Below, piece after piece: positions 1 to 64,000 of a stretch of DNA of 64,000 bases (positions within the stretch are counted from its first letter, which is position 1; every line of letters starts with the position of its first letter). This DNA comes from Candidatus Bathyarchaeia archaeon (lineage in GTDB: Bacteria > Patescibacteriota > Microgenomatia > PFEM01 > JAFGMK01). Location of the stretch: positions 177,067 through 241,066 of the forward strand of contig DATKWK010000035.1 in assembly GCA_035529595.1 (NCBI GenBank), read 5' to 3'. The notes below the pieces were generated by a model. It worked only from the letters and a program-made list of their open reading frames with translations. It ran no database searches and was not told the origin of the DNA. The position numbers were made by a program, and so were the translations under genes.

Positions 1-536
1 CGAGTCATACAAACCGGCAAACCATAAGTATTGTAATAAGTATAAGAAAGCAAATCAGCGCAACTTTTAGAAACATCATAAGGGTGAGATCCTCTTAAAG
101 AACTATCTTCCTGATAGGGAAGACTTTCTTGAACTCCATAAGCTTTATCGCTTGAAGCCACCACAATCGACTCAATAAAATCATTCCCTCTGGCTGCTTC
201 CAAAAGATTCCATGTCCCCTGAATATTTGATTTAAAAGTCTCAATCGGGTCTTTATTAGCTTCGCCAACAATCGCCTGGGCAGCCAGGTGAAAAATTGTT
301 TGCGGTTTATATCTTTTAATAACCTTTTTTACCAAGGTCAAACTAGAAACATTACCCTTAGCAATTTTAATCTTATCCCTAAACCCAGCCAAAACAGAAA
401 ATTGACGCGCCTTTACCTTATCTAAACCAATAAGGTTTGACCCCTGCTTTATCAAGGCCTTAGTTAACCAAGAACCAAGGAGACCTTCATGGCCAGTGAC
501 TAAAACCCGTCTTTTCCGCCAGTAACTACTAGTCAT
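1..536 (-). CDS. rfbG: CDP-glucose 4,6-dehydratase-like extended SDR, N-terminal ~178 aa (gene runs off the window start)
   Basis: Manual minus-strand translation from ATG at 534-536: MTSSYWRKRRVLVTGHEGLLGSWLTKALIKQGSNLIGLDKV... Rossmann motif VTGHEGLLGSWL matches the VTGHTGFKGSWL signature of CDP-glucose 4,6-dehydratases. No stop codon before position 1, so the ORF track does not list it. Confidence 0.6.
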   Translation of the reverse strand, partial: MTSSYWRKRRVLVTGHEGLLGSWLTKALIKQGSNLIGLDKVKARQFSVLAGFRDKIKIAKGNVSSLTLVKKVIKRYKPQTIFHLAAQAIVGEANKDPIETFKSNIQGTWNLLEAARGNDFIESIVVASSDKAYGVQESLPYQEDSSLRGSHPYDVSKSCADLLSYTYYNTYGLPVCMT

Positions 537-562
537 CTGATTATTTCCCTGAAACACTTTTC

Positions 563-1555
563 TCAAACTACCTTCAGTAATCTCTCGACTCGATTATACT
601 TCCCTGAATCGAAATCTTCTCGAGTATACCCAAATTGCTTTAATTTTACCACCAAATCCTCAATCGACTTCCCTAAAGGCCAATTTTGCCTCAAGTTCGG
701 AAAAAGAGAATCAAGCTTATCAAAATTTACTCGATAACTCCGCTTATCATCACTGTGCTCACCGGTATAAACTACTCCACATCGTGGTAGCTGCCGGCAA
801 ACTAACTTAATAATATCTTTAACCTGAAAATTATTTTCATTAAAACCAATATTGAAAACCTCGCCATTTATTTTTCTTGCTTTCGCCTCCAAAAACTTAA
901 CAAAAATTTCACTCAGATCCCGAACATCAATTAGGGCCCGCCAGGGAGTCCCGTCACTTTTTACTCTCAACTCCCCCAAAACTAAAGCCGACGCCGTCAA
1001 ATTATTAACCACCAAATCACCCCTGAATTTAGACGAGTAACCATAAACGGTAGAGTTTCTTAGAATCCCAATGCAAAAATCATCGTCAGCTAATTTTAAA
1101 AGCTCATCTTCTGATTGCTTTTTACTCCAAGCATAGGTGGTTAAAGGATTAGTCGGACTAGCTTCAGCCACTGCTTCTTTTGACCAACCGTAAACACTGC
1201 AAGAAGAAGAAAAAAGAAACTTACCAACTCCAGCTTTCTTGCAAGCCTTAGCTAATTTAACCGTTCCTAGATGATTAATCTTTTCCGTCAACTCCGGATT
1301 AAGTCTTTCCAAAGGGTCATCAGGCAAAGCAGCTAGATGAATAACCGCATCAAAACCTGATAAATCAAAGTTCCCTAAATTACAAATATCGCCCTTACGC
1401 AAATGATAATTTCTTCTATAAGGACCAAGAAGTAGGTCTTTGTAAAAAAGAGCGTCCAAACCGACTACCTGATAACCCTTTTTGACTAACTTTTCTGATA
1501 AAACTGCACCAATATAGCCATCCGAACCGGTAACGAGAACTTTTTTTATTTCCAT
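563..1555 (-). CDS. NAD-dependent sugar-nucleotide epimerase/dehydratase (SDR family)
   Basis: ORF 563..1585; translation contains VLVTGSDGYIG (GxxGxxG) and YAWSK (YxxxK). Probable start is the internal ATG at 1555 (MEIKKVLVTG...), 4 nt after the rfbF stop. Sits between rfbF and rfbG homologs. Confidence 0.7.
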   Translation of the reverse strand: MEIKKVLVTGSDGYIGAVLSEKLVKKGYQVVGLDALFYKDLLLGPYRRNYHLRKGDICNLGNFDLSGFDAVIHLAALPDDPLERLNPELTEKINHLGTVKLAKACKKAGVGKFLFSSSCSVYGWSKEAVAEASPTNPLTTYAWSKKQSEDELLKLADDDFCIGILRNSTVYGYSSKFRGDLVVNNLTASALVLGELRVKSDGTPWRALIDVRDLSEIFVKFLEAKARKINGEVFNIGFNENNFQVKDIIKLVCRQLPRCGVVYTGEHSDDKRSYRVNFDKLDSLFPNLRQNWPLGKSIEDLVVKLKQFGYTREDFDSGKYNRVERLLKVV

Positions 1556-2334
1556 ATCTTCCAAGGAGCCTTGCCGTCTCTCCACATTTTATTCACTAAA
1601 TCAAACTCTCGGGGAGTATCAATGCACTGCCAAAACCCGCGATGTTTATAAAGATGCAGTTTCTTGTATTGAACCATTTTGGGCAACACTTCACTTTCTA
1701 AAACCAAATCCTCGCCATCCCTGAAATATTTATTAAATACTTCCTTGTTAAAAAACATATAACCGCCACCGATCAACTTATCTCCTACCGCCGGCTTTTC
1801 ATCAAACTCAGAAATTATGCCTTTTTTCTCAGCCTTAATTTCGCCAAAGCGGCTAGAAGGATAGACTCCGGTCACTGTCCCCAGGGCCTTTGATTTTTTA
1901 TGAGCACGCAACAGAGCTTTGATATTAATATCGCTCAGACCATCACCGTAAGTAACCCCAAAAATATCTTCATCTTTTAAGTATTTCCGGGCTTTCCAAA
2001 CCCGAGCCCCAGTCATTGAATCCTCTCCTGTCTCTACCAGAGTCACTTTCCAATCCTCGCCTATGAAAGAGTTGTGATAAACAGCCGAATCATGTTTATT
2101 TAGACTAACTGTTACATCAGCTAATTTTGCACAATAATTTAAGAAAAATTCTTTTATTACCCAGCCTCTATAACCTAAACATAAAATAAAATCATTTATC
2201 CCATAGTGGGAATAGATTTTCATGATATGCCAAAGCATCGGCTTTTCCCCAATAGGAAGCATCGGTTTAGGAATCATTTCCGAAATCTCTCTAATCCTTG
2301 TTCCTTTTCCACCGCAGAGAATGACAACCTTCAT
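1546..2334 (-). CDS. rfbF: glucose-1-phosphate cytidylyltransferase
   Basis: 262 aa; MKVVILCGGKGTRIREISEMIPKPMLPIGEKPMLWHIMKIYSHYGINDFILCLGYRG is near-identical in pattern to the RfbF/DdhA N-terminus. Nucleotidyltransferase G-x-G-T-R motif. Confidence 0.85.
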   Translation of the reverse strand: MKVVILCGGKGTRIREISEMIPKPMLPIGEKPMLWHIMKIYSHYGINDFILCLGYRGWVIKEFFLNYCAKLADVTVSLNKHDSAVYHNSFIGEDWKVTLVETGEDSMTGARVWKARKYLKDEDIFGVTYGDGLSDINIKALLRAHKKSKALGTVTGVYPSSRFGEIKAEKKGIISEFDEKPAVGDKLIGGGYMFFNKEVFNKYFRDGEDLVLESEVLPKMVQYKKLHLYKHRGFWQCIDTPREFDLVNKMWRDGKAPWKIWK

Positions 2335-2349
2335 ATAGCTCCTTTAAAT

Positions 2350-3378
2350 TTATGATGCAATATGTATCTTATCTCTAATATTAATTAAGAACTTTTTTAT
2401 ATTAAACCAACTATACCCCAAGGTAAACATAAAACACATTACAGGGTGTAAAAACCAAGCAATATCTTTCACATAAAGATATCCCTTGATTGCCCGTGAA
2501 AAGGGCACGATAAACGTCGTGTTGGCAAATACCAGCCAAATAAGCCAGCTCGTATCCTTTTTATGAAAAACTCCGTAAACTCTCTCTATCTTAGTGGCAG
2601 AATACATACCGGCATACCGCATTTTTCTTCTTAAAAAATTAATTACTCCTACATCAATATAATGAATTATGTGCTTATTTTTAACAAAGGCAAAGGTATT
2701 ATATCCCTGTTGTATCAAACTAACGCACATATCGATATGCGTCGCGTTTTCTTTATAATCCATCTTCTCCAAAAGCTCTCTTCTCACCAAAAAACCATTG
2801 GCGCCAAGAGTCGGAATCTTTGAAACATCGGGTTTAAATTTAACCTTATAGTATTCCCCACAATCGTAAACTGTACCGAAAGAATGCCAATTTCTGTTAT
2901 CATAGGGCCCTCGATCCGCTTTACCCAAACCGACGGCAATTGGATCACACCCGCCTATCAGAGCAAAATAACGGGATAAAATCGGATCGGTTTTTTTATA
3001 GCCGTATCTTAAGGTTTGGCATGCGATTATCTCTTTATCAGTAAATGTCTCCACCATTTTGACTAGAGCATCAGGTTCTTGAAGCCTATTGTCGGCAGAA
3101 AGAGAAAGAATCAGATCGCCCCTTGACAAGTCAAGCGCTAGTCTTCCCCTGATATTTGGCTGGTTTTTAAGGTCAGGCCGGGAAATTATAACCGCTCCGT
3201 ATTTTTTGGCAATTCTCAAAGTAGCATCAGTAGAACCACCATCTATAATTATAATATTTACTAACTTCTGATCGTAGTTTTGGCTTCTGATAGATGCAAG
3301 GCAATCTTCCAAAATCGTTTCATCATTATATGAAATCATTGGCGCTGAGATAGAATAATCTTTTTTCGATCTAGACAT
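2350..3378 (-). CDS. glycosyltransferase family 2 (GT-A)
   Basis: 342 aa; N-terminal IIIIDGGSTDATLRIAKKYGAVIISRP (GT2 DxD-type signature); C-terminal hydrophobic segments. Confidence 0.65.
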   Translation of the reverse strand: MSRSKKDYSISAPMISYNDETILEDCLASIRSQNYDQKLVNIIIIDGGSTDATLRIAKKYGAVIISRPDLKNQPNIRGRLALDLSRGDLILSLSADNRLQEPDALVKMVETFTDKEIIACQTLRYGYKKTDPILSRYFALIGGCDPIAVGLGKADRGPYDNRNWHSFGTVYDCGEYYKVKFKPDVSKIPTLGANGFLVRRELLEKMDYKENATHIDMCVSLIQQGYNTFAFVKNKHIIHYIDVGVINFLRRKMRYAGMYSATKIERVYGVFHKKDTSWLIWLVFANTTFIVPFSRAIKGYLYVKDIAWFLHPVMCFMFTLGYSWFNIKKFLINIRDKIHIAS

Positions 3379-4870
3379 TAAAATCCTTTCTCTTTGAAAA
3401 ATATTTTACTCCCAACCAAGTATAATATTTAAATCTATCCCAATCAGTTAAGCCTTCTTTTAATTTCCGCCAGATAAATTCGGGCGTTAAAAAAGAACTG
3501 TATATATTTCGTATCAAAGCCATTATTTCTTCATCGGTTATTGGTGTTTTCATTACCGGCTCTTTCATATCATACCGGCTCCAATCCGTAGTTTTCAACC
3601 AGTTATTTTTTTGACACTGGGCAAAAAGCGGTGTTCCCGGATAAGGAATCACGATTGTTGCCTGGAGAGTATCAACCCAACCATTTTTAAAAAGCTGCTG
3701 AGCTAGGCTTAGAGTTTTTAAAACTTCCTTTTTGGTCTCCCAGGGATAGCCGACCATCACTGTCACATGCGGCCAAAGTCCGGCTTCTTTAGCCATTCTG
3801 ACTCCCCGGCTGATTTGTGCCACCTGAAGATTCTTGTTAACCCGATCAAGAGTTTTTTGGTTGGCCGACTCTAGCCCATAGAGGATGAACCTAAAGCCGG
3901 CTTTTGCCATTCTGTCATAATCTTGCTGAGTTAAAGAGGCATTGAAACGCATATTACAGTCTATTTTTATTTTTTTATTGTAACCTCGCCTAATCATTCC
4001 TTCACAAAATTCCCTGAGCCAGTCCCCAACCGGAAAGGTCCCGCTATCGTCCATGATTTCTCTGACCGGCCAATGATCTAAAATATATCCGATTTCATCT
4101 ATCGCCCTCTTTGGTGACATTACCCGATAAGCTCTACCTGGGTATAAAGTTGTCCAACTACAAAAAGTGCATTTTCCCCACCAGCAGTCCCGGCCAAACA
4201 TGGTATAAGTCCCTGGTGTCCGGCTATAATTGCTGTTTTTGTAGGCATAAAGCCGCCAACAGGTTAACTCCCGATCAATAAAAGGCAAGCCATCAAGATT
4301 ATGATTCAGCCTAAATCGACCAGTAGATTTATAGTTTTGATATTTGAGTTGTGGATTTGAAATTTTAGTTTTTATTTTTGAGTTTTTTCTATACCAGATT
4401 CCCGGCTCAAGTTTTTCTCCTCTTGTCAAATGATTCACAAGATTCAATAGCAAGAAATCATAATCGCCGCCGGCCAAAATATAATCAACCCGAGAATTCT
4501 TGAAGCTTTCTTCCGGAAGGGCGGTTACATGATCACCGACTAAGACAATTTTGAGCTTTGAATTATTAGTTTTAAGTTTGTCGATAATCTTCCAATGGAG
4601 CTTCACTACCGGAGTTTTTGTTTCAATCAGCATCAAATCCGCTTTTTCTTTCCTTAAATCATTAAACCACTCTTGGTAAGTCTGGCCGCCGGCAATCCCG
4701 TCAAGCCAGGCTATTGGATAACCGGCTTTTTTCAAAAGAGTCGCCGCGTAAGCCGGTACCATCGGATAAGCGGTCCAGGGAACTTTTGACCACTGAAATT
4801 GGCGATTCTGACCTAAAAACGGAATCCCCTTAGGGGATTCCAACGGGGGATAAGCAATAACAATCTTCAT
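3371..4870 (-). CDS. B12-binding domain radical SAM protein (class B-like) with non-canonical CX4CX2C cluster motif
   Basis: 499 aa; N-terminal Rossmann-like cobalamin-binding-type domain (MKIVIAYPP...KIVLVGDHVTALPEE...YILAGGDYDF), then FGRDCWWGKCTFCS cysteine triad and GLESANQKTLDRVNK radical-SAM-like segment. Confidence 0.5.
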   Translation of the reverse strand: MKIVIAYPPLESPKGIPFLGQNRQFQWSKVPWTAYPMVPAYAATLLKKAGYPIAWLDGIAGGQTYQEWFNDLRKEKADLMLIETKTPVVKLHWKIIDKLKTNNSKLKIVLVGDHVTALPEESFKNSRVDYILAGGDYDFLLLNLVNHLTRGEKLEPGIWYRKNSKIKTKISNPQLKYQNYKSTGRFRLNHNLDGLPFIDRELTCWRLYAYKNSNYSRTPGTYTMFGRDCWWGKCTFCSWTTLYPGRAYRVMSPKRAIDEIGYILDHWPVREIMDDSGTFPVGDWLREFCEGMIRRGYNKKIKIDCNMRFNASLTQQDYDRMAKAGFRFILYGLESANQKTLDRVNKNLQVAQISRGVRMAKEAGLWPHVTVMVGYPWETKKEVLKTLSLAQQLFKNGWVDTLQATIVIPYPGTPLFAQCQKNNWLKTTDWSRYDMKEPVMKTPITDEEIMALIRNIYSSFLTPEFIWRKLKEGLTDWDRFKYYTWLGVKYFSKRKDFNV

Positions 4871-4911
4871 TGGCAGCTAGTATAACACGTAAAAATTATC
4901 AGGAAATCTAC

Positions 4912-5952
4912 CTAACCACCGACATATCTTTTCCTTTGTTTGTCGATCTCATGCGGAACTATACCTAAGTCTTTACGGAAAAAACCATAAGGAAAATATA
5001 TGCCGTAGCAAACATGGGTAAAAAAAATCGCTATCATAACCAACCAGCTCAAATAGAGATCCTTCTCTTTTATCAATACTTCAGCTCCCGAAATCAGCAA
5101 AAGCCCGGTATAGATTACCAAGGCTGTAAAATAAATATTTTCGAAGAACGGATAAAACAGCGATATTATACTACCGATAACTAAACCGCTTATAAAAATA
5201 GTCGGGGCAAAATAACCCAAGCGGCGCGAAGTCTCCGGATACTTTTTGGCAAAAAAACCGCGGCGTACAGCGTAGCGGCTGATTTGCTTCAAATGCGGCC
5301 CAAAAATTGGCCGGCGATGGTGATAAACTATTACTTTGGGGTCATAAATTATCTTCTTGCCCAAACCCTTGGTTAAACCGAGGCATAGTTTGGTATCTTC
5401 ACCCGGCCAGTGCTTAATATCAAATCTACCCACCCGTTCGAAATCTTTTTTTCTAACCAGCAGATTAACGGAAGGAAAGTCATCAACTTCCCGCCGGTGA
5501 CTAACTTTATTCCGGTAAGTCCCGGCTCCGGCGCTGCCAAACCAGCTGGCCCAAACCCAACCGGAGGCTTTTTGGCGGATACTGTCATTGGGAGGCGTTA
5601 ACGACGGACCGCAGACAGCAACGATGTCTTTGTCTTCTTCAAATACCCTGATTGCATTTTTAAGCCAATCTTTTTGGGGATAAGAATCATCATCCAAAAA
5701 AGCCAAAATTTTACCTCTGGCTTTTTTTACTCCCAAGTTTCTCTTGTAAGCCGGTCCCGGTTTTTTACTGGCGATTACTCTGGCAGTTTCAATCTTTTCT
5801 TCCTCGTCGGTAACAACAATCAGCTCATACTTTTTATACGATTGTTTTCGTAAAAAAGAGATTGTTTCTTCAAGATAGGTGGTTGCGGTTCTGACCGGAA
5901 TAACTACTGCTACCAAATCTCCATCTGAAATGCGTGAAGTAGTGCTGGTCAC
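4912..5952 (-). CDS. glycosyltransferase family 2 with C-terminal transmembrane region
   Basis: 346 aa; LVAVVIPVRTATTYLEETISFLRKQSYKKYELIVVTDEEE...ILAFLDDDSYPQKDWL (GT2 DxD/DDD); three predicted TM helices at the C-terminus. Confidence 0.7.
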   Translation of the reverse strand: MTSTTSRISDGDLVAVVIPVRTATTYLEETISFLRKQSYKKYELIVVTDEEEKIETARVIASKKPGPAYKRNLGVKKARGKILAFLDDDSYPQKDWLKNAIRVFEEDKDIVAVCGPSLTPPNDSIRQKASGWVWASWFGSAGAGTYRNKVSHRREVDDFPSVNLLVRKKDFERVGRFDIKHWPGEDTKLCLGLTKGLGKKIIYDPKVIVYHHRRPIFGPHLKQISRYAVRRGFFAKKYPETSRRLGYFAPTIFISGLVIGSIISLFYPFFENIYFTALVIYTGLLLISGAEVLIKEKDLYLSWLVMIAIFFTHVCYGIYFPYGFFRKDLGIVPHEIDKQRKRYVGG

Positions 5953-5953
5953 C

Positions 5954-6772
5954 TTATTTACTTTTTGAAAAAGCTAATTTAGGGTCACAATCCCATTTTC
6001 GCTTATTATAGCTTTCATAATAACGAACTAAGTAGAGACGATAAAATATCGCTAAAACATCAATGCCGGATTTCCAAATGCCATTTGAGCCAAATATTTT
6101 AACATTACTGGAGAATTTCTCGGTCAATTTAACAGGGGCTTCGTAAATCTTGTTATAACCTACTTTTCTGGCTACCACTAGTAGTTCAACATCAAAAGCC
6201 CACCTTTTCATCAAAAGACGCGGTAAGACATCTTCTAAAACTTCACGGCGAAAAACCTTCAAACCAACCTGAGTATCTTTTACTTTAAGACCAAATAAAA
6301 TCCAAACAATCATTTGAGTAATAAAACTTAAAATAAAGCGGGGTAATGGATAGTTCACTTCCGATGCAGGATGCCTTTTTGAACCGACAATAATATCGGC
6401 ATGGTACCACTCCATGTGTTCCAAGAGCATCGAAAGACCATTCGGATCTAAATCCATTCCCGCATCAATGAAAGCGACCAGGTCTCCTCTTGCCCGAGCC
6501 ATACCGTAACGGATGGCATAGCCCTTGCCCCTGTTTTCTCGATAACGCAAGATCCTGGTTTTTGAAGATTTTACCTTACGGGCGTTTTGGTAACTCTTGT
6601 CTGTATCTCCATCTATTACGCAGATAATTTCGTAATCATGCCGAATCTGTTTTAGAGCATTTTCAATCTCCCGAAGGCTTCTTTCAATTATTTTCTCCTC
6701 CCTATAAACAGGGACTATCACGGAAAGCAATTTTCTGCCTATTTTTGGTTTTTTATCTTTATTCATCTGCAA
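5954..6772 (-). CDS. GT2 polyprenyl-phosphate sugar synthase-like (DPM1/GtrB/ArnC-like)
   Basis: 272 aa; LSVIVPVYREEKIIERSLREIENALKQIRHDYEIICVIDGDTDKS...FIDAGMDLDP...VGSKRH pattern typical of Dpm1/GtrB-type GT2; C-terminal TM helix. Confidence 0.6.
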   Translation of the reverse strand: MQMNKDKKPKIGRKLLSVIVPVYREEKIIERSLREIENALKQIRHDYEIICVIDGDTDKSYQNARKVKSSKTRILRYRENRGKGYAIRYGMARARGDLVAFIDAGMDLDPNGLSMLLEHMEWYHADIIVGSKRHPASEVNYPLPRFILSFITQMIVWILFGLKVKDTQVGLKVFRREVLEDVLPRLLMKRWAFDVELLVVARKVGYNKIYEAPVKLTEKFSSNVKIFGSNGIWKSGIDVLAIFYRLYLVRYYESYNKRKWDCDPKLAFSKSK

Positions 6773-6774
6773 TA

Positions 6775-7587
6775 TTAACTAAATCGTGCCCCTGCCAAAG
6801 TCCTCTGACAGCTGCAAGTTGTTTTCTTCGGCCAACTTTTAATCATGGACAGAATAATCTTTTTGGCATAACCGATATTTTCTTTAAACATTTTAAGAAC
6901 CTGATCCACCGAAACCGGTTTAATTTCACCTTCGGCCACTAAACCGGCATCGTAGTCGGTGACAATGGCAACCGCGCAATAACAAATTTCTTTTTCGCGG
7001 GCGAGCGTGATTTCCGGATATTCGGTCATATTGATTACCTCCCAACCCATCTTAGTGAACCAAGTCGATTCAGCTGCCGTTGAGAATCTTGGCCCCTGGA
7101 TAACTACTACCGTTCCCTCTTCGTGAACCTGGAGTTTTAAATTTCGGCAAACCTTTACTGCCAATTTCCGAAGTTGGGGACAGTAAGGAAAAGCAGTTGA
7201 AACATGAGTGGCAATCTGGCCATCATAAAAAGTATCAACTCTTCCTTTGGTCCGATCTATAAATTGATCCAAAATAACAAAATCACCCGGCTTAATGCCT
7301 GTCTGTAAAGAACCGACTGCGTGTGAGGTAATTATTCTCTCCACGCCGAGGCTTTTTAAAGCCCAAATGTTGGCGCGGTAATTAATTTGATGCGGTGGAA
7401 CATCATGGCTTTTATTATGACGAGGCAAAAAAGCCACCTTGCGACCGGCTATATTACCTAAGGAAATCTTATCAGAAGGCGGCCCGTAAGGGGTTTCTGT
7501 TTTGATCTCTTCTAAGTCCTCGGCCAGGTCGTAAAAACCCGAACCGCCAATAATACCGATCTCAGCCTGATGCTTTTTAATTGCCAT
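6775..7587 (-). CDS. mtnP: S-methyl-5'-thioadenosine phosphorylase / purine nucleoside phosphorylase family
   Basis: 270 aa; GIIGGSGFYDL...VAFLPRHNKSHDVPPHQINYRANIWALKSLGVERIITSHAVGSL matches the MTAP/PNP-I fold signature. Confidence 0.8.
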   Translation of the reverse strand: MAIKKHQAEIGIIGGSGFYDLAEDLEEIKTETPYGPPSDKISLGNIAGRKVAFLPRHNKSHDVPPHQINYRANIWALKSLGVERIITSHAVGSLQTGIKPGDFVILDQFIDRTKGRVDTFYDGQIATHVSTAFPYCPQLRKLAVKVCRNLKLQVHEEGTVVVIQGPRFSTAAESTWFTKMGWEVINMTEYPEITLAREKEICYCAVAIVTDYDAGLVAEGEIKPVSVDQVLKMFKENIGYAKKIILSMIKSWPKKTTCSCQRTLAGARFS

Positions 7588-8116
7588 TCCGGTCCTTATA
7601 ATTAATTAAAGAATCCAATCGGTAATTTTTTAATTTGTCTCTCCCCGGAAAATAATCAAGAACAATTAAAAAGGCAATCGCTACAATTTTGCCTTTCAGT
7701 TTTTTTACCAAATTGGCAACCGCTTCCATAGTCCCGCCGGTTGCTAAAACATCATCAATCAGTAAAACCCGGTCACCCGGAAAGATTGAATTTTTTTGAA
7801 TCTCCAGGGTTCTTTTTCCGTACTCGATATCAATATCGGCTGACTCAACCTGACAGGGTAATTTTCCCTGTTTCCTTACCATAACTATTCCCGCTCCCAA
7901 CCGCTCCGCCAGAATTCCGGCCAATATAAATCCTCGGGCGTCGATACCGACGACTTTATCAATCTTTTTATTTTTATACTTAAAAACCAACCGGCCGACA
8001 AGATATTTAAGGGCTTTTTTATCTTCCAATAGCGGGGCGATGTCCCAGAAAACAATACCTTTTTCCGGAAAATCAACGATCCGGCGAATTTTTTTCTTAA
8101 GATCGGTATCGATCAT
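7577..8116 (-). CDS. apt: adenine phosphoribosyltransferase
   Basis: 179 aa; IRRIVDFPEKGIVFWDIAPLL...VVGIDARGFILAGILAERLGAGIVMVRKQGKLP...VLLIDDVLATGGTMEA (PRPP-binding motif). 11-nt overlap with mtnP. Confidence 0.85.
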   Translation of the reverse strand: MIDTDLKKKIRRIVDFPEKGIVFWDIAPLLEDKKALKYLVGRLVFKYKNKKIDKVVGIDARGFILAGILAERLGAGIVMVRKQGKLPCQVESADIDIEYGKRTLEIQKNSIFPGDRVLLIDDVLATGGTMEAVANLVKKLKGKIVAIAFLIVLDYFPGRDKLKNYRLDSLINYKDRNGN

Positions 8117-9402
8117 CGCTGAAAGCCCTCCCGGCAGTTCTTAAAAAAATATATCATGAATGACAGAAACAGTAAACCGCAGATTATAGCCGAAACCGAG
8201 ACGATCTGAACGATGTCTTGGTGAAAGAAAAAAATATAGACAGCTTGACAAAAAGCCGCCAAACCGGATAATACAACCGTCTCGTTTTTTGATATTGAAA
8301 GAAAAAACTGGGCTGTCACGCTCGCCAAAGAATAAAAAGTTAAAAAGAGGGCAAAAATAATCAGATATTTAGAAGCGGCCAAATAGCTTCCACCGAATAA
8401 GATATTGACCATTAGATCCGGGAAGAAAAAATAAACTCCGCTGATTCCCAAGCTAACCAGCAGCACTAAAAAAAGGCTCGTCATGAAAAGTCGCCGGTAG
8501 TCAACGCCCGCCGCCTGGCGATTGGAAACCATCGGAAACATTACCTGTCCGACTGGACCGCTGGCAAAAAAAATAATTTTCCCCAAAACAGACAGGGCCG
8601 CATATAAACCCGCTTCGGTGGCCGGTAAAAAATGGCGGGCTAAAACCAGGTCAGTGGTGTAAAGAGAAGTAAAAGCAACCGAAGAAACAAAAAAAGGCAC
8701 CATATCTCGGAAAATATTTTCCGATTTCCGCCCGATCCTGTCCGTATGATCAAACTTAACAATTTTTTTAAGATAAAAAAAACTCAGCCCAAGGGCCAAA
8801 ATCGAACCAATCAAAAAAGCGCCAGAAGCGCCAATTACTTGCCATCCCAAGCTGACTAAAACCACCGCCGAGACCAACTTTATACCCGCTTGTAAGATTC
8901 CTAAAAAAGAAACCTTTAAAAACCGGTAAAAGGCATTAAGAACAGCCGAGTTTATGCCGATAAAAATGCCGACGAAAGAATAAGCCATAATTGCCAAAAT
9001 CGGCCAATTCGAGTCAAGGTGAAGAAAATTCTTAATCTTGATGGAAAAACAGGAAATTACTATTAGTCCCAAAAAACCAATAAGGAACATTTTCGAAGTT
9101 ATGTACTGATAAAAAAAACTGATTTCCTTTTCCTTTCCCTCTCCGCGCAATTGCGAAACCTTCTTGACTACCACTAAATTTATTCCCGCCAAAGGAATCC
9201 CCAAATAATAAACCAGAGAAATAACCGACTCCAATGCTCCATAATTACTTGGACCAAGCATTCTTCCCATTAATAAATGATATACATAATTACTGATATT
9301 ACCGATCATACTGCCGCAAAATAAAATCATACTGCCCCGCACCAGCTGATTATGAACAATCCGTCTGGCTAAGAGCCTGGCTTTTTCTTTAAAAATATTC
9401 AT
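8113..9402 (-). CDS. MOP-superfamily polysaccharide/oligosaccharide flippase (Wzx-like)
   Basis: 429 aa, about 12 predicted TM helices; N-terminal pattern LARRIVHNQLVRGSMILFCGSMIGNISNYVYHLLMGRMLGPSNYGALESV typical of polysaccharide biosynthesis (Wzx/MurJ-like) proteins. ATGA overlap with apt. Confidence 0.5.
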   Translation of the reverse strand: MNIFKEKARLLARRIVHNQLVRGSMILFCGSMIGNISNYVYHLLMGRMLGPSNYGALESVISLVYYLGIPLAGINLVVVKKVSQLRGEGKEKEISFFYQYITSKMFLIGFLGLIVISCFSIKIKNFLHLDSNWPILAIMAYSFVGIFIGINSAVLNAFYRFLKVSFLGILQAGIKLVSAVVLVSLGWQVIGASGAFLIGSILALGLSFFYLKKIVKFDHTDRIGRKSENIFRDMVPFFVSSVAFTSLYTTDLVLARHFLPATEAGLYAALSVLGKIIFFASGPVGQVMFPMVSNRQAAGVDYRRLFMTSLFLVLLVSLGISGVYFFFPDLMVNILFGGSYLAASKYLIIFALFLTFYSLASVTAQFFLSISKNETVVLSGLAAFCQAVYIFFFHQDIVQIVSVSAIICGLLFLSFMIYFFKNCREGFQR

Positions 9403-9411
9403 ATTTTGTAA

Positions 9412-10566
9412 TTAACCGACCCAATATCCCTGACTAAAAAGAAATTGGCAGATAAAAAGCAATATAAACAAGATAAACGAAAAAATCTTTCCAATAAGAG
9501 GATGCTCCTTATGAAATAAGGATAAACCAATAAAAGCCGGAAAAAGAACCAGCACATATCGGGGAAAGGAAGAAAGAGTTCCTGTCAGAGTCGGTATTAG
9601 GTAGGCAAAAAAAGCAAAAATTAAATATGAGTAATTGACCTTCTTAAAATAAGCAAGAATTAAAAGCGCTAAAAACAAAAGTGCCGATAATAATTCGAAC
9701 CAAACATTGAAATATACGAGACTATTTTTTTGGCAGCTGATTACCATCTTCAGGTAGCGCCAGAAAACCTGGTAAAGAAGGACCATTTTACCTCCCGATC
9801 TCTGGGCGCCAAAGTTCGACTGAACATGAACGAACATTAAAGAATCCTGATAATTATTACTTAAATATTTCATATAACTAACCAGCCCTAAAGGAGAAAT
9901 CAAAATCAGCCAAAGAGACAGGAAAAGATAACCGACTTTTAGTTTTTGTCCTCTTTTCTGCTGCTGCCACAGTTCAAAGAGCAAGGCCGGGATTAAAAAA
10001 ATACCGACCAACCTGGTAGCGGACGCTAGGGCAATAGCCAAGGGCACGAGCAGCCATAGTCTCTTTCTGGCCCAGTAAAAAGCCAGCAAAGTCAGAAAGA
10101 GAAAGATAGATTCCGTGTAAACGGCAGTAAAAAAAAATGAGGTCGGAAAAAGAACCAGAAAGAAAATGGTATGTATTGCTTCTTCCTTCGACCAATCCAG
10201 CAAGACTAAATTATAAAGCAGGTATAAAACACCCAATAATGATATTGATGAAATCAAAAAACCGGCCAGAAGATATTGGCCGGCCAGAATTTTCCCGATA
10301 AAACCGATCAGCTTCGGATAAAAGGGAAAGAAAGCCTGTTGATAAAGGCCGTAACCCCGCTGGGCGATCTGTAAATAATGAATTCCGTCAAAATTTGCCC
10401 AAGACTGTAACCACTTTGGCTGTTGGCCTTTTTCCGAGTAAAGATAACCATCCTTATTGGCTATCAACTTCGAGCTTACCTGGAAATTAATAAAAACCAG
10501 CAGTTGAAAGAACAACCAAGCAAAAAGAATCAACCGGTATTTACCTTTGCTGATACACTTTTTCAT
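9412..10566 (-). CDS. polytopic membrane protein, PIG-V/GT76-like mannosyltransferase family (GT-C)
   Basis: ORF 9412..10662. Probable start is ATG 10566 (MKKCISKGKYRLILFAWLFF...), avoiding a 120-nt overlap with the upstream gene. Motifs WANFDGIHYLQIAQRGY and AFFPFYP resemble Mannosyltransferase (PIG-V) family signatures. Paralog of 45165..46313. Confidence 0.45.
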   Translation of the reverse strand: MKKCISKGKYRLILFAWLFFQLLVFINFQVSSKLIANKDGYLYSEKGQQPKWLQSWANFDGIHYLQIAQRGYGLYQQAFFPFYPKLIGFIGKILAGQYLLAGFLISSISLLGVLYLLYNLVLLDWSKEEAIHTIFFLVLFPTSFFFTAVYTESIFLFLTLLAFYWARKRLWLLVPLAIALASATRLVGIFLIPALLFELWQQQKRGQKLKVGYLFLSLWLILISPLGLVSYMKYLSNNYQDSLMFVHVQSNFGAQRSGGKMVLLYQVFWRYLKMVISCQKNSLVYFNVWFELLSALLFLALLILAYFKKVNYSYLIFAFFAYLIPTLTGTLSSFPRYVLVLFPAFIGLSLFHKEHPLIGKIFSFILFILLFICQFLFSQGYWVG

Positions 10567-11593
10567 AGATTTCAATAGTCTTTCTGGCCGTCTTGATCCA
10601 GGAAAAGTTACTTGCCTGCCGAAAACCTTTCTCAACCAGTTTTTTTCTGAGTGCCAAATCATTTAAAACTAATTTTAATCCTCTGGCAAGACCGTCAGGT
10701 TTGGGATTAACTAAAACAGCCGCTTTTCCGCAGACTTCAGGCAAACTGGAGCGATTACTGGAAACCACTGGGCAGCCACACCTCATTGCTTCCAAAAGCG
10801 GCAGGCCAAAACCTTCATAAAAAGACGGCTGGCAATAAACTGAGGCTAAATTATAGATCGCCACCAAATCTTTGGTGGGAACAAAACCAAGGCGGATAAC
10901 TCCTTTATTATCTCCGTAAACTTTAATCAATAGCGCCAGCGGCTGATTCTCAGGATGGTCGGGGTTAAAATCGGACTGTACTGCCTGCTTTCCGATAATT
11001 ACTACCGGCATTTTAATTTCTAAACAAGCCTTAATCAGACCTAAAACATTTTTGTTATAATTAACATCGCCAACGTATAAGACAAACGATGGTGGTAAAC
11101 GGTATTTTTCTCTGATCGCAGCAAGTACTGCTTTATTACCCAGAGGTCGAAAATCTTCATCAGGAGCCAGGTAAACAATAAATATCTTATTGGCCGGTAT
11201 TTTCAGAAATCTTAAAATATCCCTTTTAGACGAGTACGAATCGGTTATTACCGCTTTGGTATTTTTTAAAGATAACTTTTGCAGGCCGAATTTGATCTTA
11301 CCTCTTATGCCCGGCGGATACTGGACTGGGAAAACTAAAGGAATCAGGTCGTGAATCGTAACTACAGTCTTGACACGCTTAACAACCGGTAAAGTCAGAA
11401 AAAAAAGATCAAAAAACGGATAATGGATCAAGTCAGCTTGACTAATCAACCGTCTATCTTTATCGGATATCAAAAAAAATCGATTTTGACAATCTACTTT
11501 TTGAAGGTTATCGACTAACTTTTGCGTATATTTTCCAATACCACGATAACGGTGACCGGACTTTAATGGTGAAATATCTACAGCAATATTCAT
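10541..11593 (-). CDS. glycosyltransferase family 4 (GT-B, RfaG-like)
   Basis: ORF 10541..11638; probable start ATG 11593 (MNIAVDISPL...), 3 nt after the upstream stop. C-terminal EGFGLPLLEAMRCGCPVVSSNRSSLPEV is the GT4 E-x7-E motif region. Confidence 0.8.
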   Translation of the reverse strand: MNIAVDISPLKSGHRYRGIGKYTQKLVDNLQKVDCQNRFFLISDKDRRLISQADLIHYPFFDLFFLTLPVVKRVKTVVTIHDLIPLVFPVQYPPGIRGKIKFGLQKLSLKNTKAVITDSYSSKRDILRFLKIPANKIFIVYLAPDEDFRPLGNKAVLAAIREKYRLPPSFVLYVGDVNYNKNVLGLIKACLEIKMPVVIIGKQAVQSDFNPDHPENQPLALLIKVYGDNKGVIRLGFVPTKDLVAIYNLASVYCQPSFYEGFGLPLLEAMRCGCPVVSSNRSSLPEVCGKAAVLVNPKPDGLARGLKLVLNDLALRKKLVEKGFRQASNFSWIKTARKTIEIYEKVYQQR

Positions 11594-13128
11594 ATCTTTT
11601 CTCCCAGCTTTTCGATTCTTGTTGCTCCGATCTCCCATTCTTCAACCGCGGCTGAAAAATTATTTCTCCATTCGATAAACCAGTTTTTTTGCGACTCATA
11701 AGGCTCGATGATTAAATAAACAAATTCGCTTTTCTTAACCGGCAGTAAAGCGTCCGCTTCCTTTTTACCGGCAACGTAAATGGGCTTACCGGATAAGTAT
11801 ACGTATTCCTCCGGTACGTAGCCGTATTTATTTTTGGCACGCCACCAGATAAGGTATTGGTAGGGATAATCATAAACGTAAGGGGCAAAAGTATAAACAT
11901 TGAATCCTTTGCCGGCAGCATTCTGATATATTCGATCAATAACCTGAATCCTATTTCTCAGATTGGCAGGATCGGAAGAGAGGGTTTTTTCAAGTGGAAA
12001 TGGCCAATATTGCCGGATACTAAATCCTAACCAGTAAAACAGGAGTATTATACTTAGTACTTTTGAAAAACGGCCTTTTTTATAAAGGACCGCCAAAGAT
12101 ACACCAATCAAGGTTACCATCATGGCACTAACGGCATTTAAATACCAAGGCCATATTTCGAAAGGCGCCATATTAAGACAAAATAGAACTACCGCTAAAA
12201 GAACCAGGCTGGTAAGAAACAGTGAAAATACTTCTTTATTTTTCGGCTTATTTTTAAGATATGAATTCAAAACAATCCAGGCTATCAGAAAAAGAAAAAT
12301 ATAAGCTAATAGCTTGCTTCTGCCTGCCGAATCCAAAAAAATATTGTACCAGATCGGAAAGCGACTCAGGAAACGCGCTTTCGGACTCATCTGCGAGATG
12401 CTCAAAGATCCAGTTTTTCCTTCTATTAGCGGTATGATCGATTTCGTCTGAATAAAATCATGACGTAAGTCGAAAATCAGCTGAGGGATAAAGGGAAGGA
12501 GAAAAAATGGCAAAAATGATCTATGTATCCAGATTGATTTTATTTTTCCATTAATTAAAAAAAGCAACAGGACAGCCGGAACCAAGGAAGCAGCTATCAC
12601 AAAATTAAAATGGAAGCCTGAAGCCAGCAAAAACAAAGATAAAGCCAGCCACAGTTTCCGGCCACAATTCATGTATCGGCTCAAGCATAAAATAATAACA
12701 GGAACGATATAAACCATTGGATTCGTATTCAGGGCAATAGTGGTATTGATAAAAAAAGGCCAAGAAAAACTATAAGTAAGAACGAAAACCGTGGCGATTT
12801 CTTTATCGTCTAAAATCTTCAAGAAGAAAAAAGGCAACAAAACCGAAAACAAGATTAATGGTCCTAAAGAGCTTAAAGGGTGCCCGCCTGTCAAAATATA
12901 GAAAGGCAAAATTAAGTAATACCAAAAAGGACCATAGAAAAGACCGTGCAGCGAAGTCGTTGGACCAATCAGTGGCGGTCTTTTATATATTACTGTCCTT
13001 CTGATATCAAGCAAATCGCGACCCTGATCATAAGTAATAGGGGCAGAATGCCGCCATATAAAAACTAAACGGAATATCAGGCTTATCAATACGAGCACTA
13101 ACAACCAAAAAGAGTATTTCCTGATCAT
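11590..13128 (-). CDS. GT-C-like polytopic membrane glycosyltransferase (ArnT/PMT-related, TYDQGRD loop motif family)
   Basis: 512 aa, more than 10 TM helices; first periplasmic loop TYDQGRDLLDIRR...GPTTSLHGLFYGPFWYY parallels the ArnT PDEARYAEISREM loop. Paralogs at 21548..23122 and 42921..44405. Confidence 0.5.
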   Translation of the reverse strand: MIRKYSFWLLVLVLISLIFRLVFIWRHSAPITYDQGRDLLDIRRTVIYKRPPLIGPTTSLHGLFYGPFWYYLILPFYILTGGHPLSSLGPLILFSVLLPFFFLKILDDKEIATVFVLTYSFSWPFFINTTIALNTNPMVYIVPVIILCLSRYMNCGRKLWLALSLFLLASGFHFNFVIAASLVPAVLLLFLINGKIKSIWIHRSFLPFFLLPFIPQLIFDLRHDFIQTKSIIPLIEGKTGSLSISQMSPKARFLSRFPIWYNIFLDSAGRSKLLAYIFLFLIAWIVLNSYLKNKPKNKEVFSLFLTSLVLLAVVLFCLNMAPFEIWPWYLNAVSAMMVTLIGVSLAVLYKKGRFSKVLSIILLFYWLGFSIRQYWPFPLEKTLSSDPANLRNRIQVIDRIYQNAAGKGFNVYTFAPYVYDYPYQYLIWWRAKNKYGYVPEEYVYLSGKPIYVAGKKEADALLPVKKSEFVYLIIEPYESQKNWFIEWRNNFSAAVEEWEIGATRIEKLGEKI

Positions 13129-13129
13129 A

Positions 13130-13939
13130 CTATAACCAATCTTGTTTTATATCCCTTACCCTGCCGGATCTCTTCATTTCCCAATACTTAACATAGGCGA
13201 GCAGGTAATGAAGCCCGGAAAAAAGCGAAAAAACAAAACCGGGAAAGCCGTCTCTGAAACCCTGATGCCGAACGAATAAAGAAAAAAAAGTGGAAATAGG
13301 TTTCAGAAACAAATATTGAAACGAATTAAATAAATTTATTTTCAATTTTCTCTCAGCCATAGATTGAGCCTCGAGCGATGAATAGCGGTTCTCACGGGTT
13401 AAGTATCGAGTAAAGGTCGGACTAGAAAGGTGAACAAGATCGTTTTTCAACCACCCTAATCGGCCGTCGACTTCTATTTGCTCGTGAACACTGACTTCAG
13501 GATGTTTACCTTTCCCTTTTTCAAAAAACCTGATTACCGGATCCGGGTATTGGCCGCCTTTCTTCAGAAAGCCCGTTAAGAAGAAGTTTTTTCTTTTAAT
13601 CCAAAAACCAACCGGGTCCCCTTTTTCCCGCTTCCGATGGGCAACTCTTCTAATTTCCTGTCCCAGTTCCGGACTTACCCGTTCATCGGCGTCCAAAACC
13701 AAAATCCAGTTTCCGGTACAAGCTTCGACTGCCCGGTTTTTATTTATATGAAACATCGGCCGGTTTTTGGTTTTAATTACGCGCGCCCCCAGCCCTTGGG
13801 CAATCTGCCTGGTTTGATCTTGTGAGGCACCGTCAACAACCACAATTTCATCGGCAAAAGACTTAACCGACCTAAGGCAATCAGCAATATTGGCCTCTTC
13901 ATTAAAAGTCGCTATCGCAACCGATATTTTGCCCATCAT
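13130..13939 (-). CDS. glycosyltransferase family 2 (three-copy paralog family A)
   Basis: 269 aa; ISVAIATFNEEANIADCLRSVKSFADEIVVVDGASQDQTRQIAQGLGARV...WILVLDADERV. Paralogs at 26509..27282 and 31243..32157 share the same order of motifs. Confidence 0.7.
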   Translation of the reverse strand: MMGKISVAIATFNEEANIADCLRSVKSFADEIVVVDGASQDQTRQIAQGLGARVIKTKNRPMFHINKNRAVEACTGNWILVLDADERVSPELGQEIRRVAHRKREKGDPVGFWIKRKNFFLTGFLKKGGQYPDPVIRFFEKGKGKHPEVSVHEQIEVDGRLGWLKNDLVHLSSPTFTRYLTRENRYSSLEAQSMAERKLKINLFNSFQYLFLKPISTFFSLFVRHQGFRDGFPGFVFSLFSGLHYLLAYVKYWEMKRSGRVRDIKQDWL

Positions 13940-13954
13940 CTTAATGATTATACT

Positions 13955-15646
13955 TCAAAGCTCGGCAATTTCAAAAGCCGGCCGATTGTTTCTAAAGTAA
14001 ATTCGTTTGACGATGTTGGCCGAATCGGGTATTTCTTCATCGGTACCGACAATTAAGACATTCTCTTGATCCTTAAGCTTCTCCCAATCGATTTCCTCAA
14101 AATGAAAATTGTCAAAGTCACGGACTGTCGAAAAACCAAACTTATCCCGCGGAGTTAAAACAGCCTCTTTCTGAAAAACCGCCGGCGGGTATTTCAGATA
14201 AAACAGAAACAAAATATAAGGCTGATCATATTTATCGGTAACCAGGATTTTCCGGTATTGATTATGTATTGGTTCTAAATAGCTTACCAATTCTTTCATC
14301 CCGTATTCCCAAACTTGGGGTGAATTAATCGGATAGTCTGCCAGATAGCTTTTCAGAAAATACCCGAGCTGCCAAAAATAAACTGAAATCACTACCAATA
14401 ATAGAATTAAAATTTTCCCTTTAGCCGCTCCGGGACCGGGATTACATATACGATCGGGTATCGAAGATTTTAAGGAAAGCAAAAATCGATATATTCCATA
14501 AGCGACAATTAACAGGAAAGGAACTACCATCGAATGAGAACGAAGTGCATGGGGCGATTGAAGCGTCAAAGACGCCGGCAATGGCGCTATCATCAGCCAA
14601 GCCGTTAAGAATCCAAAAGATGTCTTTCTCTCCCTTAAGATAAAAAAAGCGCCGAGAACAAAAAAAAGCAGATCCAAATAATAAAACTGGCCGATTCCCG
14701 GACAATTACTGCGGACTATCGGATCGCCGCTGATGAATAAGAAATCACCTCCAAAATGACTTGACCAATTTGCTAAAATTTTAATCAGATACGACAGCGG
14801 CCGGTTGTGAAGGATCTTGACCCAAAAAGCGTCCATATCCGGTCCATGTTCACCCCGAAGACGGTTCGTATTCCAAAATGGACCGATGTCTCCGGTTATT
14901 CCGACTCCGGAAAAACGGGCCAAGGCGCCTCCTTTCAAGAAACTTAGCAAGAGGGGAAAAGACAATAAGAATCCGATTACCAACCAGATTGCCAATTTGG
15001 ATTTTTGCAGAAAAAATATTTTTCTATTCAGCCAGATTAAAAGCAACAGCAATAAAGGGGCAAGAATCCTGGAACTGTGATAAACATAAGCGGAAACAAC
15101 AAATGCAACCAGGGAACAAACATAATCAGAGAAACGATTGCGACTAACTCCTTTCACGAATAACCAAGTACCAAGAATCAGAAAGGCAGTCGCTACATTT
15201 GTTTCCCAGGCGCCCCGGGAAAACTGAATATGCCACGGAGAAATTGCCAGCATCAAGGCAGCAATTTCCGGATAAGAAAATTGGATTCGGGAAATAAGAT
15301 TTCCCGGTACCGGAATCAGCTGCCGGGCCAAAAGAAAGATCAGATAAACGGACCAGACACCAAAAATCACCGATGGTAACCTGACAGCCGGTTCGCTTAA
15401 GCCCAAAAGTTTAACAAAAGGCAAGGCTAAATAAAAATAGCCGCCCGGTTTGTAATCGTTAAATGACCGAAAGTGCAGCGGCCAAAAATTTCCATGCTCA
15501 TCTCTCCCGGTCGTAATAAGGGAGTAATCATTATACCCAATTGCCGCCTCATCGGCATTAAAACCATGAGGAACTAATCCGATTTGATAGATCCTTAGAA
15601 AAGAAGCAAGAATAATGATTAATAAAATAGCCCAATTCTTTGTCAT
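13955..15646 (-). CDS. PMT_2/GT39-like phospholipid-carrier-dependent glycosyltransferase (GT-C)
   Basis: 563 aa; loop-1 motif FNADEAAIGYNDYSLITTGRDEHGNFWPLHF...GGYFYLALP matches the DE-containing catalytic loop of the Pmt/ArnT family; more than 10 TM helices plus C-terminal soluble domain. First of four tandem paralogs. Confidence 0.6.
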   Translation of the reverse strand: MTKNWAILLIIILASFLRIYQIGLVPHGFNADEAAIGYNDYSLITTGRDEHGNFWPLHFRSFNDYKPGGYFYLALPFVKLLGLSEPAVRLPSVIFGVWSVYLIFLLARQLIPVPGNLISRIQFSYPEIAALMLAISPWHIQFSRGAWETNVATAFLILGTWLFVKGVSRNRFSDYVCSLVAFVVSAYVYHSSRILAPLLLLLLIWLNRKIFFLQKSKLAIWLVIGFLLSFPLLLSFLKGGALARFSGVGITGDIGPFWNTNRLRGEHGPDMDAFWVKILHNRPLSYLIKILANWSSHFGGDFLFISGDPIVRSNCPGIGQFYYLDLLFFVLGAFFILRERKTSFGFLTAWLMIAPLPASLTLQSPHALRSHSMVVPFLLIVAYGIYRFLLSLKSSIPDRICNPGPGAAKGKILILLLVVISVYFWQLGYFLKSYLADYPINSPQVWEYGMKELVSYLEPIHNQYRKILVTDKYDQPYILFLFYLKYPPAVFQKEAVLTPRDKFGFSTVRDFDNFHFEEIDWEKLKDQENVLIVGTDEEIPDSANIVKRIYFRNNRPAFEIAEL

Positions 15647-15647
15647 T

Positions 15648-17189
15648 TTATAAGGTTTCGACTATTCGGAAAGCCAATTCTCCGTTTAAATAGTAAATAT
15701 CTTTAAGAATTCGTGCTTGCTGAAGCTCGATGTCTGTTTCCGGGATCTCGTAAGTTGCGGCAACATAAAGTGTTTTTTTCTGAAAACGGTCAACCGGCCA
15801 ATAAAGATTCCTAAATTCTAAATTATCGTTGTCTCTCGTATTTTCAGGCGGGTTGAAAGAACAAAGGTCGTCTGAAAATCTGTTGGTATAAAAGTAATAA
15901 TAAAACTGGGCCGAAGGGTACTTGTTTGTAAAAACTACCTGATTATAAGAATGCTTTCTGTTATTGACAAAACTGACCGCTTCCCGATAACCATATTGCC
16001 AGGCTTGCGAATTAGCCACAGGTGCATGGATAAAGTAACGATCCCAGAATAGAACAAAAAGAAAAAAATAATTCAATCCCAGGCCGATTGAAAGAAAACA
16101 CCTTGCCCAGATTCGGCTTTTTCTTATTAAAAGCCCCAGGGCTAATACTCCGAAAGAGCTGATAATTACCAACGGCAAGATCAATAAATAAGCTTTCTCC
16201 GAATCAATAGCTTGACTGGAAAAAGACGCCGATAACGGAGAGACCAGGATGAGAACCCAGAGAAAACTTTGGTTTTTTATTCGTTGGTTAATCAAGAAAT
16301 AAGTACCTATTGGTAATAAAAACAAATCTAAATAGTTTAATAGCCCCAAATCAGGCAAACCGAACCTTTTTTCTTGCCAATCCCCCTCAAAAAATAGAAA
16401 CCGGGGAGAAAAATGGTTCAAATATTTAAGAAAGAAGTTTCTAAATGACTTATGAAAATCAGTGTGAAAAACAACATTCTTGATAATAGGAAAAGAAGAA
16501 TTGGCCCAGATAATAGCCAACAATCCGATTGTTAGAATAACTAAAGTATATTTTCTGAGCGATGCTTTATTAAAGAGTAAAAATTCTTTACCATAAATAA
16601 ACCAGAAACTCAAGAATGTAAGAAAAATAATCAGTCTGACTGATGTACCAACATAAAAAGCAACTATAAAACAGGTTAACGCCAACCAAAAATAGCCTTT
16701 CTTTCCCTGAATGACCCAAAAAAGAAAGATTAAACCAAAGAAAAGAAAAACTAAGTACAGATTAGCGTCGCCGGCACTATGGGAAAAATCGTAATGCCAG
16801 AACGATAAGGTCAGCCACAGACTGGCGATTGTGGCCAGCAGCCTATTTTCCCTAAATTCCGAAAAAATGTTTTTAACCAGGATATAGATAAGAAAGACGC
16901 TCAATCCGCCCAAAAACGCGGCCGGTAATCGTATAGCAAACTCAGTTGCTCCCAAAAATAACATCGGTATAACGCTAAGGTAGCTATAAAGGGATGACTG
17001 ATTAATCTGCCGGAATCTAAAAAAGGCAGTCCAGCCCTGACTACTCTTAAGCAGACATAAGGCGCGATAGCCCAAAGCTACCTCGGATGAGGAAAATCCG
17101 ACAGGTATTTGGCCTAAACGATAAAGCCTCAGACCAAAGGCAACCAAACTAATACTGATAACAATTGAAAGATATTTTCTATTTGTCAT
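15648..17189 (-). CDS. PMT_2/GT39-like GT-C paralog with degenerate DE motif (SSSE)
   Basis: 513 aa; homologous N-terminal loop reads FSSSEVALGYRALCLLKSSQGW, so the catalytic Asp of the DE motif is replaced by Ser and the GRDE(H/W)GN stretch is absent. Confidence 0.5.
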   Translation of the reverse strand: MTNRKYLSIVISISLVAFGLRLYRLGQIPVGFSSSEVALGYRALCLLKSSQGWTAFFRFRQINQSSLYSYLSVIPMLFLGATEFAIRLPAAFLGGLSVFLIYILVKNIFSEFRENRLLATIASLWLTLSFWHYDFSHSAGDANLYLVFLFFGLIFLFWVIQGKKGYFWLALTCFIVAFYVGTSVRLIIFLTFLSFWFIYGKEFLLFNKASLRKYTLVILTIGLLAIIWANSSFPIIKNVVFHTDFHKSFRNFFLKYLNHFSPRFLFFEGDWQEKRFGLPDLGLLNYLDLFLLPIGTYFLINQRIKNQSFLWVLILVSPLSASFSSQAIDSEKAYLLILPLVIISSFGVLALGLLIRKSRIWARCFLSIGLGLNYFFLFVLFWDRYFIHAPVANSQAWQYGYREAVSFVNNRKHSYNQVVFTNKYPSAQFYYYFYTNRFSDDLCSFNPPENTRDNDNLEFRNLYWPVDRFQKKTLYVAATYEIPETDIELQQARILKDIYYLNGELAFRIVETL

Positions 17190-18027
17190 TTTGACGATAC
17201 GTCAAGTCATAAACTACAAAAGCTGTTTGACCGTTGCTAGATGGAACCAGATAATCGGGTTTAATTCCAGATAGAGACTCGCCAGCTGGCCGGTTATAAA
17301 CCAAACGGCAAAAGAGGTAGTTGAAATGACCAAGACAATTAAGCCTTTTTTCCTCGATTCGGGCAACGACGCCGGGATCGGTAAAAATACTGACCTTTAA
17401 GAATCGCTCGCTACTTCCCCTAAAACCGGAGAGAACCAGCGGTATCAGCAAAACTACAAAAATAAGAGTTGCCGGCCAGATTTTTTTTAATGGTTTATTT
17501 TTAAAAATCAGGGTCAAGACGAAAAAAAGCGCCGACAAACAAAAACTTTCTTTCAGAAAGAAAGTAAAACCTGCCAAAAAAAAGAAAAGTCCTAAATTAG
17601 CTTCTAGGGCCATCCGGCTGGTTTGGATATGCCAGGGATTAATAACATAAAGAAAAGAAGCTGCCATGATAAAAACATAATTTTTCTTTCTCCCTAAACC
17701 CATACTGGTAACAATATTGATAAAAAACAAAACACTCATAGCTCCAAAGGCAGCGGAAACAAAACGCGTCGCCAATTGGTTAAGGCCAAGAAAAGAAATC
17801 GGCAACACGGAAAAATAAATATAGAGCGGTAATTTATGTTCGCCAAAAGCCTTAAATGTTAAAGGAAGCTGATTGCCCCATTCATCCCGACCGGTCTTTA
17901 ATAAGCTGAAAGCATTATAGCCAATACTGGCTTCGTCAGAGATGAAGGTCGGGAAATTACCTAATTTAATTAAATGAAGCGTAAGAGATAAGGCAAAAAG
18001 GAAAATAGCCCAACCGCATTTTTTCAT
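17179..18027 (-). CDS. truncated PMT_2/GT39-like paralog (N-terminal ~280 aa only; possible gene remnant)
   Basis: 282 aa; retains FISDEASIGYNAFSLLKTGRDEWGNQLPLTF...PLYIYFSVLP and RFLKVSIFTDPGVVARIEEKR, homologous to 18073..19752. Lacks several internal TM helices and the entire C-terminal half. 11-nt overlap with the next gene. Confidence 0.4.
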   Translation of the reverse strand: MKKCGWAIFLFALSLTLHLIKLGNFPTFISDEASIGYNAFSLLKTGRDEWGNQLPLTFKAFGEHKLPLYIYFSVLPISFLGLNQLATRFVSAAFGAMSVLFFINIVTSMGLGRKKNYVFIMAASFLYVINPWHIQTSRMALEANLGLFFFLAGFTFFLKESFCLSALFFVLTLIFKNKPLKKIWPATLIFVVLLIPLVLSGFRGSSERFLKVSIFTDPGVVARIEEKRLNCLGHFNYLFCRLVYNRPAGESLSGIKPDYLVPSSNGQTAFVVYDLTYRQNDK

Positions 18028-18072
18028 TCCTGTTTCCTCACATGATAATATGCCGGCAGAATAATAATTTTC

Positions 18073-19752
18073 TTAAATGGTTTTAAAAATATAAAAAGCC
18101 ACTTCCCCGTCAGGATAGGGAATTTCCTTAACGATTTTGATACTTGAATAGCCTTCAAGACTGTAACCCATCGCCTGGGTATAACCCGGAGTAACCACAA
18201 AAAGTATGCCATCTTTTTTTTCTCCGGTTTTTAAGAATGAAAGATCCGGATTTGCGAAGAGATACTTGCCGAGTCCGACCGGGGAAATAGTAATTTCCTT
18301 CTGAATCGTCTGCGGTGAATAACGGTTATAAAAGAGAGCATAAACAATCGGCGGATCATAAGCCGGACTAAAATAAATCTGACGATACTCGTCCTCAACC
18401 TGATTTAAGTAATCAAAAGTTTGCTGATAACCATAATTCCACCAGCGCCACCAACTGCCTTGTTTATTGGGAAAATGCAAAAAATAGAAATGGAAAAAGG
18501 AAAAGGAGGAAAGCAATAAAGCCAAACTGAAAATTGAAACAAACAACTTTTTTAACCGGCCGGATTTAATCAAAGTAAAAATACCAACCAGACCGTAAGC
18601 TGCCAAAAATTCCCACCAAGGCAAAAACTGGTAAGTCCTAATTGCGTGTGCTCCCCCGTTTTGAGTCAGAGCTGCCGGAACCGGAGTTAAAAACAGTATT
18701 AAAAAAGGTAAAAGCAGTCTTTTATCTTGATTTCTTAAAAAGTTAATAACAATCGCACAGGCTCCGACTAAAATTAGAGGGAAGAAAAGCGGGTAAAGCA
18801 GTCCTTTTTCGCCCGGATTATGACGGAAATTCGGGTCTCCCCTGATAAACAAATAATCGGTGGAAAAACTTGTTAAATAGTTCTTGACAAAATCATCGAA
18901 ATAAAACAGAACTTTATTGTGGATTGCCCTTGGCCAAAAACCGGACCGGGAACATTCGCGCCGAGCCAACTCTACTCTTTCGGCGATGTTCGGGGAGGTA
19001 ATAATTGAGATATTCATGAATCGAGATCCTCCTTGTCCGAACAGAATATCAAATCCCATCGGCAAAGAAATAAGCAAGAGCGGCAGAAGAAAATACCACA
19101 TCTTTTTCTTTGCCAGCAGTTTTTTTCCTTGAAGCAGAAAAAGGAAAGACAAGAATAGGGGGATAAAAAGCTTGGCCGTGCTGTAGGCGTAAAGTGAAAG
19201 TGCAAACAAAATTCCGGAAATCATCAAAATAACCGGCCGATGATTATGTTGGCCTTTAAGGAAAAAAAACAAAGCAGTCAGAAATAAAAGGTTAAACAAG
19301 GTCACTTCCAGTGCGATTCGGGAAAAATGGAAATGCCAAGGTGATAAAACCAAAAATAAACTGGCCAAGAGGGCGATTTTAGTATTATTAGTTATTTCTT
19401 TTACCAAAAAAAAGGTCACGACGATTCCCGAAAGGCTGAAAATAAGGCCGGGTAAACGAACGGCAAAATTAGTCAAGCCAAAGACGGCGATTGAAGGAAC
19501 GGTTGCATAAATATAAAGGGGCATTCGCCAATCGCCGAAAGACTGAAAATGGACTGGAAAACGATTACCGAAATAATCTTTACCGGTCTTCAAAATCGAG
19601 TAAGCCTGATATCCGGTGTCCACTTCATCGCCGAAAAGGCTGGGGGGGATTTTGTTAAAATTAAAAGTACGCAAAAAAGTTGCCAGGGCCAATATCAGAA
19701 GCAACCAAAATTGCCAATAATGCCGTTTGATGTAAACAATGATTTTTTTCAC
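18073..19752 (-). CDS. PMT_2/GT39-like phospholipid-carrier-dependent glycosyltransferase (GT-C)
   Basis: 559 aa; FGDEVDTGYQAYSILKTGKDYFGNRFPVHFQSFGDWRMPLYIYATVP loop motif; multi-TM plus C-terminal domain. Confidence 0.6.
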   Translation of the reverse strand: MKKIIVYIKRHYWQFWLLLILALATFLRTFNFNKIPPSLFGDEVDTGYQAYSILKTGKDYFGNRFPVHFQSFGDWRMPLYIYATVPSIAVFGLTNFAVRLPGLIFSLSGIVVTFFLVKEITNNTKIALLASLFLVLSPWHFHFSRIALEVTLFNLLFLTALFFFLKGQHNHRPVILMISGILFALSLYAYSTAKLFIPLFLSFLFLLQGKKLLAKKKMWYFLLPLLLISLPMGFDILFGQGGSRFMNISIITSPNIAERVELARRECSRSGFWPRAIHNKVLFYFDDFVKNYLTSFSTDYLFIRGDPNFRHNPGEKGLLYPLFFPLILVGACAIVINFLRNQDKRLLLPFLILFLTPVPAALTQNGGAHAIRTYQFLPWWEFLAAYGLVGIFTLIKSGRLKKLFVSIFSLALLLSSFSFFHFYFLHFPNKQGSWWRWWNYGYQQTFDYLNQVEDEYRQIYFSPAYDPPIVYALFYNRYSPQTIQKEITISPVGLGKYLFANPDLSFLKTGEKKDGILFVVTPGYTQAMGYSLEGYSSIKIVKEIPYPDGEVAFYIFKTI

Positions 19753-19788
19753 TTTAAAGTGTAATTTACCCCTTTCTATCCGACTTGA

Positions 19789-20607
19789 TTATAATGCTTT
19801 TCGCAGTTTAACCATCTTTTGCCCGCCGGCGATAACCGTATTTATCAGATAGTGCCTAAAAAGACCGTGATAGATTTTGCTGCTTTGCACCAGATAGCTG
19901 TTAACTTTTCCGGGTGTTTTTTTTCCACTTGCACCGTGACAGTGCACAAATTGCGCCTGGGGAAAGTAGTAAATTCTGAAACCGGCTTTTCTTAACCGCC
20001 GGCAATAATCAAGATCCTCAAAATACAGAAAAAACCGCTTGTCGAAAAGACCGACCTTTTCGGTGACCTGCTTGGGGATAAGCATCACCGCACCGACAAC
20101 AGCCTCAACAATGACCGGTTTATCACCATCCGGTAAATATTTTTGGAAAGCGCCTGACTGACCTAGCCAAAACTCTCTGACTGCTCCGCTAATTGTGGGC
20201 AGGTGGAACACCGAAGACTGGGGCGTACCATCCGGATTAAGAAGTCTGCCGCCGACAATCCCTACGGATTCTGTTTTTTCCGTAAATTTAATTAGACTGA
20301 CAATAGCGCCTTTTCGGCAAATAACATCGGAATTGAGAAGCAGAAGATATTTACCTTCGGCTTTCTTAATTCCTTGGTTAACTGCCTTGGAAAAGCCATA
20401 GTTCTTGGCCAATCCAATAAACTGATAGGCCAAATTTTCTTTCTGCCATTGTCTTAAAAATTCAGCACTGCCATCGGTAGAACCGTTATCGACAACAACT
20501 ACTTCCCAGCTACCTTTTAATCCCCAACAACCATGCTCAAGGCTGCCGAGACATTTTTCAAGAATATTCTTGGTATTGAAACTGACAATAATAATTGATA
20601 CTGTCAT
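19789..20607 (-). CDS. glycosyltransferase family 2 (rhamnosyltransferase/WbbL-like)
   Basis: 272 aa; MTVSIIIVSFNTKNILEKCLGSL...VVVVDNGSTDGSAEFL...LLLLNSDV...YFEDLDYCRR (GT2 DxD and ED motifs). Confidence 0.7.
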   Translation of the reverse strand: MTVSIIIVSFNTKNILEKCLGSLEHGCWGLKGSWEVVVVDNGSTDGSAEFLRQWQKENLAYQFIGLAKNYGFSKAVNQGIKKAEGKYLLLLNSDVICRKGAIVSLIKFTEKTESVGIVGGRLLNPDGTPQSSVFHLPTISGAVREFWLGQSGAFQKYLPDGDKPVIVEAVVGAVMLIPKQVTEKVGLFDKRFFLYFEDLDYCRRLRKAGFRIYYFPQAQFVHCHGASGKKTPGKVNSYLVQSSKIYHGLFRHYLINTVIAGGQKMVKLRKAL

Positions 20608-21494
20608 TCCCCGGCAAATAAGGTAAATATATCTTCATCGCTTAATTTTGTCTCATTCTTCTCTTGGAGACGGCGTGAAAATACCCTAGCTATATTTAGC
20701 AAAGCGGCCAAGATTACTTTCAAATAACCGGGATTTTTCACTAATCTCTTCACAAGAAACTTTCGGTGTTCATTAATCAGTTTTTTAGAGGTCATATTTT
20801 TCCAGATAAAAAACAGTTCATTACGTTGCTTAATTATATCAATATAGCCTTTGGAAAACCGGCTGACAGTTGACTGATGCTGATGGTGGACAATCGATCT
20901 CGGCTCCCATAAAATCTGGTAACCTCTTTTCCAAGCCCGGTAACAAAGATCAATGTCTTCCCAGTAAAAAGGATAATAGAGAGGGTCAAAGCCGCCAAGT
21001 TCCTGCCAAATTCTTTTTCGAAAGGCGGCGCTTCCGCCTGAAGCCCAAAAAGACGAATGCGTCTTTTTACTTTTTGGCCCCGGCACATGTTTTAAGAAAC
21101 CGTTTTCAAATATGCCTTTCGCCCAACTGAACTGAGGTTCATTAAAAGAAACGGCGAAAACACTTGGGTCTGAAAAATCATTAACCAACGGCCTCAGGAA
21201 GCCCTTTGTGGGAATGACATCATTATTAAGAAGCACGACAATATCCCCCCGGGTTTTCTTAACGCCTTCATTACAGGCATAAGCAAACCCGTAATTCTGA
21301 TTAAATCTTACTATACGAAGTGGTGGATTTTTCAGAACCATTTCCTGAAGATAATCTAGGCTTCCGTCAGTCGATCCATTATCGACAACAATTATTTCCG
21401 TATCCTTTCCAACTGACGTCAGGACTTTTAAAAAGTTTTTTTCAAGAAGCTTCTTACCATCCCAATTAGGAATAATTATCGAAAACTTAAGCAT
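20604..21494 (-). CDS. glycosyltransferase family 2
   Basis: ORF 20604..21530; probable start ATG 21494 (MLKFSIIIPNWDGKKLLEK...). EIIVVDNGSTDGSLDYL...VLLNNDV...YWEDIDLCYR. ATGA overlap with the downstream GT2. Confidence 0.7.
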   Translation of the reverse strand: MLKFSIIIPNWDGKKLLEKNFLKVLTSVGKDTEIIVVDNGSTDGSLDYLQEMVLKNPPLRIVRFNQNYGFAYACNEGVKKTRGDIVVLLNNDVIPTKGFLRPLVNDFSDPSVFAVSFNEPQFSWAKGIFENGFLKHVPGPKSKKTHSSFWASGGSAAFRKRIWQELGGFDPLYYPFYWEDIDLCYRAWKRGYQILWEPRSIVHHQHQSTVSRFSKGYIDIIKQRNELFFIWKNMTSKKLINEHRKFLVKRLVKNPGYLKVILAALLNIARVFSRRLQEKNETKLSDEDIFTLFAGE

Positions 21495-21547
21495 TATATT
21501 TATAATAGCGCCTTCTTTCCAGGAAAACAATTTGTTAATATAATCGT

Positions 21548-23122
21548 ATGAATAAAAAAGTTATTCTCTTCTCCGTCTTTCTTGTTGCAATTTTACTCCG
21601 CTGTCTTTATTTCAAAGAAGCAATTACCTTTACTTATGACCAGGCACGCGATGCACTTCAAGCCATAGATATCTGGACAAATGATCCGGTTAAAATAATC
21701 GGGCCCCAAACCGACCTTAAAGGATTGTATCATGGCCCTTTGTATTGGTATTTGATTTCTCCTGTCTACTTTTTTACTAAAGAAAACGTCTGGATAGTTA
21801 AGTTTTTCCTTATACTCGCTAACACCGCTAATCTTTTTTTGATATACAGCCTCAGTTTCTCCCTTTTTAAAGACAAGAAAATCTCCTTCCTGGCAGCTTT
21901 TTTCTATGCAATATCCTTCGAAACAGTTCAATATGCCCGTTGGCTATCAAACCCTTCCCCGGCGATTATATCGACTACCATTTCTTTTTGGTCGCTTTGG
22001 AAATTGATGGAGAACAAAAAATGGGCTTTACCATTACTGCTCTTTTCCTGGGGCCTTTCCGTTCAGTTCGAGTTTTTCTTAATCTATCAAATCAGCATTT
22101 TTGTCTTTATCTGGTTACTGGCAAAAGGCACGAAACTGCCTAAATTAAATAACCGTTGGCTAATGGTTACTTTATTTTCGCTTATTGTACCTTTCATGTC
22201 TTTCCTAGTGGCCGAGATTAAATTTAAAGGCCAAGGATTACAGGCGCTGCTTCTTATCGGTAAAGGTCAGTCTTCGCTGGGAACCAATTTTAGTCGTTTA
22301 CTTTTGGGAACGGTCGATCGATTGGTATTGGTTTTTTTCCACAATCTCTGGGGAGTCAATATTTTTCTAGCAGGTTTAATGACATTAATTACACTTTACC
22401 TTGCTTGTCTCTTGATAACCCGACAAAAAAACTTAAAAAAACAGCTGATCTTACTGGTAATCTGGATAATTTCCCCAATGGCTCTAGATTTCTTTAAGGG
22501 AACTCAAAGCACTTTTGTCACTCTCGGCTCCGGTATCGGTAGTCTCATTTTATCGGCCTATTTAATAAGCTATTTTTTCGCCCGTTCTGGCCGGCGTTGG
22601 CTTTACTTCCTAATTATCGGTATTATAACCTTTGGCAACTTAAAACTAATTATCAGTCAAAATAGGTACGGAGAAACCTTATTTGCGGTCCAAGACAAAA
22701 TGAATTTAGGCGACCAGTTAAAGATAATTGATTGGATTTACGAAGAAAGCGATCAGCAACCTTTTCACCTCAATACAATCACCAATCCTCTTTTCATCAA
22801 TACAACCTGGGCATTTTTATTCAACTGGTACGGAAAAGGCCATTACGAATATATGCCGGTTTGGTGGGGCGAGACCCAAGTTGATGTTTTCGGCTCTGAG
22901 ATCAATTTCTCGCCGGAACAGAAAACTAAGCTGCATTTTTTAATCATCGAACCGGATCCGGGAATGTTCGGCGGTTACATTCAGGCTATCAGGCAATTGG
23001 AAGACAGCCGGTCACAAGTAGTCGCAGATAAACAGTTCGGCAATTTTTTAGTAGAAAAAAGAATAGTTACCAATCCAAGAATCTTTACTTCCCGCGACGT
23101 CTTCGATCTGCTGAGCAAGTAA
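21548..23122 (+). CDS. GT-C-like polytopic membrane glycosyltransferase (TYDQARD loop family paralog)
   Basis: 524 aa on plus strand; N-terminus FTYDQARDALQAIDIWTNDPVKIIGPQTDLKGLYHGPLYWYLISP aligns with 11590..13128. Divergent from the minus-strand GT2 at 21494; 38-nt convergent overlap with the YfhO-like gene. Confidence 0.5.
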   Translation: MNKKVILFSVFLVAILLRCLYFKEAITFTYDQARDALQAIDIWTNDPVKIIGPQTDLKGLYHGPLYWYLISPVYFFTKENVWIVKFFLILANTANLFLIYSLSFSLFKDKKISFLAAFFYAISFETVQYARWLSNPSPAIISTTISFWSLWKLMENKKWALPLLLFSWGLSVQFEFFLIYQISIFVFIWLLAKGTKLPKLNNRWLMVTLFSLIVPFMSFLVAEIKFKGQGLQALLLIGKGQSSLGTNFSRLLLGTVDRLVLVFFHNLWGVNIFLAGLMTLITLYLACLLITRQKNLKKQLILLVIWIISPMALDFFKGTQSTFVTLGSGIGSLILSAYLISYFFARSGRRWLYFLIIGIITFGNLKLIISQNRYGETLFAVQDKMNLGDQLKIIDWIYEESDQQPFHLNTITNPLFINTTWAFLFNWYGKGHYEYMPVWWGETQVDVFGSEINFSPEQKTKLHFLIIEPDPGMFGGYIQAIRQLEDSRSQVVADKQFGNFLVEKRIVTNPRIFTSRDVFDLLSK

Positions 23123-25547
23123 ACCCTATTCTTTGCCAGCACCAGGCAACAGTAAGAAGCAGCCAGACACCCAGACAACTTAAGATGGTACCTATTTGGA
23201 CCGATTCAGGCCGGTATAACAAGTCGACGCGATGCTTACCGGCAGGAACTATAATACCCCGAAAAGAGAAATTAGCTCTGTATGTTTCCGTTTCCTGGTT
23301 ATCGACAAAACTTCGCCACCCGGGATAAAAATTATCAGATACAAAAAGAATTCCGTCCCGATCAGTTTCAACTTCCAAAACAATCTCATTTTGCCAATAA
23401 GATTCTTGATTAATTAACACTATATCTTTTTTTCGGACCGGCAATCCGAAATCCCCTTCGATTTCTTTTTCTAAGATAACTTTCTCCAAAGGATCAAATT
23501 CTTCATCCCTCAACTGTTCTATAATCTCCCTTTCGTCTTTAATTACTTGATAATCGTGAACCAAAAAAACACGCGGAAGAGCCTGTTCATTCAGATAAAC
23601 TTTGGAACGACCGTAATCATAAACCGGTTCGAATCTATCTGCCGTTTCCCCCAGATACCAATCTTTATCCGCCAAAATATAGCGCACACCTAACAAATCA
23701 ACTAACGACGAAGAAAAATTATTAACCTTGACCCAACGACTGCCTACAGACAAGGAAGTAAAATCTGTTTCATTGACCTGATTTGCTAAAAGATTATATC
23801 GCCTGATCATCAGCGGTTCATAACCTTCAACAGAAGATAAATGGTAAGGAATAAACATCCCCTGCGGAATTAAACCGACAAAACGATCAATACCGATATT
23901 CTGTTTCAAATAATCGATTAGGTCGGTGTTTGGGAATAACCAATCTCTTTTACTGAAGCTATTATATTTCCAGCCGAACCGGAAAAGTTCAAAAATAAGA
24001 AGCAATATCAAAAACCCGGGCGCTATTTTTTTAATCCTCGGAAACCGATCCGTGATAAAAATAATTATCATGACAATAAAAAATGCGGCCGTCGGCAAAA
24101 TCATATTCCTTTGACTCACCTTTAAATGAGTAACCAGCTCTGTATTATTTATAACCTTAACCTCTTTAAAGACCCAAAACCACGATAATACCAGGCCAAT
24201 AAGCAGCCAGATAATGATTTTTCTCAATAAGATCAAATCCCGACTCTTGATAAATTCGTCAAATCCGAAAGCTGCCAGTACAGCCAGAAAGAAATCAGCC
24301 AAAAAAAAGGTGCGGCCTACTGAAGCAGCTGCCAATCCGGGAATCTTGAGAGCTTGTATAAGCAAACCGAAAGGCTTAAAAAGGACCAGCATAGAAAACA
24401 GTAAAAAAAGGCGGAAAAAGTTAACATGTCTTTTACTCAAGAAACCATATAGGGCAAAAACTAGTCCGCTGACACCGATAAAACCGGCAACCTCGTTATA
24501 GGGAAGACTTCCCCAGAAATTCTGAGTCGACGGATTGCCGTAAAAATCGGGAAAGAAAAAGAGAATTAAATGCCGTAATGCAATATAGCCCTGATCAAAA
24601 GATCTGGTTGTCACGTCTTCATTTCTGATAGAGTTACGCACTAACTCCCATCCCGGTACCAGTTGTATTCCTGATAAAAGGATGCCAAAAATAATAAAGG
24701 TTATAATTAAACCCATTGAATAAAAATTTCTTACTTTAAAAGTATTAGATAGGTTAAAAAAAAAGGCCACTAATAATAAGTAGATACTGACTTGAGGGTA
24801 ACCGGCGAGCAAAGAAAAGGCAACTGAGACTGCGCCTACTATGAACCAGCCTAAGTTTACTTTTCTGCTTAAACGATTCACTGCAAGAAGAATGAGAGGT
24901 AGCCAAAGACCGGCATGCCCGATAATTCCATACTCCAGCCAGACTAAATTGAAACCGGAATAAGCAAAAATAAGACTTCCAAAAACGGCAGCGGTTTTAG
25001 ATACATCCACACTTTTTAAAAAAAAATAAGAAAATAAAGATGCTAGAAGCGGCTGCAAAATAATATATATTGTCCAAGCATCAATATTCCGAAAAATAAA
25101 AAAAAGAAAATTGAACGGGTAAAAAACCGCGGACTGAAAATTAGCCAGTAGCGGTTGTCCCGCTAAGGCATGAGGAATCCAGAGCGGTAACTTACCAGCC
25201 TTTAAAAGCTCCATTCCGTAGATTCTCCACGGATAAATGATGGAAACTACATCGGAAAGAAGGCCATTCTTGAAAGGAACACCTGCCGGAAATCCGGGCC
25301 AAATATAATCCCGCCAAGGATAGTAAATGCCAACGATTAAATCAGCCGGTATCGGTACCAAATTATGCAATATCGTTTTAACAAAAAAAAGAGCTACCAA
25401 AAAAACAAGGAAAAAGACAAGAATAAAGTCTTTATGTCCGGCTAATTTTTTCAATAATTTTTTCATAACTTTTGCAGAATCTGTCCTTGGAGAACTTTTG
25501 GCTTTCGTATACGGCATTTTGAGATAATTTTTGCCATAAAATTTCAT
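23085..25547 (-). CDS. YfhO-family polytopic membrane protein (GT-C fold glycosyltransferase)
   Basis: 820 aa; N-terminal PADLIVGIYYPWRDY...GKLPLWIPHALAGQPLLANFQSAVFYPFNFLFF and C-terminal DNFYPGWRSFVDNQETE...VPAGKHRVDLLYRPESVQIGTILSCLGVWLL, matching the conserved YfhO ends (ypGW..vdG / ..G.H.v...Y.P). Confidence 0.6.
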   Translation of the reverse strand: MKFYGKNYLKMPYTKAKSSPRTDSAKVMKKLLKKLAGHKDFILVFFLVFLVALFFVKTILHNLVPIPADLIVGIYYPWRDYIWPGFPAGVPFKNGLLSDVVSIIYPWRIYGMELLKAGKLPLWIPHALAGQPLLANFQSAVFYPFNFLFFIFRNIDAWTIYIILQPLLASLFSYFFLKSVDVSKTAAVFGSLIFAYSGFNLVWLEYGIIGHAGLWLPLILLAVNRLSRKVNLGWFIVGAVSVAFSLLAGYPQVSIYLLLVAFFFNLSNTFKVRNFYSMGLIITFIIFGILLSGIQLVPGWELVRNSIRNEDVTTRSFDQGYIALRHLILFFFPDFYGNPSTQNFWGSLPYNEVAGFIGVSGLVFALYGFLSKRHVNFFRLFLLFSMLVLFKPFGLLIQALKIPGLAAASVGRTFFLADFFLAVLAAFGFDEFIKSRDLILLRKIIIWLLIGLVLSWFWVFKEVKVINNTELVTHLKVSQRNMILPTAAFFIVMIIIFITDRFPRIKKIAPGFLILLLIFELFRFGWKYNSFSKRDWLFPNTDLIDYLKQNIGIDRFVGLIPQGMFIPYHLSSVEGYEPLMIRRYNLLANQVNETDFTSLSVGSRWVKVNNFSSSLVDLLGVRYILADKDWYLGETADRFEPVYDYGRSKVYLNEQALPRVFLVHDYQVIKDEREIIEQLRDEEFDPLEKVILEKEIEGDFGLPVRKKDIVLINQESYWQNEIVLEVETDRDGILFVSDNFYPGWRSFVDNQETETYRANFSFRGIIVPAGKHRVDLLYRPESVQIGTILSCLGVWLLLTVAWCWQRIGFTCSADRRRRGK

Positions 25548-26502
25548 CTTCGATTAACTGCCGGGTAAATGTTTGAGCTTCATCAATATTATTCCAGAGG
25601 AAACCATTTCTGCCTGAATCAATTATCTCTTTCTGTCCTCCTTTACCGACAACTATCGGTACACAACCGGCAGCCATTGCTTCAACGGTAGTTATTCCAA
25701 AATGTTCGACTTGTTCCGGACTTTTTCCTTCGTCAATGCCATAACCGGTGGCTGACCAGAAGATTTTAGCTCGCCTATAAAGCTCGCTAATTTGGGTAAA
25801 AGAAACATTAGTCAGAACCTCTATCGGATACCCAAGACTGGCTTTTTTTAAATTTTCAACAAATTTTTTTCCTTCCTTGTCGTTACCGGCCAAAACCAAC
25901 TTCCAGGAATCTTTTCGAGACGCAATAAGTCTTATAAAAATATTTATCAGTACATCTTGTCTTTTGTTGTGTAAAAGGTCCGTGAAACGCCCAACCGATA
26001 AAATAATATTTGACTTTTTTCCCGGACTCAATTTATCAACCGTAACCGGCGGATATATAACTTGACTCTTAATAGAATACTGTTTATCAATAAATAACTT
26101 AGTAAAGTAAGAGTTTGAGATTATCTCATTAATAAATTTAAATTTGATCAGTTCGGCAAGCTTATTACGTCTTATGTTATGAAAGGGAACCTGAAAATGC
26201 AGGAAATTTTTTTTGGCAAAGAGAAAAGGAATACTACCGTCTGAAATAAAAAAAGATAAATCATATTTCCTCATTATTTCTATCTTTTTGAGTAATTTTA
26301 TTTCATTTGGGTTAATGTCTAATATTTTTACTCTTTCGGTGTCTATTGCAAAGATTTGCTGGGCTTTCTTGATCGTATTCATATCAGGCCATAAAATATC
26401 AACCTGCCAGTTCATATCCGTTAAATAGGAAGCCAGTGTCAGAAAGTATCTTTCTCCACCTCCCAGAGTATCAAGATAAGGATCAAATAAAACGGCTTTC
26501 AT
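25432..26502 (-). CDS. glycosyltransferase family 4 (GT-B)
   Basis: 356 aa; HFGITTVEAMAAGCVPIVVGKGGQKEIIDSGRNGFLW (GT4 E-x7-E region). Confidence 0.75.
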   Translation of the reverse strand: MKAVLFDPYLDTLGGGERYFLTLASYLTDMNWQVDILWPDMNTIKKAQQIFAIDTERVKILDINPNEIKLLKKIEIMRKYDLSFFISDGSIPFLFAKKNFLHFQVPFHNIRRNKLAELIKFKFINEIISNSYFTKLFIDKQYSIKSQVIYPPVTVDKLSPGKKSNIILSVGRFTDLLHNKRQDVLINIFIRLIASRKDSWKLVLAGNDKEGKKFVENLKKASLGYPIEVLTNVSFTQISELYRRAKIFWSATGYGIDEGKSPEQVEHFGITTVEAMAAGCVPIVVGKGGQKEIIDSGRNGFLWNNIDEAQTFTRQLIEDEILWQKLSQNAVYESQKFSKDRFCKSYEKIIEKISRT

Positions 26503-26508
26503 ATTTTG

Positions 26509-27282
26509 TTAAGCTTTGTTTTGCATTTCCCAAAGACGGGCATATATGATAAAAGTATTGCCGACTTCAAAAAGCGCATTAATCCAGCCTTCTGTCCCGT
26601 CACGCCAAGCTTGCTGAAGGACGATTCTCTTCCAAAACTTGGTTACCATCATGCGCAAAATCCGCCACCAGGCAACTCGTGGATGGTTTGATGCGAACAA
26701 CAATTCTGCTTCAATTACAGTCCAGTCAATTGTTTTTTCCATCATTGATGACAAGTCTCGGTGTGTCAGATGAATAAGCGGGTTTTTAAGTTTGCCGATT
26801 TTACCACTGATAACCGGCTGTTCATGAAGCTCGCCCACCCAACGGATTAAGTCTTGGCGATGGAAAAGCCGGATAACGTCATCGGGCCAAGCTCCACCGT
26901 AATGCATTTCTTTGCCCAGGTAAAAGTTCCGCCTGGAAATCGCATAAGCGGAAATTTTATTCTTAACAACTTTTTGAATCTCCTTTTTTAACAAAGGCGT
27001 CACCCGTTCATCGGCATCAAGATATAAGATCCAATTTTCTCCTGCCCTCTTCAATGCCTGATTCCGCCACTTGGAAAAATTGTAACCTCTAAATGGAACC
27101 TGAAATACTTTTACGCCCGTATCGCGAGCAACTTGAGCGGTTTTATCACTCGAGCCGGTATCAAAAACAATTATCTCTTCTGCCCAATTAACCGACTTTA
27201 AGGCATCAGCGATCATTGCCTCTTCATTTCTGACAATTATAATGACACTAAGTCCAATTTTATTATTCATCTTCTTTGACAA
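26509..27282 (-). CDS. glycosyltransferase family 2 (paralog family A)
   Basis: 257 aa; LSVIIIVRNEEAMIADALKSVNWAEEIIVFDTGSSDKTAQVARDTGVKVFQVP...WILYLDADERV; collinear with 13130..13939. Confidence 0.7.
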   Translation of the reverse strand: MSKKMNNKIGLSVIIIVRNEEAMIADALKSVNWAEEIIVFDTGSSDKTAQVARDTGVKVFQVPFRGYNFSKWRNQALKRAGENWILYLDADERVTPLLKKEIQKVVKNKISAYAISRRNFYLGKEMHYGGAWPDDVIRLFHRQDLIRWVGELHEQPVISGKIGKLKNPLIHLTHRDLSSMMEKTIDWTVIEAELLFASNHPRVAWWRILRMMVTKFWKRIVLQQAWRDGTEGWINALFEVGNTFIIYARLWEMQNKA

Positions 27283-27309
27283 CGCTGGATGATTGTCGAT
27301 TTAACCCAA

Positions 27310-28224
27310 TTATAATCTTTCCGGCCAGCTGCCCCGACCGAATTTCCTGAGACAGAAATCTATGACCGCTTTTCTTTGCCAAGGACGCCCGAAAATTAAA
27401 AATTTCAATGATTGTTTAAATAGAGCGAATTTTGCCCGCCAAGGGGCGAAAGACCAGCCAAAAAGCAATTGGTTACGAACCATAAAATAATCCTGTAAAA
27501 CTCCCCCGATCTTACTTGAGGCAGCAACTTGATGCCAAACACGAGATGCCGGAACATAAAAAAGATCAAAACCGGCCCGAATTGCCCGCTGACAAAAATC
27601 GGCATCCTCATAATAGAGAAAGTAACGCTCGTCCAACAAACCAATCTGCTTAAAAACGTTACTCTTAATTAAAGTGGCACAAAAACTGGCAAATTCGATT
27701 TTTTTAATCCGATCGTATTGACCATGGTCAACTTCATCTACGCCGCGATGAGGAGTAGCGATATTAGCCCAATCAACTTCACCGCCGGCAAACCAAATAA
27801 CTTTACCACGATCTTTATTCCGGTAACGATCATGATGAAATTCGTAACCGGGTGCAAAATATATCTTTGGTGAAAATATTCCTCCCTGGCGATATTTTTC
27901 TGCTGCTTCAATTAAAGCAACTACAAAACCAGAATCTACCAAAGTATCATTATTAAGAAGTATCACGTAGTCGGCTTCAGCCTTGAGAGCATAACGAATA
28001 CCGATATTATTACCGGCTGAAAAACCCAAATTCTCACCGGTCATCATAAATTTTACCTGGCTAAATTCTGCCCTCAGCGATTCCATATTTTCCTGGGAAT
28101 TATTAACGACAACGATTGTTTCAATCAGATTATTAGCAGACTCAATTCTTTGCAGAGACTCAAGACATTTACCGGTTAAATCCAGTCCTTGATAATGGAT
28201 AATGATGATAAATATCTTTTTCAC
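27310..28224 (-). CDS. glycosyltransferase family 2 (rhamnosyltransferase-like)
   Basis: 304 aa; KIFIIIIHYQGLDLTGKCLESL...IVVVNNSQEN...ILLNNDTLV...YYEDADFCQRA. ATGA overlap with the upstream YfhO gene stop. Confidence 0.7.
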   Translation of the reverse strand: MKKIFIIIIHYQGLDLTGKCLESLQRIESANNLIETIVVVNNSQENMESLRAEFSQVKFMMTGENLGFSAGNNIGIRYALKAEADYVILLNNDTLVDSGFVVALIEAAEKYRQGGIFSPKIYFAPGYEFHHDRYRNKDRGKVIWFAGGEVDWANIATPHRGVDEVDHGQYDRIKKIEFASFCATLIKSNVFKQIGLLDERYFLYYEDADFCQRAIRAGFDLFYVPASRVWHQVAASSKIGGVLQDYFMVRNQLLFGWSFAPWRAKFALFKQSLKFLIFGRPWQRKAVIDFCLRKFGRGSWPERL

Positions 28225-30566
28225 AAATATTTATTTTTTTTAAAGACGAGTAATCTCTTCAGAACAAGCAAACCGATGGTCAAAAAACTGGTTATAGTGA
28301 TCATCAATCCCCGATAATAAGATTGTGGCCGAAAAACAAATTTAACTTGATGACTCCCCGGTAAAATATCAACGGCACGGAAAATATTTTCGTATTTTTT
28401 GATACTTTGAGGCCGACCGTCAACCAAGACTTCCCAGCCGGGATAAAATACATCAGTTAAAACTAATTGCGACGGTTTGTCCGCTTTGGTTGCTAAATCG
28501 ATCTCATTTGGATAATAATTGACAATTTCAACAGCAGTCCTTTCACCGTTATCATCTAAAAAAGCCCGTGGGAGAACGGTCCGGTTCTCATATATTTTAA
28601 CATTCTTAATTTCCTTAACCAACCTATATTGAGGAAAATTGCCGATTTCGTTTATGGTTGAGGTAAAATTGGCATCGACAAGAAAATATTTAACCCCGAG
28701 CAAATCTAACCGAAAATCAGTCAATGGCAAAGAATCTACTTCATTGACATTGATTCTGCCGGTATCCTGGCTCATAAAATGAGCGTAATCCGACAAGACG
28801 AGATCACCGTAACCCATCGGAGTCGCCAATTGATGAAACAAGCCCCAATTCGGCGGCAAACTTCTCAAACGACTCTTGAGTTCGGTAAAATTCACCTGCT
28901 CGTCCGGGGTAAAGACCGAAGGGGCAAAGGGCGGACGCAAAGAAATATTTTCCCAGTAAACATTAAGACCGGTAAACGGCCAATAACCGGTGCTGCTGAT
29001 AAAACGATGGTAACCGTCCCCGACAAATTCGGCCACCGGTTGCTGATCATTGAGAACCGATGCTTTTATTGAAAAATAATTATTGCGGTTAAAGAGAAAC
29101 AGTTGATAAATAATAAGTAGAAAAATAATTACTCGAAAAAGCTTACTTCCTATTATTTTTCGCTGATACAGATATAGGCTGAGAAGAAAGCCGGTCAAAA
29201 TCGAGGAAGTAAGCAAGAGATGACTAACCAAAGCCTCAAAAATTGTCCGGTCAACATTAAAATTGTGAAACAGGCTTGTTTGAAGAGGTACTTTTCTGTA
29301 CCACCAATATACCTTTTCCAGCCAAGGGTAAAAAAGAACAAAAAGATTTTCCCTGATTAATAAAATTAAACCGAGAATTACGGTTGATATAAAACAGCCA
29401 ATAAGAAAACCATAAACCAATCGCCGAAGCTTATTTTTTTTGATTAAAGAATCAAAAGCAAGCCAACTGAAAGCGACTAAGACAGAAGCGGAAAAGTTAG
29501 TCACCAGTAAAATTTGCGTTGGCGACCGAAAGAGATTAAAGCCGGGGATAATTCTGCAAATCAGGCCATAAAGAGGCGTATACTTTCCCATTGCCAAAAC
29601 AATGCTAGTCAAAAATACTATGCTGAAAAAAATCACCGGAAAGTTTTTTTTAATTTTTGGTAAAGCCGTAAAAAGAATAAAAAGAGGAACTATACCGAAA
29701 TAGCCGGTATTATCAGCTACTAAACGATAAGCCGGTCCCCACGAGAAGCCTTTAACGGCCGCCCCGAAAAAAGAGGGAAAGAAAAATCGTATTAATAACA
29801 AAGGGTGCATCGACCAGGCAGTCAAATAGGAAAAATCTCCCGCTGGCCTGGTGGAACGATTGACTAACTCCATAAAGGGTAATAGTACAAAGGCCCCAAG
29901 ACCAAGAAAAAAACCTAAAAAAACTAAACCCCGTTTAACTTTTGCCGTAAAAGAAAGCCGGGGATAAAAAAAGAAATATAAAAACAAAAGGGTTAAAGTG
30001 TAAAAAGTCGGCTGTGGATGGCCGGAAACCAGCTGAAGTGAAGCGAATACAGCCAGAATGATCGGCCAAAACCCAGTTGCTTTGGATAAGACTTGCTCCC
30101 CCGCCAAAAAAATTAAAGGCAAGAAATAAGCACTGGATAATAATGAAATATTGTTAATAAAAGTCATCATTGTTGCTGAGAAGGCAAAAACAACTGCCCC
30201 TAAAGTAGCTGCAAATTCACCAACTTGCCATTTCTTCAGCAGTAAATAAGTAAAAACAGCCGCCAGAAAAACTTCCGTAATTGCCAGGCTTGTAAGAGCC
30301 CAGAGTGGGGGCAGAAAGAAAAAGAAAAAGTTTAACGGATTAAAAATCCCCAGACCAAAATCGCCAATCAGCGGAACCCCGGCAAAAAGATACGGGTTCC
30401 AGAGAGGCAGCCGGCCTTCTTTTAGTTGTCGGGTAAAAAAAGTAACAACAGGTAAGAAGAGGGAAAGGTTGTCGCCGAAATAAAAAACCTCACCTAAAAA
30501 AATATTTCTGAAAAAAAAGATTGTTACCAGTGTCAGTAAAAGAAATATTGGTTTAAACTTTCTCAT
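28221..30566 (-). CDS. YfhO-family polytopic membrane protein (GT-C fold glycosyltransferase)
   Basis: 781 aa; EVFYFGDNLSLFLPVVTFFTRQLKEGRLPLWNPYLFAGVPLIGDFGLGIFNPLNFFFF and C-terminal VFYPGWEVLVDGRPQSIKKYENIFRAVDILPGSHQVKFVFRPQSYY match the YfhO family. Start overlaps the stop of the upstream CsbB/DPM-like GT2 (ATGA). Confidence 0.65.
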   Translation of the reverse strand: MRKFKPIFLLLTLVTIFFFRNIFLGEVFYFGDNLSLFLPVVTFFTRQLKEGRLPLWNPYLFAGVPLIGDFGLGIFNPLNFFFFFLPPLWALTSLAITEVFLAAVFTYLLLKKWQVGEFAATLGAVVFAFSATMMTFINNISLLSSAYFLPLIFLAGEQVLSKATGFWPIILAVFASLQLVSGHPQPTFYTLTLLFLYFFFYPRLSFTAKVKRGLVFLGFFLGLGAFVLLPFMELVNRSTRPAGDFSYLTAWSMHPLLLIRFFFPSFFGAAVKGFSWGPAYRLVADNTGYFGIVPLFILFTALPKIKKNFPVIFFSIVFLTSIVLAMGKYTPLYGLICRIIPGFNLFRSPTQILLVTNFSASVLVAFSWLAFDSLIKKNKLRRLVYGFLIGCFISTVILGLILLIRENLFVLFYPWLEKVYWWYRKVPLQTSLFHNFNVDRTIFEALVSHLLLTSSILTGFLLSLYLYQRKIIGSKLFRVIIFLLIIYQLFLFNRNNYFSIKASVLNDQQPVAEFVGDGYHRFISSTGYWPFTGLNVYWENISLRPPFAPSVFTPDEQVNFTELKSRLRSLPPNWGLFHQLATPMGYGDLVLSDYAHFMSQDTGRINVNEVDSLPLTDFRLDLLGVKYFLVDANFTSTINEIGNFPQYRLVKEIKNVKIYENRTVLPRAFLDDNGERTAVEIVNYYPNEIDLATKADKPSQLVLTDVFYPGWEVLVDGRPQSIKKYENIFRAVDILPGSHQVKFVFRPQSYYRGLMITITSFLTIGLLVLKRLLVFKKNKYL

Positions 30567-31279
30567 GGAGAAAAATATTTCAGTTTCAAAAGAAGTCCGG
30601 CTGCTCTGACACCATCATACCAACTAATCTTTTTCCCTTTATCAAATGAACGTGCTTGATAATTAATCGGAACTTCGTAAATTGGTATTTTCTTTTTAAG
30701 GATCCGGACAGTGATCTCTGGCTCAAAATCAAACCGGAGCGATTGCCAATTAATACTCTGGATTAATTCTCGCCTGAATAATTTATAGGCGGTCTCCATA
30801 TCGGTTAGCCGGCTTCCAAATAGAACATTAGTTAAGGCGGTCAGGAACAGGTTTCCCAGTCGAAAAAAAGTGCTCATCTCCCGAACTTGCCCGGCAAACC
30901 TTGAACCGTAAACTACTTGAGCACCTTTCCTGTCGGCTACTTCAAGAAGCGTTATTATTTGCTTCGGCTCGTATTCCAGGTCGGCATCCTGAACGATGAC
31001 ATATTTACCCTGTGCAACTGCAACACCGGTTTTTATAGCTGCTCCCTTGCCTTTATTCCGGAGATGGCTGAAAACCCGGAACGGGAACTGAAACGAGAAT
31101 TGTTTCAAAACCCGGCCGGTCCCGTCAGTCGAACCGTCGTTGACAACGATAATCTCTTTTTCCAGCGGAAGACCGGCGACTGCTTCGATAACTTTCTTAA
31201 TCGTCCCCTCTTCGTTAAATACCGGAATTATAACTGAGAGTTTTAATGCCGATGAATTTTTTTTGTTAGCTGCAGCCAT
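30563..31279 (-). CDS. GT2 polyprenyl-phosphate glycosyltransferase (CsbB/GtrB/Dpm1-like)
   Basis: 238 aa; LSVIIPVFNEEGTIKKVIEAVAGLPLEKEIIVVNDGSTDGTGRVLKQ...VQDADLEYEP...GSRF...ETAYKLF pattern of Dpm1/CsbB-type synthases. Confidence 0.7.
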   Translation of the reverse strand: MAAANKKNSSALKLSVIIPVFNEEGTIKKVIEAVAGLPLEKEIIVVNDGSTDGTGRVLKQFSFQFPFRVFSHLRNKGKGAAIKTGVAVAQGKYVIVQDADLEYEPKQIITLLEVADRKGAQVVYGSRFAGQVREMSTFFRLGNLFLTALTNVLFGSRLTDMETAYKLFRRELIQSINWQSLRFDFEPEITVRILKKKIPIYEVPINYQARSFDKGKKISWYDGVRAAGLLLKLKYFSP

Positions 31280-32157
31280 GTTTTTTTGAAAATATTTTTT
31301 TCCGCTTCAATTCGACCCGAGAGAAACCAAAAACGGATTTCTTTGATTTTATCCTTAATCTCCTGATCCAACGCCGTCAGCAAAGAAGCAGTTTCCATCT
31401 CCGACGCCTTTTCTTTTTCCCAAATCTTGGCGTAAATTACCATTTCTTTAAAAGCCTGGAAAAGTGCTAAAATTAAACCTAGAACTCCATCTTGGAAGCC
31501 TTTTTCGGCAAAAAATCTTCTTAAAAATTCGTCAATCGGTTTTTTAATCAAATCGCTTAAGACGAACCGGTAACCGGCTTCTTGCAACTGGTTGGCTTCC
31601 AAGCTGGTGTAAAGATCAAATTTCAGCGGGCTTAAAAAATGGGAAACAGTCTCGTAATTATGATGGATTAAAGGATTTTTTAGAAAGCCGACTTGACCCT
31701 TAACCTGAACTTGCTCGTGAACTTTCTCTTGATAACGTGCCTGGTGGGTTTTAAATAAATGAAGTTGATAGTCAGGGTACCAGCCGCTATGCTTTACCCA
31801 ACGGCCGAAAATTAAGTTTTTTCGCGGAATTTGGAATCCGTCAAGATCTGTTTCCCTGATCGCCTCTTTGATTTCTTTAGCCAAGGCGGAGGAAACCTCC
31901 TCATCGGCATCAACCATTAAAACCCAATTACTTGCCACTTGCTTGAGGGCAAAATTACGCTGGGTAGCAAAATCATCAAGCGTTCTTCGCAGTATTCGAG
32001 CACCGGATTTTTCAGCAATTTTAACCGTCCCATCCGTTGAGTTATCATCAACCAGCAAAATCTTATCCGCAAATCGGAGGGATTTCAAACACCGGGGCAG
32101 GTTTTTTTCTTCGTTTTTGGTTATCACCACTGCCGTCAGATTCGCTATCTCAGTCAT
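31243..32157 (-). CDS. glycosyltransferase family 2 (paralog family A)
   Basis: 304 aa; LTAVVITKNEEKNLPRCLKSLRFADKILLVDDNSTDGTVKIAEKSGARIL...WVLMVDADEEV; third copy of this paralog family. Confidence 0.7.
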   Translation of the reverse strand: MTEIANLTAVVITKNEEKNLPRCLKSLRFADKILLVDDNSTDGTVKIAEKSGARILRRTLDDFATQRNFALKQVASNWVLMVDADEEVSSALAKEIKEAIRETDLDGFQIPRKNLIFGRWVKHSGWYPDYQLHLFKTHQARYQEKVHEQVQVKGQVGFLKNPLIHHNYETVSHFLSPLKFDLYTSLEANQLQEAGYRFVLSDLIKKPIDEFLRRFFAEKGFQDGVLGLILALFQAFKEMVIYAKIWEKEKASEMETASLLTALDQEIKDKIKEIRFWFLSGRIEAEKNIFKKTWLQLTKKIHRH

Positions 32158-32189
32158 TTTTACATTTTAACATTTATTTTCCCTTTGGG

Positions 32190-34151
32190 TTAAATTATTT
32201 TATATACTTTAACTCTGTCATTTGAATAGAACAATTCTAACTTATTTCCTAGATCAGCCTGCCAAGACTGGTCATCAACCAGGTAAATATATTTAATATG
32301 GCTTTCTTTCAAAAATTCATTAGCCAAAGAAGCGTCTGTGGTCATAAAAAAATTTTTCACCTTTGCCAATCTTTCTTCAAGCCCATAGTCCTGAATCAGG
32401 GCAGCAGTTTGATCCTCAAGATAAACCCGCCGGTTGGTGAAAAAAGAAACATAGGCAGCATTATAGTAAGATAACGGTACCGGAGCTGAAAAATGACTTT
32501 CTGACCCTGAGGCATAGGGGTAGGCCAAAATGACTTCACTCCTGCCGGAATTGTTTTCGACAAAACTCAAAGCGTCTTTTTCGCTTCGATCCAAAAGAGC
32601 AGTCGGAGTTTTTCCCCAGTGCCAACTGATTGTTTTCAGGCTGCCGGGAAGGGAAAAAAGAAGCAAAACTGAAACCATCACCGCTTTTAAGCTAACCGGT
32701 CTAATTTTTTTGATCAACCCATCAACGGTAAATGCTGTAAAAAATCCTGTTATAAAAATGGCGTAGTAGAAAAATTGAATCGTATTCCAGGGAAGATATT
32801 CTTGAATTAAAAATAGCGGCGGCAGCAAACCGGCCGCTAGAAGAATAACCAGCAGCAGGTCGATGATTTTTGGCCGAATCAATTTTTTAAATACTTCGAT
32901 TAAACCTAAACTCCTGACGCCCAAATTACCAATAATAAAGCAGGCCAAAGCAACTCCGTCGATAAGTAAGACGCCAAGCCGATTGCGGTAAAAAACATAA
33001 ACTTGACGCCTGAGTTCCCAGGAGACCCAATTCATCCGATCGCCTGCCTGGATCATAACCCTGACAAACCAAAAAGGCTGCCATTTCACCAAAGCGGTCG
33101 AGGTTTTATTCGAAGGAAGATAGACCACCAGTGCGGTAACCAGAGAAAATAAAGCGACTTTTAATAGATTAGTTTGCTTACTACTAACTTGCTGCCAAAG
33201 ACCAATAGCTAAAAGGGCCACCAAAACAATCAAACCACCGTAAACCTTAAATTCGATGATTGAGCCAAAAACCAGGGCTAAAATAGTTAAGCGTTTCAGA
33301 TTCCATTTCTTTTCCGCTTCAAATGACCAAAGAAGAAACAACCCCAGTACCAGAATGAGCAGGGAAAGATAAAAAGGCGGATTTTGCAGGCTGGTCGCCG
33401 GCTGCATTGCCCAAAAAGCAGTCTCCCAATTATCAGATCCGATACCGAAAAAAGGCAATAAAAAACCAAAACTTGAAGCAAAAGCGTTAAAGAAAACCGC
33501 CCAGCAGCCGACGGATTTCCTGCCCGACCAACGGCTGGCAAATATGTAAACCAGACTATTAAGTAAAAAGGCCAAAAATATAGGCAGATAACGGAAATAA
33601 AGATTAAGGATCGGAATCTTAGTCAGGCGGTAGGTTTCGGCCGCAAAAAGATCAAAAAAATAATGATAGTTTTTTAAAGTTTCTCCGGCAAAACCGGGAT
33701 TCTGACCGGGAAAATCCTGCGCCAGTTCCTGAATCAGAGTTGCGTGCCAAAGGCCATCATGACCGTGCACCCCCCAGAAGGCAATTCCTCCCTGATAATT
33801 GGTGCCGCTTTTAATCATCACCAAGCTTTGAAAAATGGAGCCGCCAAGAATAAGCAGAATAATTAGCCAATCAGTACTTGCGGGTTTTCTAAGAATCGGT
33901 TGCCATTTCCGCCGGAGGAAACAGAAACCGGCAAAAAATAAAAGCGGCCAAAGAAGAAAATTCAAATGGAGCCACCTCAAAACGAATGAAGCAAGAGTCA
34001 AAATAACTATACCCAAACTAAGAGCAACAACTGGCCTCTCAAATTCAGTCAATTTTACTTTTAGCCAACTTAAAACCAGTTCTCCCGGAGCAAATAGCAA
34101 AAAAAAGAAAAAGGAAAGGAATTTTACAATCGCCAAAAATTGACTTATCAT
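32190..34151 (-). CDS. large polytopic membrane protein of unknown family (putative GT-C-like), GHDGLWH...NYHYF motif
   Basis: 653 aa, more than 12 predicted TM helices; conserved block AFWGVHGHDGLWHATLIQELAQDFPGQNPGFAGETLKNYHYFFDLFAAE shared with the divergently encoded paralog 34248..36284. Confidence 0.45.
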   Translation of the reverse strand: MISQFLAIVKFLSFFFFLLFAPGELVLSWLKVKLTEFERPVVALSLGIVILTLASFVLRWLHLNFLLWPLLFFAGFCFLRRKWQPILRKPASTDWLIILLILGGSIFQSLVMIKSGTNYQGGIAFWGVHGHDGLWHATLIQELAQDFPGQNPGFAGETLKNYHYFFDLFAAETYRLTKIPILNLYFRYLPIFLAFLLNSLVYIFASRWSGRKSVGCWAVFFNAFASSFGFLLPFFGIGSDNWETAFWAMQPATSLQNPPFYLSLLILVLGLFLLWSFEAEKKWNLKRLTILALVFGSIIEFKVYGGLIVLVALLAIGLWQQVSSKQTNLLKVALFSLVTALVVYLPSNKTSTALVKWQPFWFVRVMIQAGDRMNWVSWELRRQVYVFYRNRLGVLLIDGVALACFIIGNLGVRSLGLIEVFKKLIRPKIIDLLLVILLAAGLLPPLFLIQEYLPWNTIQFFYYAIFITGFFTAFTVDGLIKKIRPVSLKAVMVSVLLLFSLPGSLKTISWHWGKTPTALLDRSEKDALSFVENNSGRSEVILAYPYASGSESHFSAPVPLSYYNAAYVSFFTNRRVYLEDQTAALIQDYGLEERLAKVKNFFMTTDASLANEFLKESHIKYIYLVDDQSWQADLGNKLELFYSNDRVKVYKII

Positions 34152-34207
34152 TTACCTTAAGCTTGAAAAACCGTTAATACCGATTCTACCACAATCCAGT
34201 TCCGCTT

Positions 34208-34238
34208 TTTGCATTCCGAAGAAAATTCAGGGTATAAT
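34208..34238 (+). promoter_or_regulatory. sigma70-like promoter (-35 TTTGCA, 19-nt spacer, -10 TATAAT) driving the plus-strand paralog, probably leaderless or short-leader
   Basis: TTTGCA at 34208-34213, TATAAT at 34233-34238, ATG at 34248. Located in the 57-nt divergent intergenic region 34152..34208. Confidence 0.4.
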
Positions 34239-34247
34239 TTGGCCATC

Positions 34248-36284
34248 ATGCAAAGCTCTTTTTCCATCCTTGTCAAAACGCTGCTTTATCTGCTGGTTTT
34301 TTTATTGCTTTCCGTTTTTACCTTTTACATCCCGGGCTGCCTGCTGATTGAGAAAATCAAGAAAAAATTACGCAGCGACGAAAAAATTACTCTGTCTTAC
34401 AGTATCGGTATCGTGCTTTTTTTGATCCTGGCCTGTGTCGCCGGTTTAGCAAAACTTAGATTTCTTTCACCCTTAATTCTGGTTCTGATAAACCTTTACG
34501 CTTTGAAAAAGTCAGGCCGGCGGTTTCTTTCTCCCTTCAGGCAAATCAGCAAAGAAAAATTTCTGATTCTTTTACTGCTTTTTTGCACCCTGGTGGAAGG
34601 TTTTATCAATTTTCCCAGCGGTTTCACCTACCCGAGCGGCCATCTTTATTGGAGTTCACAGGGGCATGACGGCTTATGGCACGTCGCGGTGATCGAGGCG
34701 ATAAAAAAACAATTTCCCCCGAATAATCCTCTTTATTCAGGCGGAAAACTTTACAATTATCACTATTTTACCGATGTAATTATGGCCGAGTTTGGACGGA
34801 TCTTTCCTTTTTTCTCGACCCTTGACCTGTATTTTCGGTTTTTTTCCTTCCTGATTTCGTTTTTAATTGGACTTTCGGCTTATTCCCTCCTAGTAACCTG
34901 GAAAAAAAGCAGGTCAATCGGCCTCATCGGCATCTTTTTTACCTACCTGGTAGGCAGTTTTGGCTATCTGGTGCTTCTGATTCAAAAAAGAGGCTTTTTT
35001 GGTGGTGAAACGATTTTTTGGGCCGCCCAAAGCAATACGATCATCGGTAATCCACCTCATGCTTTTTGTTATTTTTTACTGCCGGCTTTTTTCTTGGTTT
35101 TTCATTACTTTCTGGAAAAGAAAAGCGATTTTTTCTCTTTGCTGGCTTGTTTCCTGCTTGGTGGTTTCTTGGTCGGCTTTAAAGTCTCAGCTGCCTTTAT
35201 CCTCCTGACCGGTTTGGGCTTAACTGCAGTCTGGTTTTTTCTGACCCGAAAAAACAAAAAAATCATACTGCTGACACTTTTACTGGGCTTCTCAAACCTG
35301 CTTATTTTTAAACTAATCACTAAAAAAGGCGAGCTGTTTTTATTATTTTTACCCTGGTGGTTTATCCGGACAATGATCGTTGTCCCCGACCGGGTTAACT
35401 GGATCGATCTGGAACTAAGACGCCAGTTCTATCTGGACAGAGGCGGCTGGCGTTCGGTTCTGCGCATCATCCAATTTGAAACCACCGCTTTTCTAATTTA
35501 TCTTTTCGGAAATTTGGGAATGCGTTTTATCGGCTTCTTGGAAATAACCAGGGCCTTTTTAAAGAAAAGTATTTTCAAAAACCCCCTGGAAAGCAGCTTG
35601 TTTTTGACGATGTTAACCGGTTTTATCATGCCGATCTTTTTCGTTCAGAGAGGAGTCGCCTATAATTTAATTCAATTCATGCAATATTTCCTTCTTTTTT
35701 TCGGATTTTGGGCGGCTGCCAGTTTTCATTCAGTCCTATCTCTCTTCAAAAACAAGGCCATCAAGGTAGTCCTTTGGGGAATTCTAATTTCTCTTTCTGT
35801 ACCGACCGTGATCGGCAACCTGAAAGAATTCTACGGGAAAAACGCTTTGGCCAGAGTTTCCAACCAGGAAATTGAAGCTCTGAAATATATGCAGAAAAAC
35901 AGCACTGATCAGGATATTATTCTTACCTATCCCTTCAATCCCTACAGCCACGGGCAGTATCCACATCAACCCTGGCCGATTTACGCTTGGGAATCAACCG
36001 CTTACGTCAGCGCCTATACCGGCCGGCAGACCTATTGCACGAATGACGGCCAACTGCGGATATTGGCCATCGATCCGGAACCGAAACTGGAAATGATGAA
36101 AGCTTTTTTCAGCGAGAAAACAACTCTGGAGACCAAACAAGACTTTTTACAAAAAGAAAAAATCACTTATTTGTACCTAAGAAACGAAGAACTGACAGCT
36201 GATCTTGAAAAAACGTTGTCCCGGTTAAATCTTAAGCAAGTTTTTAAAAACGACGACGCCGTCATTTTTCACTTCGGGAGCTGA
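34248..36284 (+). CDS. large polytopic membrane protein of unknown family (paralog of 32190..34151)
   Basis: ORF track begins at a TTG at 34209. The ATG at 34248 (MQSSFSILVKTLLYLLVF...) lies 10 nt downstream of a TATAAT box. Shared block HLYWSSQGHDGLWHVAVIEAIKKQFPPNNPLYSGGKLYNYHYFTDVIMAE. 691/678 aa multi-TM. Confidence 0.45.
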   Translation: MQSSFSILVKTLLYLLVFLLLSVFTFYIPGCLLIEKIKKKLRSDEKITLSYSIGIVLFLILACVAGLAKLRFLSPLILVLINLYALKKSGRRFLSPFRQISKEKFLILLLLFCTLVEGFINFPSGFTYPSGHLYWSSQGHDGLWHVAVIEAIKKQFPPNNPLYSGGKLYNYHYFTDVIMAEFGRIFPFFSTLDLYFRFFSFLISFLIGLSAYSLLVTWKKSRSIGLIGIFFTYLVGSFGYLVLLIQKRGFFGGETIFWAAQSNTIIGNPPHAFCYFLLPAFFLVFHYFLEKKSDFFSLLACFLLGGFLVGFKVSAAFILLTGLGLTAVWFFLTRKNKKIILLTLLLGFSNLLIFKLITKKGELFLLFLPWWFIRTMIVVPDRVNWIDLELRRQFYLDRGGWRSVLRIIQFETTAFLIYLFGNLGMRFIGFLEITRAFLKKSIFKNPLESSLFLTMLTGFIMPIFFVQRGVAYNLIQFMQYFLLFFGFWAAASFHSVLSLFKNKAIKVVLWGILISLSVPTVIGNLKEFYGKNALARVSNQEIEALKYMQKNSTDQDIILTYPFNPYSHGQYPHQPWPIYAWESTAYVSAYTGRQTYCTNDGQLRILAIDPEPKLEMMKAFFSEKTTLETKQDFLQKEKITYLYLRNEELTADLEKTLSRLNLKQVFKNDDAVIFHFGS

Positions 36285-37755
36285 ATGAGTCTTTTAACAA
36301 CAAAACTCCCCTAAGTAAATTTTCCCGGGCGATCAAAAAAAGAGTCAGTGAATAAACCAAACCGCCACTGGCAATCAAGAAAAAGATAATCGGCCAACCG
36401 ATAAAACTCAGCCTATCGGTAACTACCCAAAGATAAGCACCCATCAGCAGACTTGAAAGCAGGGGTGGCCAGACAGTTTTTAAGACATTAATCTTAAAGT
36501 CTTTATAAACCAGATAAAAAACTATCAGTGAAGAAACCGGTATTAAACCTAAAGCCCAAGCAGCGCCAATAAAGCCGAATTTCACGGCCAACAGAGGAGT
36601 TAACACCCAAGTCAAAACAGTCCAGAGAATCATTAATTTAAATGTGATTTTGATCTTTCCGACCGCATTATAAACATTTGTTAAAGGAGTAGTGATCGCT
36701 CCCCAGGCAGCGTTAAAACAAAAAAGGCACAGGGGCAACAAAGCCGTTTCCCACTTCTGGTACTTGGGAATAATTCTCACCAGCGGGCCAGCCATTAAAG
36801 CCAGTCCCGTTAAAAGAGGAAAAGCCAAAACCGCAACGGAAAAAAGAGAAAACTCAAGCGCTTTTTTCAGACGGGTTTGATCTTGCTGCAGGCGGGAAAA
36901 GGCGGGAAAGGTTACTTTCATTACCGGATCCATCGCAAACCGCAGCGGCATTTGGGCCCATTTTTGCGCCCAACCTAAGATTCCCACACCGCTGACGCCG
37001 ATAATTCTCCACAAAAAAACATTCATCAAGCGATCTTTGATCACAGCCAGCAGCGTATTTGCTTGAAAAGGCAGGCCGAATTTTAGAAGCCGTTTGAGGC
37101 TTCGCAACTGGAAGGAAAAACCTATCGGCCAAGGAGAAATAAGATAAATCATCACCACGCCTGCCAAACCCCGGCATAAGACTGCCCAAGCATAACTGAT
37201 GACCCCGAATCCCCGCCAGGCTAAAAAAACAGACAGACCGTAAAAGATTAGCGTTTCTACCACTTCAATTAAAACTAAAAGATCAAAACGCAGCCTTCGC
37301 TCAAGCATTACCGAAGGAATAGTTTTCAAAGAAGCCAGAAAAAAGCCAGCCAAAAAGGCGCGCAGCAACCAGAGGCCGGCCGGACCGATTTGATAGAAAC
37401 GGGCAATCACGGGAGTCAAAATAAAAAAAGTGCCCACTGAAAGCAAGACAATTATTTCCTGGATGGTAAAAGTGCTTCTAATTTCTCTCTCGTCCGGTTT
37501 TTCTTTCTTCTGAATCAGAGCGGCTGCCAGGCCAATATCGGAAAAATATCCCAAAATTGCCACCAACTCAGAGACAGCAAAAAAAAGGCCGATTTCAGCC
37601 TGATTTAAAAAAACTGAGAGCAAAAAGAAGCCGAAGAAAGAAACGATCTGAAGTAAAAAAGTTCGGCCGGTTAAAGCCGCCATTCCCTTAACAGCCCGTT
37701 TTTTAGTCGCCTGAAAGCCGATTTCTTCTTGAATATGTTGGCGCGAATCAACCAT
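36262..37755 (-). CDS. MOP-superfamily polysaccharide flippase (Wzx-like)
   Basis: 497 aa, about 12-14 TM helices; N-terminal ...AVKGMAALTGRTFLLQIVSFFGFFLLSVFLNQAEIGLFFAVSELVAILGYFSDIGLAAALIQKKE typical of Wzx/O-antigen flippases. 23-nt convergent overlap with the plus-strand gene. Confidence 0.55.
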   Translation of the reverse strand: MVDSRQHIQEEIGFQATKKRAVKGMAALTGRTFLLQIVSFFGFFLLSVFLNQAEIGLFFAVSELVAILGYFSDIGLAAALIQKKEKPDEREIRSTFTIQEIIVLLSVGTFFILTPVIARFYQIGPAGLWLLRAFLAGFFLASLKTIPSVMLERRLRFDLLVLIEVVETLIFYGLSVFLAWRGFGVISYAWAVLCRGLAGVVMIYLISPWPIGFSFQLRSLKRLLKFGLPFQANTLLAVIKDRLMNVFLWRIIGVSGVGILGWAQKWAQMPLRFAMDPVMKVTFPAFSRLQQDQTRLKKALEFSLFSVAVLAFPLLTGLALMAGPLVRIIPKYQKWETALLPLCLFCFNAAWGAITTPLTNVYNAVGKIKITFKLMILWTVLTWVLTPLLAVKFGFIGAAWALGLIPVSSLIVFYLVYKDFKINVLKTVWPPLLSSLLMGAYLWVVTDRLSFIGWPIIFFLIASGGLVYSLTLFLIARENLLRGVLLLKDSFSSRSEK

Positions 37756-37771
37756 AAACCAATTAAAAAAA

Positions 37772-39472
37772 CTAAGGGCGCGAATTAGGTTTTTTCATGA
37801 TAATCAACAAACAAAAGATCACCCAAGAAACCAGAGACAGCCAGTTACCGAATGTTCGAATGGGCGTGTTTAAGAGCCGCGCCTCAACCGCGTAGCTACC
37901 TTTGGCAACTTCAAACGTCGGTAAACCCAAAAAGTTATTCGTATCGGTTGCCGATATCCTGCCGTCAACGTAAACGGTCCAGTTAGGAAAATAATAGACC
38001 GGTAATCTTACTTTAGCCCGATCACTGTTAATCGCAAGTTTAAATTTTAACCAGTTTGTTCCTTGCCGGTAATCATCAACCTCTCCCCCGCCTTCTGAGA
38101 ACCAAGCCATTTTCGGAGCCGGCTCACCCGGCGGATAGCTGGCTGATTTCGGTAAATAATCAAAGATCCCGGAAGTCACCTGCTCTCTCCACTCTACCGA
38201 ATCAGAAAACTTTTGTTCATCGGTCAGACGATCATACCAAACCTCCGGTTTAAAATAGCCAATGTTGAGATAAATCACGCTCGCAACCAACAAAGAGACT
38301 ATTAATAAAACCACCGGCTGCTTTTTTAACCAACGGTTAAGAATATACACCAGGCCGCCTATTAGTAAAGAGAAGGAAAAAATCGTCAGCGTCAAAAACC
38401 GCCACGGGAATTGAAGATATTCCAGGGGCTTTAATACCTTCCAAAAAAAAGTCGAGCGCGAATGAGTAAAAAATGCTGACCCTAAACCGACCACAAAAAT
38501 AAAAAAAACTTCCCAAATTTTTTTCTTACTTCTTCTTAAAAAAAAGCCAGTCAAGAGAGCCACCAGAAAGGACAGTCCCCAATGCAAAATCCCGATCTGG
38601 AAACTGATCTTTTCATCCGTTCCATAAACTGACGCCCCCCATCCCCACGAACGGTCCCAGAAAAGCTGTTTGAGCGAGACGAAATGCGCCAGATAATTAA
38701 AATAGCCCATTAGCATTGTTTCCACATGAACTAATTTTTTCTCAAAAATAACCGGCAGGGAGAAAAAAGCAGCCAAACCAAAAGCCAAAATTGAAGGCCC
38801 GATAAATTGAAAAATCTTACCGATTCGTTTATTCAAGTAAAGGCATAACAATAACCAAACGAAAGCTACCGGCGTAAAAATCATCACCATTACATTGTGG
38901 GTCAGCAACAATAAAGCATAAAAAAGAGAGAAATATAAAAGATATTTTTTCTGCCGGCTTTTCGCATACTGATAAATTGCCCAAAAAATGCCGGGGAACC
39001 AGGCCAGTGACCAAAATTCGTTCATCGCTCCCCGGGCATAAATGTCCAAAGAATGATAGGGGGCATAAGTATAAAAAAGACTTGACAAAAAACCGCCCCA
39101 AATTCCCCAAAGAACCTCGCCTAAAAGAAACATGGTAAGAGCAGCCACCAGAAAGCCCATAACGAAAGTAATTTTAACGCTATCAAGAATCGAAAAACCA
39201 AGCAAATGAATAACTTCCGCCAAATAATACGGAAACGGGGGATAATAATTAAATAAAGGGTAGCCGTAACCGTAACCGGCATCCGGCACCCAGCGGCAAG
39301 GAATCTGGCCATCGCGAAAGCATTTATCCATTTCCAGAACCCGAAAAGCCTGCATATCATCATGCATGGAGAAATAGCCGGGCTTTAAGAGCGTTTGCCA
39401 AGCAAAGAAGGTAAGTAGCAAGCTGGCAATTGGTACAAACAGCTTTATTATTTTACTTTTTCCTTGTCTCAT
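37772..39472 (-). CDS. polytopic membrane protein, YfhO-like/GT-C-like (tentative)
   Basis: 566 aa; N-terminal GYFSMHDDMQAFRVLEMDKCFRDGQIPCRWVPDAGYGYGYPLFNYYPPFPYY parallels the YfhO ..G(R/K)LPLW.P..G.P.....FYP block; more than 10 TM helices plus C-terminal soluble domain. Confidence 0.4.
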   Translation of the reverse strand: MRQGKSKIIKLFVPIASLLLTFFAWQTLLKPGYFSMHDDMQAFRVLEMDKCFRDGQIPCRWVPDAGYGYGYPLFNYYPPFPYYLAEVIHLLGFSILDSVKITFVMGFLVAALTMFLLGEVLWGIWGGFLSSLFYTYAPYHSLDIYARGAMNEFWSLAWFPGIFWAIYQYAKSRQKKYLLYFSLFYALLLLTHNVMVMIFTPVAFVWLLLCLYLNKRIGKIFQFIGPSILAFGLAAFFSLPVIFEKKLVHVETMLMGYFNYLAHFVSLKQLFWDRSWGWGASVYGTDEKISFQIGILHWGLSFLVALLTGFFLRRSKKKIWEVFFIFVVGLGSAFFTHSRSTFFWKVLKPLEYLQFPWRFLTLTIFSFSLLIGGLVYILNRWLKKQPVVLLIVSLLVASVIYLNIGYFKPEVWYDRLTDEQKFSDSVEWREQVTSGIFDYLPKSASYPPGEPAPKMAWFSEGGGEVDDYRQGTNWLKFKLAINSDRAKVRLPVYYFPNWTVYVDGRISATDTNNFLGLPTFEVAKGSYAVEARLLNTPIRTFGNWLSLVSWVIFCLLIIMKKPNSRP

Positions 39473-40596
39473 TTTTGCCTGCCTTTTAAAGACACCTGCC
39501 TGGCAACACCTGCTAAGCTAATATAGAGAGGCGGTAGAATCGGTAAAAGATATCTCGGGTAAGGCACGCCAAAATTATACATCAACAAAAACGAAAATAT
39601 CCAGGTAGTCATGAGCAGAAGCCGATAATCCTGTCTTTTTATGGCCAGAAAACCTGCCAGCAATGAGGCAAAAAAAGATAAGGGCCAAAAAATTTGCCAT
39701 TGGTTAACAAAAACGGTCTTAAAACCTTCCCACCAAGTAAGCCATCTGCCCGAGATTAGAATATTGAATATTTGTCCTTTAGGATAACCGGTTACCTGGA
39801 CGCGGGCAAAATGGCGGATCCAGAAATGCAGATATTTAAAATCGCCAAGGGTTTTACCGGTTAAGAAGTATCGGAGATAGACAGCTAAATAAGTTAAAAA
39901 GAAAAAGGGGAGGAAAAAGAAAAAAGAAAGATATTTCGGTTCTTTCTTTAAAATGGAAATCAGCAGTACCGAAACTGAAATACCGGCCAAAAGCCCGATA
40001 CCGGCCAAATAGACTTTGGTAGTGCTGGCTAAAGCCAAAAAGAACAACGCCGGCAAAAAAAATAGTGTCTTTTTTTCCGCTTGTAATAGACAATAAAAAG
40101 CCAGGCTGATAAACAGGGTAAAAGGCAAATCCAGCATCGACGTCGTTAAATTTTCCCGAAAAAGAGAATCGAAACTCAAAAGTGAAACGGCAATAGCTGA
40201 CCATAAATAATCATCAGTAATTTTTAGGGCAATCAGGAAAATAATAACCAGAATACTTAGACCCAAGATCGGCGACAGAACAAGCGGACTGTTAAAAAGC
40301 AGGGAGGAAAAACCGAGGAGATACTTTCCGGTTGGGGGTTGTTCGGCATTAATTTCGGTCGGATCCATACCCTGAATCTGCCGCCAACCGGCATAAGCAT
40401 AAAGTTCGGCATCGCCCATCTGTTCTTCCGCCGCAAAACCCTTGGCCCACTGGGACTTTTCGTAGCGCTGCTGCCAATAAAACGGGTCAAAGCGTTCGCT
40501 AAAGATTTCTCTGTCTCTTAGTACATAGGCAACAAGGCTAAAAAAACTGCCAAGCAATAAAAACCCGGTAATCAGTTTCTTTTTAGCTGGATTCAT
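39469..40596 (-). CDS. short PMT_2/GT39-like membrane glycosyltransferase (GT-C)
   Basis: 375 aa; loop motif MGDAELYAYAGWRQIQGMDPTEINAEQPPTGKYLLGFS resembles the Pmt/ArnT DE..Y...(gap)..hPPL.K.l loop. Confidence 0.45.
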   Translation of the reverse strand: MNPAKKKLITGFLLLGSFFSLVAYVLRDREIFSERFDPFYWQQRYEKSQWAKGFAAEEQMGDAELYAYAGWRQIQGMDPTEINAEQPPTGKYLLGFSSLLFNSPLVLSPILGLSILVIIFLIALKITDDYLWSAIAVSLLSFDSLFRENLTTSMLDLPFTLFISLAFYCLLQAEKKTLFFLPALFFLALASTTKVYLAGIGLLAGISVSVLLISILKKEPKYLSFFFFLPFFFLTYLAVYLRYFLTGKTLGDFKYLHFWIRHFARVQVTGYPKGQIFNILISGRWLTWWEGFKTVFVNQWQIFWPLSFFASLLAGFLAIKRQDYRLLLMTTWIFSFLLMYNFGVPYPRYLLPILPPLYISLAGVARQVSLKGRQK

Positions 40597-42184
40597 TTTT
40601 TACTTGAAACAGCAGTAAGAAATCCTGGCCGTTAGGACCGCTAGCCTTAGGATAGCGGGCAATCGGTATTAACCGTGCATCCTGTCCGACCAGAAAACGC
40701 GACTGGTTAACCAGCAAATAAACTTCGTTGTCAACCGTCGCATTAAGCAAAGAAACCGGTACTTCCCTAACCGGCTGGCCGACGCCGACGACGATTACCC
40801 GCCTGTTTTGGTCAAAATACATTTGGAAACCGTCGGGCAAGGTGCCAAAATAGCCCTCCGTGCCAACTAATATATTTCGATTCGTTTCGGCCACCCGCCG
40901 GTTTATGAAACTAACCGCCTCCTTGATTCCATAACCGGATGTCCATTCCTCAAGATAGCCGGAACGCATCTTCCGCGGTAACGGCGCTTGTGCCGGATCC
41001 ACCAGCAACCACCGGACGTAAGAAAGCGTAAAGAATAACAATAAAGTAACGATGACTCCTTGAAGCCAACCTTCTGGCAATCTCTTATTGCATCTGCCAA
41101 GATACTTTGACAAGCAGTCAATACCAACAGCTGCTAAAATAACTGCCGGCCAAACTGCAAACAGCAGATAACGCGGTGCAAATACCCGGGCAACGGCCGA
41201 CTGGGTAAAAATTGGAACGATGAAAAGACTTACCAAAAATAATATCTGGCGGCGGTCTGTTTTCATCAACCAACGCATAAAGACACCCAAAAAAATCAGT
41301 AAAATCACCGGCGGCGTGAAAAGATTCGGCAACCAGGTTATCAAATCATTTAAGTGCGGCTTTAACGGGTCCAACGGATGCCTAAACACCTCCCGGATCG
41401 GAAAAATGTAATCCTGATTACGAGTCGCAATCATGCCAAAATTCGGCCCCAAGCGCAATAGGTTATAAATTACGAAGGCAAAAAAATAAACGACCAGCCA
41501 AAAACCGCCTAGTTTAATTAATTGAAGCAAATAGGGTTTTTTTAACCTATTATTTTTGTGCAAAAATAAGGCCGATGGCAATATCAAAAAAGCGACGAAT
41601 ATCGCGGGCGATTTAGTCAGAAAGGCAGCGCCCAAAATAATACCGGTAATCATGGCTAAATCCAATCGCAAGTAATGGGCCAGGAGAACGGCTAAAAGAT
41701 AAGTCCAAACCGCCAACATACTAAGAAGGCTATCAACTAAAGCCAGCCGGTCAAAGAAAACGAAGTAAGGGATTACCGTGTATAAAAAGGCGGACAAGAA
41801 AGAAATCTTTTTGTCCCGAAAGAGAAAATAACTTAAAAGCGTAATACCGATGAAGGATCCAAAACCGGCAAGAACCGATATTAATCTGCCGACCAAAAGC
41901 GGATCCTCGGTAAGCGGCAACAGAAACATCAACAGCCACATAAAAAAAGGTTGCTTGCCATCAGAAAGAGGCAAAAAGCGCAGCGTCGGTTCCGCCCTCA
42001 TCACCTGCGCCCAGCGGACGTAGATTGCCTCATCGGCAAAAACCGGCAGCAAAGTCAAACTCATCAATCGAAGAAGAAAAAAGAGCAAAACCAAAGCTGT
42101 CCAGCCTAAGATCAATTTCCGGTCGATTTTTGAGATTTGCCTTTTAAAATTTGCCATTTCAAACGTATTTTCCGCGCCAGTCAT
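40583..42184 (-). CDS. ArnT/GT83-like undecaprenyl-phosphate-sugar:acceptor glycosyltransferase (GT-C)
   Basis: 533 aa; LPVFADEAIYVRWAQVMRAEP corresponds to the ArnT LWQPDEARYAEISREM catalytic loop; multi-TM plus C-terminal periplasmic domain. Confidence 0.6.
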   Translation of the reverse strand: MTGAENTFEMANFKRQISKIDRKLILGWTALVLLFFLLRLMSLTLLPVFADEAIYVRWAQVMRAEPTLRFLPLSDGKQPFFMWLLMFLLPLTEDPLLVGRLISVLAGFGSFIGITLLSYFLFRDKKISFLSAFLYTVIPYFVFFDRLALVDSLLSMLAVWTYLLAVLLAHYLRLDLAMITGIILGAAFLTKSPAIFVAFLILPSALFLHKNNRLKKPYLLQLIKLGGFWLVVYFFAFVIYNLLRLGPNFGMIATRNQDYIFPIREVFRHPLDPLKPHLNDLITWLPNLFTPPVILLIFLGVFMRWLMKTDRRQILFLVSLFIVPIFTQSAVARVFAPRYLLFAVWPAVILAAVGIDCLSKYLGRCNKRLPEGWLQGVIVTLLLFFTLSYVRWLLVDPAQAPLPRKMRSGYLEEWTSGYGIKEAVSFINRRVAETNRNILVGTEGYFGTLPDGFQMYFDQNRRVIVVGVGQPVREVPVSLLNATVDNEVYLLVNQSRFLVGQDARLIPIARYPKASGPNGQDFLLLFQVKNESS

Positions 42185-42914
42185 TCAACTTAACACGGAT
42201 TACCTCAAAAAACATATTCTGGGATTCTCTCAAAAAGTTATGTTGCTTGGTTTTCGATAGGTCACGGTTTTGCCACTCAACTTGAATTTCCTTGATTTTA
42301 TAGCCTTTTTTTTGTGCCAAAAACAAAAGCTCAACATCGATTGCCGAAACCCGCCAACCTTTAACTTCTTTGATGTCTTTAAAAATCTCCAGTTTGGGAA
42401 AAATTGATTTGATGACTTCAGTCCGATAGGCCTTAAAGCCGCACTGAGTGTCGTTTATTTCCCCCAAAAGAAACACCCCCCTGATCATCCTAAAGCCAAT
42501 GGTCATCAGCTTTCGGTACCAAGCCGTTCCTTTCCTGACCAAGCCACGGGAACCAATAACTATTGGAAAACCTTTTTTAAACCAGGGAAGCAGTTTTTCC
42601 AATTCCTTAATCGGGGTAGACTGATCCATATCGGCAGTTAAGATAATTTCTCCCTGCGCCTTCTCGATTCCGCTTTTAAGAGCAAAGGCTTTTCCGCCGT
42701 GTATGTTTGCCAACAGCAAAAACTGCTGACTATTGGCGATATAATTTTTAACTATTTTTTTGCTGGCATCAGTCGAACCGTCATCAGAAATAATTACCTC
42801 CCAAGAATATTTCTGTTTGGAAAGATATCCGGCCAGTTCAGCCAATACCCCTTTTTGAAGATTGGCTTCTTCATTGTAACAAGGAATGATCACAGAAAGA
42901 AAAACTTTTTTCAC
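42159..42914 (-). CDS. GT2 polyprenyl-phosphate sugar synthase (ArnC/Dpm1-like)
   Basis: 251 aa; LSVIIPCYNEEANLQKGVLAELAGYLSKQKYSWEVIISDDGSTDASKKIVKNYI...ILTADMDQSTPIKELEKLLP...IVIGSR; immediately upstream of the ArnT-like gene. Confidence 0.7.
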   Translation of the reverse strand: MKKVFLSVIIPCYNEEANLQKGVLAELAGYLSKQKYSWEVIISDDGSTDASKKIVKNYIANSQQFLLLANIHGGKAFALKSGIEKAQGEIILTADMDQSTPIKELEKLLPWFKKGFPIVIGSRGLVRKGTAWYRKLMTIGFRMIRGVFLLGEINDTQCGFKAYRTEVIKSIFPKLEIFKDIKEVKGWRVSAIDVELLFLAQKKGYKIKEIQVEWQNRDLSKTKQHNFLRESQNMFFEVIRVKLNDWRGKYV

Positions 42915-42920
42915 CGCTAT

Positions 42921-44405
42921 TCAAACTCCTTTTTTTCTCAGTTTTACAACTCTAAATCCAAAATCTTCGAAATACCACTCGGTAGCAACCTCCGATTCTC
43001 CGAAACTCGATATTTCCCAGGCAGTCATATCACCGAGGGGAATATTTTCCTGCTCGTAAATTACATATAATGTGTCGATACCGGAATAATTTTCAAAACC
43101 CTCGGGCCGGGCATCGTAAATTTCTACAAAATAACGATAGTTCATCGCCCGGAAGTCATAAGTAGGAGAAATCAGGGCCAAATTGAATCGGCTGCCTTTC
43201 GCGTCTTCGGCAATTACTTTACCGACTTCCCTGGCTCTTTTAATCTGATAATTAGGTCCCCGACCGGCTACCGGATCCAAGTTTAAAATGTTAACAACCA
43301 AAAGAAATGCGAGCAAAATAAAACCTATAAAAATTAGCCGCATTTGAAATATTTTTTTGATTACGATTGAAACCAGCAAAAAAGGCATCGGGAATAAAAA
43401 TCCCAGATAATGATCATGGATATCACCCAGATAAAAACTGACCCCGATTACCCCGATCAACAGCCAAAAAAATAAGGTTGTCAGTACCGGAGATTTTTTT
43501 TCTTTTTTTAATAGACCGAGAAAAGGAAGAAAACCAGCCACTATTAAAAAATAAGCGATAATCTTTTTCCCGCCGGCAAGGAAATAGTAAAAAAGACGCC
43601 AAGGGACAAAAGCGACTGTCTTAAGATAAGTGACTAAACTAAAACCTAATTTTTTTTCTTCCCGAAAAAAGCGCCATAAACCTTCAGTGATAATGAAATG
43701 ATGACGAACTTCAAAAAAAAGCAGGGGAAGAATTGGTATTAAAAAAGCCCCGGCTCCCAAAATGTACCACTTTCCGGAAATCCGCGGCCGAAGAAAAAGG
43801 ATTGTTACCAGGGATGAAATAACAAACAACCAGCTAATGTAATGAAGCTGGGTACAAACTCCCAGGCAAAAACCAACGACAATAATCCAAAACCCCCGAT
43901 CGCTCTTTAATAGTTTCAAAAGGGCATAAACCGCCAAAGCGGCAAAGAAGGGTGTCGGATTAGGATTCCAGGAAAAGCGAGAATGGCTAATAATCGGCCA
44001 GGATACTGAGTATAAAGAGGCAGCGATTAACCCGGTCGGCGAGCCGAAAAATTCGTTACCGAGCTTAAAAATCAGATAAACAGTGGCGACGCCAAAGACG
44101 GCTACCATTATTGCCGGACCAACCGGATCAAGACGGGCCAGCCAAAGAGGCAAAAGCATAAAATAATAGTAAACGGGTCCCAAATAAAGGTTGCCGATGC
44201 TGGTTGAAGGCCCGAGTAAAGTAAACTTGTGATCAACAATCATCCTCTTAACCACTAAAGCATCCCGGCCCTCGTCACCTAAGAAAGTAGCGTAATCAGC
44301 AATCCGGTAAAGCCGCAAAAAAGAAGCCAGTATCAATATCAGCCAAAGAAGAATTAAGGTGATTTTTTTTTGTTTTGTCCGACTGGTCATCTTAACTGCC
44401 ACCAA
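42921..44405 (-). CDS. ArnT/PMT-like GT-C membrane glycosyltransferase
   Basis: 494 aa; FLGDEGRDALVVKRMIVDHKFTLLGPSTSIGNLYLGPVYYYFMLLP matches the ArnT DE-x-R-x-A...M loop and the 11590/21548 paralogs. Confidence 0.55.
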   Translation of the reverse strand: MVAVKMTSRTKQKKITLILLWLILILASFLRLYRIADYATFLGDEGRDALVVKRMIVDHKFTLLGPSTSIGNLYLGPVYYYFMLLPLWLARLDPVGPAIMVAVFGVATVYLIFKLGNEFFGSPTGLIAASLYSVSWPIISHSRFSWNPNPTPFFAALAVYALLKLLKSDRGFWIIVVGFCLGVCTQLHYISWLFVISSLVTILFLRPRISGKWYILGAGAFLIPILPLLFFEVRHHFIITEGLWRFFREEKKLGFSLVTYLKTVAFVPWRLFYYFLAGGKKIIAYFLIVAGFLPFLGLLKKEKKSPVLTTLFFWLLIGVIGVSFYLGDIHDHYLGFLFPMPFLLVSIVIKKIFQMRLIFIGFILLAFLLVVNILNLDPVAGRGPNYQIKRAREVGKVIAEDAKGSRFNLALISPTYDFRAMNYRYFVEIYDARPEGFENYSGIDTLYVIYEQENIPLGDMTAWEISSFGESEVATEWYFEDFGFRVVKLRKKGV

Positions 44406-45094
44406 AGTCTCCCTAAATCAACGAAGGATTTGAAGATAACTTTAAAATCAGCGCCTGTCGACCTTCCCCTCTTTCGCGGATAATGATGGACACCAACCTC
44501 AGCGATCTTAAATCCGGCTTTTTTAGCTTTAGCCAGCAACTCCGGAGAGATCATACCGCCTCTGACTGAGATAAGACGGGGAATAGAATCAATTACCTTT
44601 TTGTCAACCAATTTAAAACCGCAGTCAACATCTTTTACTTTTATTCCCAGAAGAAAATTAGCCAGAAACGTCCAGCCCCGGCCAAATAACTGGCGAACAA
44701 ATGAATCTTGCCGGTTGATCCGGTAACCGATTACGATATCAGCGCCTGTTTTTTTCTTGGTCTCCAAGAACTGGCTGATTTCAGAAAAGTCAAATTGCCC
44801 ATCGGCATCGGTAAAAGCAATCAGGCCGAAACGGGAACCGTAAAAACCCTCCTTTAATCCGGAACCGTAACCCTGATTTGTTTGGTGATGGATAACCCGA
44901 ATCCGCTTATTTCGGATGGCTAACTGATCGGCAACCGCACCAGTCCGATCGGTCGAACCGTCATTAATAATCAAGATCTCCCACTCTTGGGCAATCTTGG
45001 GCAATATTTCAAGAGTTTTTGCTACTACCGATTCAATGTTTCCTTCTTCGTTATAGGCCGGAAAAAAAACGGAGATTGATTTTAGCTTTTCCAT
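44387..45094 (-). CDS. GT2 polyprenyl-phosphate sugar synthase (ArnC/Dpm1-like)
   Basis: 235 aa; ISVFFPAYNEEGNIESVVAKTLEILPKIAQEWEILIINDGSTDRTGAVADQL...IAFTDADGQFD...IVIGYR. 19-nt overlap with the downstream ArnT-like gene. Confidence 0.7.
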   Translation of the reverse strand: MEKLKSISVFFPAYNEEGNIESVVAKTLEILPKIAQEWEILIINDGSTDRTGAVADQLAIRNKRIRVIHHQTNQGYGSGLKEGFYGSRFGLIAFTDADGQFDFSEISQFLETKKKTGADIVIGYRINRQDSFVRQLFGRGWTFLANFLLGIKVKDVDCGFKLVDKKVIDSIPRLISVRGGMISPELLAKAKKAGFKIAEVGVHHYPRKRGRSTGADFKVIFKSFVDLGRLWWQLR

Positions 45095-45164
45095 TTAGCT
45101 TAAAAGTATAGCATAAACTTAATCCTCTATGCTATTATAAACAAAAAGTGAGCAATTACCCAAA

Positions 45165-46313
45165 ATGAGCCAAATGAAGAAAAAGCTGGCAATCATTGCT
45201 TTAATCACACTAACATCCACTTTCTCAATCTGGCTGCCTTTTATTTTATCCTTGAAGAGTTTTTTGGGTTTTCCTATCCCGTCCGGAGGAACGAGCAATC
45301 TCTGGGCCAATTATGACGGCCCGAATTATATTATTGTTGCTAAAACCTGGTATCAAAAGAAGCTAATTGAGCGAAATTTTTCCTTGCCTCTGCCGCTTGA
45401 ATATTATCCGGCCCACTGGCCCGGTTATCCCCTGCTTATCAGACTGGTGGGAAATCTGCTTCCCTTTACCCAGGCGATGATGGTTTCTACTTTAATAAGC
45501 TCGCTGCTGGCTGCAACGGTCTATTTCCTCTTTCTTTCGGAATTTAAACTATCGACTAATCCTCTCTGGTTAACGGTAGTTTTTCTCTTTTTACCGGCTC
45601 GCTTTTTCATCACCCGCTCGGTCGGTACCCCTGAACCGCTCTTTATCGGATTTATCTTAGCTTCATTTTATTTTTTTAAAAAGAAAAAATATTGGCGGGC
45701 CGGGATATTCGGCGCTTTAGCCCAAATAACCAAAACACCGGCAATTCTTCTTTTTTTTACCTATGGAATCTATTTACTGCAACAAGCATTCAAAAATAAA
45801 AACGTCAAGGAAGCGGTCCGGAAGACGCTTAAGGAAGCCTTGCCTTTACTAATGATACCGCTGGCTGTTTTATTGGTTTTTATCTTCTACCGGGTCCGGA
45901 CAGGCGACTTTTGGGCTTATTTTCACTCGGGCGATAATTTCCACCTAACTTTACTGCCTTTTCAAGCTTTCAATTCTTCGCGAAGCTGGCTGGGTGATAT
46001 CTGGACTGAGGATATGATTTGGCTGTACCTGCTGGCCGCCATCAGCGTTATTTTACTGCTAAAGAAAGGCTTAACTGATTTAGGAATTTTTGCCGCCTTA
46101 TTCTATACGGCGACTCTTTTTGTTGCCCATCGGGATATCTCCCGCTATAGCTTGCCCCTTTGGCCTATTGGCCTGATCGGTTTTGATGCATTCATTCAGA
46201 GGAAAGAATTCAAAATTGCCTTTTTGCTTATCCTGCCGGCGATTTATTTATACGCTTTAAATTTTATACTCGGGAACCGGGCGCCGATTGCCGATTGGGC
46301 TCCTTATCTTTGA
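45165..46313 (+). CDS. polytopic membrane protein, PIG-V/GT76-like mannosyltransferase family (GT-C)
   Basis: 382 aa; WANYDGPNYIIVAKTWYQKKLIERNFSLPLPLEYYPAHWPGYPLL parallels the 9412..10566 WANFDGIHYLQIAQRGY...AFFPFYP block; about 9 TM helices. Confidence 0.45.
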   Translation: MSQMKKKLAIIALITLTSTFSIWLPFILSLKSFLGFPIPSGGTSNLWANYDGPNYIIVAKTWYQKKLIERNFSLPLPLEYYPAHWPGYPLLIRLVGNLLPFTQAMMVSTLISSLLAATVYFLFLSEFKLSTNPLWLTVVFLFLPARFFITRSVGTPEPLFIGFILASFYFFKKKKYWRAGIFGALAQITKTPAILLFFTYGIYLLQQAFKNKNVKEAVRKTLKEALPLLMIPLAVLLVFIFYRVRTGDFWAYFHSGDNFHLTLLPFQAFNSSRSWLGDIWTEDMIWLYLLAAISVILLLKKGLTDLGIFAALFYTATLFVAHRDISRYSLPLWPIGLIGFDAFIQRKEFKIAFLLILPAIYLYALNFILGNRAPIADWAPYL

Positions 46314-47032
46314 TGAAAAAAGCTTATCAAAAACCGGATTTTTCCATTATCGTCCCGACCTACAACGAAGAAAAATATATTTTCCAGTGTCTTGAGGCGA
46401 TCAAAAATCAGAATTTTACCGGCTCTTGGGAAACTATCATCATTGACAGCTTTTCAACAGATAAAACTGTTGCCATTGCCAAACAGTTTAATACCAAACT
46501 GTTTCAGGCTAAACGAGAAGGTCCGGGATTGGCTAAAAGAACCGGTTGTCTGAAAGCACAGGCCGATCTGATTGCCCTGACCGATGCCGACATTTGCCTG
46601 CCCCGGAATTGGCTGCAAAAAGCTTATCAGAACTTACAAAATCCGCTGGTCTCGGCTACCGGCGGACCTTACCTTTACCGAGAGATGTCAAAACCGCTGG
46701 CTTTCATAAACAAAACCATTCATCTATGGCTTTTAAAGTCTTTCCAAGCGCTGCCCGGCGGCAGTATTGCCTTCCGCCGTCAGGATTATTTTAATGTCGG
46801 CGGAATTCCGACCGGGGTTACTTTTGGCGAAGACGTCTATATCTCGCGTAAGCTGTCTAAGATCGGTAAAATTCTGGTTGACCCTAAGTTGACAGTTATC
46901 GAATCGGGCAGAAGGATTGGCATCAGCGGTTTAATCAGCGGTAAGTACTCCTACCTGATCCACGCCTGGAAATTTTTGAGAACCGGAGACTTTGAAGTAC
47001 TTAAAAAAACCAGAATGAAGAAAATTGATTAG
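46313..47032 (+). CDS. glycosyltransferase family 2
   Basis: ORF 46295..47032; ATG at 46313 overlaps the upstream stop (ATGA). MKKAYQKPDFSIIVPTYNEEKYIFQCLEAIKNQNFTGSWETIIIDSFSTDKTVAIAKQ...ALTDADI. Confidence 0.65.
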   Translation: MKKAYQKPDFSIIVPTYNEEKYIFQCLEAIKNQNFTGSWETIIIDSFSTDKTVAIAKQFNTKLFQAKREGPGLAKRTGCLKAQADLIALTDADICLPRNWLQKAYQNLQNPLVSATGGPYLYREMSKPLAFINKTIHLWLLKSFQALPGGSIAFRRQDYFNVGGIPTGVTFGEDVYISRKLSKIGKILVDPKLTVIESGRRIGISGLISGKYSYLIHAWKFLRTGDFEVLKKTRMKKID

Positions 47033-48150
47033 GACACCCGCCAAATGACGCGGGTATACATCAGGTAGTTATAGGGAAGGACAAAAAAACCGATGGCGGC
47101 CACTAAGTAAAATTGTCTCCACTGCTCGCCAAAAAAATATGCCAAACCGCCGACAACCGCCCCCTGAATCAGCACTGCGCCGAGAGAAGTAAAATTGAAC
47201 TGCAGAAATTTAGCCACGAGTTTCCCCGGACCGGAAATTTTTTCTTTGGAAAACGTCCACAGATTATTAAGCGTGAAATTGGAAATGATCGCCAATTCCG
47301 CCCCGAAAGCGGCGGCGATTCCGGGACTTAATCCCAAGCGGTAAAATAATTCCAAGCCGGAAGCATTAACCAAATAGCCGATAAAACCGACGACGCCAAA
47401 CTTGACGAACCGCTGGGAACGCTCGATTCTGATTTTGGTGGCCTGCTTAATATATTCTAAGATATCTTTGATAAATTGCAGATTAAAGCCTACCTTGGCC
47501 TGACCAGCCCGCCGGTCTTTATAGATTGCCGGAATTTCACAAAATTTAGCGCCGGCCTTGCTAAGTTCATAAATCATCGTCATCTGAATCACAAAACCTT
47601 TAACATTGAGCTTTTTTAAATCAACTTGGTCAAGGATCTTTTTCACTCTGATGGCTTTCATATTGCCGTTATGATCTTTTACTTCATGGATACCGGCCCA
47701 ATAATAAGCCAACAAAGTATTGGAAACCCAGTGGGTTAGTTTTCGGAAAGGGGAAAAATTGTCGCGGCCGCCGGGGACATGGCGCGAAGGAACAGCCACA
47801 TCATAGCCTTTTTCAATTTTTGCCAGTAAATCGGGAATATAATCCGGATCCCATTGAAAATCAGCGTCATTAGGAATCACTACATCAGCTTTTAATGCCT
47901 TCATGGCGTACTGATAACCTTGAATCAGAGAGACACCCAGGCCGCGCGGCGCTTCCAGACAGAAAAGATCTTTTCTGTCTTTTGCCAGGTTTTTAACAAT
48001 CGCTGCCGTTCCGTCGGGTGAATGGCTATCAACCACCAGAGTGGAAAAATCGTACTGAGGCAGCTTTTTGGCAATTTTATCCAAAACCTCAATCATCAGT
48101 CCGACGTTATCTTTTTCGTTGTAAGTCGCCAGCAGATTAACAACTCTCAT
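47029..48150 (-). CDS. GT2 polyprenyl-phosphate mannose/glycose synthase with fused C-terminal GtrA-like membrane domain
   Basis: 373 aa; MRVVNLLATYNEKDNVGLMIEVLDKIAKKLPQYDFSTLVVDSHSPDGTAAIV...VIPNDADFQWDP...AVPSRH. C-terminal FVKFGVVGFIGYLVNASGLELFYRLGLSPGIAAAFGAELAIISNFTLNNLWTF is a GtrA-type 4-TM module. Confidence 0.7.
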   Translation of the reverse strand: MRVVNLLATYNEKDNVGLMIEVLDKIAKKLPQYDFSTLVVDSHSPDGTAAIVKNLAKDRKDLFCLEAPRGLGVSLIQGYQYAMKALKADVVIPNDADFQWDPDYIPDLLAKIEKGYDVAVPSRHVPGGRDNFSPFRKLTHWVSNTLLAYYWAGIHEVKDHNGNMKAIRVKKILDQVDLKKLNVKGFVIQMTMIYELSKAGAKFCEIPAIYKDRRAGQAKVGFNLQFIKDILEYIKQATKIRIERSQRFVKFGVVGFIGYLVNASGLELFYRLGLSPGIAAAFGAELAIISNFTLNNLWTFSKEKISGPGKLVAKFLQFNFTSLGAVLIQGAVVGGLAYFFGEQWRQFYLVAAIGFFVLPYNYLMYTRVIWRVS

Positions 48151-48195
48151 CTGTTTTTTCCGTTTTCTGTATTTCTCCTCTTAAGAATTTTTTCG

Positions 48196-48516
48196 TCAAA
48201 GCAGATATAGACCTGAACTTATCTGTAAAACTTCATCCGGAGAGAAGCTGCCAAACTCTTCGCCTAATTCGTCATAAGAATGATTATAATTCGCTATCGC
48301 ACCCTTTCGATTTACTAAAACCCGCTCTTCGTGATCATCTCTATCCTGTTTCCAGGCTAAGGCTCGGGCGGCAGAATACCACATCAATGAAAACATCATA
48401 TCTCTTCTTCGTACCGGATCCGGATTTCCTGTCTCCGAATCAATTAGTCTCCTTTTTAACTCTTCAATCTTAGCCTCAACCAACCGTTGTCGTTCTTGTT
48501 CTTGTTCTTCACTCAT
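48196..48516 (-). CDS. hypothetical protein (charged, coiled-coil-like N-terminus)
   Basis: 106 aa ORF, MSEEQEQERQRLVEAKIEELKRRLIDSET...; no recognisable motif. Sits between glycan-cluster genes with short spacers. Confidence 0.35.
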   Translation of the reverse strand: MSEEQEQERQRLVEAKIEELKRRLIDSETGNPDPVRRRDMMFSLMWYSAARALAWKQDRDDHEERVLVNRKGAIANYNHSYDELGEEFGSFSPDEVLQISSGLYLL

Positions 48517-48586
48517 CTTTCCTCTCTTTAATATTATAACTATAAATTTACCCGATGTCTGAATTAATGTCCAGTCCCGATATTCC

Positions 48587-49102
48587 TTATACTAACCCTG
48601 ATAGTTTTCTTACTCGCTTAATACAAAATTTAAGCCAGTAAGTATACTGATCGGGGTTTCTTCGGATATTTTCCTCCAAGTTCTTAAGACCGACCCACTG
48701 CCAGCCTTCCGCTTCATCAGGATCAGGAAGGGGATCACCATCATAATGGCCGATAAAAACGTGATCGTACTCATGCTCTGCCAGGCCATTATCAAAATCA
48801 ACCCGATAGCAGAATTGGAATACTTCCTTCAAAGGGCAGTCAAAACCCATTTCCTCTTTTAAACGCCGATGGGCCGCTTTGGGGGTAGTTTCTCCGGGCT
48901 GCGGATGGCTGCAGCAGGTATTGCTCCAGAGACCAGCGGAATGGTACTTGCTTTTGGCTCTTTTCTGAAGCATTAATTCTCCCCGATCATTAAAAATAAA
49001 AATTGAGAAAGCCCGGTGTAGTTTCCCCTGCCGATGGGCTTGAAGTTTTTCCTGATGACCGATTTCCCGATCATCTTTATCAACCAGAATTACCTTAGCC
49101 AT
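48587..49102 (-). CDS. idi: isopentenyl-diphosphate delta-isomerase, type 1 (Nudix)
   Basis: ORF 48587..49174; probable start ATG 49102 (MAKVILVDKDDREIGHQEKLQAH...). LHRAFSIFIFNDRGELMLQKRAKSKYHSAGLWSNTCCSHPQPGE is the IDI-1 signature (C/E active site, Nudix fold). Confidence 0.8.
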   Translation of the reverse strand: MAKVILVDKDDREIGHQEKLQAHRQGKLHRAFSIFIFNDRGELMLQKRAKSKYHSAGLWSNTCCSHPQPGETTPKAAHRRLKEEMGFDCPLKEVFQFCYRVDFDNGLAEHEYDHVFIGHYDGDPLPDPDEAEGWQWVGLKNLEENIRRNPDQYTYWLKFCIKRVRKLSGLV

Positions 49103-49106
49103 AGTG

Positions 49107-49511
49107 TTACTTTTCAACAGAAACACACTTATCAGAAACACATTTCGGCTTGGGAGCAAAAAAACACATATCAATCAATCCTGTGCATTTTGAATCATAT
49201 TTTTCCATTTTATTATAAAAATATTGTTTATCAACTGTCTTGTTAATGAAATGGTAACATCCGAACTCAATATATTTTCCACCTAAGAATATTTCTTTAC
49301 AATCAGAATCGACTTGGCAGTAATTGGCCTTATTCAATTCATTCTCTATCTGATAATATTGAATCATACAGGCAGGAGACCAAAATAATAACAAAGCTAG
49401 TAAATCAATTACCACACTAATGACAATTACTCCAATCACAGTAATCAATAGGAGTCTTAATAAATATGTTATTGGTGAAATCTTAGGTGTTCTATTTATG
49501 ACTTTCACCAT
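49107..49511 (-). CDS. small membrane-anchored Cys-rich protein (hypothetical)
   Basis: 134 aa; N-terminal TM helix (LLRLLLITVIGVIVISVVIDLLALLLFW) followed by an 8-Cys extracytoplasmic domain (CQVDSDCKEIF...CYHF...CTGLIDMCFF...CVSDKCV). Confidence 0.4.
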   Translation of the reverse strand: MVKVINRTPKISPITYLLRLLLITVIGVIVISVVIDLLALLLFWSPACMIQYYQIENELNKANYCQVDSDCKEIFLGGKYIEFGCYHFINKTVDKQYFYNKMEKYDSKCTGLIDMCFFAPKPKCVSDKCVSVEK

Positions 49512-49690
49512 ATTTTATGTTCTTTTATTATTTCCTATAGAACTAGTATTTATTGAATTATTAGCCGTCGACCCAGAATAAATTGACTTATTACCAATTA
49601 ATTTCTAAAATTGGCTCAATTCAAGTTTCAAGGCCATTTTATCATGTTGGTTGAGAAATTACGAAGCCTTAAAAACAACCTAAATCTATC

Positions 49691-49826
49691 ACGAGTTTCG
49701 CAGTTTCCTGTCATTCTGGAGCGTCAGCGATAGAATCTCCTTTTTTACTTTGAGATCCTATCGGGTCGAAGGCTCAACCCTCCAGGATGATAAATAGACT
49801 GGTTTATATTAAAGTGCGAAACTCGT
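49691..49826. repeat. 12-bp perfect inverted repeat (ACGAGTTTCGCA / TGCGAAACTCGT) enclosing ~110 nt with an internal nested hairpin (ATCCT-GGGT...ACCC-AGGAT)
   Basis: Seen directly: arms at 49691-49702 and 49815-49826 in the 374-nt non-coding gap 49512..49885 between divergent genes. Confidence 0.5.
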
Positions 49827-49885
49827 ATCTATATCTAAATAGCGATAGACTATTCAGCTAGAATTAAAGAACATTAGATCAGCTT

Positions 49886-50608
49886 ATGAAAATCGATATT
49901 TTAACCCTATTTCCAGCCATGTTTAAGGGCCCGTTTGAAGAAAGCATTATCAAACGCGCCCAAGATAAGGGTTTTGTGGAAATTAAGATCCATGATTTGA
50001 GGCAGTGGACCAAAGACCGCTATAAAACCGTCGACGACCGTCCTTACGGCGGCGGCACCGGCATGATCATGCGTGTCGATATTATCGAACGAGCAATATT
50101 AGATATCAAAAATAAAAAAACAAAAACACGAAGTAAAAATCAAAAAATAATCTTATTAACACCTCAAGGAAAAGTATTTAATCAACAAAGAGCCCAAGAA
50201 TTGTCAAAACTAGATCGTTTAATTTTAATTTGCGGCCATTACGAAGGCGTTGATGAACGAATCAGAAAATATTTAGTTGACGAGGAAATCTCTATCGGCG
50301 ACTACATCTTAACCGGCGGCGAGCTACCGGCGATGGTGCTTACCGACAGCATCGTCAGACTTCTGCCCGGAGTTCTTCATAAACCCGAAGCGGTTGAACT
50401 GGAGTCTTTTTCACACAATAAAAACAACCACTTGTCGCTCCTGCTCGAATATCCTCAATATACCCGGCCGGCTAATTTCCGGGGTTGGAAAGTGCCTCCA
50501 GTTTTACTCTCAGGCAATCACCAGAAAATCGAAAACTGGCGCCAGGAACAAGCCCTAAAAAGAACCCGGAAGCGACGGCCGGATCTGCTAAAATCGATAG
50601 CTCGATAA
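49886..50608 (+). CDS. trmD: tRNA (guanine37-N1)-methyltransferase
   Basis: 240 aa; [62 protein letters not shown]...[10 protein letters not shown]...[26 protein letters not shown], a full TrmD signature (SPOUT knot) with a Lys-rich insertion. Confidence 0.9.
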
Positions 50609-50648
50609 CTTAACCCACTAAATTAAAGTTCGCAAGGTATCAATAGCC

Positions 50649-51545
50649 TTACCAGCTGCCGCTGGCGCCGCCACCACCTGAGGAACCGCCGCCAAAACCG
50701 CCAAATCCCCCACCGCCACCGCCGCCGCTAAAAAAGCCTCCCCGGGAAGGCCACCAACTGGTCGACCGGCCGCTTGACTTTAACTTGTCGTAGTTGCGGG
50801 ACAAAAGCCAATCCAGAAGCAGGCCAAAAAGAAAAAAAGCTAAGGCTAAAATAATTACCCAAGCTAATATACCGATAATCCAACCAGCCGTTAACCCTAA
50901 AATTCCTCCAGTAATGCCGCCCGGCCAGATACGCCTGCTTCTCCCCCAAAAACTGGAAAAATAGACCAAAATAATAACGGCAATCACAATAATATTGATA
51001 TAACCGGCGGCCTTAGTTTGAATTTCCTCGGCCGCAGTCGGCGTTTCCCCCGAACGGACGTAACTTAGAAGCGAATCGACGCCACTGCTCACACCAGCCT
51101 CGTAATGGCCGTCTTTAAACTCAGGGATAATTTTTTCCCGGATAATCCGGCCCGCCCGGCCGTCGGTAACCACCCCTTCCAGACCATAACCGACTTCGAT
51201 CCTTACCTGCCGCTGATTGGGAGCAACTAAAAGCAGCAGGCCGTTATCTTTTTCCTTTTTGCCAATCCGCCATTCTTCAAAAAGCCGAACCGCCAAATCT
51301 TCAATCGTCGTTTCCTGAAGATCGCCAACGGTTACCACAGAAAATTCTACTGTTGTTTCTTTTTCAAAAGAAACCAGCTGATTTTCCAGAGAAGAAATAA
51401 ATTGAGTTGAAAAAATTCCCGCCCAGTCGTTGACAAATCCGGCTGGTTGAGGAAATTCAACTGCCAGCAAGGGAACTGTCCCGGCCAGGGAAAAAAGAAA
51501 AATAATACCGACCAACGATAATATTTTACGCCGCCAATTAGCCAT
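50649..51545 (-). CDS. TPM-domain (TLP18.3/Psb32/MOLO-1 family) membrane protein with Gly-rich C-terminal tail
   Basis: 298 aa; signal/TM, then FVNDWAGIFSTQFISSLENQL...FSVVTVGDLQETTIEDLAVRLFEEWRIGKKEKDNGLLLLVAPNQRQVRIEVGYGLEGVVTD (TPM phosphatase fold), TM helices, and a GGGGGGGFGGFGGGSSGGGGASGSW tail. Confidence 0.7.
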   Translation of the reverse strand: MANWRRKILSLVGIIFLFSLAGTVPLLAVEFPQPAGFVNDWAGIFSTQFISSLENQLVSFEKETTVEFSVVTVGDLQETTIEDLAVRLFEEWRIGKKEKDNGLLLLVAPNQRQVRIEVGYGLEGVVTDGRAGRIIREKIIPEFKDGHYEAGVSSGVDSLLSYVRSGETPTAAEEIQTKAAGYINIIVIAVIILVYFSSFWGRSRRIWPGGITGGILGLTAGWIIGILAWVIILALAFFLFGLLLDWLLSRNYDKLKSSGRSTSWWPSRGGFFSGGGGGGGFGGFGGGSSGGGGASGSW

Positions 51546-51615
51546 CTTATCTATTACCCAACTTGTAATAATCTAACCTTTGGATATTTTCCCAGCCTTT
51601 TGAGCGAATCCTAAG

Positions 51616-52176
51616 TTAAGGATTTATGTCTACCTCGGGTGCGTTTTCGGCGCCTTCGCTGGCTTCAAAGAATGACCGGCTTTGGAAGCCTAATATGCCC
51701 GCAATCAGATTAGCCGGAAATTTCTTAACGGTAACATTATAGTCTTTAACCAGATCGTTAAAGCGGCGCCTTTCGACGGCAATGCGATTCTCCGAACCGG
51801 CCAGCTCATCCATTAACTGGGTCACATTTTCGCTTGACCGAAGCTCCGGATAATTTTCCATGACCACCAGAAGTCTGCCTAAAGCCGATTCTACCTGAGT
51901 GGCCGCTTTCACCCGTTCCTCCACCGTGACCGCTCCCGAATATTTGGTCCGGGCTTCGGCAATCAGCGAAAAAACCGCTTGTTCCTGCTTCATGATGCCT
52001 TCAACCGATTTAACCAAGTTAGGAATCAGATCAAAACGGCGCTGATATTGGGTTTCTACTTGAGCCCATTGATTATCAACTCCCTGGGATTTGGCGATCA
52101 AATTGTTGTAGAAGCCAACCAAACTTAAGCCGGCAACCACTAAGATAGCCCCCAGGACTAGCGCTAATTTTTTCAT
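51616..52176 (-). CDS. LemA family protein
   Basis: ORF 51616..52194. The second ATG at 52176 (MKKLALVLG...) has Shine-Dalgarno AAGGGGGTG about 6 nt upstream. ...NNLIAKSQGVDNQWAQVETQYQRRFDLIPNLV...LLVVMENYPELRSSENVTQLMDELAGSENRIAVERRRFNDLVKDYN is the LemA pattern. Classic LemA-TPM gene pair. Confidence 0.75.
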   Translation of the reverse strand: MKKLALVLGAILVVAGLSLVGFYNNLIAKSQGVDNQWAQVETQYQRRFDLIPNLVKSVEGIMKQEQAVFSLIAEARTKYSGAVTVEERVKAATQVESALGRLLVVMENYPELRSSENVTQLMDELAGSENRIAVERRRFNDLVKDYNVTVKKFPANLIAGILGFQSRSFFEASEGAENAPEVDINP

Positions 52177-52279
52177 TTTTTCACCCCCTTTCATAACTCG
52201 TTACTTATTAATAGCTTTTAATAGACAGTCAGCCTTCTTCATTCTAACAAAACTTGTTTTGAAAAACTATAATTAAACC

Positions 52280-52924
52280 ATGGCCTTAAAATTTAAAAAA
52301 CTGGTCGTCGGCCAACTGGCAACTAATTGCTATCTTTTATGGGGCGAAAAAAAAGAAACATTAATAATCGACCCCGGGGATGCCAGTGATTTTATCAGCG
52401 AAACAATTCTGGCAAACGAACTTAAACCTAAAATAGTGGTGGCTACCCATGGTCATTTTGATCACGTATTAGCCGGCTTTGCCCTGCAACACACTTTCAA
52501 GATTCCGGTGGCCGCCAGCCGGAAAGATAATTTTATTCTCCAATATATGGCAAAAAGCGCGCAGTATTGGCTGAATTTGAAAAATGAACCGGTTGATCCG
52601 CCGCCGGAGATTGGCCGTTTGCTGGTTGCCGGCGATCAAATTCCGGCCGGGAAATATGTCTTCAGGATTCTGGAAACACCCGGCCATACACCAGGGAGCC
52701 TCTGTTTATATTGTCCGCAGGGAAACCTGGTGCTTACCGGCGACACCCTTTTTAGCGGCGGCTGGGGCCGGACCGACTTGCCGGGCGGCGACGAAAAACA
52801 GCTGAAAAAGTCCTTGAAATTACTGCTCGGCCTGCCGCCCCAAACCCAGGTATTACCGGGCCACGGCCCGGAAACAACTATCGGCAAAGAACAGGAATTT
52901 CTAAAACAACTGTTAATGCTATAA
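52280..52924 (+). CDS. MBL-fold metallo-hydrolase (glyoxalase II-like)
   Basis: 214 aa; LIIDPGDASDF...IVVATHGHFDHVLAG (HxHxDH), ...ETPGHTPGS..., ...LFSGGWGRTDLPGGD..LPGHGP. Confidence 0.7.
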   Translation: MALKFKKLVVGQLATNCYLLWGEKKETLIIDPGDASDFISETILANELKPKIVVATHGHFDHVLAGFALQHTFKIPVAASRKDNFILQYMAKSAQYWLNLKNEPVDPPPEIGRLLVAGDQIPAGKYVFRILETPGHTPGSLCLYCPQGNLVLTGDTLFSGGWGRTDLPGGDEKQLKKSLKLLLGLPPQTQVLPGHGPETTIGKEQEFLKQLLML

Positions 52925-52935
52925 TCAAACTGCTT

Positions 52936-54351
52936 ATGGATATTCAACTTAAAAAAATCGGTATTAACCAGTGGCAAATCGAAAAACAGCCGGGGATGAA
53001 AGCTGACGTGGTAATATTTGTCAAAGAGGAGATGCTGCCGCAAATAAAGACAGACCTGTCTCTTGTTCAGCTGATACAGTCGGCTTCTCTGCCGAGAGTC
53101 ATTTCGCCGGTAATCGGCATGCCGGATATTCATGAGGGATTCGGCTTGCCAATCGGCGGAGTAATGGCGACTGACAATCTGGTTTCTTCGGGGGCAGTCG
53201 GAATGGATATCAACTGTGGTGTACGCTTGATCGCCACTAATTTGACTTATGCCGCCGCCAGATTTAGCCGGAGCTTTCTACTTGACTTGGTTAGGGCAAT
53301 TGAAAAAGCAGTCCCGATTGGCCTGGGTGGAAAAAGAAGAGAAGGCTTGCCGAAGAATCTCACTTTTGAAGAAGTTGTCACCGGCGGCGTCCAAACCTTA
53401 GTCAAAAAGGGCTATGCCACCCCGGACGACCTGCAATCCTGTGAAGAATACGGCCAGATGCCCGGAGCCCGTATAGAGGCGCTTTCCTCCCAAGCGGTCA
53501 AACGAGCCTCCGCCCAGTTGGGAACTCTGGGATCGGGCAATCATTTTATCGAAATCCAGCGTCTGGATAAAATCTATGATCCAAAACTGGCTAAAGCTTT
53601 CGGTCTTTTTGAAAACCAAATCACAGTCATGGTTCACTGCGGTTCGCGGGCCCTTGGCCAGCAGACCTGCCTGGATTATACGGAAAAATTTGCCCGTGCC
53701 GCCGGCAAGTACGGCATCGAGTACCCGACACCCAATTTATCAGCTCTGCCGGCCGATTCACCCGAAGGCCAAGCATATTTGCAGGCGATGGCCGCTTGCG
53801 TTAATTTTGCTTTCGCCAACCGCCAATTCATTACCCACCAAATCCGCCGCATATTTGACGCCTCTTTCCGGAAAGATAACCTTAAACTGATGTTGGTCTA
53901 TGACGTTGCCCATAACATCGCCAAATGGGAAGAGCATCGGGGCAAAAAATTATTGATTCACCGCAAAGGCGCCACCCGGGCCCTGCCCGCAGGCCACCGG
54001 CAAAATCCCCAAAAATACGCTCAAACCGGCCACCCGGCGATTGTGCCGGGCAGCATGGGAACAGCGTCGTTTGTAATGGCCGGCTTGCCTTTAGCGGAAA
54101 AAACTTTCTACAGCGTTAACCACGGCGCCGGCCGGAGAATGAGCCGGCATGAAGCCCAGAGAACGATCAAAAAAGAAGAATTTGATCAAGTCATGAAAGA
54201 TATCGTTTACAATAAACCGTTCCGGGTGATCAGCGACGAAGCGCCTCAAGCCTACAAAGACATTAATTTGGTGACGGAGACTCTGGTGGAAGCCGGAATC
54301 GCCCAAAAAGTCGCCCGCATCAGACCGCTGGCGGTAATCAAGGGCGATTAG
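52936..54351 (+). CDS. rtcB: RNA-splicing ligase RtcB (3'-phosphate/5'-hydroxy RNA ligase)
   Basis: 471 aa; GMPDIHEGFGLPIGGVMATDN, GMDINCGVRLIATNL, GSGNHFIEIQ, VMVHCGSRALG, SVNHGAGRRMSRHEA are the hallmark RtcB metal/GTP-site blocks. Confidence 0.9.
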   Translation: MDIQLKKIGINQWQIEKQPGMKADVVIFVKEEMLPQIKTDLSLVQLIQSASLPRVISPVIGMPDIHEGFGLPIGGVMATDNLVSSGAVGMDINCGVRLIATNLTYAAARFSRSFLLDLVRAIEKAVPIGLGGKRREGLPKNLTFEEVVTGGVQTLVKKGYATPDDLQSCEEYGQMPGARIEALSSQAVKRASAQLGTLGSGNHFIEIQRLDKIYDPKLAKAFGLFENQITVMVHCGSRALGQQTCLDYTEKFARAAGKYGIEYPTPNLSALPADSPEGQAYLQAMAACVNFAFANRQFITHQIRRIFDASFRKDNLKLMLVYDVAHNIAKWEEHRGKKLLIHRKGATRALPAGHRQNPQKYAQTGHPAIVPGSMGTASFVMAGLPLAEKTFYSVNHGAGRRMSRHEAQRTIKKEEFDQVMKDIVYNKPFRVISDEAPQAYKDINLVTETLVEAGIAQKVARIRPLAVIKGD

Positions 54352-54372
54352 GGAACTAACCGCTAACTTAAT

Positions 54373-54648
54373 CTAAGTCCGCCACAGTAACGTCACCAGT
54401 AAAACGGCGGCAAAAGCTGCAATGGCCAGATACTCGGCCAAAACCTTCAGGTGAAAATCTTTATTGGCCAGATGATGGAGACTGCCCCAGAGAACGTAAA
54501 AACCGGCGATTAAGAGAACGATAATTGTTTGCAACCGGCGGTTATAACCGAAGTAAACAAAAGCCAATAGCCCAAAGGCCAAAAGCGTCACCAGGGCCAG
54601 GTAGTCCTTATAATCTTTCTTTAAGTCAAACATATTTCCCTCGCTCAA
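54373..54648 (-). CDS. small two-TM membrane protein (hypothetical)
   Basis: 91 aa ORF with two hydrophobic helices (LALVTLLAFGLLAFVYFGY / IIVLLIAGFYVLWGSLHHL); no motif. Confidence 0.35.
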   Translation of the reverse strand: MSEGNMFDLKKDYKDYLALVTLLAFGLLAFVYFGYNRRLQTIIVLLIAGFYVLWGSLHHLANKDFHLKVLAEYLAIAAFAAVLLVTLLWRT

Positions 54649-54673
54649 TTTTTGACACTTTTACCATTATTTT

Positions 54674-55615
54674 TCATAATATCAACCCCGGTTCGATTAC
54701 CATAATTGCCAGAATCAAAAAAAGCAAAAAAGTTAAATGCGCCAGACTGCGGCCGGACAGGCGGACGGTCCTATTTTTGGCGACTAAATAAATATCCAAA
54801 ACTAAGGCGCCGATGATGATCCCGGCGGCAAAAATAACTAATATTTTAGTGACTGAAAATGGGCTGGCCAGAGGTTTAGAACCGCGATCCCTTTTCAGAT
54901 CAGCGGCGGCAATCAATTGTGAAAACCAAGCCGATGAGGTGGCTTCCCCGCCGGCAAGAGCCGGTTTGGGCCGGCTCGGATTCAGGTTAGCCAAAACCGG
55001 TTTATTCTCTCCGGGGCTGGCCTTTGCCAGCGTCGCCGTTGAAGAAACCGGCGTTCCAAAGAGCTGGACTACCAGAGTGGTTTCGACTCCTTCAAGCATA
55101 CCGTCAACCACGGCGATGCCAATTTCCTGATAGTTGGAGTTTAAAACATTATCCCGGTGGGTCGGCGAATCCATCCAGGCAACTACGACCGCATCCGAGT
55201 CGTTAAAATCCCGGGCCAGATTCTCTCCGGCAAAACTGTAATCGTAACCGGCATCTCTGAAAAAAGCCCAGGGAGTTCTTCCGGTCGGCGAATTATGCGC
55301 CCAGTAATTTAAGGCAAACATATCGCCCGCTTTTCTCCGGGCAGCCTCGTTCAAAACTGGATTATTATTCAGGGGCGTTAAACCTCTTTGCGTTCTTTGC
55401 TGATTAGTCTGCTCGATCAAACGGTCCGGATTGATATTGGCCGCATAGCCCAAAACCCGGGGGAAAAAAAGACCGAAATAGTTCAAGAAAAACTGGCCGG
55501 CCAGAAAACAGGCGACGACTGCAGAAAGGAAGGCCGGATGCAGAACATGAGCCCGCTGATTATTTGACTCTTGAGGAAAAAAATAATGGCCGACTTGGGC
55601 AAGCGCTGTTGGCAT
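54674..55615 (-). CDS. CAP/SCP/PR-1-like domain protein, membrane anchored
   Basis: 313 aa; INPDRLIEQTNQQRTQRGLTPLNNNPVLNEAARRKAGDMFALNYWAHNSPTGRTPWAFFRDAGYDYSFAGENLARDFNDSDAVVVAWMDSPTHRDNVLNSNYQEIGIAVVDG is the CAP (cysteine-rich secretory protein) domain pattern; N- and C-terminal TM helices. Confidence 0.6.
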   Translation of the reverse strand: MPTALAQVGHYFFPQESNNQRAHVLHPAFLSAVVACFLAGQFFLNYFGLFFPRVLGYAANINPDRLIEQTNQQRTQRGLTPLNNNPVLNEAARRKAGDMFALNYWAHNSPTGRTPWAFFRDAGYDYSFAGENLARDFNDSDAVVVAWMDSPTHRDNVLNSNYQEIGIAVVDGMLEGVETTLVVQLFGTPVSSTATLAKASPGENKPVLANLNPSRPKPALAGGEATSSAWFSQLIAAADLKRDRGSKPLASPFSVTKILVIFAAGIIIGALVLDIYLVAKNRTVRLSGRSLAHLTFLLFLILAIMVIEPGLIL

Positions 55616-55690
55616 TGGTTAATTATAGCTTTAATGCAAATTGACCGTCAAGCCGGGAAAAACCCATCAATACCCACCCGGCGTGTAAAG

Positions 55691-56275
55691 CTAAAGCCGG
55701 GAGACGATGACTAGACGCTGCCGGTCCAAATAGCCGGTACAGGTATAAAGCGTTAAAGTAGCCGATTTTGTCGGCGACAAAACACCAATGTCCTTTGGCG
55801 AGACGGTCATTACCTGACTGACCTGATAGTGCCATTTATCGCCTGCCTGATCGGTTATTTCAACCAAATCGCCATTTTTAACCTGTTTCAAACGGCCGAA
55901 GAGATTAGTCCGGTTATGGGCATAAATAATCGCGTTTCCCGGCCGGCCGATTATTCCGGAACCAAGCACATAAGAAGCGCTCCCGGTAAAAAGCGGCCAG
56001 TCGCTTGCTGTTAACTCGACTTGGGAAACAGGTAAATCAAGGCTGATCGAGGCAATTTTGAGGTGTGCGGGATAAAGCTGGTCTTTGACAACAGTTAAAG
56101 CCGGTTTCCCGGCGAAGGAGACCGGCGACGGGGAAAATTTAGCGGTCAGCCAGAATACCAAAACCAGCAATAAGCCTGTTCCCAAGAATAACCAACCGCT
56201 CAGACGGCGCCGGCTCTTAACTAAACCTGCGGCGCGGAAGCTTTGACTAAGATTCTGACGCCAATCCCCAAACAT
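55691..56275 (-). CDS. sortase (class E/A-like transpeptidase)
   Basis: ORF 55691..56419; probable start ATG 56275 (MFGDWRQNLSQSFRAAGLVKSRRRLSGWLFLGTGLLLVLVFWL, positive stretch plus TM). Catalytic-type blocks IIYAHNRTNLFGRLKQVKNGDLVEI and ATLTLYTCTG (TLxTC). Confidence 0.6.
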   Translation of the reverse strand: MFGDWRQNLSQSFRAAGLVKSRRRLSGWLFLGTGLLLVLVFWLTAKFSPSPVSFAGKPALTVVKDQLYPAHLKIASISLDLPVSQVELTASDWPLFTGSASYVLGSGIIGRPGNAIIYAHNRTNLFGRLKQVKNGDLVEITDQAGDKWHYQVSQVMTVSPKDIGVLSPTKSATLTLYTCTGYLDRQRLVIVSRL

Positions 56276-57084
56276 AGACAACCACCAGTATAAAACCAAA
56301 GAGCGGCTTTTTGCCAGTCGAAACTTCCGGTCGCCCCCAAAACCGCGGCCCCTAAAATCCGGCCCCCGCCGGCGGCCGTCCCCAGGCAAATTTCGTTGGA
56401 GAGCTCGCCGGGAGCGCAATCATTGACCGCCCGTACTGCAAAACAATAGTCGGTTCCGGGATCCAAACCAGCCACGTTGAAACTGGTCACCCGGCCGGCA
56501 TCGGCAACTCCGAATTGGTAGTTCCGGGAAGTCAAGCCGTAAGAAAGTGCATAATGCGTGGCCAAGTCAACCGCGGTCCACTTCAAAAGCACCTGGTCAC
56601 GCTTTTCTAAACGGTCAGCGCTTAATAATACCGGCGCCAGCGGCGTGGCCGCTCCGCAATGGGGCGGTTCACCCGGCCCTCCCAAACCGCCGCCACCGCC
56701 TGACGAGGATGAAGGCGGTACTGCTGTCGGGGTAGAAACCGGTACCGGGGTCGGGGTCGGGCTAAGTTCTTCCGCCGGTGTCGGGGTCGAACTTGGTTCT
56801 TCCGGAATCGTCGGTGTCGGCGACAAGCCTTCTCCCGGTGTTGGGGTCGGCATTTCTGCCGTTGTCGGTGTCGGACTCGAGCAGGGCTGGCAGCCGCCAC
56901 ACCAGGAAGAGTCGCACCAACCGCCAATGCCAGGGCAGAAACAATTCCCGGAACAGCCATCGTCCGCCAGACTCAAAACCTTGGTTTTCCAAATACCACT
57001 GATGGCCAAAATCTTGTAAAGCGAAAACCCGAAAACTCCGAGAACAAAAAGGAAAATTAAAACCCGGGCGATTTTCTTAATCAT
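56221..57084 (-). CDS. surface protein: N-terminal TM anchor, Cys-rich module, Pro/Thr-rich linker, fibronectin type III-like domain, C-terminal hydrophobic segment
   Basis: 287 aa; DDGCSGNCFCPGIGGWCDSSWCGGCQPCS, then SPTPTTAEMPTPTPGEGLSPTPTIPEEPSSTPTPAEELSPTPTPVPVSTPTAVPP, then LLKWTAVDLATHYALSYG...DPGTDYCFAVRAVN (FN3-like), ending ILGAAVLGATGSFDWQKAALWFYTGGCLCLGIGVRILVKASAPQV. Confidence 0.55.
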   Translation of the reverse strand: MIKKIARVLIFLFVLGVFGFSLYKILAISGIWKTKVLSLADDGCSGNCFCPGIGGWCDSSWCGGCQPCSSPTPTTAEMPTPTPGEGLSPTPTIPEEPSSTPTPAEELSPTPTPVPVSTPTAVPPSSSSGGGGGLGGPGEPPHCGAATPLAPVLLSADRLEKRDQVLLKWTAVDLATHYALSYGLTSRNYQFGVADAGRVTSFNVAGLDPGTDYCFAVRAVNDCAPGELSNEICLGTAAGGGRILGAAVLGATGSFDWQKAALWFYTGGCLCLGIGVRILVKASAPQV

Positions 57085-59953
57085 TTTTTTTGCCCCGGAC
57101 AGGTGAGGATCCTTTCCGTTTAACTAAAGCCAGCTGTTTTTTTGATTTATCAACCAGCCAAAGGGCGGACACCAAAAAAGCCAAAACATAAGGCAAAACG
57201 TTTTCATCATCAATCGGACAATTGCTAGCGATCCCTAAAACATCTTCCTCTTTCCCGGTCGCTTTGGCCTCAAAAAGATTCGCCAGGGCTTTCCATTTAA
57301 TCCGAAAATCAGTCCGGGCCGTATTGGAGACTACCTCGCCACCGTTGGGCGCATAACCGTAAGCCTGAGCTTCGGTATGGTAAAAACCGGCCGGCAGAAT
57401 ACCGTCATCAGCCAGTTTCAAGCCAAAGGTGAGCACCACGCCCCGCCCCGGTTCGATTGTCCCTAAATCAAAACCGGCGGCGCCAAAACCCTCGTGCGGG
57501 ATGCCGTTGAATAGCGCCTGATAAAGATAGGTATTAAAAGAAGGCACGTCACTGGTATTGTTGATTTTAATCTCAAAAGTGACCACATCGCCCGGATAAA
57601 CATACTCGCCGACATTGTTCCAGGCGCTGATCTCGAGTTTAGGCTGGCGCGAATCGACGCCGGCCTCGTCAACCGATTCAACTGATTCAATCGATTCAAG
57701 AGAATAAACGACTGTTTTGACGGCGGCAATATTATTACTCAGATTGGATTCCGGATCCAGGGTGCCGATCGCGGCTGTGGCAATAATCTCCTGTGAGGAC
57801 GATCCCTCAGCCGCCATCACCGGCGCAATCAGCTTTGACTTCAAGCGCGACCAGAAAGTCATCGCCTGAAACGAGGAGAAATCGCCGTCAATCTGAACCG
57901 TAACGTCAAAACTGCCGCTCCGGCCAACCCCCAAGTCTCCCAGAGTCCAGGAACAGTTTTGACCGGAAATAGCCGGCATCAAGTTACTGGTATCATTTAA
58001 GTACTTCACTCCCTTGGGCAAAGTTAAATTCAACCGAACGTCAGTCGCCAGATCATGGCCCTGGTTTTGATAGTTTAAAGTGTAATGGGTGGTGTCGCCG
58101 ACATTGGCCCGGCCGGTACCGTTGCTGATGGTAACCGCCACATCGGGATAGGCAAAAAAGAGATTGCCGGTCCAATCGCCTAAGATATTAAACAAACCGA
58201 AAAACCAGCGGCTGCCGAAAATGTTTAAATTAACCAGCTCAAATAGGTTAGCCAAAGCCGTTGCCTTGCCGGTTTGGATAGCGGTATCATCACCATTGTC
58301 ATTGGCCTGGTTATCACCGGTAGAGGCGGTTACCGCCAGATTGGTAGTGACGCTGGCATCATTGTCATTTACAACCGCACCAGCCGTCTGGTCACCGGTT
58401 TGATCGCCAGCCTGGCCGCTGGCCGGAGAATCGGACTGGAACTGAAAAAATGTCGTTGTTTCATCGTTCGGTTCTTCGACGGCCTCCGGAGACGACCAGC
58501 CGAAGATCCGGCCGGCCCAGGAACCGAAACGATTAATGATAAATAAGAACCAGTTATTTTGGGAAATATTGGTATTGGCCAGAACCATGACGTTGGTCCG
58601 GCTATTGGCATCGCCGGTGGTCAGCAAGCCGTTACCCTGATTGTCCAACGCCTGGTTGCCGCCGGTATCGGCGGTGGCTTGGGCTGAAGCATTGATGTCG
58701 GCCTGGTTCTGATTATTAAAATCAGCCGGCTGGCCATTTCCAACCACACCACCAGACTCCCCGGCGAACTTTTCCGGCCGGGGAAGAATCAGGTCGCCGA
58801 CAAAATCGCCGATGATATTGAAAACCACAAATAAAAATTTACCGCCAACCAGATTAAGGTTGACCAGGTCAACCACATTGCCCAAAGCGGTGGCGCTTCC
58901 GGTGGTGATATCGGCGCCTTCGCCGTTTCCGGAGGCCCGGTTACCGCCGGTTTGGGCGCTGACTTCAACGTCATTGAATAAACTGGCGATATTTTCATTC
59001 CTAATGAGAAAATACTGGCCGTCCTTGTGAATCAATTTCCAGCCTTCGGCATCCTGGTTTAAAATATCATTCCAAACTTGATTGAGGTCAATCTCTCCCT
59101 GCTTGCCTTTCAGATAATTCTCAACCAGAATCTGGAAATCGGCAGCGGTGATATTAATGTTTAGGATATTGAAAAGATTAGCCAGGGCCAAAGCGTCGCC
59201 GGTATCAATAGTCGCCTGGCCTTGATTATCGCCGGCCTGGTTGCCGCCGGTGCCGGCGGTGACATCAAGATCATTACTGATATCGGCTTGATTATGGTTA
59301 TCAACTACCAGTCCACCGACACCCGCCTCCGTCGTTTCGGCCGCCTCAGCGGCTTCAGTGGCTTCGGCCGCTTCTGTAGCTTCGCTACCGGCAGTTTCAG
59401 CGTCGCTGTCGCCAAGCAGAACGGTATTGCTATTGGCCTGGTTGGTAATCTGGCCGCTGGCAGTGGCGTCGCCGGTACCAACGGTGGCATCACCGCTTGA
59501 ACCGGTGGTCGAGTTATCGCCGGTTTGGGCGGAAGAGCTGGCCGTATCATCAAGAAGCGCCGTATTGTCATTACCGACCTGGTTACTGTCACTGCAGTCG
59601 CCGGGTTCGGTGGCGATATCCGGCGGGGTGCAGGGATCCTCAGGAGTAGAAATTTGGCCTTCAAGACAGGTAAGCGTGGTATTAACTTCGGTTTCGACTT
59701 CGGCCTCGGAGTCGGCGTCGCCGGTGGTCATGGTCGAATCGCCGTCCTGGTTTTCCGGGACCGGCGTTGAAGCCGGATCAGCCGGTGGCGGGCTTTCCTC
59801 GGGCGGCGGGGTTACCTGGCCGGACAAGTCTGCCGACTGGCTGGCTTCATCACCCTCGGCATAGGCAATCGGCGCCAAGACCGGATTAAAAACCAAAAGG
59901 CCTGACAAAAGCAGGCTTAAAAAGCGGACTAATGATTTGTTGTCCTTTTTCAT
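57077..59953 (-). CDS. 958-aa secreted low-complexity repeat protein (about 4 copies of a ~45-aa TG..N..TG..A..VNxN repeat, EATEAA tandem repeats, two DUF11-like conserved-repeat domains, C-terminal hydrophobic segment plus basic tail)
   Basis: Signal peptide MKKDNKSLVRFLSLLLSGLLVFNPVLAPIAYA. Repeats: ...TAGTGGNQAGDNQGQATIDTGDALALANLFNILNINI / ...SAQTGGNRASGNGEGADITTGSATALGNVVDLVNLNLVGG / ...TADTGGNQALDNQGNGLLTTGDANSRTNVMVLANTNIS / ...TASTGDNQANDNGDDTAIQTGKATALANLFELVNLNIFGS. DUF11-like NVGDTTHYTLNYQNQGHDLATDVRLNLTLPKG. C-terminus LPYVLAFLVSALWLVDKSKKQLALVKRKG. Confidence 0.65.
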   Translation of the reverse strand: MKKDNKSLVRFLSLLLSGLLVFNPVLAPIAYAEGDEASQSADLSGQVTPPPEESPPPADPASTPVPENQDGDSTMTTGDADSEAEVETEVNTTLTCLEGQISTPEDPCTPPDIATEPGDCSDSNQVGNDNTALLDDTASSSAQTGDNSTTGSSGDATVGTGDATASGQITNQANSNTVLLGDSDAETAGSEATEAAEATEAAEAAETTEAGVGGLVVDNHNQADISNDLDVTAGTGGNQAGDNQGQATIDTGDALALANLFNILNINITAADFQILVENYLKGKQGEIDLNQVWNDILNQDAEGWKLIHKDGQYFLIRNENIASLFNDVEVSAQTGGNRASGNGEGADITTGSATALGNVVDLVNLNLVGGKFLFVVFNIIGDFVGDLILPRPEKFAGESGGVVGNGQPADFNNQNQADINASAQATADTGGNQALDNQGNGLLTTGDANSRTNVMVLANTNISQNNWFLFIINRFGSWAGRIFGWSSPEAVEEPNDETTTFFQFQSDSPASGQAGDQTGDQTAGAVVNDNDASVTTNLAVTASTGDNQANDNGDDTAIQTGKATALANLFELVNLNIFGSRWFFGLFNILGDWTGNLFFAYPDVAVTISNGTGRANVGDTTHYTLNYQNQGHDLATDVRLNLTLPKGVKYLNDTSNLMPAISGQNCSWTLGDLGVGRSGSFDVTVQIDGDFSSFQAMTFWSRLKSKLIAPVMAAEGSSSQEIIATAAIGTLDPESNLSNNIAAVKTVVYSLESIESVESVDEAGVDSRQPKLEISAWNNVGEYVYPGDVVTFEIKINNTSDVPSFNTYLYQALFNGIPHEGFGAAGFDLGTIEPGRGVVLTFGLKLADDGILPAGFYHTEAQAYGYAPNGGEVVSNTARTDFRIKWKALANLFEAKATGKEEDVLGIASNCPIDDENVLPYVLAFLVSALWLVDKSKKQLALVKRKGSSPVRGKKND

Positions 59954-60097
59954 TCGTAATTTCTCTTTGACACCTCGGAGGAGTCATGGCTTCGGTCGAA
60001 GTATCGACCCTTCCGAGGTGAATAAAATTCAACGTTTTTTAACTAATTTTTGGTCTGGCCAGGGAGGCGCCGGACGGCGCCCCCCGAATCTTGAGAA

Positions 60098-60115
60098 GGA
60101 TACCGGCCGGTATCC
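60098..60115 (-). terminator. candidate weak intrinsic terminator/attenuator: perfect 18-nt palindrome GGATACCGGCCGGTATCC 14 nt after the stop of the small repeat-protein gene
   Basis: Seen directly. On the minus strand it is followed by UUCUCAAGAUUC, a weak U-tract. One of three GC-rich palindromes in 59971..60115. Confidence 0.3.
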
Positions 60116-60129
60116 CCTCGCTTAAGCGC

Positions 60130-60669
60130 TTAATGACTAACGTCGGTGTTGACAACGGCGAAAGCCTTAACGCGTGAACGGGCATTCCCGGTGTACATCG
60201 TCTGGTTGCCGCCATCACTGGCGCTCTGCAACGTACCATGTTCTGCTTCAGCTTTTTTACTCTGGCCGTTCGCACCGGTTTCAGCATAAGAATCAGCTAA
60301 AACCGTAGCCCTAACCTTGTTCTCTTCATCCTTTTTACATTCGCAAGGATCGGAAGTCACACAAGTACAGCTGGCATCGGTATTGACCATGGCACCGGCT
60401 TTGGCGCTGGAATAAGCATCGCCGGTTTTCATATACTGGCTACCACTGGCATCAGCTTTCTGCAACCTACCATGTTCTGCTTCAGCTTCGCTACTCTGAG
60501 TATTCCACCCGGTAGAAGCTTCTGAATCTGCTGTAACGCTAACAACAACATCATTTGTCTCTGTTGCCATCGGTTGCTGCTGAGGTCCGTGATGTCCTGC
60601 TAAAACTGGCATGACGGCACCCAAAAGGATGGCACCGGCACCCAAAATTGCAATAGTTTTCTTCATCAT
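60130..60669 (-). CDS. small secreted protein with two copies of the repeat unit found in the 958-aa protein
   Basis: 179 aa; signal peptide MMKKTIAILGAGAILLGAVMPVLA. Internal duplication EAEHGRLQKADASGSQYMKTGDAYSSAKAGAMVNTDAS / EAEHGTLQSASDGGNQTMYTGNARSRVKAFAVVNTDVS. Strong SD AAGGAGGTG (plus coordinates 60681-60689) upstream of the ATG. Confidence 0.6.
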   Translation of the reverse strand: MMKKTIAILGAGAILLGAVMPVLAGHHGPQQQPMATETNDVVVSVTADSEASTGWNTQSSEAEAEHGRLQKADASGSQYMKTGDAYSSAKAGAMVNTDASCTCVTSDPCECKKDEENKVRATVLADSYAETGANGQSKKAEAEHGTLQSASDGGNQTMYTGNARSRVKAFAVVNTDVSH

Positions 60670-60680
60670 GTTTTAATATT

Positions 60681-60689
60681 CACCTCCTT
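60681..60689 (-). promoter_or_regulatory. Shine-Dalgarno sequence AAGGAGGTG for the small secreted repeat protein
   Basis: Plus strand reads cacctcctt at 60681-60689; minus strand reads AAGGAGGTG, 11 nt upstream of the ATG at 60669-60667. Confidence 0.5.
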
Positions 60690-60864
60690 TTGATAACCGC
60701 TTCGCCTCCTGCTCCGAAGGGTGACCCCCTCGAAAGCCAAAAAAGCTTTTGGAGGGGTTACCCCTCCGTCGCCTTCGGCGAAACGGCCAAGATACAGGCA
60801 AGCCGTCTTCCAGCCAGACCAAGGTTTTCCGACGGTCCGCCTGCCCAATAATAATTATTGGCAC

Positions 60865-60894
60865 AAAAAAACTCAGCCACCACTGACGGCTGAG
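60865..60894 (-). terminator. rho-independent terminator on the minus strand (stem CTCAGCC/GGCTGAG, 9-nt loop, followed by 7 U)
   Basis: Plus strand: aaaaaaa(60865-60871) ctcagcc(60872-78) accactgac ggctgag(60888-94). Read on the minus strand this is a hairpin followed by UUUUUUU. It lies ~300 nt downstream of the GH18 stop at 61196. Confidence 0.6.
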
Positions 60895-61195
60895 TCATCT
60901 TATCTAATCCAAATATTCCGGCTGAGCAAACGGATAAACAGCATCGAATACCGTTCATAAAAAAAATTACGGTGAATGCTTCCGTTTGCGGCCAGCCCTT
61001 TTTATTTAATTTTATTCACTATATCCGGCGTGAAAATCTTTGTCAAGAGCCAAAGAGAAGGCCATAGAGCAAGATATAACCAACATTAGCTATTATTTTA
61101 GCTGCCAGTGAAAAAGAGAAAGCGTTTCTTTTTTTAAAAAAGCTTATAAGCCGGCATTTGGGCTTTGGATTTGACAACGGCTACCGGCCCGATAT

Positions 61196-62314
61196 TTAAT
61201 TTTGGCCCAGCGCCTGGCTCCAAAGCCGGCTGTCTTCCCCACCCAAGCGCCAGAAACAGAATTGGCGGATCCCCTGCTTTTTGGCAATTTCCAGTTTCCG
61301 ACTGATGCTTTCCCGGTCTTCAAACCAGATCTCATGGCCGACGCCGTCAAGCCGGTAGCGGCCGACCAGGGACGAGGATAAGGGATCGCGATTAGTCGTA
61401 CCCTGAAATTGGCTGAGGCGTTCCCGGGCCTGTCGGTATTCCACCGGCTCACCCTTATCCGGCCCCCAGTCATAACCGTAAGTCGGTATTCCCAGGACGA
61501 TTTTTTCCCGGGGCAAATTTTTAAGGTTAAAATCAATCACTGCTTCTAATTTGTCCAAAGGCGTCACCGGCCCGGGCCGGGAATTTTCGTTATGAAAATC
61601 ATAGGCCATGATCCGTAATTGGTCGGCGGATTCGGCCAAAGCCTGATAGTCTTGGCCGGCCAGTCCCTCCCATTGGTCGGCAGCTTCCCCGGTTTGGGCA
61701 TAAACACTGACTGAAAGCAGCAGACCATTCTGATGCAGAACAGAAGCTAAATCGGCGACAAACCGGCTATAGGCGTCTTTATCGGCCGGCTTCAAGCCTT
61801 CCCAATCCAGATCCCAACCTCGATATTGGTTGTCCTTGGCAATCCGCACCAGATCCTTAAGCAGGCTTTCCCGAAGACTGCCATCGGCAAGCAATTTGGC
61901 CACCCGCCGGCCGTCAAAATCATTAGCCAGGCTGGGAAGTATTTCCGCCCGGTTATCAGCGGCAATCGCCAAGACCACTTCTTTATTGGCAACTTCAATT
62001 TCCCGGATTTTACCGTCCGGCTCCAGCCGGTACCAAACCGGCAAAATCGTTTTCAAATATAAAGCAGCGACTTTTAGGGAAGCGGCGACTTCATCCTCAC
62101 TCCACCAGGGCAGCCAGGCGGAAAACTGAATATCTGCGGATTCCCGGTTGCCGGTTTTCTCGCCGGAAAGCGAAGCGATACCGGCCACCGGAGCCGAAGG
62201 CCCGGTCTTAAACGGCCAAATCAGCTCCGCCGTCTGTTTGCGAAAACGGGCAATCAGGAAAAATCCGACAGCGGAAATTAACAAAGATAAAAATATTCCC
62301 AGTTTTAATTTCAT
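61196..62314 (-). CDS. glycoside hydrolase family 18-like protein (chitinase/YaaH-like), N-terminal membrane anchor
   Basis: 372 aa; TM helix LGIFLSLLISAVGFFLIARF; catalytic block NQYRGWDLDWEGL (DxDxE of the GH18 DGxDxDWE motif retained); ...LGIPTYGYDW... Confidence 0.65.
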   Translation of the reverse strand: MKLKLGIFLSLLISAVGFFLIARFRKQTAELIWPFKTGPSAPVAGIASLSGEKTGNRESADIQFSAWLPWWSEDEVAASLKVAALYLKTILPVWYRLEPDGKIREIEVANKEVVLAIAADNRAEILPSLANDFDGRRVAKLLADGSLRESLLKDLVRIAKDNQYRGWDLDWEGLKPADKDAYSRFVADLASVLHQNGLLLSVSVYAQTGEAADQWEGLAGQDYQALAESADQLRIMAYDFHNENSRPGPVTPLDKLEAVIDFNLKNLPREKIVLGIPTYGYDWGPDKGEPVEYRQARERLSQFQGTTNRDPLSSSLVGRYRLDGVGHEIWFEDRESISRKLEIAKKQGIRQFCFWRLGGEDSRLWSQALGQN

Positions 62315-62405
62315 CTTCTTGTGATTCGATTATAAATTGTCATCAGCCGACGGTGGATCCCGCTCAGGGCCAGAACGACCAAGTGAACTACAAAAGAAAA
62401 TCCGC

Positions 62406-63506
62406 CTAAGCCGAGGACGGGCTGGGCCATATCTTTGCCTCCTTTTCCTGATAACGAACCGCTTTATGCCAGCGCATTAGAAAATCGCCTCCCAAGACTA
62501 CCTTGAGGAAACTTTTTAAATAAAGCAAACTGCTTAAAGCCCTTATCAAATAAAACTGGGGAATGAAGTAAAAGATTTTCCAAGTTCCGTTTTTCCAGGC
62601 GGTATAAAAAAGAGTCGGAATCAGAAATAAAAACAGATCGGCCAAAAAAGGAACCACCAGCAAAGCCGGATTTTTCAATAAAATCCAGGGGCCGACAAAA
62701 AGGAGAAACAAAACCAGAAAACTATTTAAAAGTCCCTCGCTGGCTAAAAGCGCTACTTCCAAATCCAAGCGCTGGCCGCCCCAGGGAATCTGGTGCTTGG
62801 CGACACATTGCCAGAAACCGGTATACCAACGGTCAGCCTGTTTGACAAAATCGGTCAAATTTCCCGGATCCTGGGTCACAACCTGGGCTTTCTCGGCATA
62901 AGCGATCCTGCCTAAGTTACGGCGGTGAATTTCAAAAGTGAAATCCATATCTTCGGTAATCGTCTCAGCCGGAATCCGGACCCGGGCAAAAATCTGGGCC
63001 CGGTAAACGGTAGCGCAGCCCGGACAGACAATAATCGAGCCGATTTTTTCCTGGGCTTTTTTATAAACGGCTTGCGAAATTTCGTATTCCCATAACCGGT
63101 AACTGGTGATCCAGGAATGATTTTTCCCCAGCACCTTACCGACAACGCAGGCTAATTTTTGCTGCCGATCTCCTTCTAAAACCTTTAAAGTTTCCGGAAT
63201 AAAGTCAGCGGTAATAATCGTATCGGCATCCATTGGCATCAGAAACCGATAACGCCGGGCCAGCTTGAATTTCCGAATCGCTAAGTTGGTCGCCCGGGCT
63301 TTACCCAAGTTCCGGGAAAGCACTAAAATCCGGGAACCGGGCAGGTATTTGGCGGCCACCTGAGCCGTTTTGTCCGAGGAACCGTCGTCAATCACATAAA
63401 TATCCTCCGGGCAAATCAGCTCAAGAATCGCCCGCAAGGTTCTTTCCAGAATAACTGCTTCGTTATAGGCCGGAATTAAAACTGCCAGTTGACGCTTTTT
63501 AGCCAT
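62406..63506 (-). CDS. processive family-2 glycosyltransferase (PgaC/IcaA/chitin-synthase-like, QxxRW motif) with C-terminal TM helices
   Basis: ORF 62406..63539; probable start ATG 63506 (MAKKRQLAVLIPAYNEAVILERTL...) preceded by SD GGAGG. ...DDGSSDKT...MPMDADT...QADRWYTGFWQ (Q-x-x-R-W), then 3-4 TM helices. Confidence 0.7.
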   Translation of the reverse strand: MAKKRQLAVLIPAYNEAVILERTLRAILELICPEDIYVIDDGSSDKTAQVAAKYLPGSRILVLSRNLGKARATNLAIRKFKLARRYRFLMPMDADTIITADFIPETLKVLEGDRQQKLACVVGKVLGKNHSWITSYRLWEYEISQAVYKKAQEKIGSIIVCPGCATVYRAQIFARVRIPAETITEDMDFTFEIHRRNLGRIAYAEKAQVVTQDPGNLTDFVKQADRWYTGFWQCVAKHQIPWGGQRLDLEVALLASEGLLNSFLVLFLLFVGPWILLKNPALLVVPFLADLFLFLIPTLFYTAWKNGTWKIFYFIPQFYLIRALSSLLYLKSFLKVVLGGDFLMRWHKAVRYQEKEAKIWPSPSSA

Positions 63507-64000
63507 TACCAACCTCCAAAACCTGGCTTGGTAAAACAACCGATAAGCCGGATGATTTAATTTCAGTGATTATTCCTTCAAACTTTTCCGGAGCAACTCC
63601 ATATCTGGCGTCTTCCTTATCCACCTGATGAAAAATAAAAATTAACCAACTGCGGCTGTTTTTTGCTTCATGAAGCCAGCCGCGGATTTCCTCAAGAGAA
63701 GTGCTTTCTTCAATTCCGAAAGCCTTAAGCGAATAGGGCTCTTCCACCGGCAGCGGATTAAAACCGCCGTCGCTGGTCCGCAGAGAACGGTAATATTTTT
63801 GGGCAAATTCCCCGGTCCTTGAGGAAATCAAACCGCAAGGAGCCACAAAATGACCAGGCCGGAAACCTTCATTGATAAGTTCCTGACGGGAACGGTAAAA
63901 TTCAAGTTCCGCCTGAGAATCGGCTATCTGACCGTCGTCGCAATAATGGCTGACTCCGTGGGAGGTAATTTCCCAACCCTTTTTCTGCAAATCTCTCAAT
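63499..64000 (-). CDS. polysaccharide deacetylase (CE4/NodB homology), C-terminal part; gene start lies beyond the window end
   Basis: 166-aa fragment; ...KKGWEITSHGVSH... (NodB H-x-x-x-x-H zinc-motif region) and hydrophobic core blocks; 8-nt overlap with the downstream GT2. Confidence 0.55.
   Translation of the reverse strand, partial: LRDLQKKGWEITSHGVSHYCDDGQIADSQAELEFYRSRQELINEGFRPGHFVAPCGLISSRTGEFAQKYYRSLRTSDGGFNPLPVEEPYSLKAFGIEESTSLEEIRGWLHEAKNSRSWLIFIFHQVDKEDARYGVAPEKFEGIITEIKSSGLSVVLPSQVLEVGNG

Follow-up and report, generated by a model that had tools for sequence, protein, structure and literature searches.

Two adjacent gene pairs, each a GT2 protein followed by a membrane protein of the GT-C fold, probably (at roughly 0.68) form the core of a conserved envelope glycosylation operon of the 'multi-component transmembrane glycosylation' type in CPR Microgenomates. 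All four open reading frames lie on the minus strand of the 64,000-nucleotide stretch of DNA analysed here (the window), where an earlier sequence-only reading had placed them: GT2a (44387..45094, 235 aa), GTCa (42921..44405, 494 aa), GT2b (42159..42914, 251 aa) and GTCb (40583..42184, 533 aa). Beside trmD, they are part of a conserved ~17 kb operon whose other members include a Wzx-type flippase, a DPMS-like synthase of full length and additional GT-C-like proteins.

GT2a and GT2b resemble polyprenyl-phosphate glycosyltransferases

Both GT2 proteins, predicted polyprenyl-phosphate sugar synthases, match Pfam PF00535 Glycos_transf_2 (E 2e-29 for GT2a, 2e-28 for GT2b). The best PDB sequence matches of GT2a are GtrB (5ekp), ArnC (9hwj, 9bhc and 8vxh) and PfDPMS (5mlz), with E-values of 3e-16 to 5e-13, and those of GT2b are GtrB, PfDPMS and ArnC (E 1e-16 to 9e-13). 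Among NCBIfam models, the top matches of both are ArnC, PgfS, Dol-P-hexose transferase, PpgS and AglJ, with the whole catalytic domain covered; GT2a matches PgfS at E 2e-19 and the 226-position PpgS model at E 1.5e-14. Since GT2a and GT2b score far under every curated NCBIfam cutoff, specific function is not transferable, and at 71.5 and 60.5 bits against an ArnC cutoff of 529 the two are not ArnC orthologues, if the earlier likening to ArnC is taken in that sense.

The DxD(x)Q motif and the GtrB-type phosphate-binding basic residues are present in both proteins and invariant across the GT2b family. In alignments, D96-A-D98-G-Q100 of GT2a corresponds to D94/D96/Q98 of GtrB, R125, R128 and R134 to GtrB R122, R125 and K132, and H204, R207 and G210 to ArnC H202, R205 and G208. 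Residues invariant in the GT2b family are D95, D97, R123 (equivalent to GtrB R122), R127 (R125), R134 (K132), D155 and G159-F-K161; the position equivalent to ArnC R205 varies. GtrB R122, R125 and K132 bind the phosphate of UndP (PMC12698845), and R122 has been termed 'universally conserved'. In the GT2a family the R122-equivalent is Arg in the window protein and Tyr in 33 of 54 relatives; this and the varying R205 position of the GT2b family weigh against the explanation that we prefer. Behind the RxxR motif of the GT2s, the sequence reads as hydrophobic and amphipathic, at the position of the GtrB juxtamembrane helix JM1. A search for hydrophobic TM segments in GT2a and GT2b found none, nor is there a small GacJ-like or GtrA-like partner gene within the block, which counts against the preferred explanation where membrane recruitment and flipping are concerned. 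Matches, motif and acceptor-phosphate Arg cluster agree with the Dpm1/ArnC-like class originally proposed and, at the sequence level, support placing GT2a and GT2b in the Dpm1/ArnC/GtrB-type polyprenyl-phosphate glycosyltransferase group, Dpm1-type signatures included. Polyprenyl phosphate would then be their lipid acceptor.

GTCa and GTCb are predicted to adopt the GT-C fold

The membrane partners match Pfam PMT_2 (GTCa: E 1e-9, 39 bits, cutoff 26.1; GTCb: E 5e-11, 43 bits), and many of their relatives also match PF02366 PMT. AF2 models are confident for GTCa (pLDDT 92.3, pTM 0.91) and GTCb (pLDDT 86.4, pTM 0.88). The best Foldseek match of both is ArnT (5f15), at E 7.6e-9 and TM 0.58/0.54 for GTCa, followed by STT3/AglB/PglB, ALG12/9, Pmt4 and Emb, and at E 4.7e-8 and TM 0.53/0.52 for GTCb. 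Pmt1/2, AftA, AftD and PimE are also among the structural matches, with ArnT and the OST catalytic subunits ranking above the PMTs. All significant matches are GT-C enzymes and none belongs to a non-glycosyltransferase family, so the models support GTCa and GTCb as predicted GT-C glycosyltransferases with ArnT as top structural match. The ArnT likeness noted before is thus one of structure and not of orthology: a search for a sequence-level match to ArnT, including with family profiles, found none, and structural alignments give 12-15% identity.

The LGDEGRD and FADEAIYVRW loops that had been singled out are real and prove to be signatures of their families. All 33 GTCa relatives compared keep F41-L-G-D-E-G-R-D48, with G43-D-E-G-R-D48 right behind TM1, and all 33 GTCb relatives compared keep F49, D51-E-A-I-Y55, R57 and W58, again after TM1. 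A K/R-rich N-terminus together with a DE motif just after TM1 suggests that the DE loop faces outward.

The two pairs are anciently diverged

GT2a and GT2b share 32% identity (E 1e-23). GTCa and GTCb show no similarity by BLAST and are related at the profile level only (hhalign probability 96.6%, 14% identity). These sequence comparisons support two modules that probably diverged anciently; the earlier description of a tandem duplication holds in that sense alone, and its caveat that the duplication was not recent is borne out.

Overlapping stop and start codons had been read into each pair. GT2a and GTCa do overlap, by an ATGA with the probable GTCa start at ATG 44390 (489 aa; the start in public gene calls) or by 19 nt with TTG 44405. 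For GT2b and GTCb the outcome depends on the start, with a 26-nt overlap from ATG 42184 or a 1-nt gap from the alternative ATG 42157 (524 aa; the start of public call P0121). GTCa and GT2b do not overlap but lie 6 nt apart, with GGAG as ribosome-binding site. GTCb overlaps the next gene by 14 nt and the following two genes overlap by 4 nt, so tight coupling is no speciality of the pairs.

Pairing is conserved across Microgenomates

Across 80 species-level genomes of CPR Microgenomates, GTCa immediately follows GT2a in 47 of 52 loci, and their ORFs overlap in 40/49. GTCb immediately follows GT2b in 49 of 76 loci, and GT2b is the nearest recognised upstream gene in 65/76. The orthologous neighbours compared across species share 40-60% protein identity, and the retention of the same neighbours in dozens of species-level genomes means that chance does not account for the pairing. 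The conserved order is trmD, the DPMS-like gene, M382 (a divergent membrane protein gene, described below), GT2a, GTCa, GT2b, GTCb, PTPS and MOP, with one or two extra GTCa-like genes often inserted between GTCa and GT2b.

Two synthase-like GT2s are present in 35 of 47 complete loci, and related loci typically encode two TM-less synthases and 3-9 polytopic GT-C-like proteins inside the same flanking genes. A scheme of one synthase with one dedicated transferase, as the sequence-only reading had it, is therefore too simple. A mirror-tree test did not set the GT2a/GTCa and GT2b/GTCb pairs apart (partial r 0.19 and 0.17, compared with 0.16 and -0.03 when the partners are crossed). Three loci (L006, L013 and L048) have the two GT2s side by side and the two GT-Cs side by side, and both the mirror-tree result and the broken pair order in L006 and L013 count against the explanation that we prefer. 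In L007 and L008, GTCa relatives lie directly behind the DPMS-like synthase; both loci also contain an MptA_B_family protein.

The wider operon

The interval first highlighted (40583-45094) captures the four ORFs and leaves out a better-supported third synthase, the remaining GT-C-like genes and the flippase, all of the same operon. The synthase (47029..48150, minus strand) is a fusion of a DPMS-type GT2 and a GtrA/DPMS transmembrane domain (PF00535 and PF04138), matches the P. furiosus Dol-P-Man synthase 5mlz over its full length (E 5e-34, residues 1-370 against 23-372), and in related loci keeps its place between trmD and M382. M382 (45165..46313, plus strand) is a polytopic membrane protein, transcribed divergently, that adjoins GT2a, a position kept in nearly all loci. 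It has a weak hhalign link to GTCb (probability 64%) and a below-cutoff match to NCBIfam AZOBR_p60025 (E 7e-12), a family labelled 'cell surface glycopolymer formation'. The 70 bp between GT2a and M382 (45095..45164), the sole sizeable non-coding gap in the block, are likely the promoter region for both M382 and the run from GT2a to MOP.

Downstream of GTCb on the minus strand, M375 (39469..40596) is a smaller GT-C-like membrane protein of the same operon with about nine hydrophobic segments, a weak Pfam PMT match (E 3e-4) and similarity to the GTCa family (hhalign probability 93.8%, E 1.7e-7). PTPS_related (37772..39472), a polytopic GT-C-like membrane protein also of this operon (PF10131, E 7e-11), is likewise similar to the GTCa family (hhalign probability 95%, E 3.7e-8), and one to three copies follow GTCb in most related loci. 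The co-directional run ends with a MOP/Wzx-type flippase (36262..37755; Polysacc_synt_3 E 1e-47, NCBIfam MOP flippase E 9e-42, O-glycosylation flippase E 1e-33), found downstream of GTCb in most loci. Kept next to it are two proteins with 12-14 TM segments, M653 (32190..34151, minus strand) and M691 (34209..36284, plus strand); they are paralogous (hhalign probability 100%), have no match in Pfam or NCBIfam, and M653 comes after MOP in most related loci. A third GT2/GT-C pair of the window, again with the GT2 first, occupies 28221..31279 on the minus strand, with a 4-nt overlap: the GT2 (30563..31279) has matches to AglJ at E 2e-30, to Dol-P-hexose transferase at E 2e-22 and to PpgS at E 1e-17, and the GT-C (28221..30566) matches YfhO (E 4e-13).

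Alternative explanations

With about 14 GT2 and 15 GT-C-like genes in the first 48 kb of the window, some neighbours are expected by chance in such a glycosyltransferase-rich island, but the synteny counts (47/52 and 49/76) refute chance adjacency, whose probability we regard as negligible. GT2a and GT2b might instead be cytoplasmic GT2s of the ordinary kind, elongating an Und-PP-linked oligosaccharide or other acceptor and adjoining GT-Cs only through a shared operon. Their sub-cutoff NCBIfam scores, missing TM helices and the variable R122 equivalent in the GT2a family fit this, as does the presence of at least nine other window GT2s outside the polyprenyl-phosphate type. However, polyprenyl-phosphate glycosyltransferases are the top full-domain matches, acceptor side included, only for GT2a, GT2b and the GT2s at 47029, 30563 and 5954, while the remaining window GT2s match MftF-, EpsD-, SunS- or rhamnosyltransferase-type models. 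The RxxR/K cluster and ArnC-like H..R..G motif are conserved, and TM-less polyprenyl-phosphate glycosyltransferases exist, for example GacI (PMC8035078) and the short PpgS model, making this explanation quite improbable.

The two pairs could also be insulated ArnC/ArnT-like couples, in which GT2a makes a lipid-sugar for GTCa only and GT2b one for GTCb only. Adjacency and frequent ORF overlap within each couple are kept across dozens of species, and the divergence of the GT2s and of the GT-Cs is compatible with differing sugars and specificities. Yet the surplus of GT-C-like proteins over synthases, the inserted GTCa-like genes, the regrouped genes of L006, L013 and L048, the GTCa relatives behind the DPMS-like synthase in L007 and L008 and the mirror-tree result all speak against strict couples, and among characterised systems one donor often feeds several GT-Cs, as with mycobacterial polyprenyl-P-mannose (PMC3485146); we hold this arrangement to be unlikely. 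Somewhat less doubtful, though still unlikely, is that the GT-Cs are PMT-like protein O-glycosyltransferases acting on Ser/Thr-rich surface proteins (S-layer, pili or membrane-anchored) and not on a polysaccharide. The PMT_2 and PF02366 matches, the PMTs among the structural matches and the resemblance of GT2a to PgfS, the synthase of a streptococcal protein-glycosylation system (PMC12041528), are in line with it. Against it, PMTs score below ArnT and the OST catalytic subunits, PMT_2 also spans many polysaccharide- and teichoic-acid-modifying GT-Cs (PMC8035078), and a Wzx-type flippase with many GT-C-like proteins is more typical of glycopolymer assembly; sequence cannot reveal the acceptor.

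Comparison with known systems

The layout is closest to documented precedent in Gram-positive multi-component systems, for which neighbouring GT-A and GT-C genes, GT-Cs of the PMT_2 type, flippases common to several pairs, GT-A proteins free of TM segments and Wzx-type flippases are described: CsbB/GtcA/YfhO, GtlA/GtlB, B. subtilis YkcC/YkcB and YkoT/YkoS, L. lactis CsdAB/CsdCD/CsdEF with CflA, and S. pyogenes GacI/GacJ/GacK/GacL (PMC8035078). As here, adjacent GT-A (GT2) and GT-C genes, the latter often of PMT_2 type, occur as several pairs per genome, and several pairs can share one flippase; the Gac variant, with its TM-less GT-A and Wzx-type flippase, seemingly has its counterpart in our operon. 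Unlike those systems, the pairs here come without a separate small GtrA/GtcA flippase or GacJ-like helper, GT-C-like proteins far outnumber synthases (3-9 versus 2), and a CPR lineage keeps the whole set next to trmD as a single operon. Beyond weak PgfS and PgfM matches, the likeness drawn here is one of gene layout.

ArnC/ArnT, the Und-P-L-Ara4FN synthase and lipid A L-Ara4N transferase, follows the same logic of a GT2 polyprenyl-phosphate glycosyltransferase and then a GT-C. Both GT2s have ArnC among their best sequence matches, with aligned DxDxQ, RxxR and H..R..G motifs, and ArnT matches both GT-Cs structurally with its C-terminal soluble domain included. However, ArnC has two C-terminal TM helices that GT2a and GT2b lack, and ArnA/B/D/E/F genes are absent from the block. 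CPR bacteria are monoderm and not known to have lipid A, so the ArnT acceptor would be absent. In O-antigen glucosylation by GtrA/GtrB/GtrC(V), the synthase is likewise followed by a polytopic transferase, and GtrB is the top PDB sequence match of both GT2s (E ~1e-16). GtrB, which assembles into tetramers, carries two TM helices (PMC12698845), whereas GT2a and GT2b have none. Gtr cassettes bring their own GtrA, and their transferases are serotype-specific and phage-borne, whereas the operon here is chromosomal and lineage-conserved. As for Dpm1/DPMS with PMT, the neighbouring synthase is a full-length P. furiosus DPMS homologue and the GT-Cs match PMT_2, but GT2a and GT2b match DPMS more weakly (E ~1e-13), and the GT-Cs lack a MIR domain.

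The mycobacterial and corynebacterial network comprises Ppm1, serving PimE, MptA/B/C and Pmt; decaprenyl-P-Araf, serving Emb/Aft; and PpgS, whose short model, matched by GT2a, exemplifies a TM-less synthase. As in our operon, few lipid-P-sugar synthases there feed many GT-Cs that build envelope glycan outside the membrane (PMC3485146). In contrast, synthases and GT-Cs here share one operon, and the GT-Cs are ArnT/PMT_2-like, not Emb/Mpt-like.

Proposed mechanism and implications

Around the fold and family assignments, conserved motifs, TM-less GT2a and GT2b and conserved synteny observed here, we infer a mechanism that extends to the donor choice of each GT-C, the flipping agent, the sugars and the final acceptor. 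At the cytoplasmic face, GT2a, GT2b and the DPMS-like enzyme would each load polyprenyl phosphate with a single sugar taken from a nucleotide sugar. The lipid-linked monosaccharides would then be flipped across the membrane; candidates for this step are the MOP flippase of Wzx type and the DPMS-like enzyme, through its GtrA-type domain. At the outer face, GTCa, GTCb and the GT-C-like M375 and PTPS_related may take the lipid-linked sugars as donors and use the Asp-Glu motif of the first outer loop for stepwise sugar addition to a surface glycopolymer or glycoprotein. The order of the genes points to a pair of donor blocks and away from strict one-to-one pairing, one block with GTCa-type enzymes behind GT2a and the other with GTCb and then M375/PTPS-type enzymes behind GT2b. 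The design itself is well known, and the operon would be a further case of GT-A/GT-C systems, here in tiny uncultured bacteria.

Two predicted synthase-transferase pairs in a closely packed operon

The sequence-only reading had placed two tandem modules between 40583 and 45094, each a sugar-lipid synthase followed by an ArnT-like transferase, and all four ORFs are indeed found there, closely packed on the minus strand. In both pairs, the synthase and GT-C genes are adjacent and co-directional. The first pair comprises GT2a (44387..45094, 235 aa), a small protein with a Pfam Glycos_transf_2 domain (PF00535, E 2e-29), and GTCa (42921..44405, 494 aa), a large membrane protein that matches Pfam PMT_2 at 39 bits against a gathering cutoff of 26.1. 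The second comprises GT2b (42159..42914, 251 aa; PF00535, E 2e-28) and GTCb (40583..42184, 533 aa; PMT_2, 43 bits against the same cutoff of 26.1). Public annotation names these proteins ‘glycosyltransferase family 2’ and ‘family 39 / ArnT family’. The window sequence is also present, identical, in JGI metagenome contig Ga0307378_10000010.

Overlapping stop and start codons had been proposed for each pair. This is the case for GT2a and GTCa, which share an ATGA overlap when GTCa starts at ATG 44390, the start in public gene calls, five codons after that of the 494-aa ORF. At the GT2b/GTCb junction the overlap depends on the choice of start, with the genes either overlapping by 26 nt or lying 1 nt apart. 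GTCa and GT2b are separated by a 6-nt gap carrying a GGAG ribosome-binding site. As the genes downstream of GTCb are coupled just as tightly, coupling is a property of the operon and not of the pairs. Predicted promoters and terminators between 31 and 50 kb were about as frequent as in shuffled sequence and so delimited no operon ends, and no tRNA or Rfam elements were found within the 64-kb window.

GT2a and GT2b resemble polyprenyl-phosphate glycosyltransferases

The best PDB sequence matches of GT2a and GT2b are the three structurally characterised polyprenyl-phosphate glycosyltransferases, GtrB (E ~1e-16), ArnC (1e-13 to 1e-16) and P. furiosus DPMS (~1e-13), with the ArnC alignment spanning the whole catalytic domain of the GT2s. 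The top NCBIfam matches are ArnC, PgfS, Dol-P-hexose transferase, PpgS and AglJ, all scoring so far under their curated cutoffs that no specific function can be transferred to either protein. ArnC orthology was rejected, as GT2a and GT2b score 71.5 and 60.5 bits against the ArnC equivalog NF007986, for which the cutoff is 529 bits.

In GtrB, D94 and D96 form the DxD motif, Q98 is a metal-site Gln, and R122, described as ‘universally conserved’, forms a lipid-phosphate-binding basic cluster with R125 and K132 (PMC12698845). Conservation of these positions was assessed in 54 GT2a and 83 GT2b relatives drawn from related loci. D96/D98/Q100 of GT2a correspond to D94/D96/Q98 of GtrB and are invariant in the 54 relatives; D95/D97 of GT2b are likewise invariant among the 83, with Q98 one position earlier than in the GtrB pattern. 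The GT2a basic cluster, R125/R128/R134, is equivalent to R122/R125/K132 of GtrB. R128 is invariant in the 54 relatives, while the R122 equivalent, Arg in the GT2a of the window, is Tyr in 33 of them. The corresponding R123/R127/R134 of GT2b are invariant or nearly so across all 83. GT2a also carries an ArnC-like H204..R207..G210, and the position equivalent to ArnC R205 is variable within the GT2b family. With that position and the R122 equivalent of GT2a as the two exceptions, all of these residues show little or no variation among the relatives. GT2b may further contain an ALG5-like ‘DTQCGFK’ motif, which would be a lead towards a hexose (glucose) donor.

Neither GT2a nor GT2b has a hydrophobic TM segment, and there is no small partner gene for membrane anchoring within the block. 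Their sequences do contain amphipathic hydrophobic stretches, at the position of GtrB JM1 and at the C-terminus. Homology and motif conservation support placing both proteins in the GT-A polyprenyl-phosphate GT group, with a polyprenyl phosphate as the predicted lipid acceptor.

GTCa and GTCb adopt a predicted GT-C fold

Sequence and family-profile searches with GTCa and GTCb found no match to PDB chains at E<=1, and ArnT chains in particular were matched neither by phmmer nor by profile at that threshold. Classification therefore came from AlphaFold2 models (pLDDT 92.3 and pTM 0.91 for GTCa; pLDDT 86.4 and pTM 0.88 for GTCb) searched with Foldseek. ArnT (5f15) was the first match for both proteins, at E 7.6e-9 with TM-scores of 0.58/0.54 for GTCa and at E 4.7e-8 with TM-scores of 0.53/0.52 for GTCb. 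All matches at E<=1e-3 were GT-C enzymes, with ArnT followed by STT3/AglB/PglB, ALG9/12, Pmt4, Emb and Aft. Together with PMT_2 scores above the gathering cutoff, the modeled folds support membership of both proteins in the GT-C fold class.

A conserved acidic motif, DxD, DE or a modified form, in the first extracytoplasmic loop is a feature of GT-Cs (PMC8035078). The loops highlighted in the sequence-only reading prove to be genuine family signatures of this kind: F41-L-G-D-E-G-R-D48 of GTCa, including D44-E45 and D48, is invariant in 33 relatives, as are F49, D51-E-A-I-Y55, R57 and W58 of GTCb in 33 relatives of its own. The DE motif directly follows TM1, and the N-terminus is rich in K/R, which would make the motif face outward, like that of other GT-Cs.

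Assignment to the ArnT family proper (GT83) was rejected, given the absence of a sequence-level match and an identity of 12-15% in the structural alignment with ArnT. CPR bacteria are not known to have lipid A, the acceptor of this L-Ara4N transferase. Both proteins also have weak NCBIfam matches to Agl23, an archaeal ‘flippase activity-associated protein’ (E 6e-5 for GTCa and 2e-5 for GTCb, far below cutoff), which probably reflect shared GT-C-like TM features only.

The two modules diverged anciently

GT2a and GT2b are 32% identical (E 1e-23). GTCa and GTCb show no similarity by BLAST, and hhalign recovers full-length homology (probability 96.6%, 14% identity) with the DE motifs aligned. A recent tandem duplication is rejected on these grounds, the GT2s being this divergent and the GT-Cs alike only at the profile level, which upholds the proposal that the modules are not recent duplicates. 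Both have been retained in dozens of genomes as distinct orthologous lineages, which dates any duplication to before the group radiated.

The locus is conserved across Microgenomates

Homologues of the locus are all from Patescibacteria of the Microgenomates group (Woese-, Ames-, Shapiro-, Collier-, Blackburn- and Pacebacteria), and GTCb relatives occur in at least 578 GTDB species-representative genomes. The public GenBank MAG with the identical sequence (HUW22062.1-HUW22071.1), whose proteins are named no more closely than ‘glycosyltransferase family 2/39 protein’, is labelled ‘Candidatus Bathyarchaeia archaeon’; since the window encodes a bacterial TrmD, and homologues and synteny point throughout to CPR Microgenomates, this taxonomic label is probably wrong. 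Placeholder titles, for example ‘uncultured Gammaproteobacteria bacterium’, are attached to many of the related GTDB representatives. Literature searches on the locus in CPR, Patescibacteria or Microgenomates yielded no relevant work.

For synteny, we took the best 80 loci from these genomes, called ORFs and matched each to the window protein it resembles most. The conserved order begins with trmD on the opposite strand, a DPMS-like GT2 with a GtrA domain, M382 (a 382-aa polytopic membrane protein, on the opposite strand), GT2a and GTCa. It continues with zero to two extra GTCa-like genes, GT2b, GTCb and sometimes the 375-aa polytopic protein M375, and then with one to three copies of PTPS_related, an MOP flippase, the 653-aa polytopic protein M653 and one or two GT2 genes. 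Among these best 80 loci, GTCa directly follows GT2a in 47/52, with overlapping ORFs in 40/49, and GT2b lies directly upstream of GTCb in 49/76. GT2b is the nearest recognised gene upstream of GTCb in 65/76 loci; the other loci usually have a further polytopic ORF, or one of about 230 aa, in between. Adjacency kept at this frequency (47/52 and 49/76) indicates that the pairing is real and ancient, and chance adjacency is rejected by the same conserved synteny.

How exclusive the pairing is can be judged from the same loci. Each synthase had been proposed to serve its own transferase, and the gene stoichiometry disfavours such dedicated one-to-one coupling. In the interval between M382 and the flippase, 35 of the 47 complete loci encode two TM-less synthase-like GT2s (range 0-3), and these same 47 intervals encode three to nine polytopic GT-C-like proteins, with a mode of five. 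The order of the genes also varies. In the genome of loci L006 and L048, and in L013, GT2a and GT2b come together, followed by M382 on the opposite strand and then GTCa and GTCb; in L007 and L008, two more distant relatives, a relative of GTCa comes immediately after the DPMS-like synthase. A mirror-tree analysis (distance-matrix correlation, 45 loci) showed no signal particular to the pairs: given the MOP flippase, the partial correlations were 0.19 and 0.17 within the proposed pairs, and 0.16 and -0.03 when the partners were crossed. The order of the genes points to donor blocks, one of GT2a with GTCa-type proteins and one of GT2b with GTCb and PTPS/M375-type proteins, and not insulated couples. 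The ArnC/ArnT-type logic of a synthase followed by a GT-C nevertheless holds, so that of the earlier interpretation this logic and the ancient divergence are supported and the dedicated coupling is disfavoured.

Directly before the DPMS-like synthase, L007 (4600..10506) and L008 (4560..10509) encode a UDP-glucose 6-dehydrogenase and two or three epimerase/dehydratase genes, which hints at a UDP-GlcA-derived sugar, such as a pentose, as one donor. Both loci also encode MptA_B_family proteins.

The pairs are embedded in a glycosylation island

The best-supported lipid-sugar synthase of the locus lies outside the two pairs, at 47029..48150 (minus strand). This DPMS-like GT2 with a GtrA-like 4-TM domain is a full-length homologue of the P. 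furiosus Dol-P-Man synthase (5mlz, E 5e-34), from which its activity is predicted, and it is kept beside trmD across related genomes. An isopentenyl-diphosphate delta-isomerase (48587..49174, minus strand; NCBIfam NF002995, 169 bits against a cutoff of 127) sits between it and trmD, placing a polyprenyl-precursor gene beside a polyprenyl-phosphate-dependent locus; in two related loci (L002, L004) the isomerase is absent from this position. There is no stand-alone GtrA gene at the locus, and the candidate flippases are the GtrA/DPMS TM domain fused in 47029..48150 and the MOP/Wzx-type protein at the operon end (36262..37755, minus strand).

Downstream of GTCb, M375 and PTPS_related (37772..39472, minus strand) are detectably GT-C-like, with hhalign probabilities of 94% and 95% against the GTCa family. 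M653 (32190..34151, minus strand) and the 691-aa M691 (34209..36284, plus strand) are paralogues (hhalign probability 100%) with 12-14 TM segments and a family-invariant loop, W-G-x-H-G-H-D-G-x-W-H, and most related loci keep them adjacent to the MOP flippase. They have no Pfam or NCBIfam match, and hhalign links them only marginally to their GT-C neighbours, with probabilities no higher than 48%; they could serve as a polymerase or ligase, or represent a new GT-C-like family. A further synthase-then-GT-C pair occupies 28221..31279 (minus strand), where a TM-less AglJ/Dol-P-hexose-like GT2 (30563..31279) overlaps a YfhO-type GT-C (28221..30566) by 4 nt, and a second YfhO-type gene lies at 23085..25547.

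Altogether, positions 1..48150 form a glycosylation island with about 14 GT2 genes (five polyprenyl-phosphate-GT-like and about nine ordinary), two GT4 genes, two MOP flippases and about 15 GT-C-like membrane proteins of PMT_2, YfhO, PTPS_related and unclassified types. It also encodes a nucleotidyltransferase, an epimerase, a purine/uridine phosphorylase-family protein and a phosphoribosyltransferase. Amid the glycosyltransferase genes lies an HpnJ-like B12-binding radical SAM protein (3371..4870, minus strand; E 1.5e-47, below cutoff) with a possible role in modifying sugars or lipids. Compared with the flanking housekeeping region, the island is richer in AT, with a G+C of about 0.38-0.45 against 0.47-0.53 beyond about 50 kb (50001..64000).

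Discussion

The succession of lipid-P-sugar synthase, flippase and GT-C transferase is the textbook design of Gram-positive and mycobacterial envelopes. From the observed family and fold assignments, motif conservation and synteny, we infer that a similar pathway most likely operates here. GT2a, GT2b and the DPMS-like enzyme would each load single sugars onto polyprenyl phosphate at the inner face of the membrane. The lipid-linked sugars would then be flipped, with the GtrA-type domain of the DPMS-like enzyme and the Wzx-type flippase at the operon end as candidates, and the ArnT-like GT-Cs, grouped by donor as gene order suggests, would hand them on, on the outer side, to a glycopolymer or glycoprotein of the envelope.

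With synthases and GT-Cs encoded together and two candidate flippases, the locus follows the ‘three-component’ or ‘multi-component transmembrane glycosylation’ design (reviewed in PMC8035078). Adjacent GT-A/GT-C pairs, several with PMT-2-type GT-Cs, include B. subtilis YkcC/YkcB, L. lactis CsdC/D and CsdE/F, and B. anthracis GtsA/C; several such pairs can use one flippase, CflA, and in the Gac variant a TM-less GT-A, GacI, works with a helper, GacJ, and a Wzx-type flippase, GacK (PMC8035078). ArnC/ArnT and GtrB/GtrC follow the same logic as the pairs described here. Mycobacterial polyprenyl-P-mannose and decaprenyl-P-arabinose networks also have many GT-Cs per donor (PMC3485146), a pattern that the gene counts of this locus resemble.

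A bolder reading, rather unlikely, is that the block is no accessory decoration system but core machinery, building the main Microgenomates envelope glycopolymer almost entirely outside the membrane. It invokes the conservation beside trmD in at least 578 species-level genomes. The two TM-less synthases would each be drawn to the membrane by the GT-C of the next gene downstream, and translational coupling would favour a synthase-transferase complex, by analogy with the help given to Ppm1 by Ppm2 and to GacI by GacJ. Three lipid-linked sugars would supply a relay of three to nine GT-C enzymes, with polymerase or ligase activity supplied by the unclassified M653/M691 family.

The finding, with its two ancient and probably non-exclusive pairs, extends a known principle to a new lineage and adds no new principle. 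Its interest is modest and lies in the CPR Microgenomates lineage, in how strongly the locus is conserved beside trmD and in an unusually high density of GT-Cs; the two pairs are compact units amenable to testing. CPR/Patescibacteria live attached to other cells, and to our knowledge their cell envelopes are almost uncharacterised. Given this lifestyle and how little these envelopes have been described, a lineage-wide, GT-C-rich operon is a reasonable entry point to their surface chemistry.

Follow-up and report, generated by a model that had tools for sequence, protein, structure and literature searches.

Two adjacent minus-strand genes in a 64,000-nucleotide stretch of DNA (the window) from a member of the Patescibacteria raise the question of what their products, one small and secreted, the other large and anchored, both built from the same repeat, might do together at the cell surface. 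Patescibacteria (CPR) make up a large part of bacterial diversity, and their cultivated members are obligate episymbionts; to our knowledge, their surface structures other than type IV pili are almost uncharacterised. Here we describe the pair, whose reading frames an earlier note on this DNA had placed exactly (Table 1), as a two-gene cell-surface module found almost exclusively in Patescibacteria, and the beta-strand repeat common to both products as previously unclassified.

Table 1. Positions of the module, its parts and its neighbours in the window.
Feature	Position	Strand	Basis or remark
Promoter-like TTGACA-17-TATAGT and ~340-nt leader before the small gene	60670..61046 (promoter 61046-61018)	minus	
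Small secreted two-unit protein, 179 aa	60130-60669	minus	ORF
Small protein, Sec-type signal peptide, MMKKTIAILGAGAILLGAVMPVLAG	60595..60669	minus	inspection and family consensus
Small protein, unit 1, residues 36-100	60370..60564	minus	
Small protein, Cys-rich linker between units, CTCVTSDPCEC	60337..60369	minus	
Small protein, unit 2, residues 115-179	60133..60327	minus	
Intergenic region with three stable stem-loops	59954..60129	minus	
Big anchored repeat protein, 958 aa	57077..59953	minus	ORF
Big protein, signal peptide, residues 1-32, ...PIAYA/EG (cleavage at the slash)	59858..59953	minus	inspection
Big protein, half unit (second arm only), residues 61-97, TTGDADSEAEVETEVNTT, then Cys-containing linker	59663..59773	minus	
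Big protein, unit R0b, residues 126-180, tail-less	59414..59578	minus	AF2 pLDDT ~96-98
Big protein, unit R1, residues 217-292, then conserved helix-containing insertion	59078..59305	minus	
Big protein, unit R2, residues 317-394, W/F-rich tail	58772..59005	minus	
Big protein, unit R3, residues 412-489, tail	58487..58720	minus	
Big protein, unit R4, residues 527-604, tail	58142..58375	minus	
Big protein, CLIPPER (DUF11, PF01345) Ig-like domain, residues 604-746	57716..58144	minus	
Big protein, second Ig-like domain, weak CLIPPER_2/DUF7507, residues ~771-876	57326..57643	minus	
Big protein, C-terminal anchor: VLPYVLAFLVSALWLV membrane helix and K/R-rich tail	57080..57199	minus	inspection
fn3-domain membrane protein	56221..57084	minus	fn3, E 9.8e-6
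Sortase	55691..56275	minus	PF04203, E 2e-20
CAP/SCP-domain membrane protein	54674..55615	minus	PF00188, E 8e-17

The kinship of the small and big repeats, proposed from the letters of the sequence, proved significant at the family level in hhalign (98.2% probability, E 4.9e-14) and also between single small units and the single big units R1-R4 (92-96% probability, P 2e-9 to 6e-8). Scored against the small protein, an HMM built from the big units reached 18.5 bits, compared with 11.8 bits for the best among 1967 shuffles, and in shuffle tests in both directions the real score was never matched by a shuffle. Units measure 50-85 aa over both proteins; those of the small protein (~50-65 aa) follow the pattern NxAxVxNxAxAxAxTGxNxQ ... 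TGxAxAxAxAxxxANT and are rich in Asn, Ala, Gly and Thr. The repeat had been called unclassified, a description that survived every comparison we made: neither Pfam, NCBIfam and PDB sequence profiles nor Foldseek searches of the repeat model against PDB and BFVD returned a match. Foldseek alignments to FapC (9nqd and 9u4u; E 7.3 and 8.9) and to VacA were set aside as noise (E >=7, TM <=0.14). The repeat offers clear material for a new domain family.

The small protein consists of two such units behind its signal peptide, and the internal duplication suspected earlier was confirmed by full-length alignment of residues 39-100 with 117-179, with many identities. Its family comprises 161 clusters of 145-250 aa, with the signal consensus MMKKxxAxAGAGALLLxxAxPAxA; MKK and the hydrophobic N-terminus are conserved in a 77-sequence alignment (A3), and the signal peptide of the window's protein contains no lipobox Cys. 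Linker residues C101 and C109 show at least 90% conservation across the family, which ends in ...VVNTxxx with neither a membrane helix nor an LPXTG-like sorting signal. In the public gene model (VMW41_05495, 146 aa), M34 is taken as the start, so that the signal peptide is missing, and the exact match to P0121 is restricted to residues 34-179; two annotations need fixing, this deposited gene and the labelling of the source MAG as an archaeon. Modelled alone with AF2, the small protein reached pLDDT 56 and pTM 0.42 despite 77 sequences, possibly a modelling limitation. Matches to RecA in PDB came from artificial linker-fusion chains and were disregarded.

The big protein contains a repeat array, as the earlier note had seen, but the count of '4 or more' copies becomes 5.5, that is, five full units and a half. 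Each of R1-R4 carries an extra W/F-rich tail of ~25 aa, absent from the earlier description, and the acidic EATEAAEATEAAEAAETTEA run (at ~residues 190-210) and low-complexity linkers described there were found again. The N-terminus is conserved in alignment A5, as is the half unit, in the form GxSTIxTGDAxSxAEVxTxVNTN. The two DUF11-like domains reported earlier fared differently: the first is clear, matching CLIPPER PF01345 (E 2e-13, 51.1 bits against a Pfam gathering cutoff of 24.6) and NCBIfam TIGR01451 (35.8 bits against a cutoff of 24), whereas the second gave only a weak match to CLIPPER_2/DUF7507 (E 0.078, profile positions 2-104 of 105); precomputed annotation places PF24346 in several homologues. 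By inspection, the protein has the features of a surface protein, namely a K-rich, hydrophobic signal ending in AYA and a C-terminal helix with a K/R tail; a conserved (E/Q)(I/V)LG motif precedes the helix, and the protein contains no LPXTG. Because the CLIPPER and CLIPPER_2-like domains and the membrane helix follow the repeats, the repeat domain should sit outermost on an anchored stalk. All named members among 148 homologues belong to Patescibacteria, and each homologue has 4-6 units at conserved positions, making this a structured multi-repeat domain rather than a variable tandem array.

We modelled residues 122-605 of the big protein with AF2 from 99 sequences and obtained a confident all-beta fold (pLDDT 89, pTM 0.88) in which every unit has 20-residue strands at matching positions. 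In mfDCA of 486 pooled units, arm 1 (even positions) was coupled with arm 2 (odd positions) through pairs running from (12,53) to (29,36), and arm 2 was coupled with the tail. Top-ranked couplings in a two-unit DCA linked position i to i+83 and were confined to conserved inward or corner positions. Such couplings might have been an artefact of pooling unit types, but per-pair DCA retained them, though more weakly, with 9 (R3-R4) and 4 (R2-R3) among the top 40 against ~0.75 expected; the DCA was home-made, with Meff ~150-420, and substitutions shared by whole lineages could imitate such couplings. Prediction and covariation together suggest that each unit consists of two long arms packed through conserved small-residue and Asn faces, and support a tail that would shield arm 2 on its opposite face. 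Successive units appear to lie in register, like the rungs of a beta-solenoid, and the solenoid-like building block envisaged in the earlier note is compatible with the covariation; for the distinction between H-bonded hairpins and beta-arches, as for in-register stacking, the basis is DCA and not model coordinates. In unit-by-unit hhalign, the small units preferred R1-R4 over R0b and scored highest against R3, which weakens the idea that the small protein is R0b, the terminal unit without a tail, in free form. Since R3 scores highest and not that terminal unit, no particular docking end is indicated.

We then asked how widely the two genes travel together. A genome scan with a 14-sequence alignment found the module at 63 loci of species representatives, a count limited by narrow search patterns and not a gauge of universality. 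Nearly all loci are labelled Patescibacteria, none of the 63 Saccharibacteria. At 52/52 scorable loci the gene immediately upstream of the big one is a small-family member in the same orientation, so that the small-then-big order noted in the window is an almost invariant module, as would fit a co-functioning pair. The distant Parcubacteria loci L003-L005 keep the arrangement too, with additional one-unit proteins interposed, and some loci have at least one additional small paralogue. Conserved adjacency in dozens of Patescibacteria/CPR genomes suggests a candidate undescribed cell-surface structure.

The gap between the genes is itself conserved in structure. Its GC-rich hairpins, already remarked on from the sequence, have an MFE of -72 kcal/mol (z -4.4) and form three stem-loops, GGATACCGG/CCGGTATCC, GGGGGCGCC-GTCC-GGCGCCTCCC and CACCTCGGA...TCCGAGGTG, the third ending 17 nt before the big ATG; none of the three has a U-tract. 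The hairpin core is conserved between the window and locus L001, and across loci a stable stem-loop (z < -2) occupies the gap in 38/40 cases compared with 30% of control gaps (median z -5.5 versus -0.6). A classical intrinsic terminator is ruled out as a general explanation, with only 7/41 hairpins having a U-rich tail and many stopping 0-17 nt short of the start of the big gene. The stem-loop on which the earlier note had based 'attenuated read-through' is thus real and conserved, but because the hairpins mostly lack a U-rich tail and many lie near the big start, read-through becomes only one option, and occlusion of the ribosome-binding site or stabilisation of the mRNA 3' end fit at least as well. 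Upstream of the small gene, the predicted Shine-Dalgarno sequence AAGGAGGTG was located ~12-13 nt from the ATG, and the leader shares conserved blocks with one relative and contains a hairpin with a U-run (60896-60870). An Rfam search of leader and intergenic RNA returned nothing.

Around the module, the window encodes fn3, sortase, CAP, GH18 and GT2 proteins, and a large glycosylation and polysaccharide cluster adjoins it. The fn3 protein runs from an N-terminal TM through a Cys-rich and Pro/Thr-rich region, fn3, a VLGATG motif and a second TM to a basic residue; its orthologues terminate in LAGTG or LGVTG and a TM helix, making it a likely sortase substrate, and its linkage to the module is lineage-specific. 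The sortase probably starts at M49 of a 242-aa ORF, giving 194 aa as in relatives, and falls below every class-specific NCBIfam cutoff (class C, 47.5 bits against 160). Sortase genes occur within 7 kb at about 13/57 loci and CAP/SCP genes at 18/57, the latter also in L003 and L005.

We tentatively read the pair as an anchored base with a secreted, co-assembling subunit, comparable to the nucleator and subunit of curli. The small protein, which has the arms but no tail and gave no confident lone fold, would dock or stack on the big protein's repeat domain and possibly extend it; the result may be a surface spike or fibre serving envelope structure or host attachment, and the intergenic stem-loop would set a high small-to-big expression ratio. 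Against this stands the big repeat domain itself, predicted to be stable and self-contained, which may need no partner. In curli and Fap, a subunit and a surface-bound nucleator carry imperfect repeats that form Asn/Gln-stabilised solenoid rungs (PMC12822426). The module likewise places a secreted subunit beside a cell-bound partner with the same imperfect repeat, an organisational resemblance and not evidence of homology; Asn, Gly, Ala, Ser and Thr abound in its units, with Asn and Gly conserved at turns (TGxN, NxG, TGDA), its covariation is compatible with face-to-face arms and in-register stacking of units, and a putative differential-expression signal lies between its two genes. Curli repeats span 19-23 aa and those of Fap ~35-40 aa, whereas units of the module span 50-85 aa and are three-part in cross-section (arm, arm, tail). 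Curlin_rpt matched neither the small nor the big protein (E up to 1) nor any of 77 small-family members (E up to 0.1), the Greek-key solenoid of FapC was not matched by the module's model above noise level (Foldseek against PDB), and no CsgEFG or FapF export genes lie near the module, nor any Csg families in annotated loci L001-L005. The module also differs from curli and Fap in its monoderm-type Patescibacterium host and in its partner, a 900-aa protein with its own membrane helix and an Ig-like stalk. We regard as unlikely the more specific version in which the big protein nucleates a templated cross-beta, functional-amyloid-like fibre with ~85-residue three-layer rungs onto which a two-rung subunit polymerises. 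A further organisational parallel is TapA/TasA of Bacillus subtilis, an anchor or nucleator and a major fibre subunit of related fold encoded in one operon: here too, anchor protein and secreted subunit share a structural module. Unlike that operon, the module's locus has no dedicated signal peptidase gene, and Pfam and NCBIfam searches of both proteins found no TasA/camelysin family or SipW-type signal.

The same architecture might instead describe a self-sufficient fibrillar adhesin or spike, with a new head, a CLIPPER stalk and a membrane anchor, the small protein being a separate co-regulated secreted paralogue that could act as a soluble matrix component, a ligand decoy or competitor, or a folding or export helper. 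CLIPPER (DUF11) is a stalk domain of fibrillar adhesins (PMC12617251), and the order of signal peptide, distal non-stalk domain, CLIPPER and CLIPPER_2 domains and C-terminal anchor in the big protein is that of such adhesins; its repeat region gave a confident, closed AF2 model without a partner, and similarity to the small units, equal across the big units, singles out no specific docking unit. It departs from them in having two Ig-like domains and no long tandem stalk, a distal domain formed by the unclassified 5.5-unit repeat that matches no adhesive family, a plain membrane helix in place of an LPXTG, OmpA or archaeosortase signal, and an obligatory upstream paralogous small protein. We consider this explanation rather unlikely: the unbroken adjacency over deep Patescibacteria lineages, together with the conserved intergenic RNA structure, argues for tight functional coupling, and the small protein keeps its packing face without the covering tail and is poorly modelled alone.

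The earlier note had likened the gene order to pilus, S-layer or spore-coat operons; the almost invariant two-gene order stands, but we found no sorting signal on the small protein and no link to spore coats or known S-layer families. A two-dimensional surface layer or sheath, with the big protein as membrane-anchored pillar and the small protein tiling between the heads, would suit a widespread, conserved module in a phylum still lacking known surface-layer proteins, a small gene with a strong promoter-like site and Shine-Dalgarno sequence, the adjoining glycosylation cluster and the extra small paralogues, yet neither protein resembles any S-layer family or SLH-type anchoring domain in Pfam or NCBIfam, and we judge it improbable. 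Least convincing is a pilus built by sortase, in which the neighbouring enzyme would polymerise the small protein as major pilin and the big protein would form the tip or base. Both the window and close relatives do have a sortase two genes downstream, the CLIPPER domain of the big protein is CnaA-like, and relative P0056 carries VLGAATSLPATG and a membrane helix. The absence of a sorting signal or membrane helix from the small protein nevertheless largely refutes such a pilus, judging from sequence, and makes it very unlikely; moreover, the big protein has no LPXTG, the sortase scores far under the class C cutoff, it is not conserved with the module (absent from L003-L005), and the adjacent fn3 protein, with its own L(A/G)xTG signal, is the obvious substrate.

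The preferred reading, an anchored base with a co-assembling subunit, concerns a strictly conserved, phylum-wide two-gene module whose confidently predicted fold is absent from Pfam, NCBIfam and PDB, and which offers a concrete candidate for structures of the envelope or of host attachment in Patescibacteria. If the small protein polymerises on the anchored one, monoderm bacteria would have invented nucleator-templated fibre assembly independently. Were the fibre also of the templated cross-beta kind, it would be an independently evolved monoderm counterpart of curli, and perhaps the attachment or envelope fibre that has long been sought in these episymbionts.

The repeat that the small secreted protein (179 aa) and the anchored big protein (958 aa) have in common is new and present as two units in the former and 5.5 in the latter, four of which carry W/F-rich tails. 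Small and big repeats are related beyond chance: the small protein scored 18.5 bits against an HMM of five big units (best of 1967 composition-preserving shuffles, 11.8), and the reverse test gave 17.5 bits against a shuffle maximum of 8.3. Profile–profile comparison, which could have dissolved the shared repeat proposed in the earlier note, upheld it, aligning 77 small with 99 big proteins at 98.2% probability (hhalign, E = 4.9e-14), and single small units matched the tailed big units R1–R4 individually at 92–96% probability (P = 2e-9 to 6e-8). The note's description of the repeat as unclassified also held. Neither the repeat region nor the small protein matched Pfam or NCBIfam, the 77 small-family members have no Pfam family in common, queries of PDB sequences, whether by single sequence or by profile, returned only artefacts, and Foldseek with the confident big-repeat model found no match, its best hits reaching E 7.3 in the PDB and E 0.09 in BFVD (TM <0.15). 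Full-text literature searches found no published description of the family.

Features of the module and its neighbours, in gene order on the minus strand (window positions; residues for parts of the big protein)
Feature	Position	Strand	Basis
Small protein, 179 aa	60669 to 60130	minus	ORF
Spacer between small and big genes, 176 nt		minus	
Big protein, 958 aa	59953 to 57077	minus	ORF
Part 1: signal peptide, then Pro-rich segment			
Part 2: half unit, then Cys-containing linker	half unit, residues 61-97		
Part 3: R0b, tail-less unit	residues 126-180		
Part 4: acidic EATEAA run, after R0b			
Part 5: four units, each with W/F-rich tail	residues 217-292, 317-394, 412-489, 527-604		
Part 6: CLIPPER/DUF11 domain	residues 604-746		E 2e-13
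Part 7: second Ig-like domain, weakly resembling CLIPPER_2			E 0.078
Part 8: C-terminal membrane helix and basic tail			
fn3 membrane protein, 287 aa	57084 to 56221	minus	
Sortase	likely 56275 to 55691	minus	
CAP-domain membrane protein	55615 to 54674	minus	

We found at least 148 relatives of the big protein (600–1300 aa), the named ones all from Patescibacteria (Pacebacteria, Daviesbacteria, Woesebacteria, Nomurabacteria). Every relative carries 4–6 units at conserved positions, with the pooled consensus NxAxVxNnvxvxAxTGxNxAsxNtGdsxIxTGDAxAxANvxNlvNtNIxGsnwfxxxvNilGxwxGdiilp; the repeat is an old multi-unit domain of fixed form rather than a variable array. Subfamilies differ in a conserved C-terminal motif where the membrane helix starts (relatives P0071-P0117; P0101/P0107/P0108/P0113/P0116/P0120): K(I)xINLAWLLxxxP in Microgenomates-type relatives, (K/R)RFPVAG...WL.G in another group and (E/Q)(I/V)LG...ILPYVLLFLLSS in close relatives. 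These motifs may be sorting signals that have gone unrecognised.

Searched exhaustively with HMMER, the small protein gave 161 clusters (50% identity); lengths run from 70 to 250 aa among the 150 listed, nearly all of them 145–250 aa, and named members come from Pacebacteria, Zambryskibacteria, Parcubacteria and Kaiserbacteria. The small protein comprises a signal peptide and two units (residues 36–100 and 115–179) joined by a Cys-rich linker, and the alignment of 77 members retains a strongly conserved signal peptide, both units and a conserved Cys pair. The deposited gene model (146 aa, start M34) omits this signal peptide (region 60568-60669), which is conserved across the alignment, and the 179-aa ORF is the better model. 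A few members (P0122, P0177) have a lipobox-like LAGC, its Cys coming directly after the signal peptide, which suggests that some lineages anchor the protein by a lipid; the copy in the window reads LAGH and has no such Cys.

To define gene pairing, we scanned one genome per GTDB species and found 63 loci; a big ORF could be called in 57, and in 52 of these the sequence extended 200 nt or more upstream. In each of the 52 the next gene upstream, on the same strand and usually 10–200 nt away, belongs to the small family, and distant Parcubacteria loci have the same pair, in some with one-unit proteins interposed. The two genes thus form an obligate pair. The small components vary in number among loci (L003 4490-6018, L004 6241-6765, L023, L052, L055), and the big gene appears to be single: in some, additional small genes with a single unit-like segment apiece precede the pair or lie inside it, for example one for a 340-aa protein whose unit is C-terminal and others for 141–174-aa proteins with NNVSxSASTGGN, and elsewhere small-family paralogues occur as a tandem pair.

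In the window, GH18 and GT2 genes lie upstream of the module, with a large polysaccharide/glycosylation cluster beyond. G+C climbs near 50 kb, from ~0.38–0.44 (1-48000) to ~0.47–0.53 (50000-64000); the part with low G+C, a long cluster lying mostly on one strand, encodes a polysaccharide flippase, PMT_2-type glycosyltransferases and a GT2–GtrA fusion, and may be a variable glycosylation island. The proteins (HUW22081-HUW22089, locus tags VMW41_054xx) are likewise encoded on a contig of 846,852 bp. Because all module relatives found and the synteny around the module (54674-62314, including RtcB, TrmD, TPM, CAP and sortase) point to Patescibacteria, the label 'Candidatus Bathyarchaeia archaeon' on the source NCBI MAG looks wrong; many related loci similarly bear the label 'uncultured Gammaproteobacteria' (binchicken MAGs).

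A conserved RNA structure separates the paired genes. The window's spacer forms three stable stem-loops (MFE -72 kcal/mol, z -4.4), and its core hairpin sequence is conserved with one relative whose proteins are only ~50% identical. Across loci, 38 of 40 small–big spacers had z < -2 (median -5.5), compared with 30% of 90 same-strand spacers elsewhere in these loci (median -0.6). The element is real and specific. The intergenic hairpins reported earlier recur, mostly not in terminator-like form: a U-rich tail follows the strongest hairpin in only 7 of 41, and many such hairpins stop 0–17 nt ahead of the big start codon. It resembles an element that occludes the RBS or stabilises the transcript more than a classical terminator, and would presumably affect expression. 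Upstream of the small gene (60670-61046, minus strand), a near-consensus promoter-like site (TTGACA-17-TATAGT) precedes a ~340-nt leader with a 12-bp hairpin and U-run at 60896-60870. Leader blocks such as AAAAAGGGCTGGCCGCAAACGGAAGC and GAGGGGGnnACCCTTCGGAGCA are identical or nearly so in one Paceibacterota relative, again with proteins only ~50% identical, and are absent from the remaining 60+ loci; the leader, which has no Rfam match, could be a regulatory leader or small RNA.

AF2 modelled big residues 122–605 (99 sequences) with pLDDT 89 and pTM 0.88 as all-beta save a helical insertion following R1, with strands, one of them 20 residues long, recurring at equivalent places in every unit; the small protein alone modelled poorly (pLDDT 56, pTM 0.42), with the strand pattern of the big units. 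Unit packing was read from covariation rather than model coordinates. Among 486 pooled units, the strongest couplings run between the arms, pairing even-numbered positions in arm 1 with odd-numbered ones in arm 2, from (12,53) to (29,36); their index sums of 65, 67 and 69 mean that each residue would touch two on the opposite arm. The tail couples with the even-numbered positions in arm 2. Across 492 consecutive-unit pairs, the top couplings connect a position to its counterpart in the next unit (i to i+83); they fall on conserved residues that face inward or lie at corners, and on no variable exposed ones. As pooling unit types could create this pattern, we repeated the analysis per pair, and 9 (R3–R4) and 4 (R2–R3) of the top 40 couplings were in register, versus ~0.75 expected. 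These data favour in-register stacking of the units, each a solenoid-like rung whose cross-section is arm–arm–tail, compatible with the beta-solenoid once proposed; lineage-wide substitutions are a possible confounder.

The earlier note had likened the gene order to pilus, S-layer or spore-coat operons. A pilus of the sortase type fails: since the small family lacks a sorting signal and the big protein an LPXTG, we rejected a sortase pilus, and consider it highly improbable. A sortase and fn3 protein do adjoin the module here, but such genes lie near it in only ~13 of 57 loci (a CAP gene in 18 of 57), and the fn3 protein itself is a likely sortase substrate, given its L(A/G)xTG and membrane helix: its C-terminus has VLGATG followed by a hydrophobic helix with one basic residue after it, and orthologues end in LAGTG or LGVTG. 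With the adjoining sortase, which falls below all class-specific NCBIfam cutoffs, it looks like a dedicated patescibacterial sortase–substrate pair that uses an L(A/G)xTG signal. That the two proteins form a surface lattice seems improbable, and an autonomous adhesin with the small protein as an independent secreted paralogue is unlikely, if less so.

The evidence supports a big repeat domain distal to an Ig-like stalk, and stacking of its units. We tentatively favour, at somewhat less than an even chance, a secreted, tail-less small protein that would dock or stack onto this anchored domain and may extend it, an organisation similar to CsgB/CsgA and FapB/FapC, whose curli and Fap amyloids have defining features described in PMC12822426. 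TapA/TasA is similarly organised. The repeat and its fold are unclassified and the two-gene organisation is new; its general kind is already familiar, from surface repeat proteins and subunit-plus-anchor systems.
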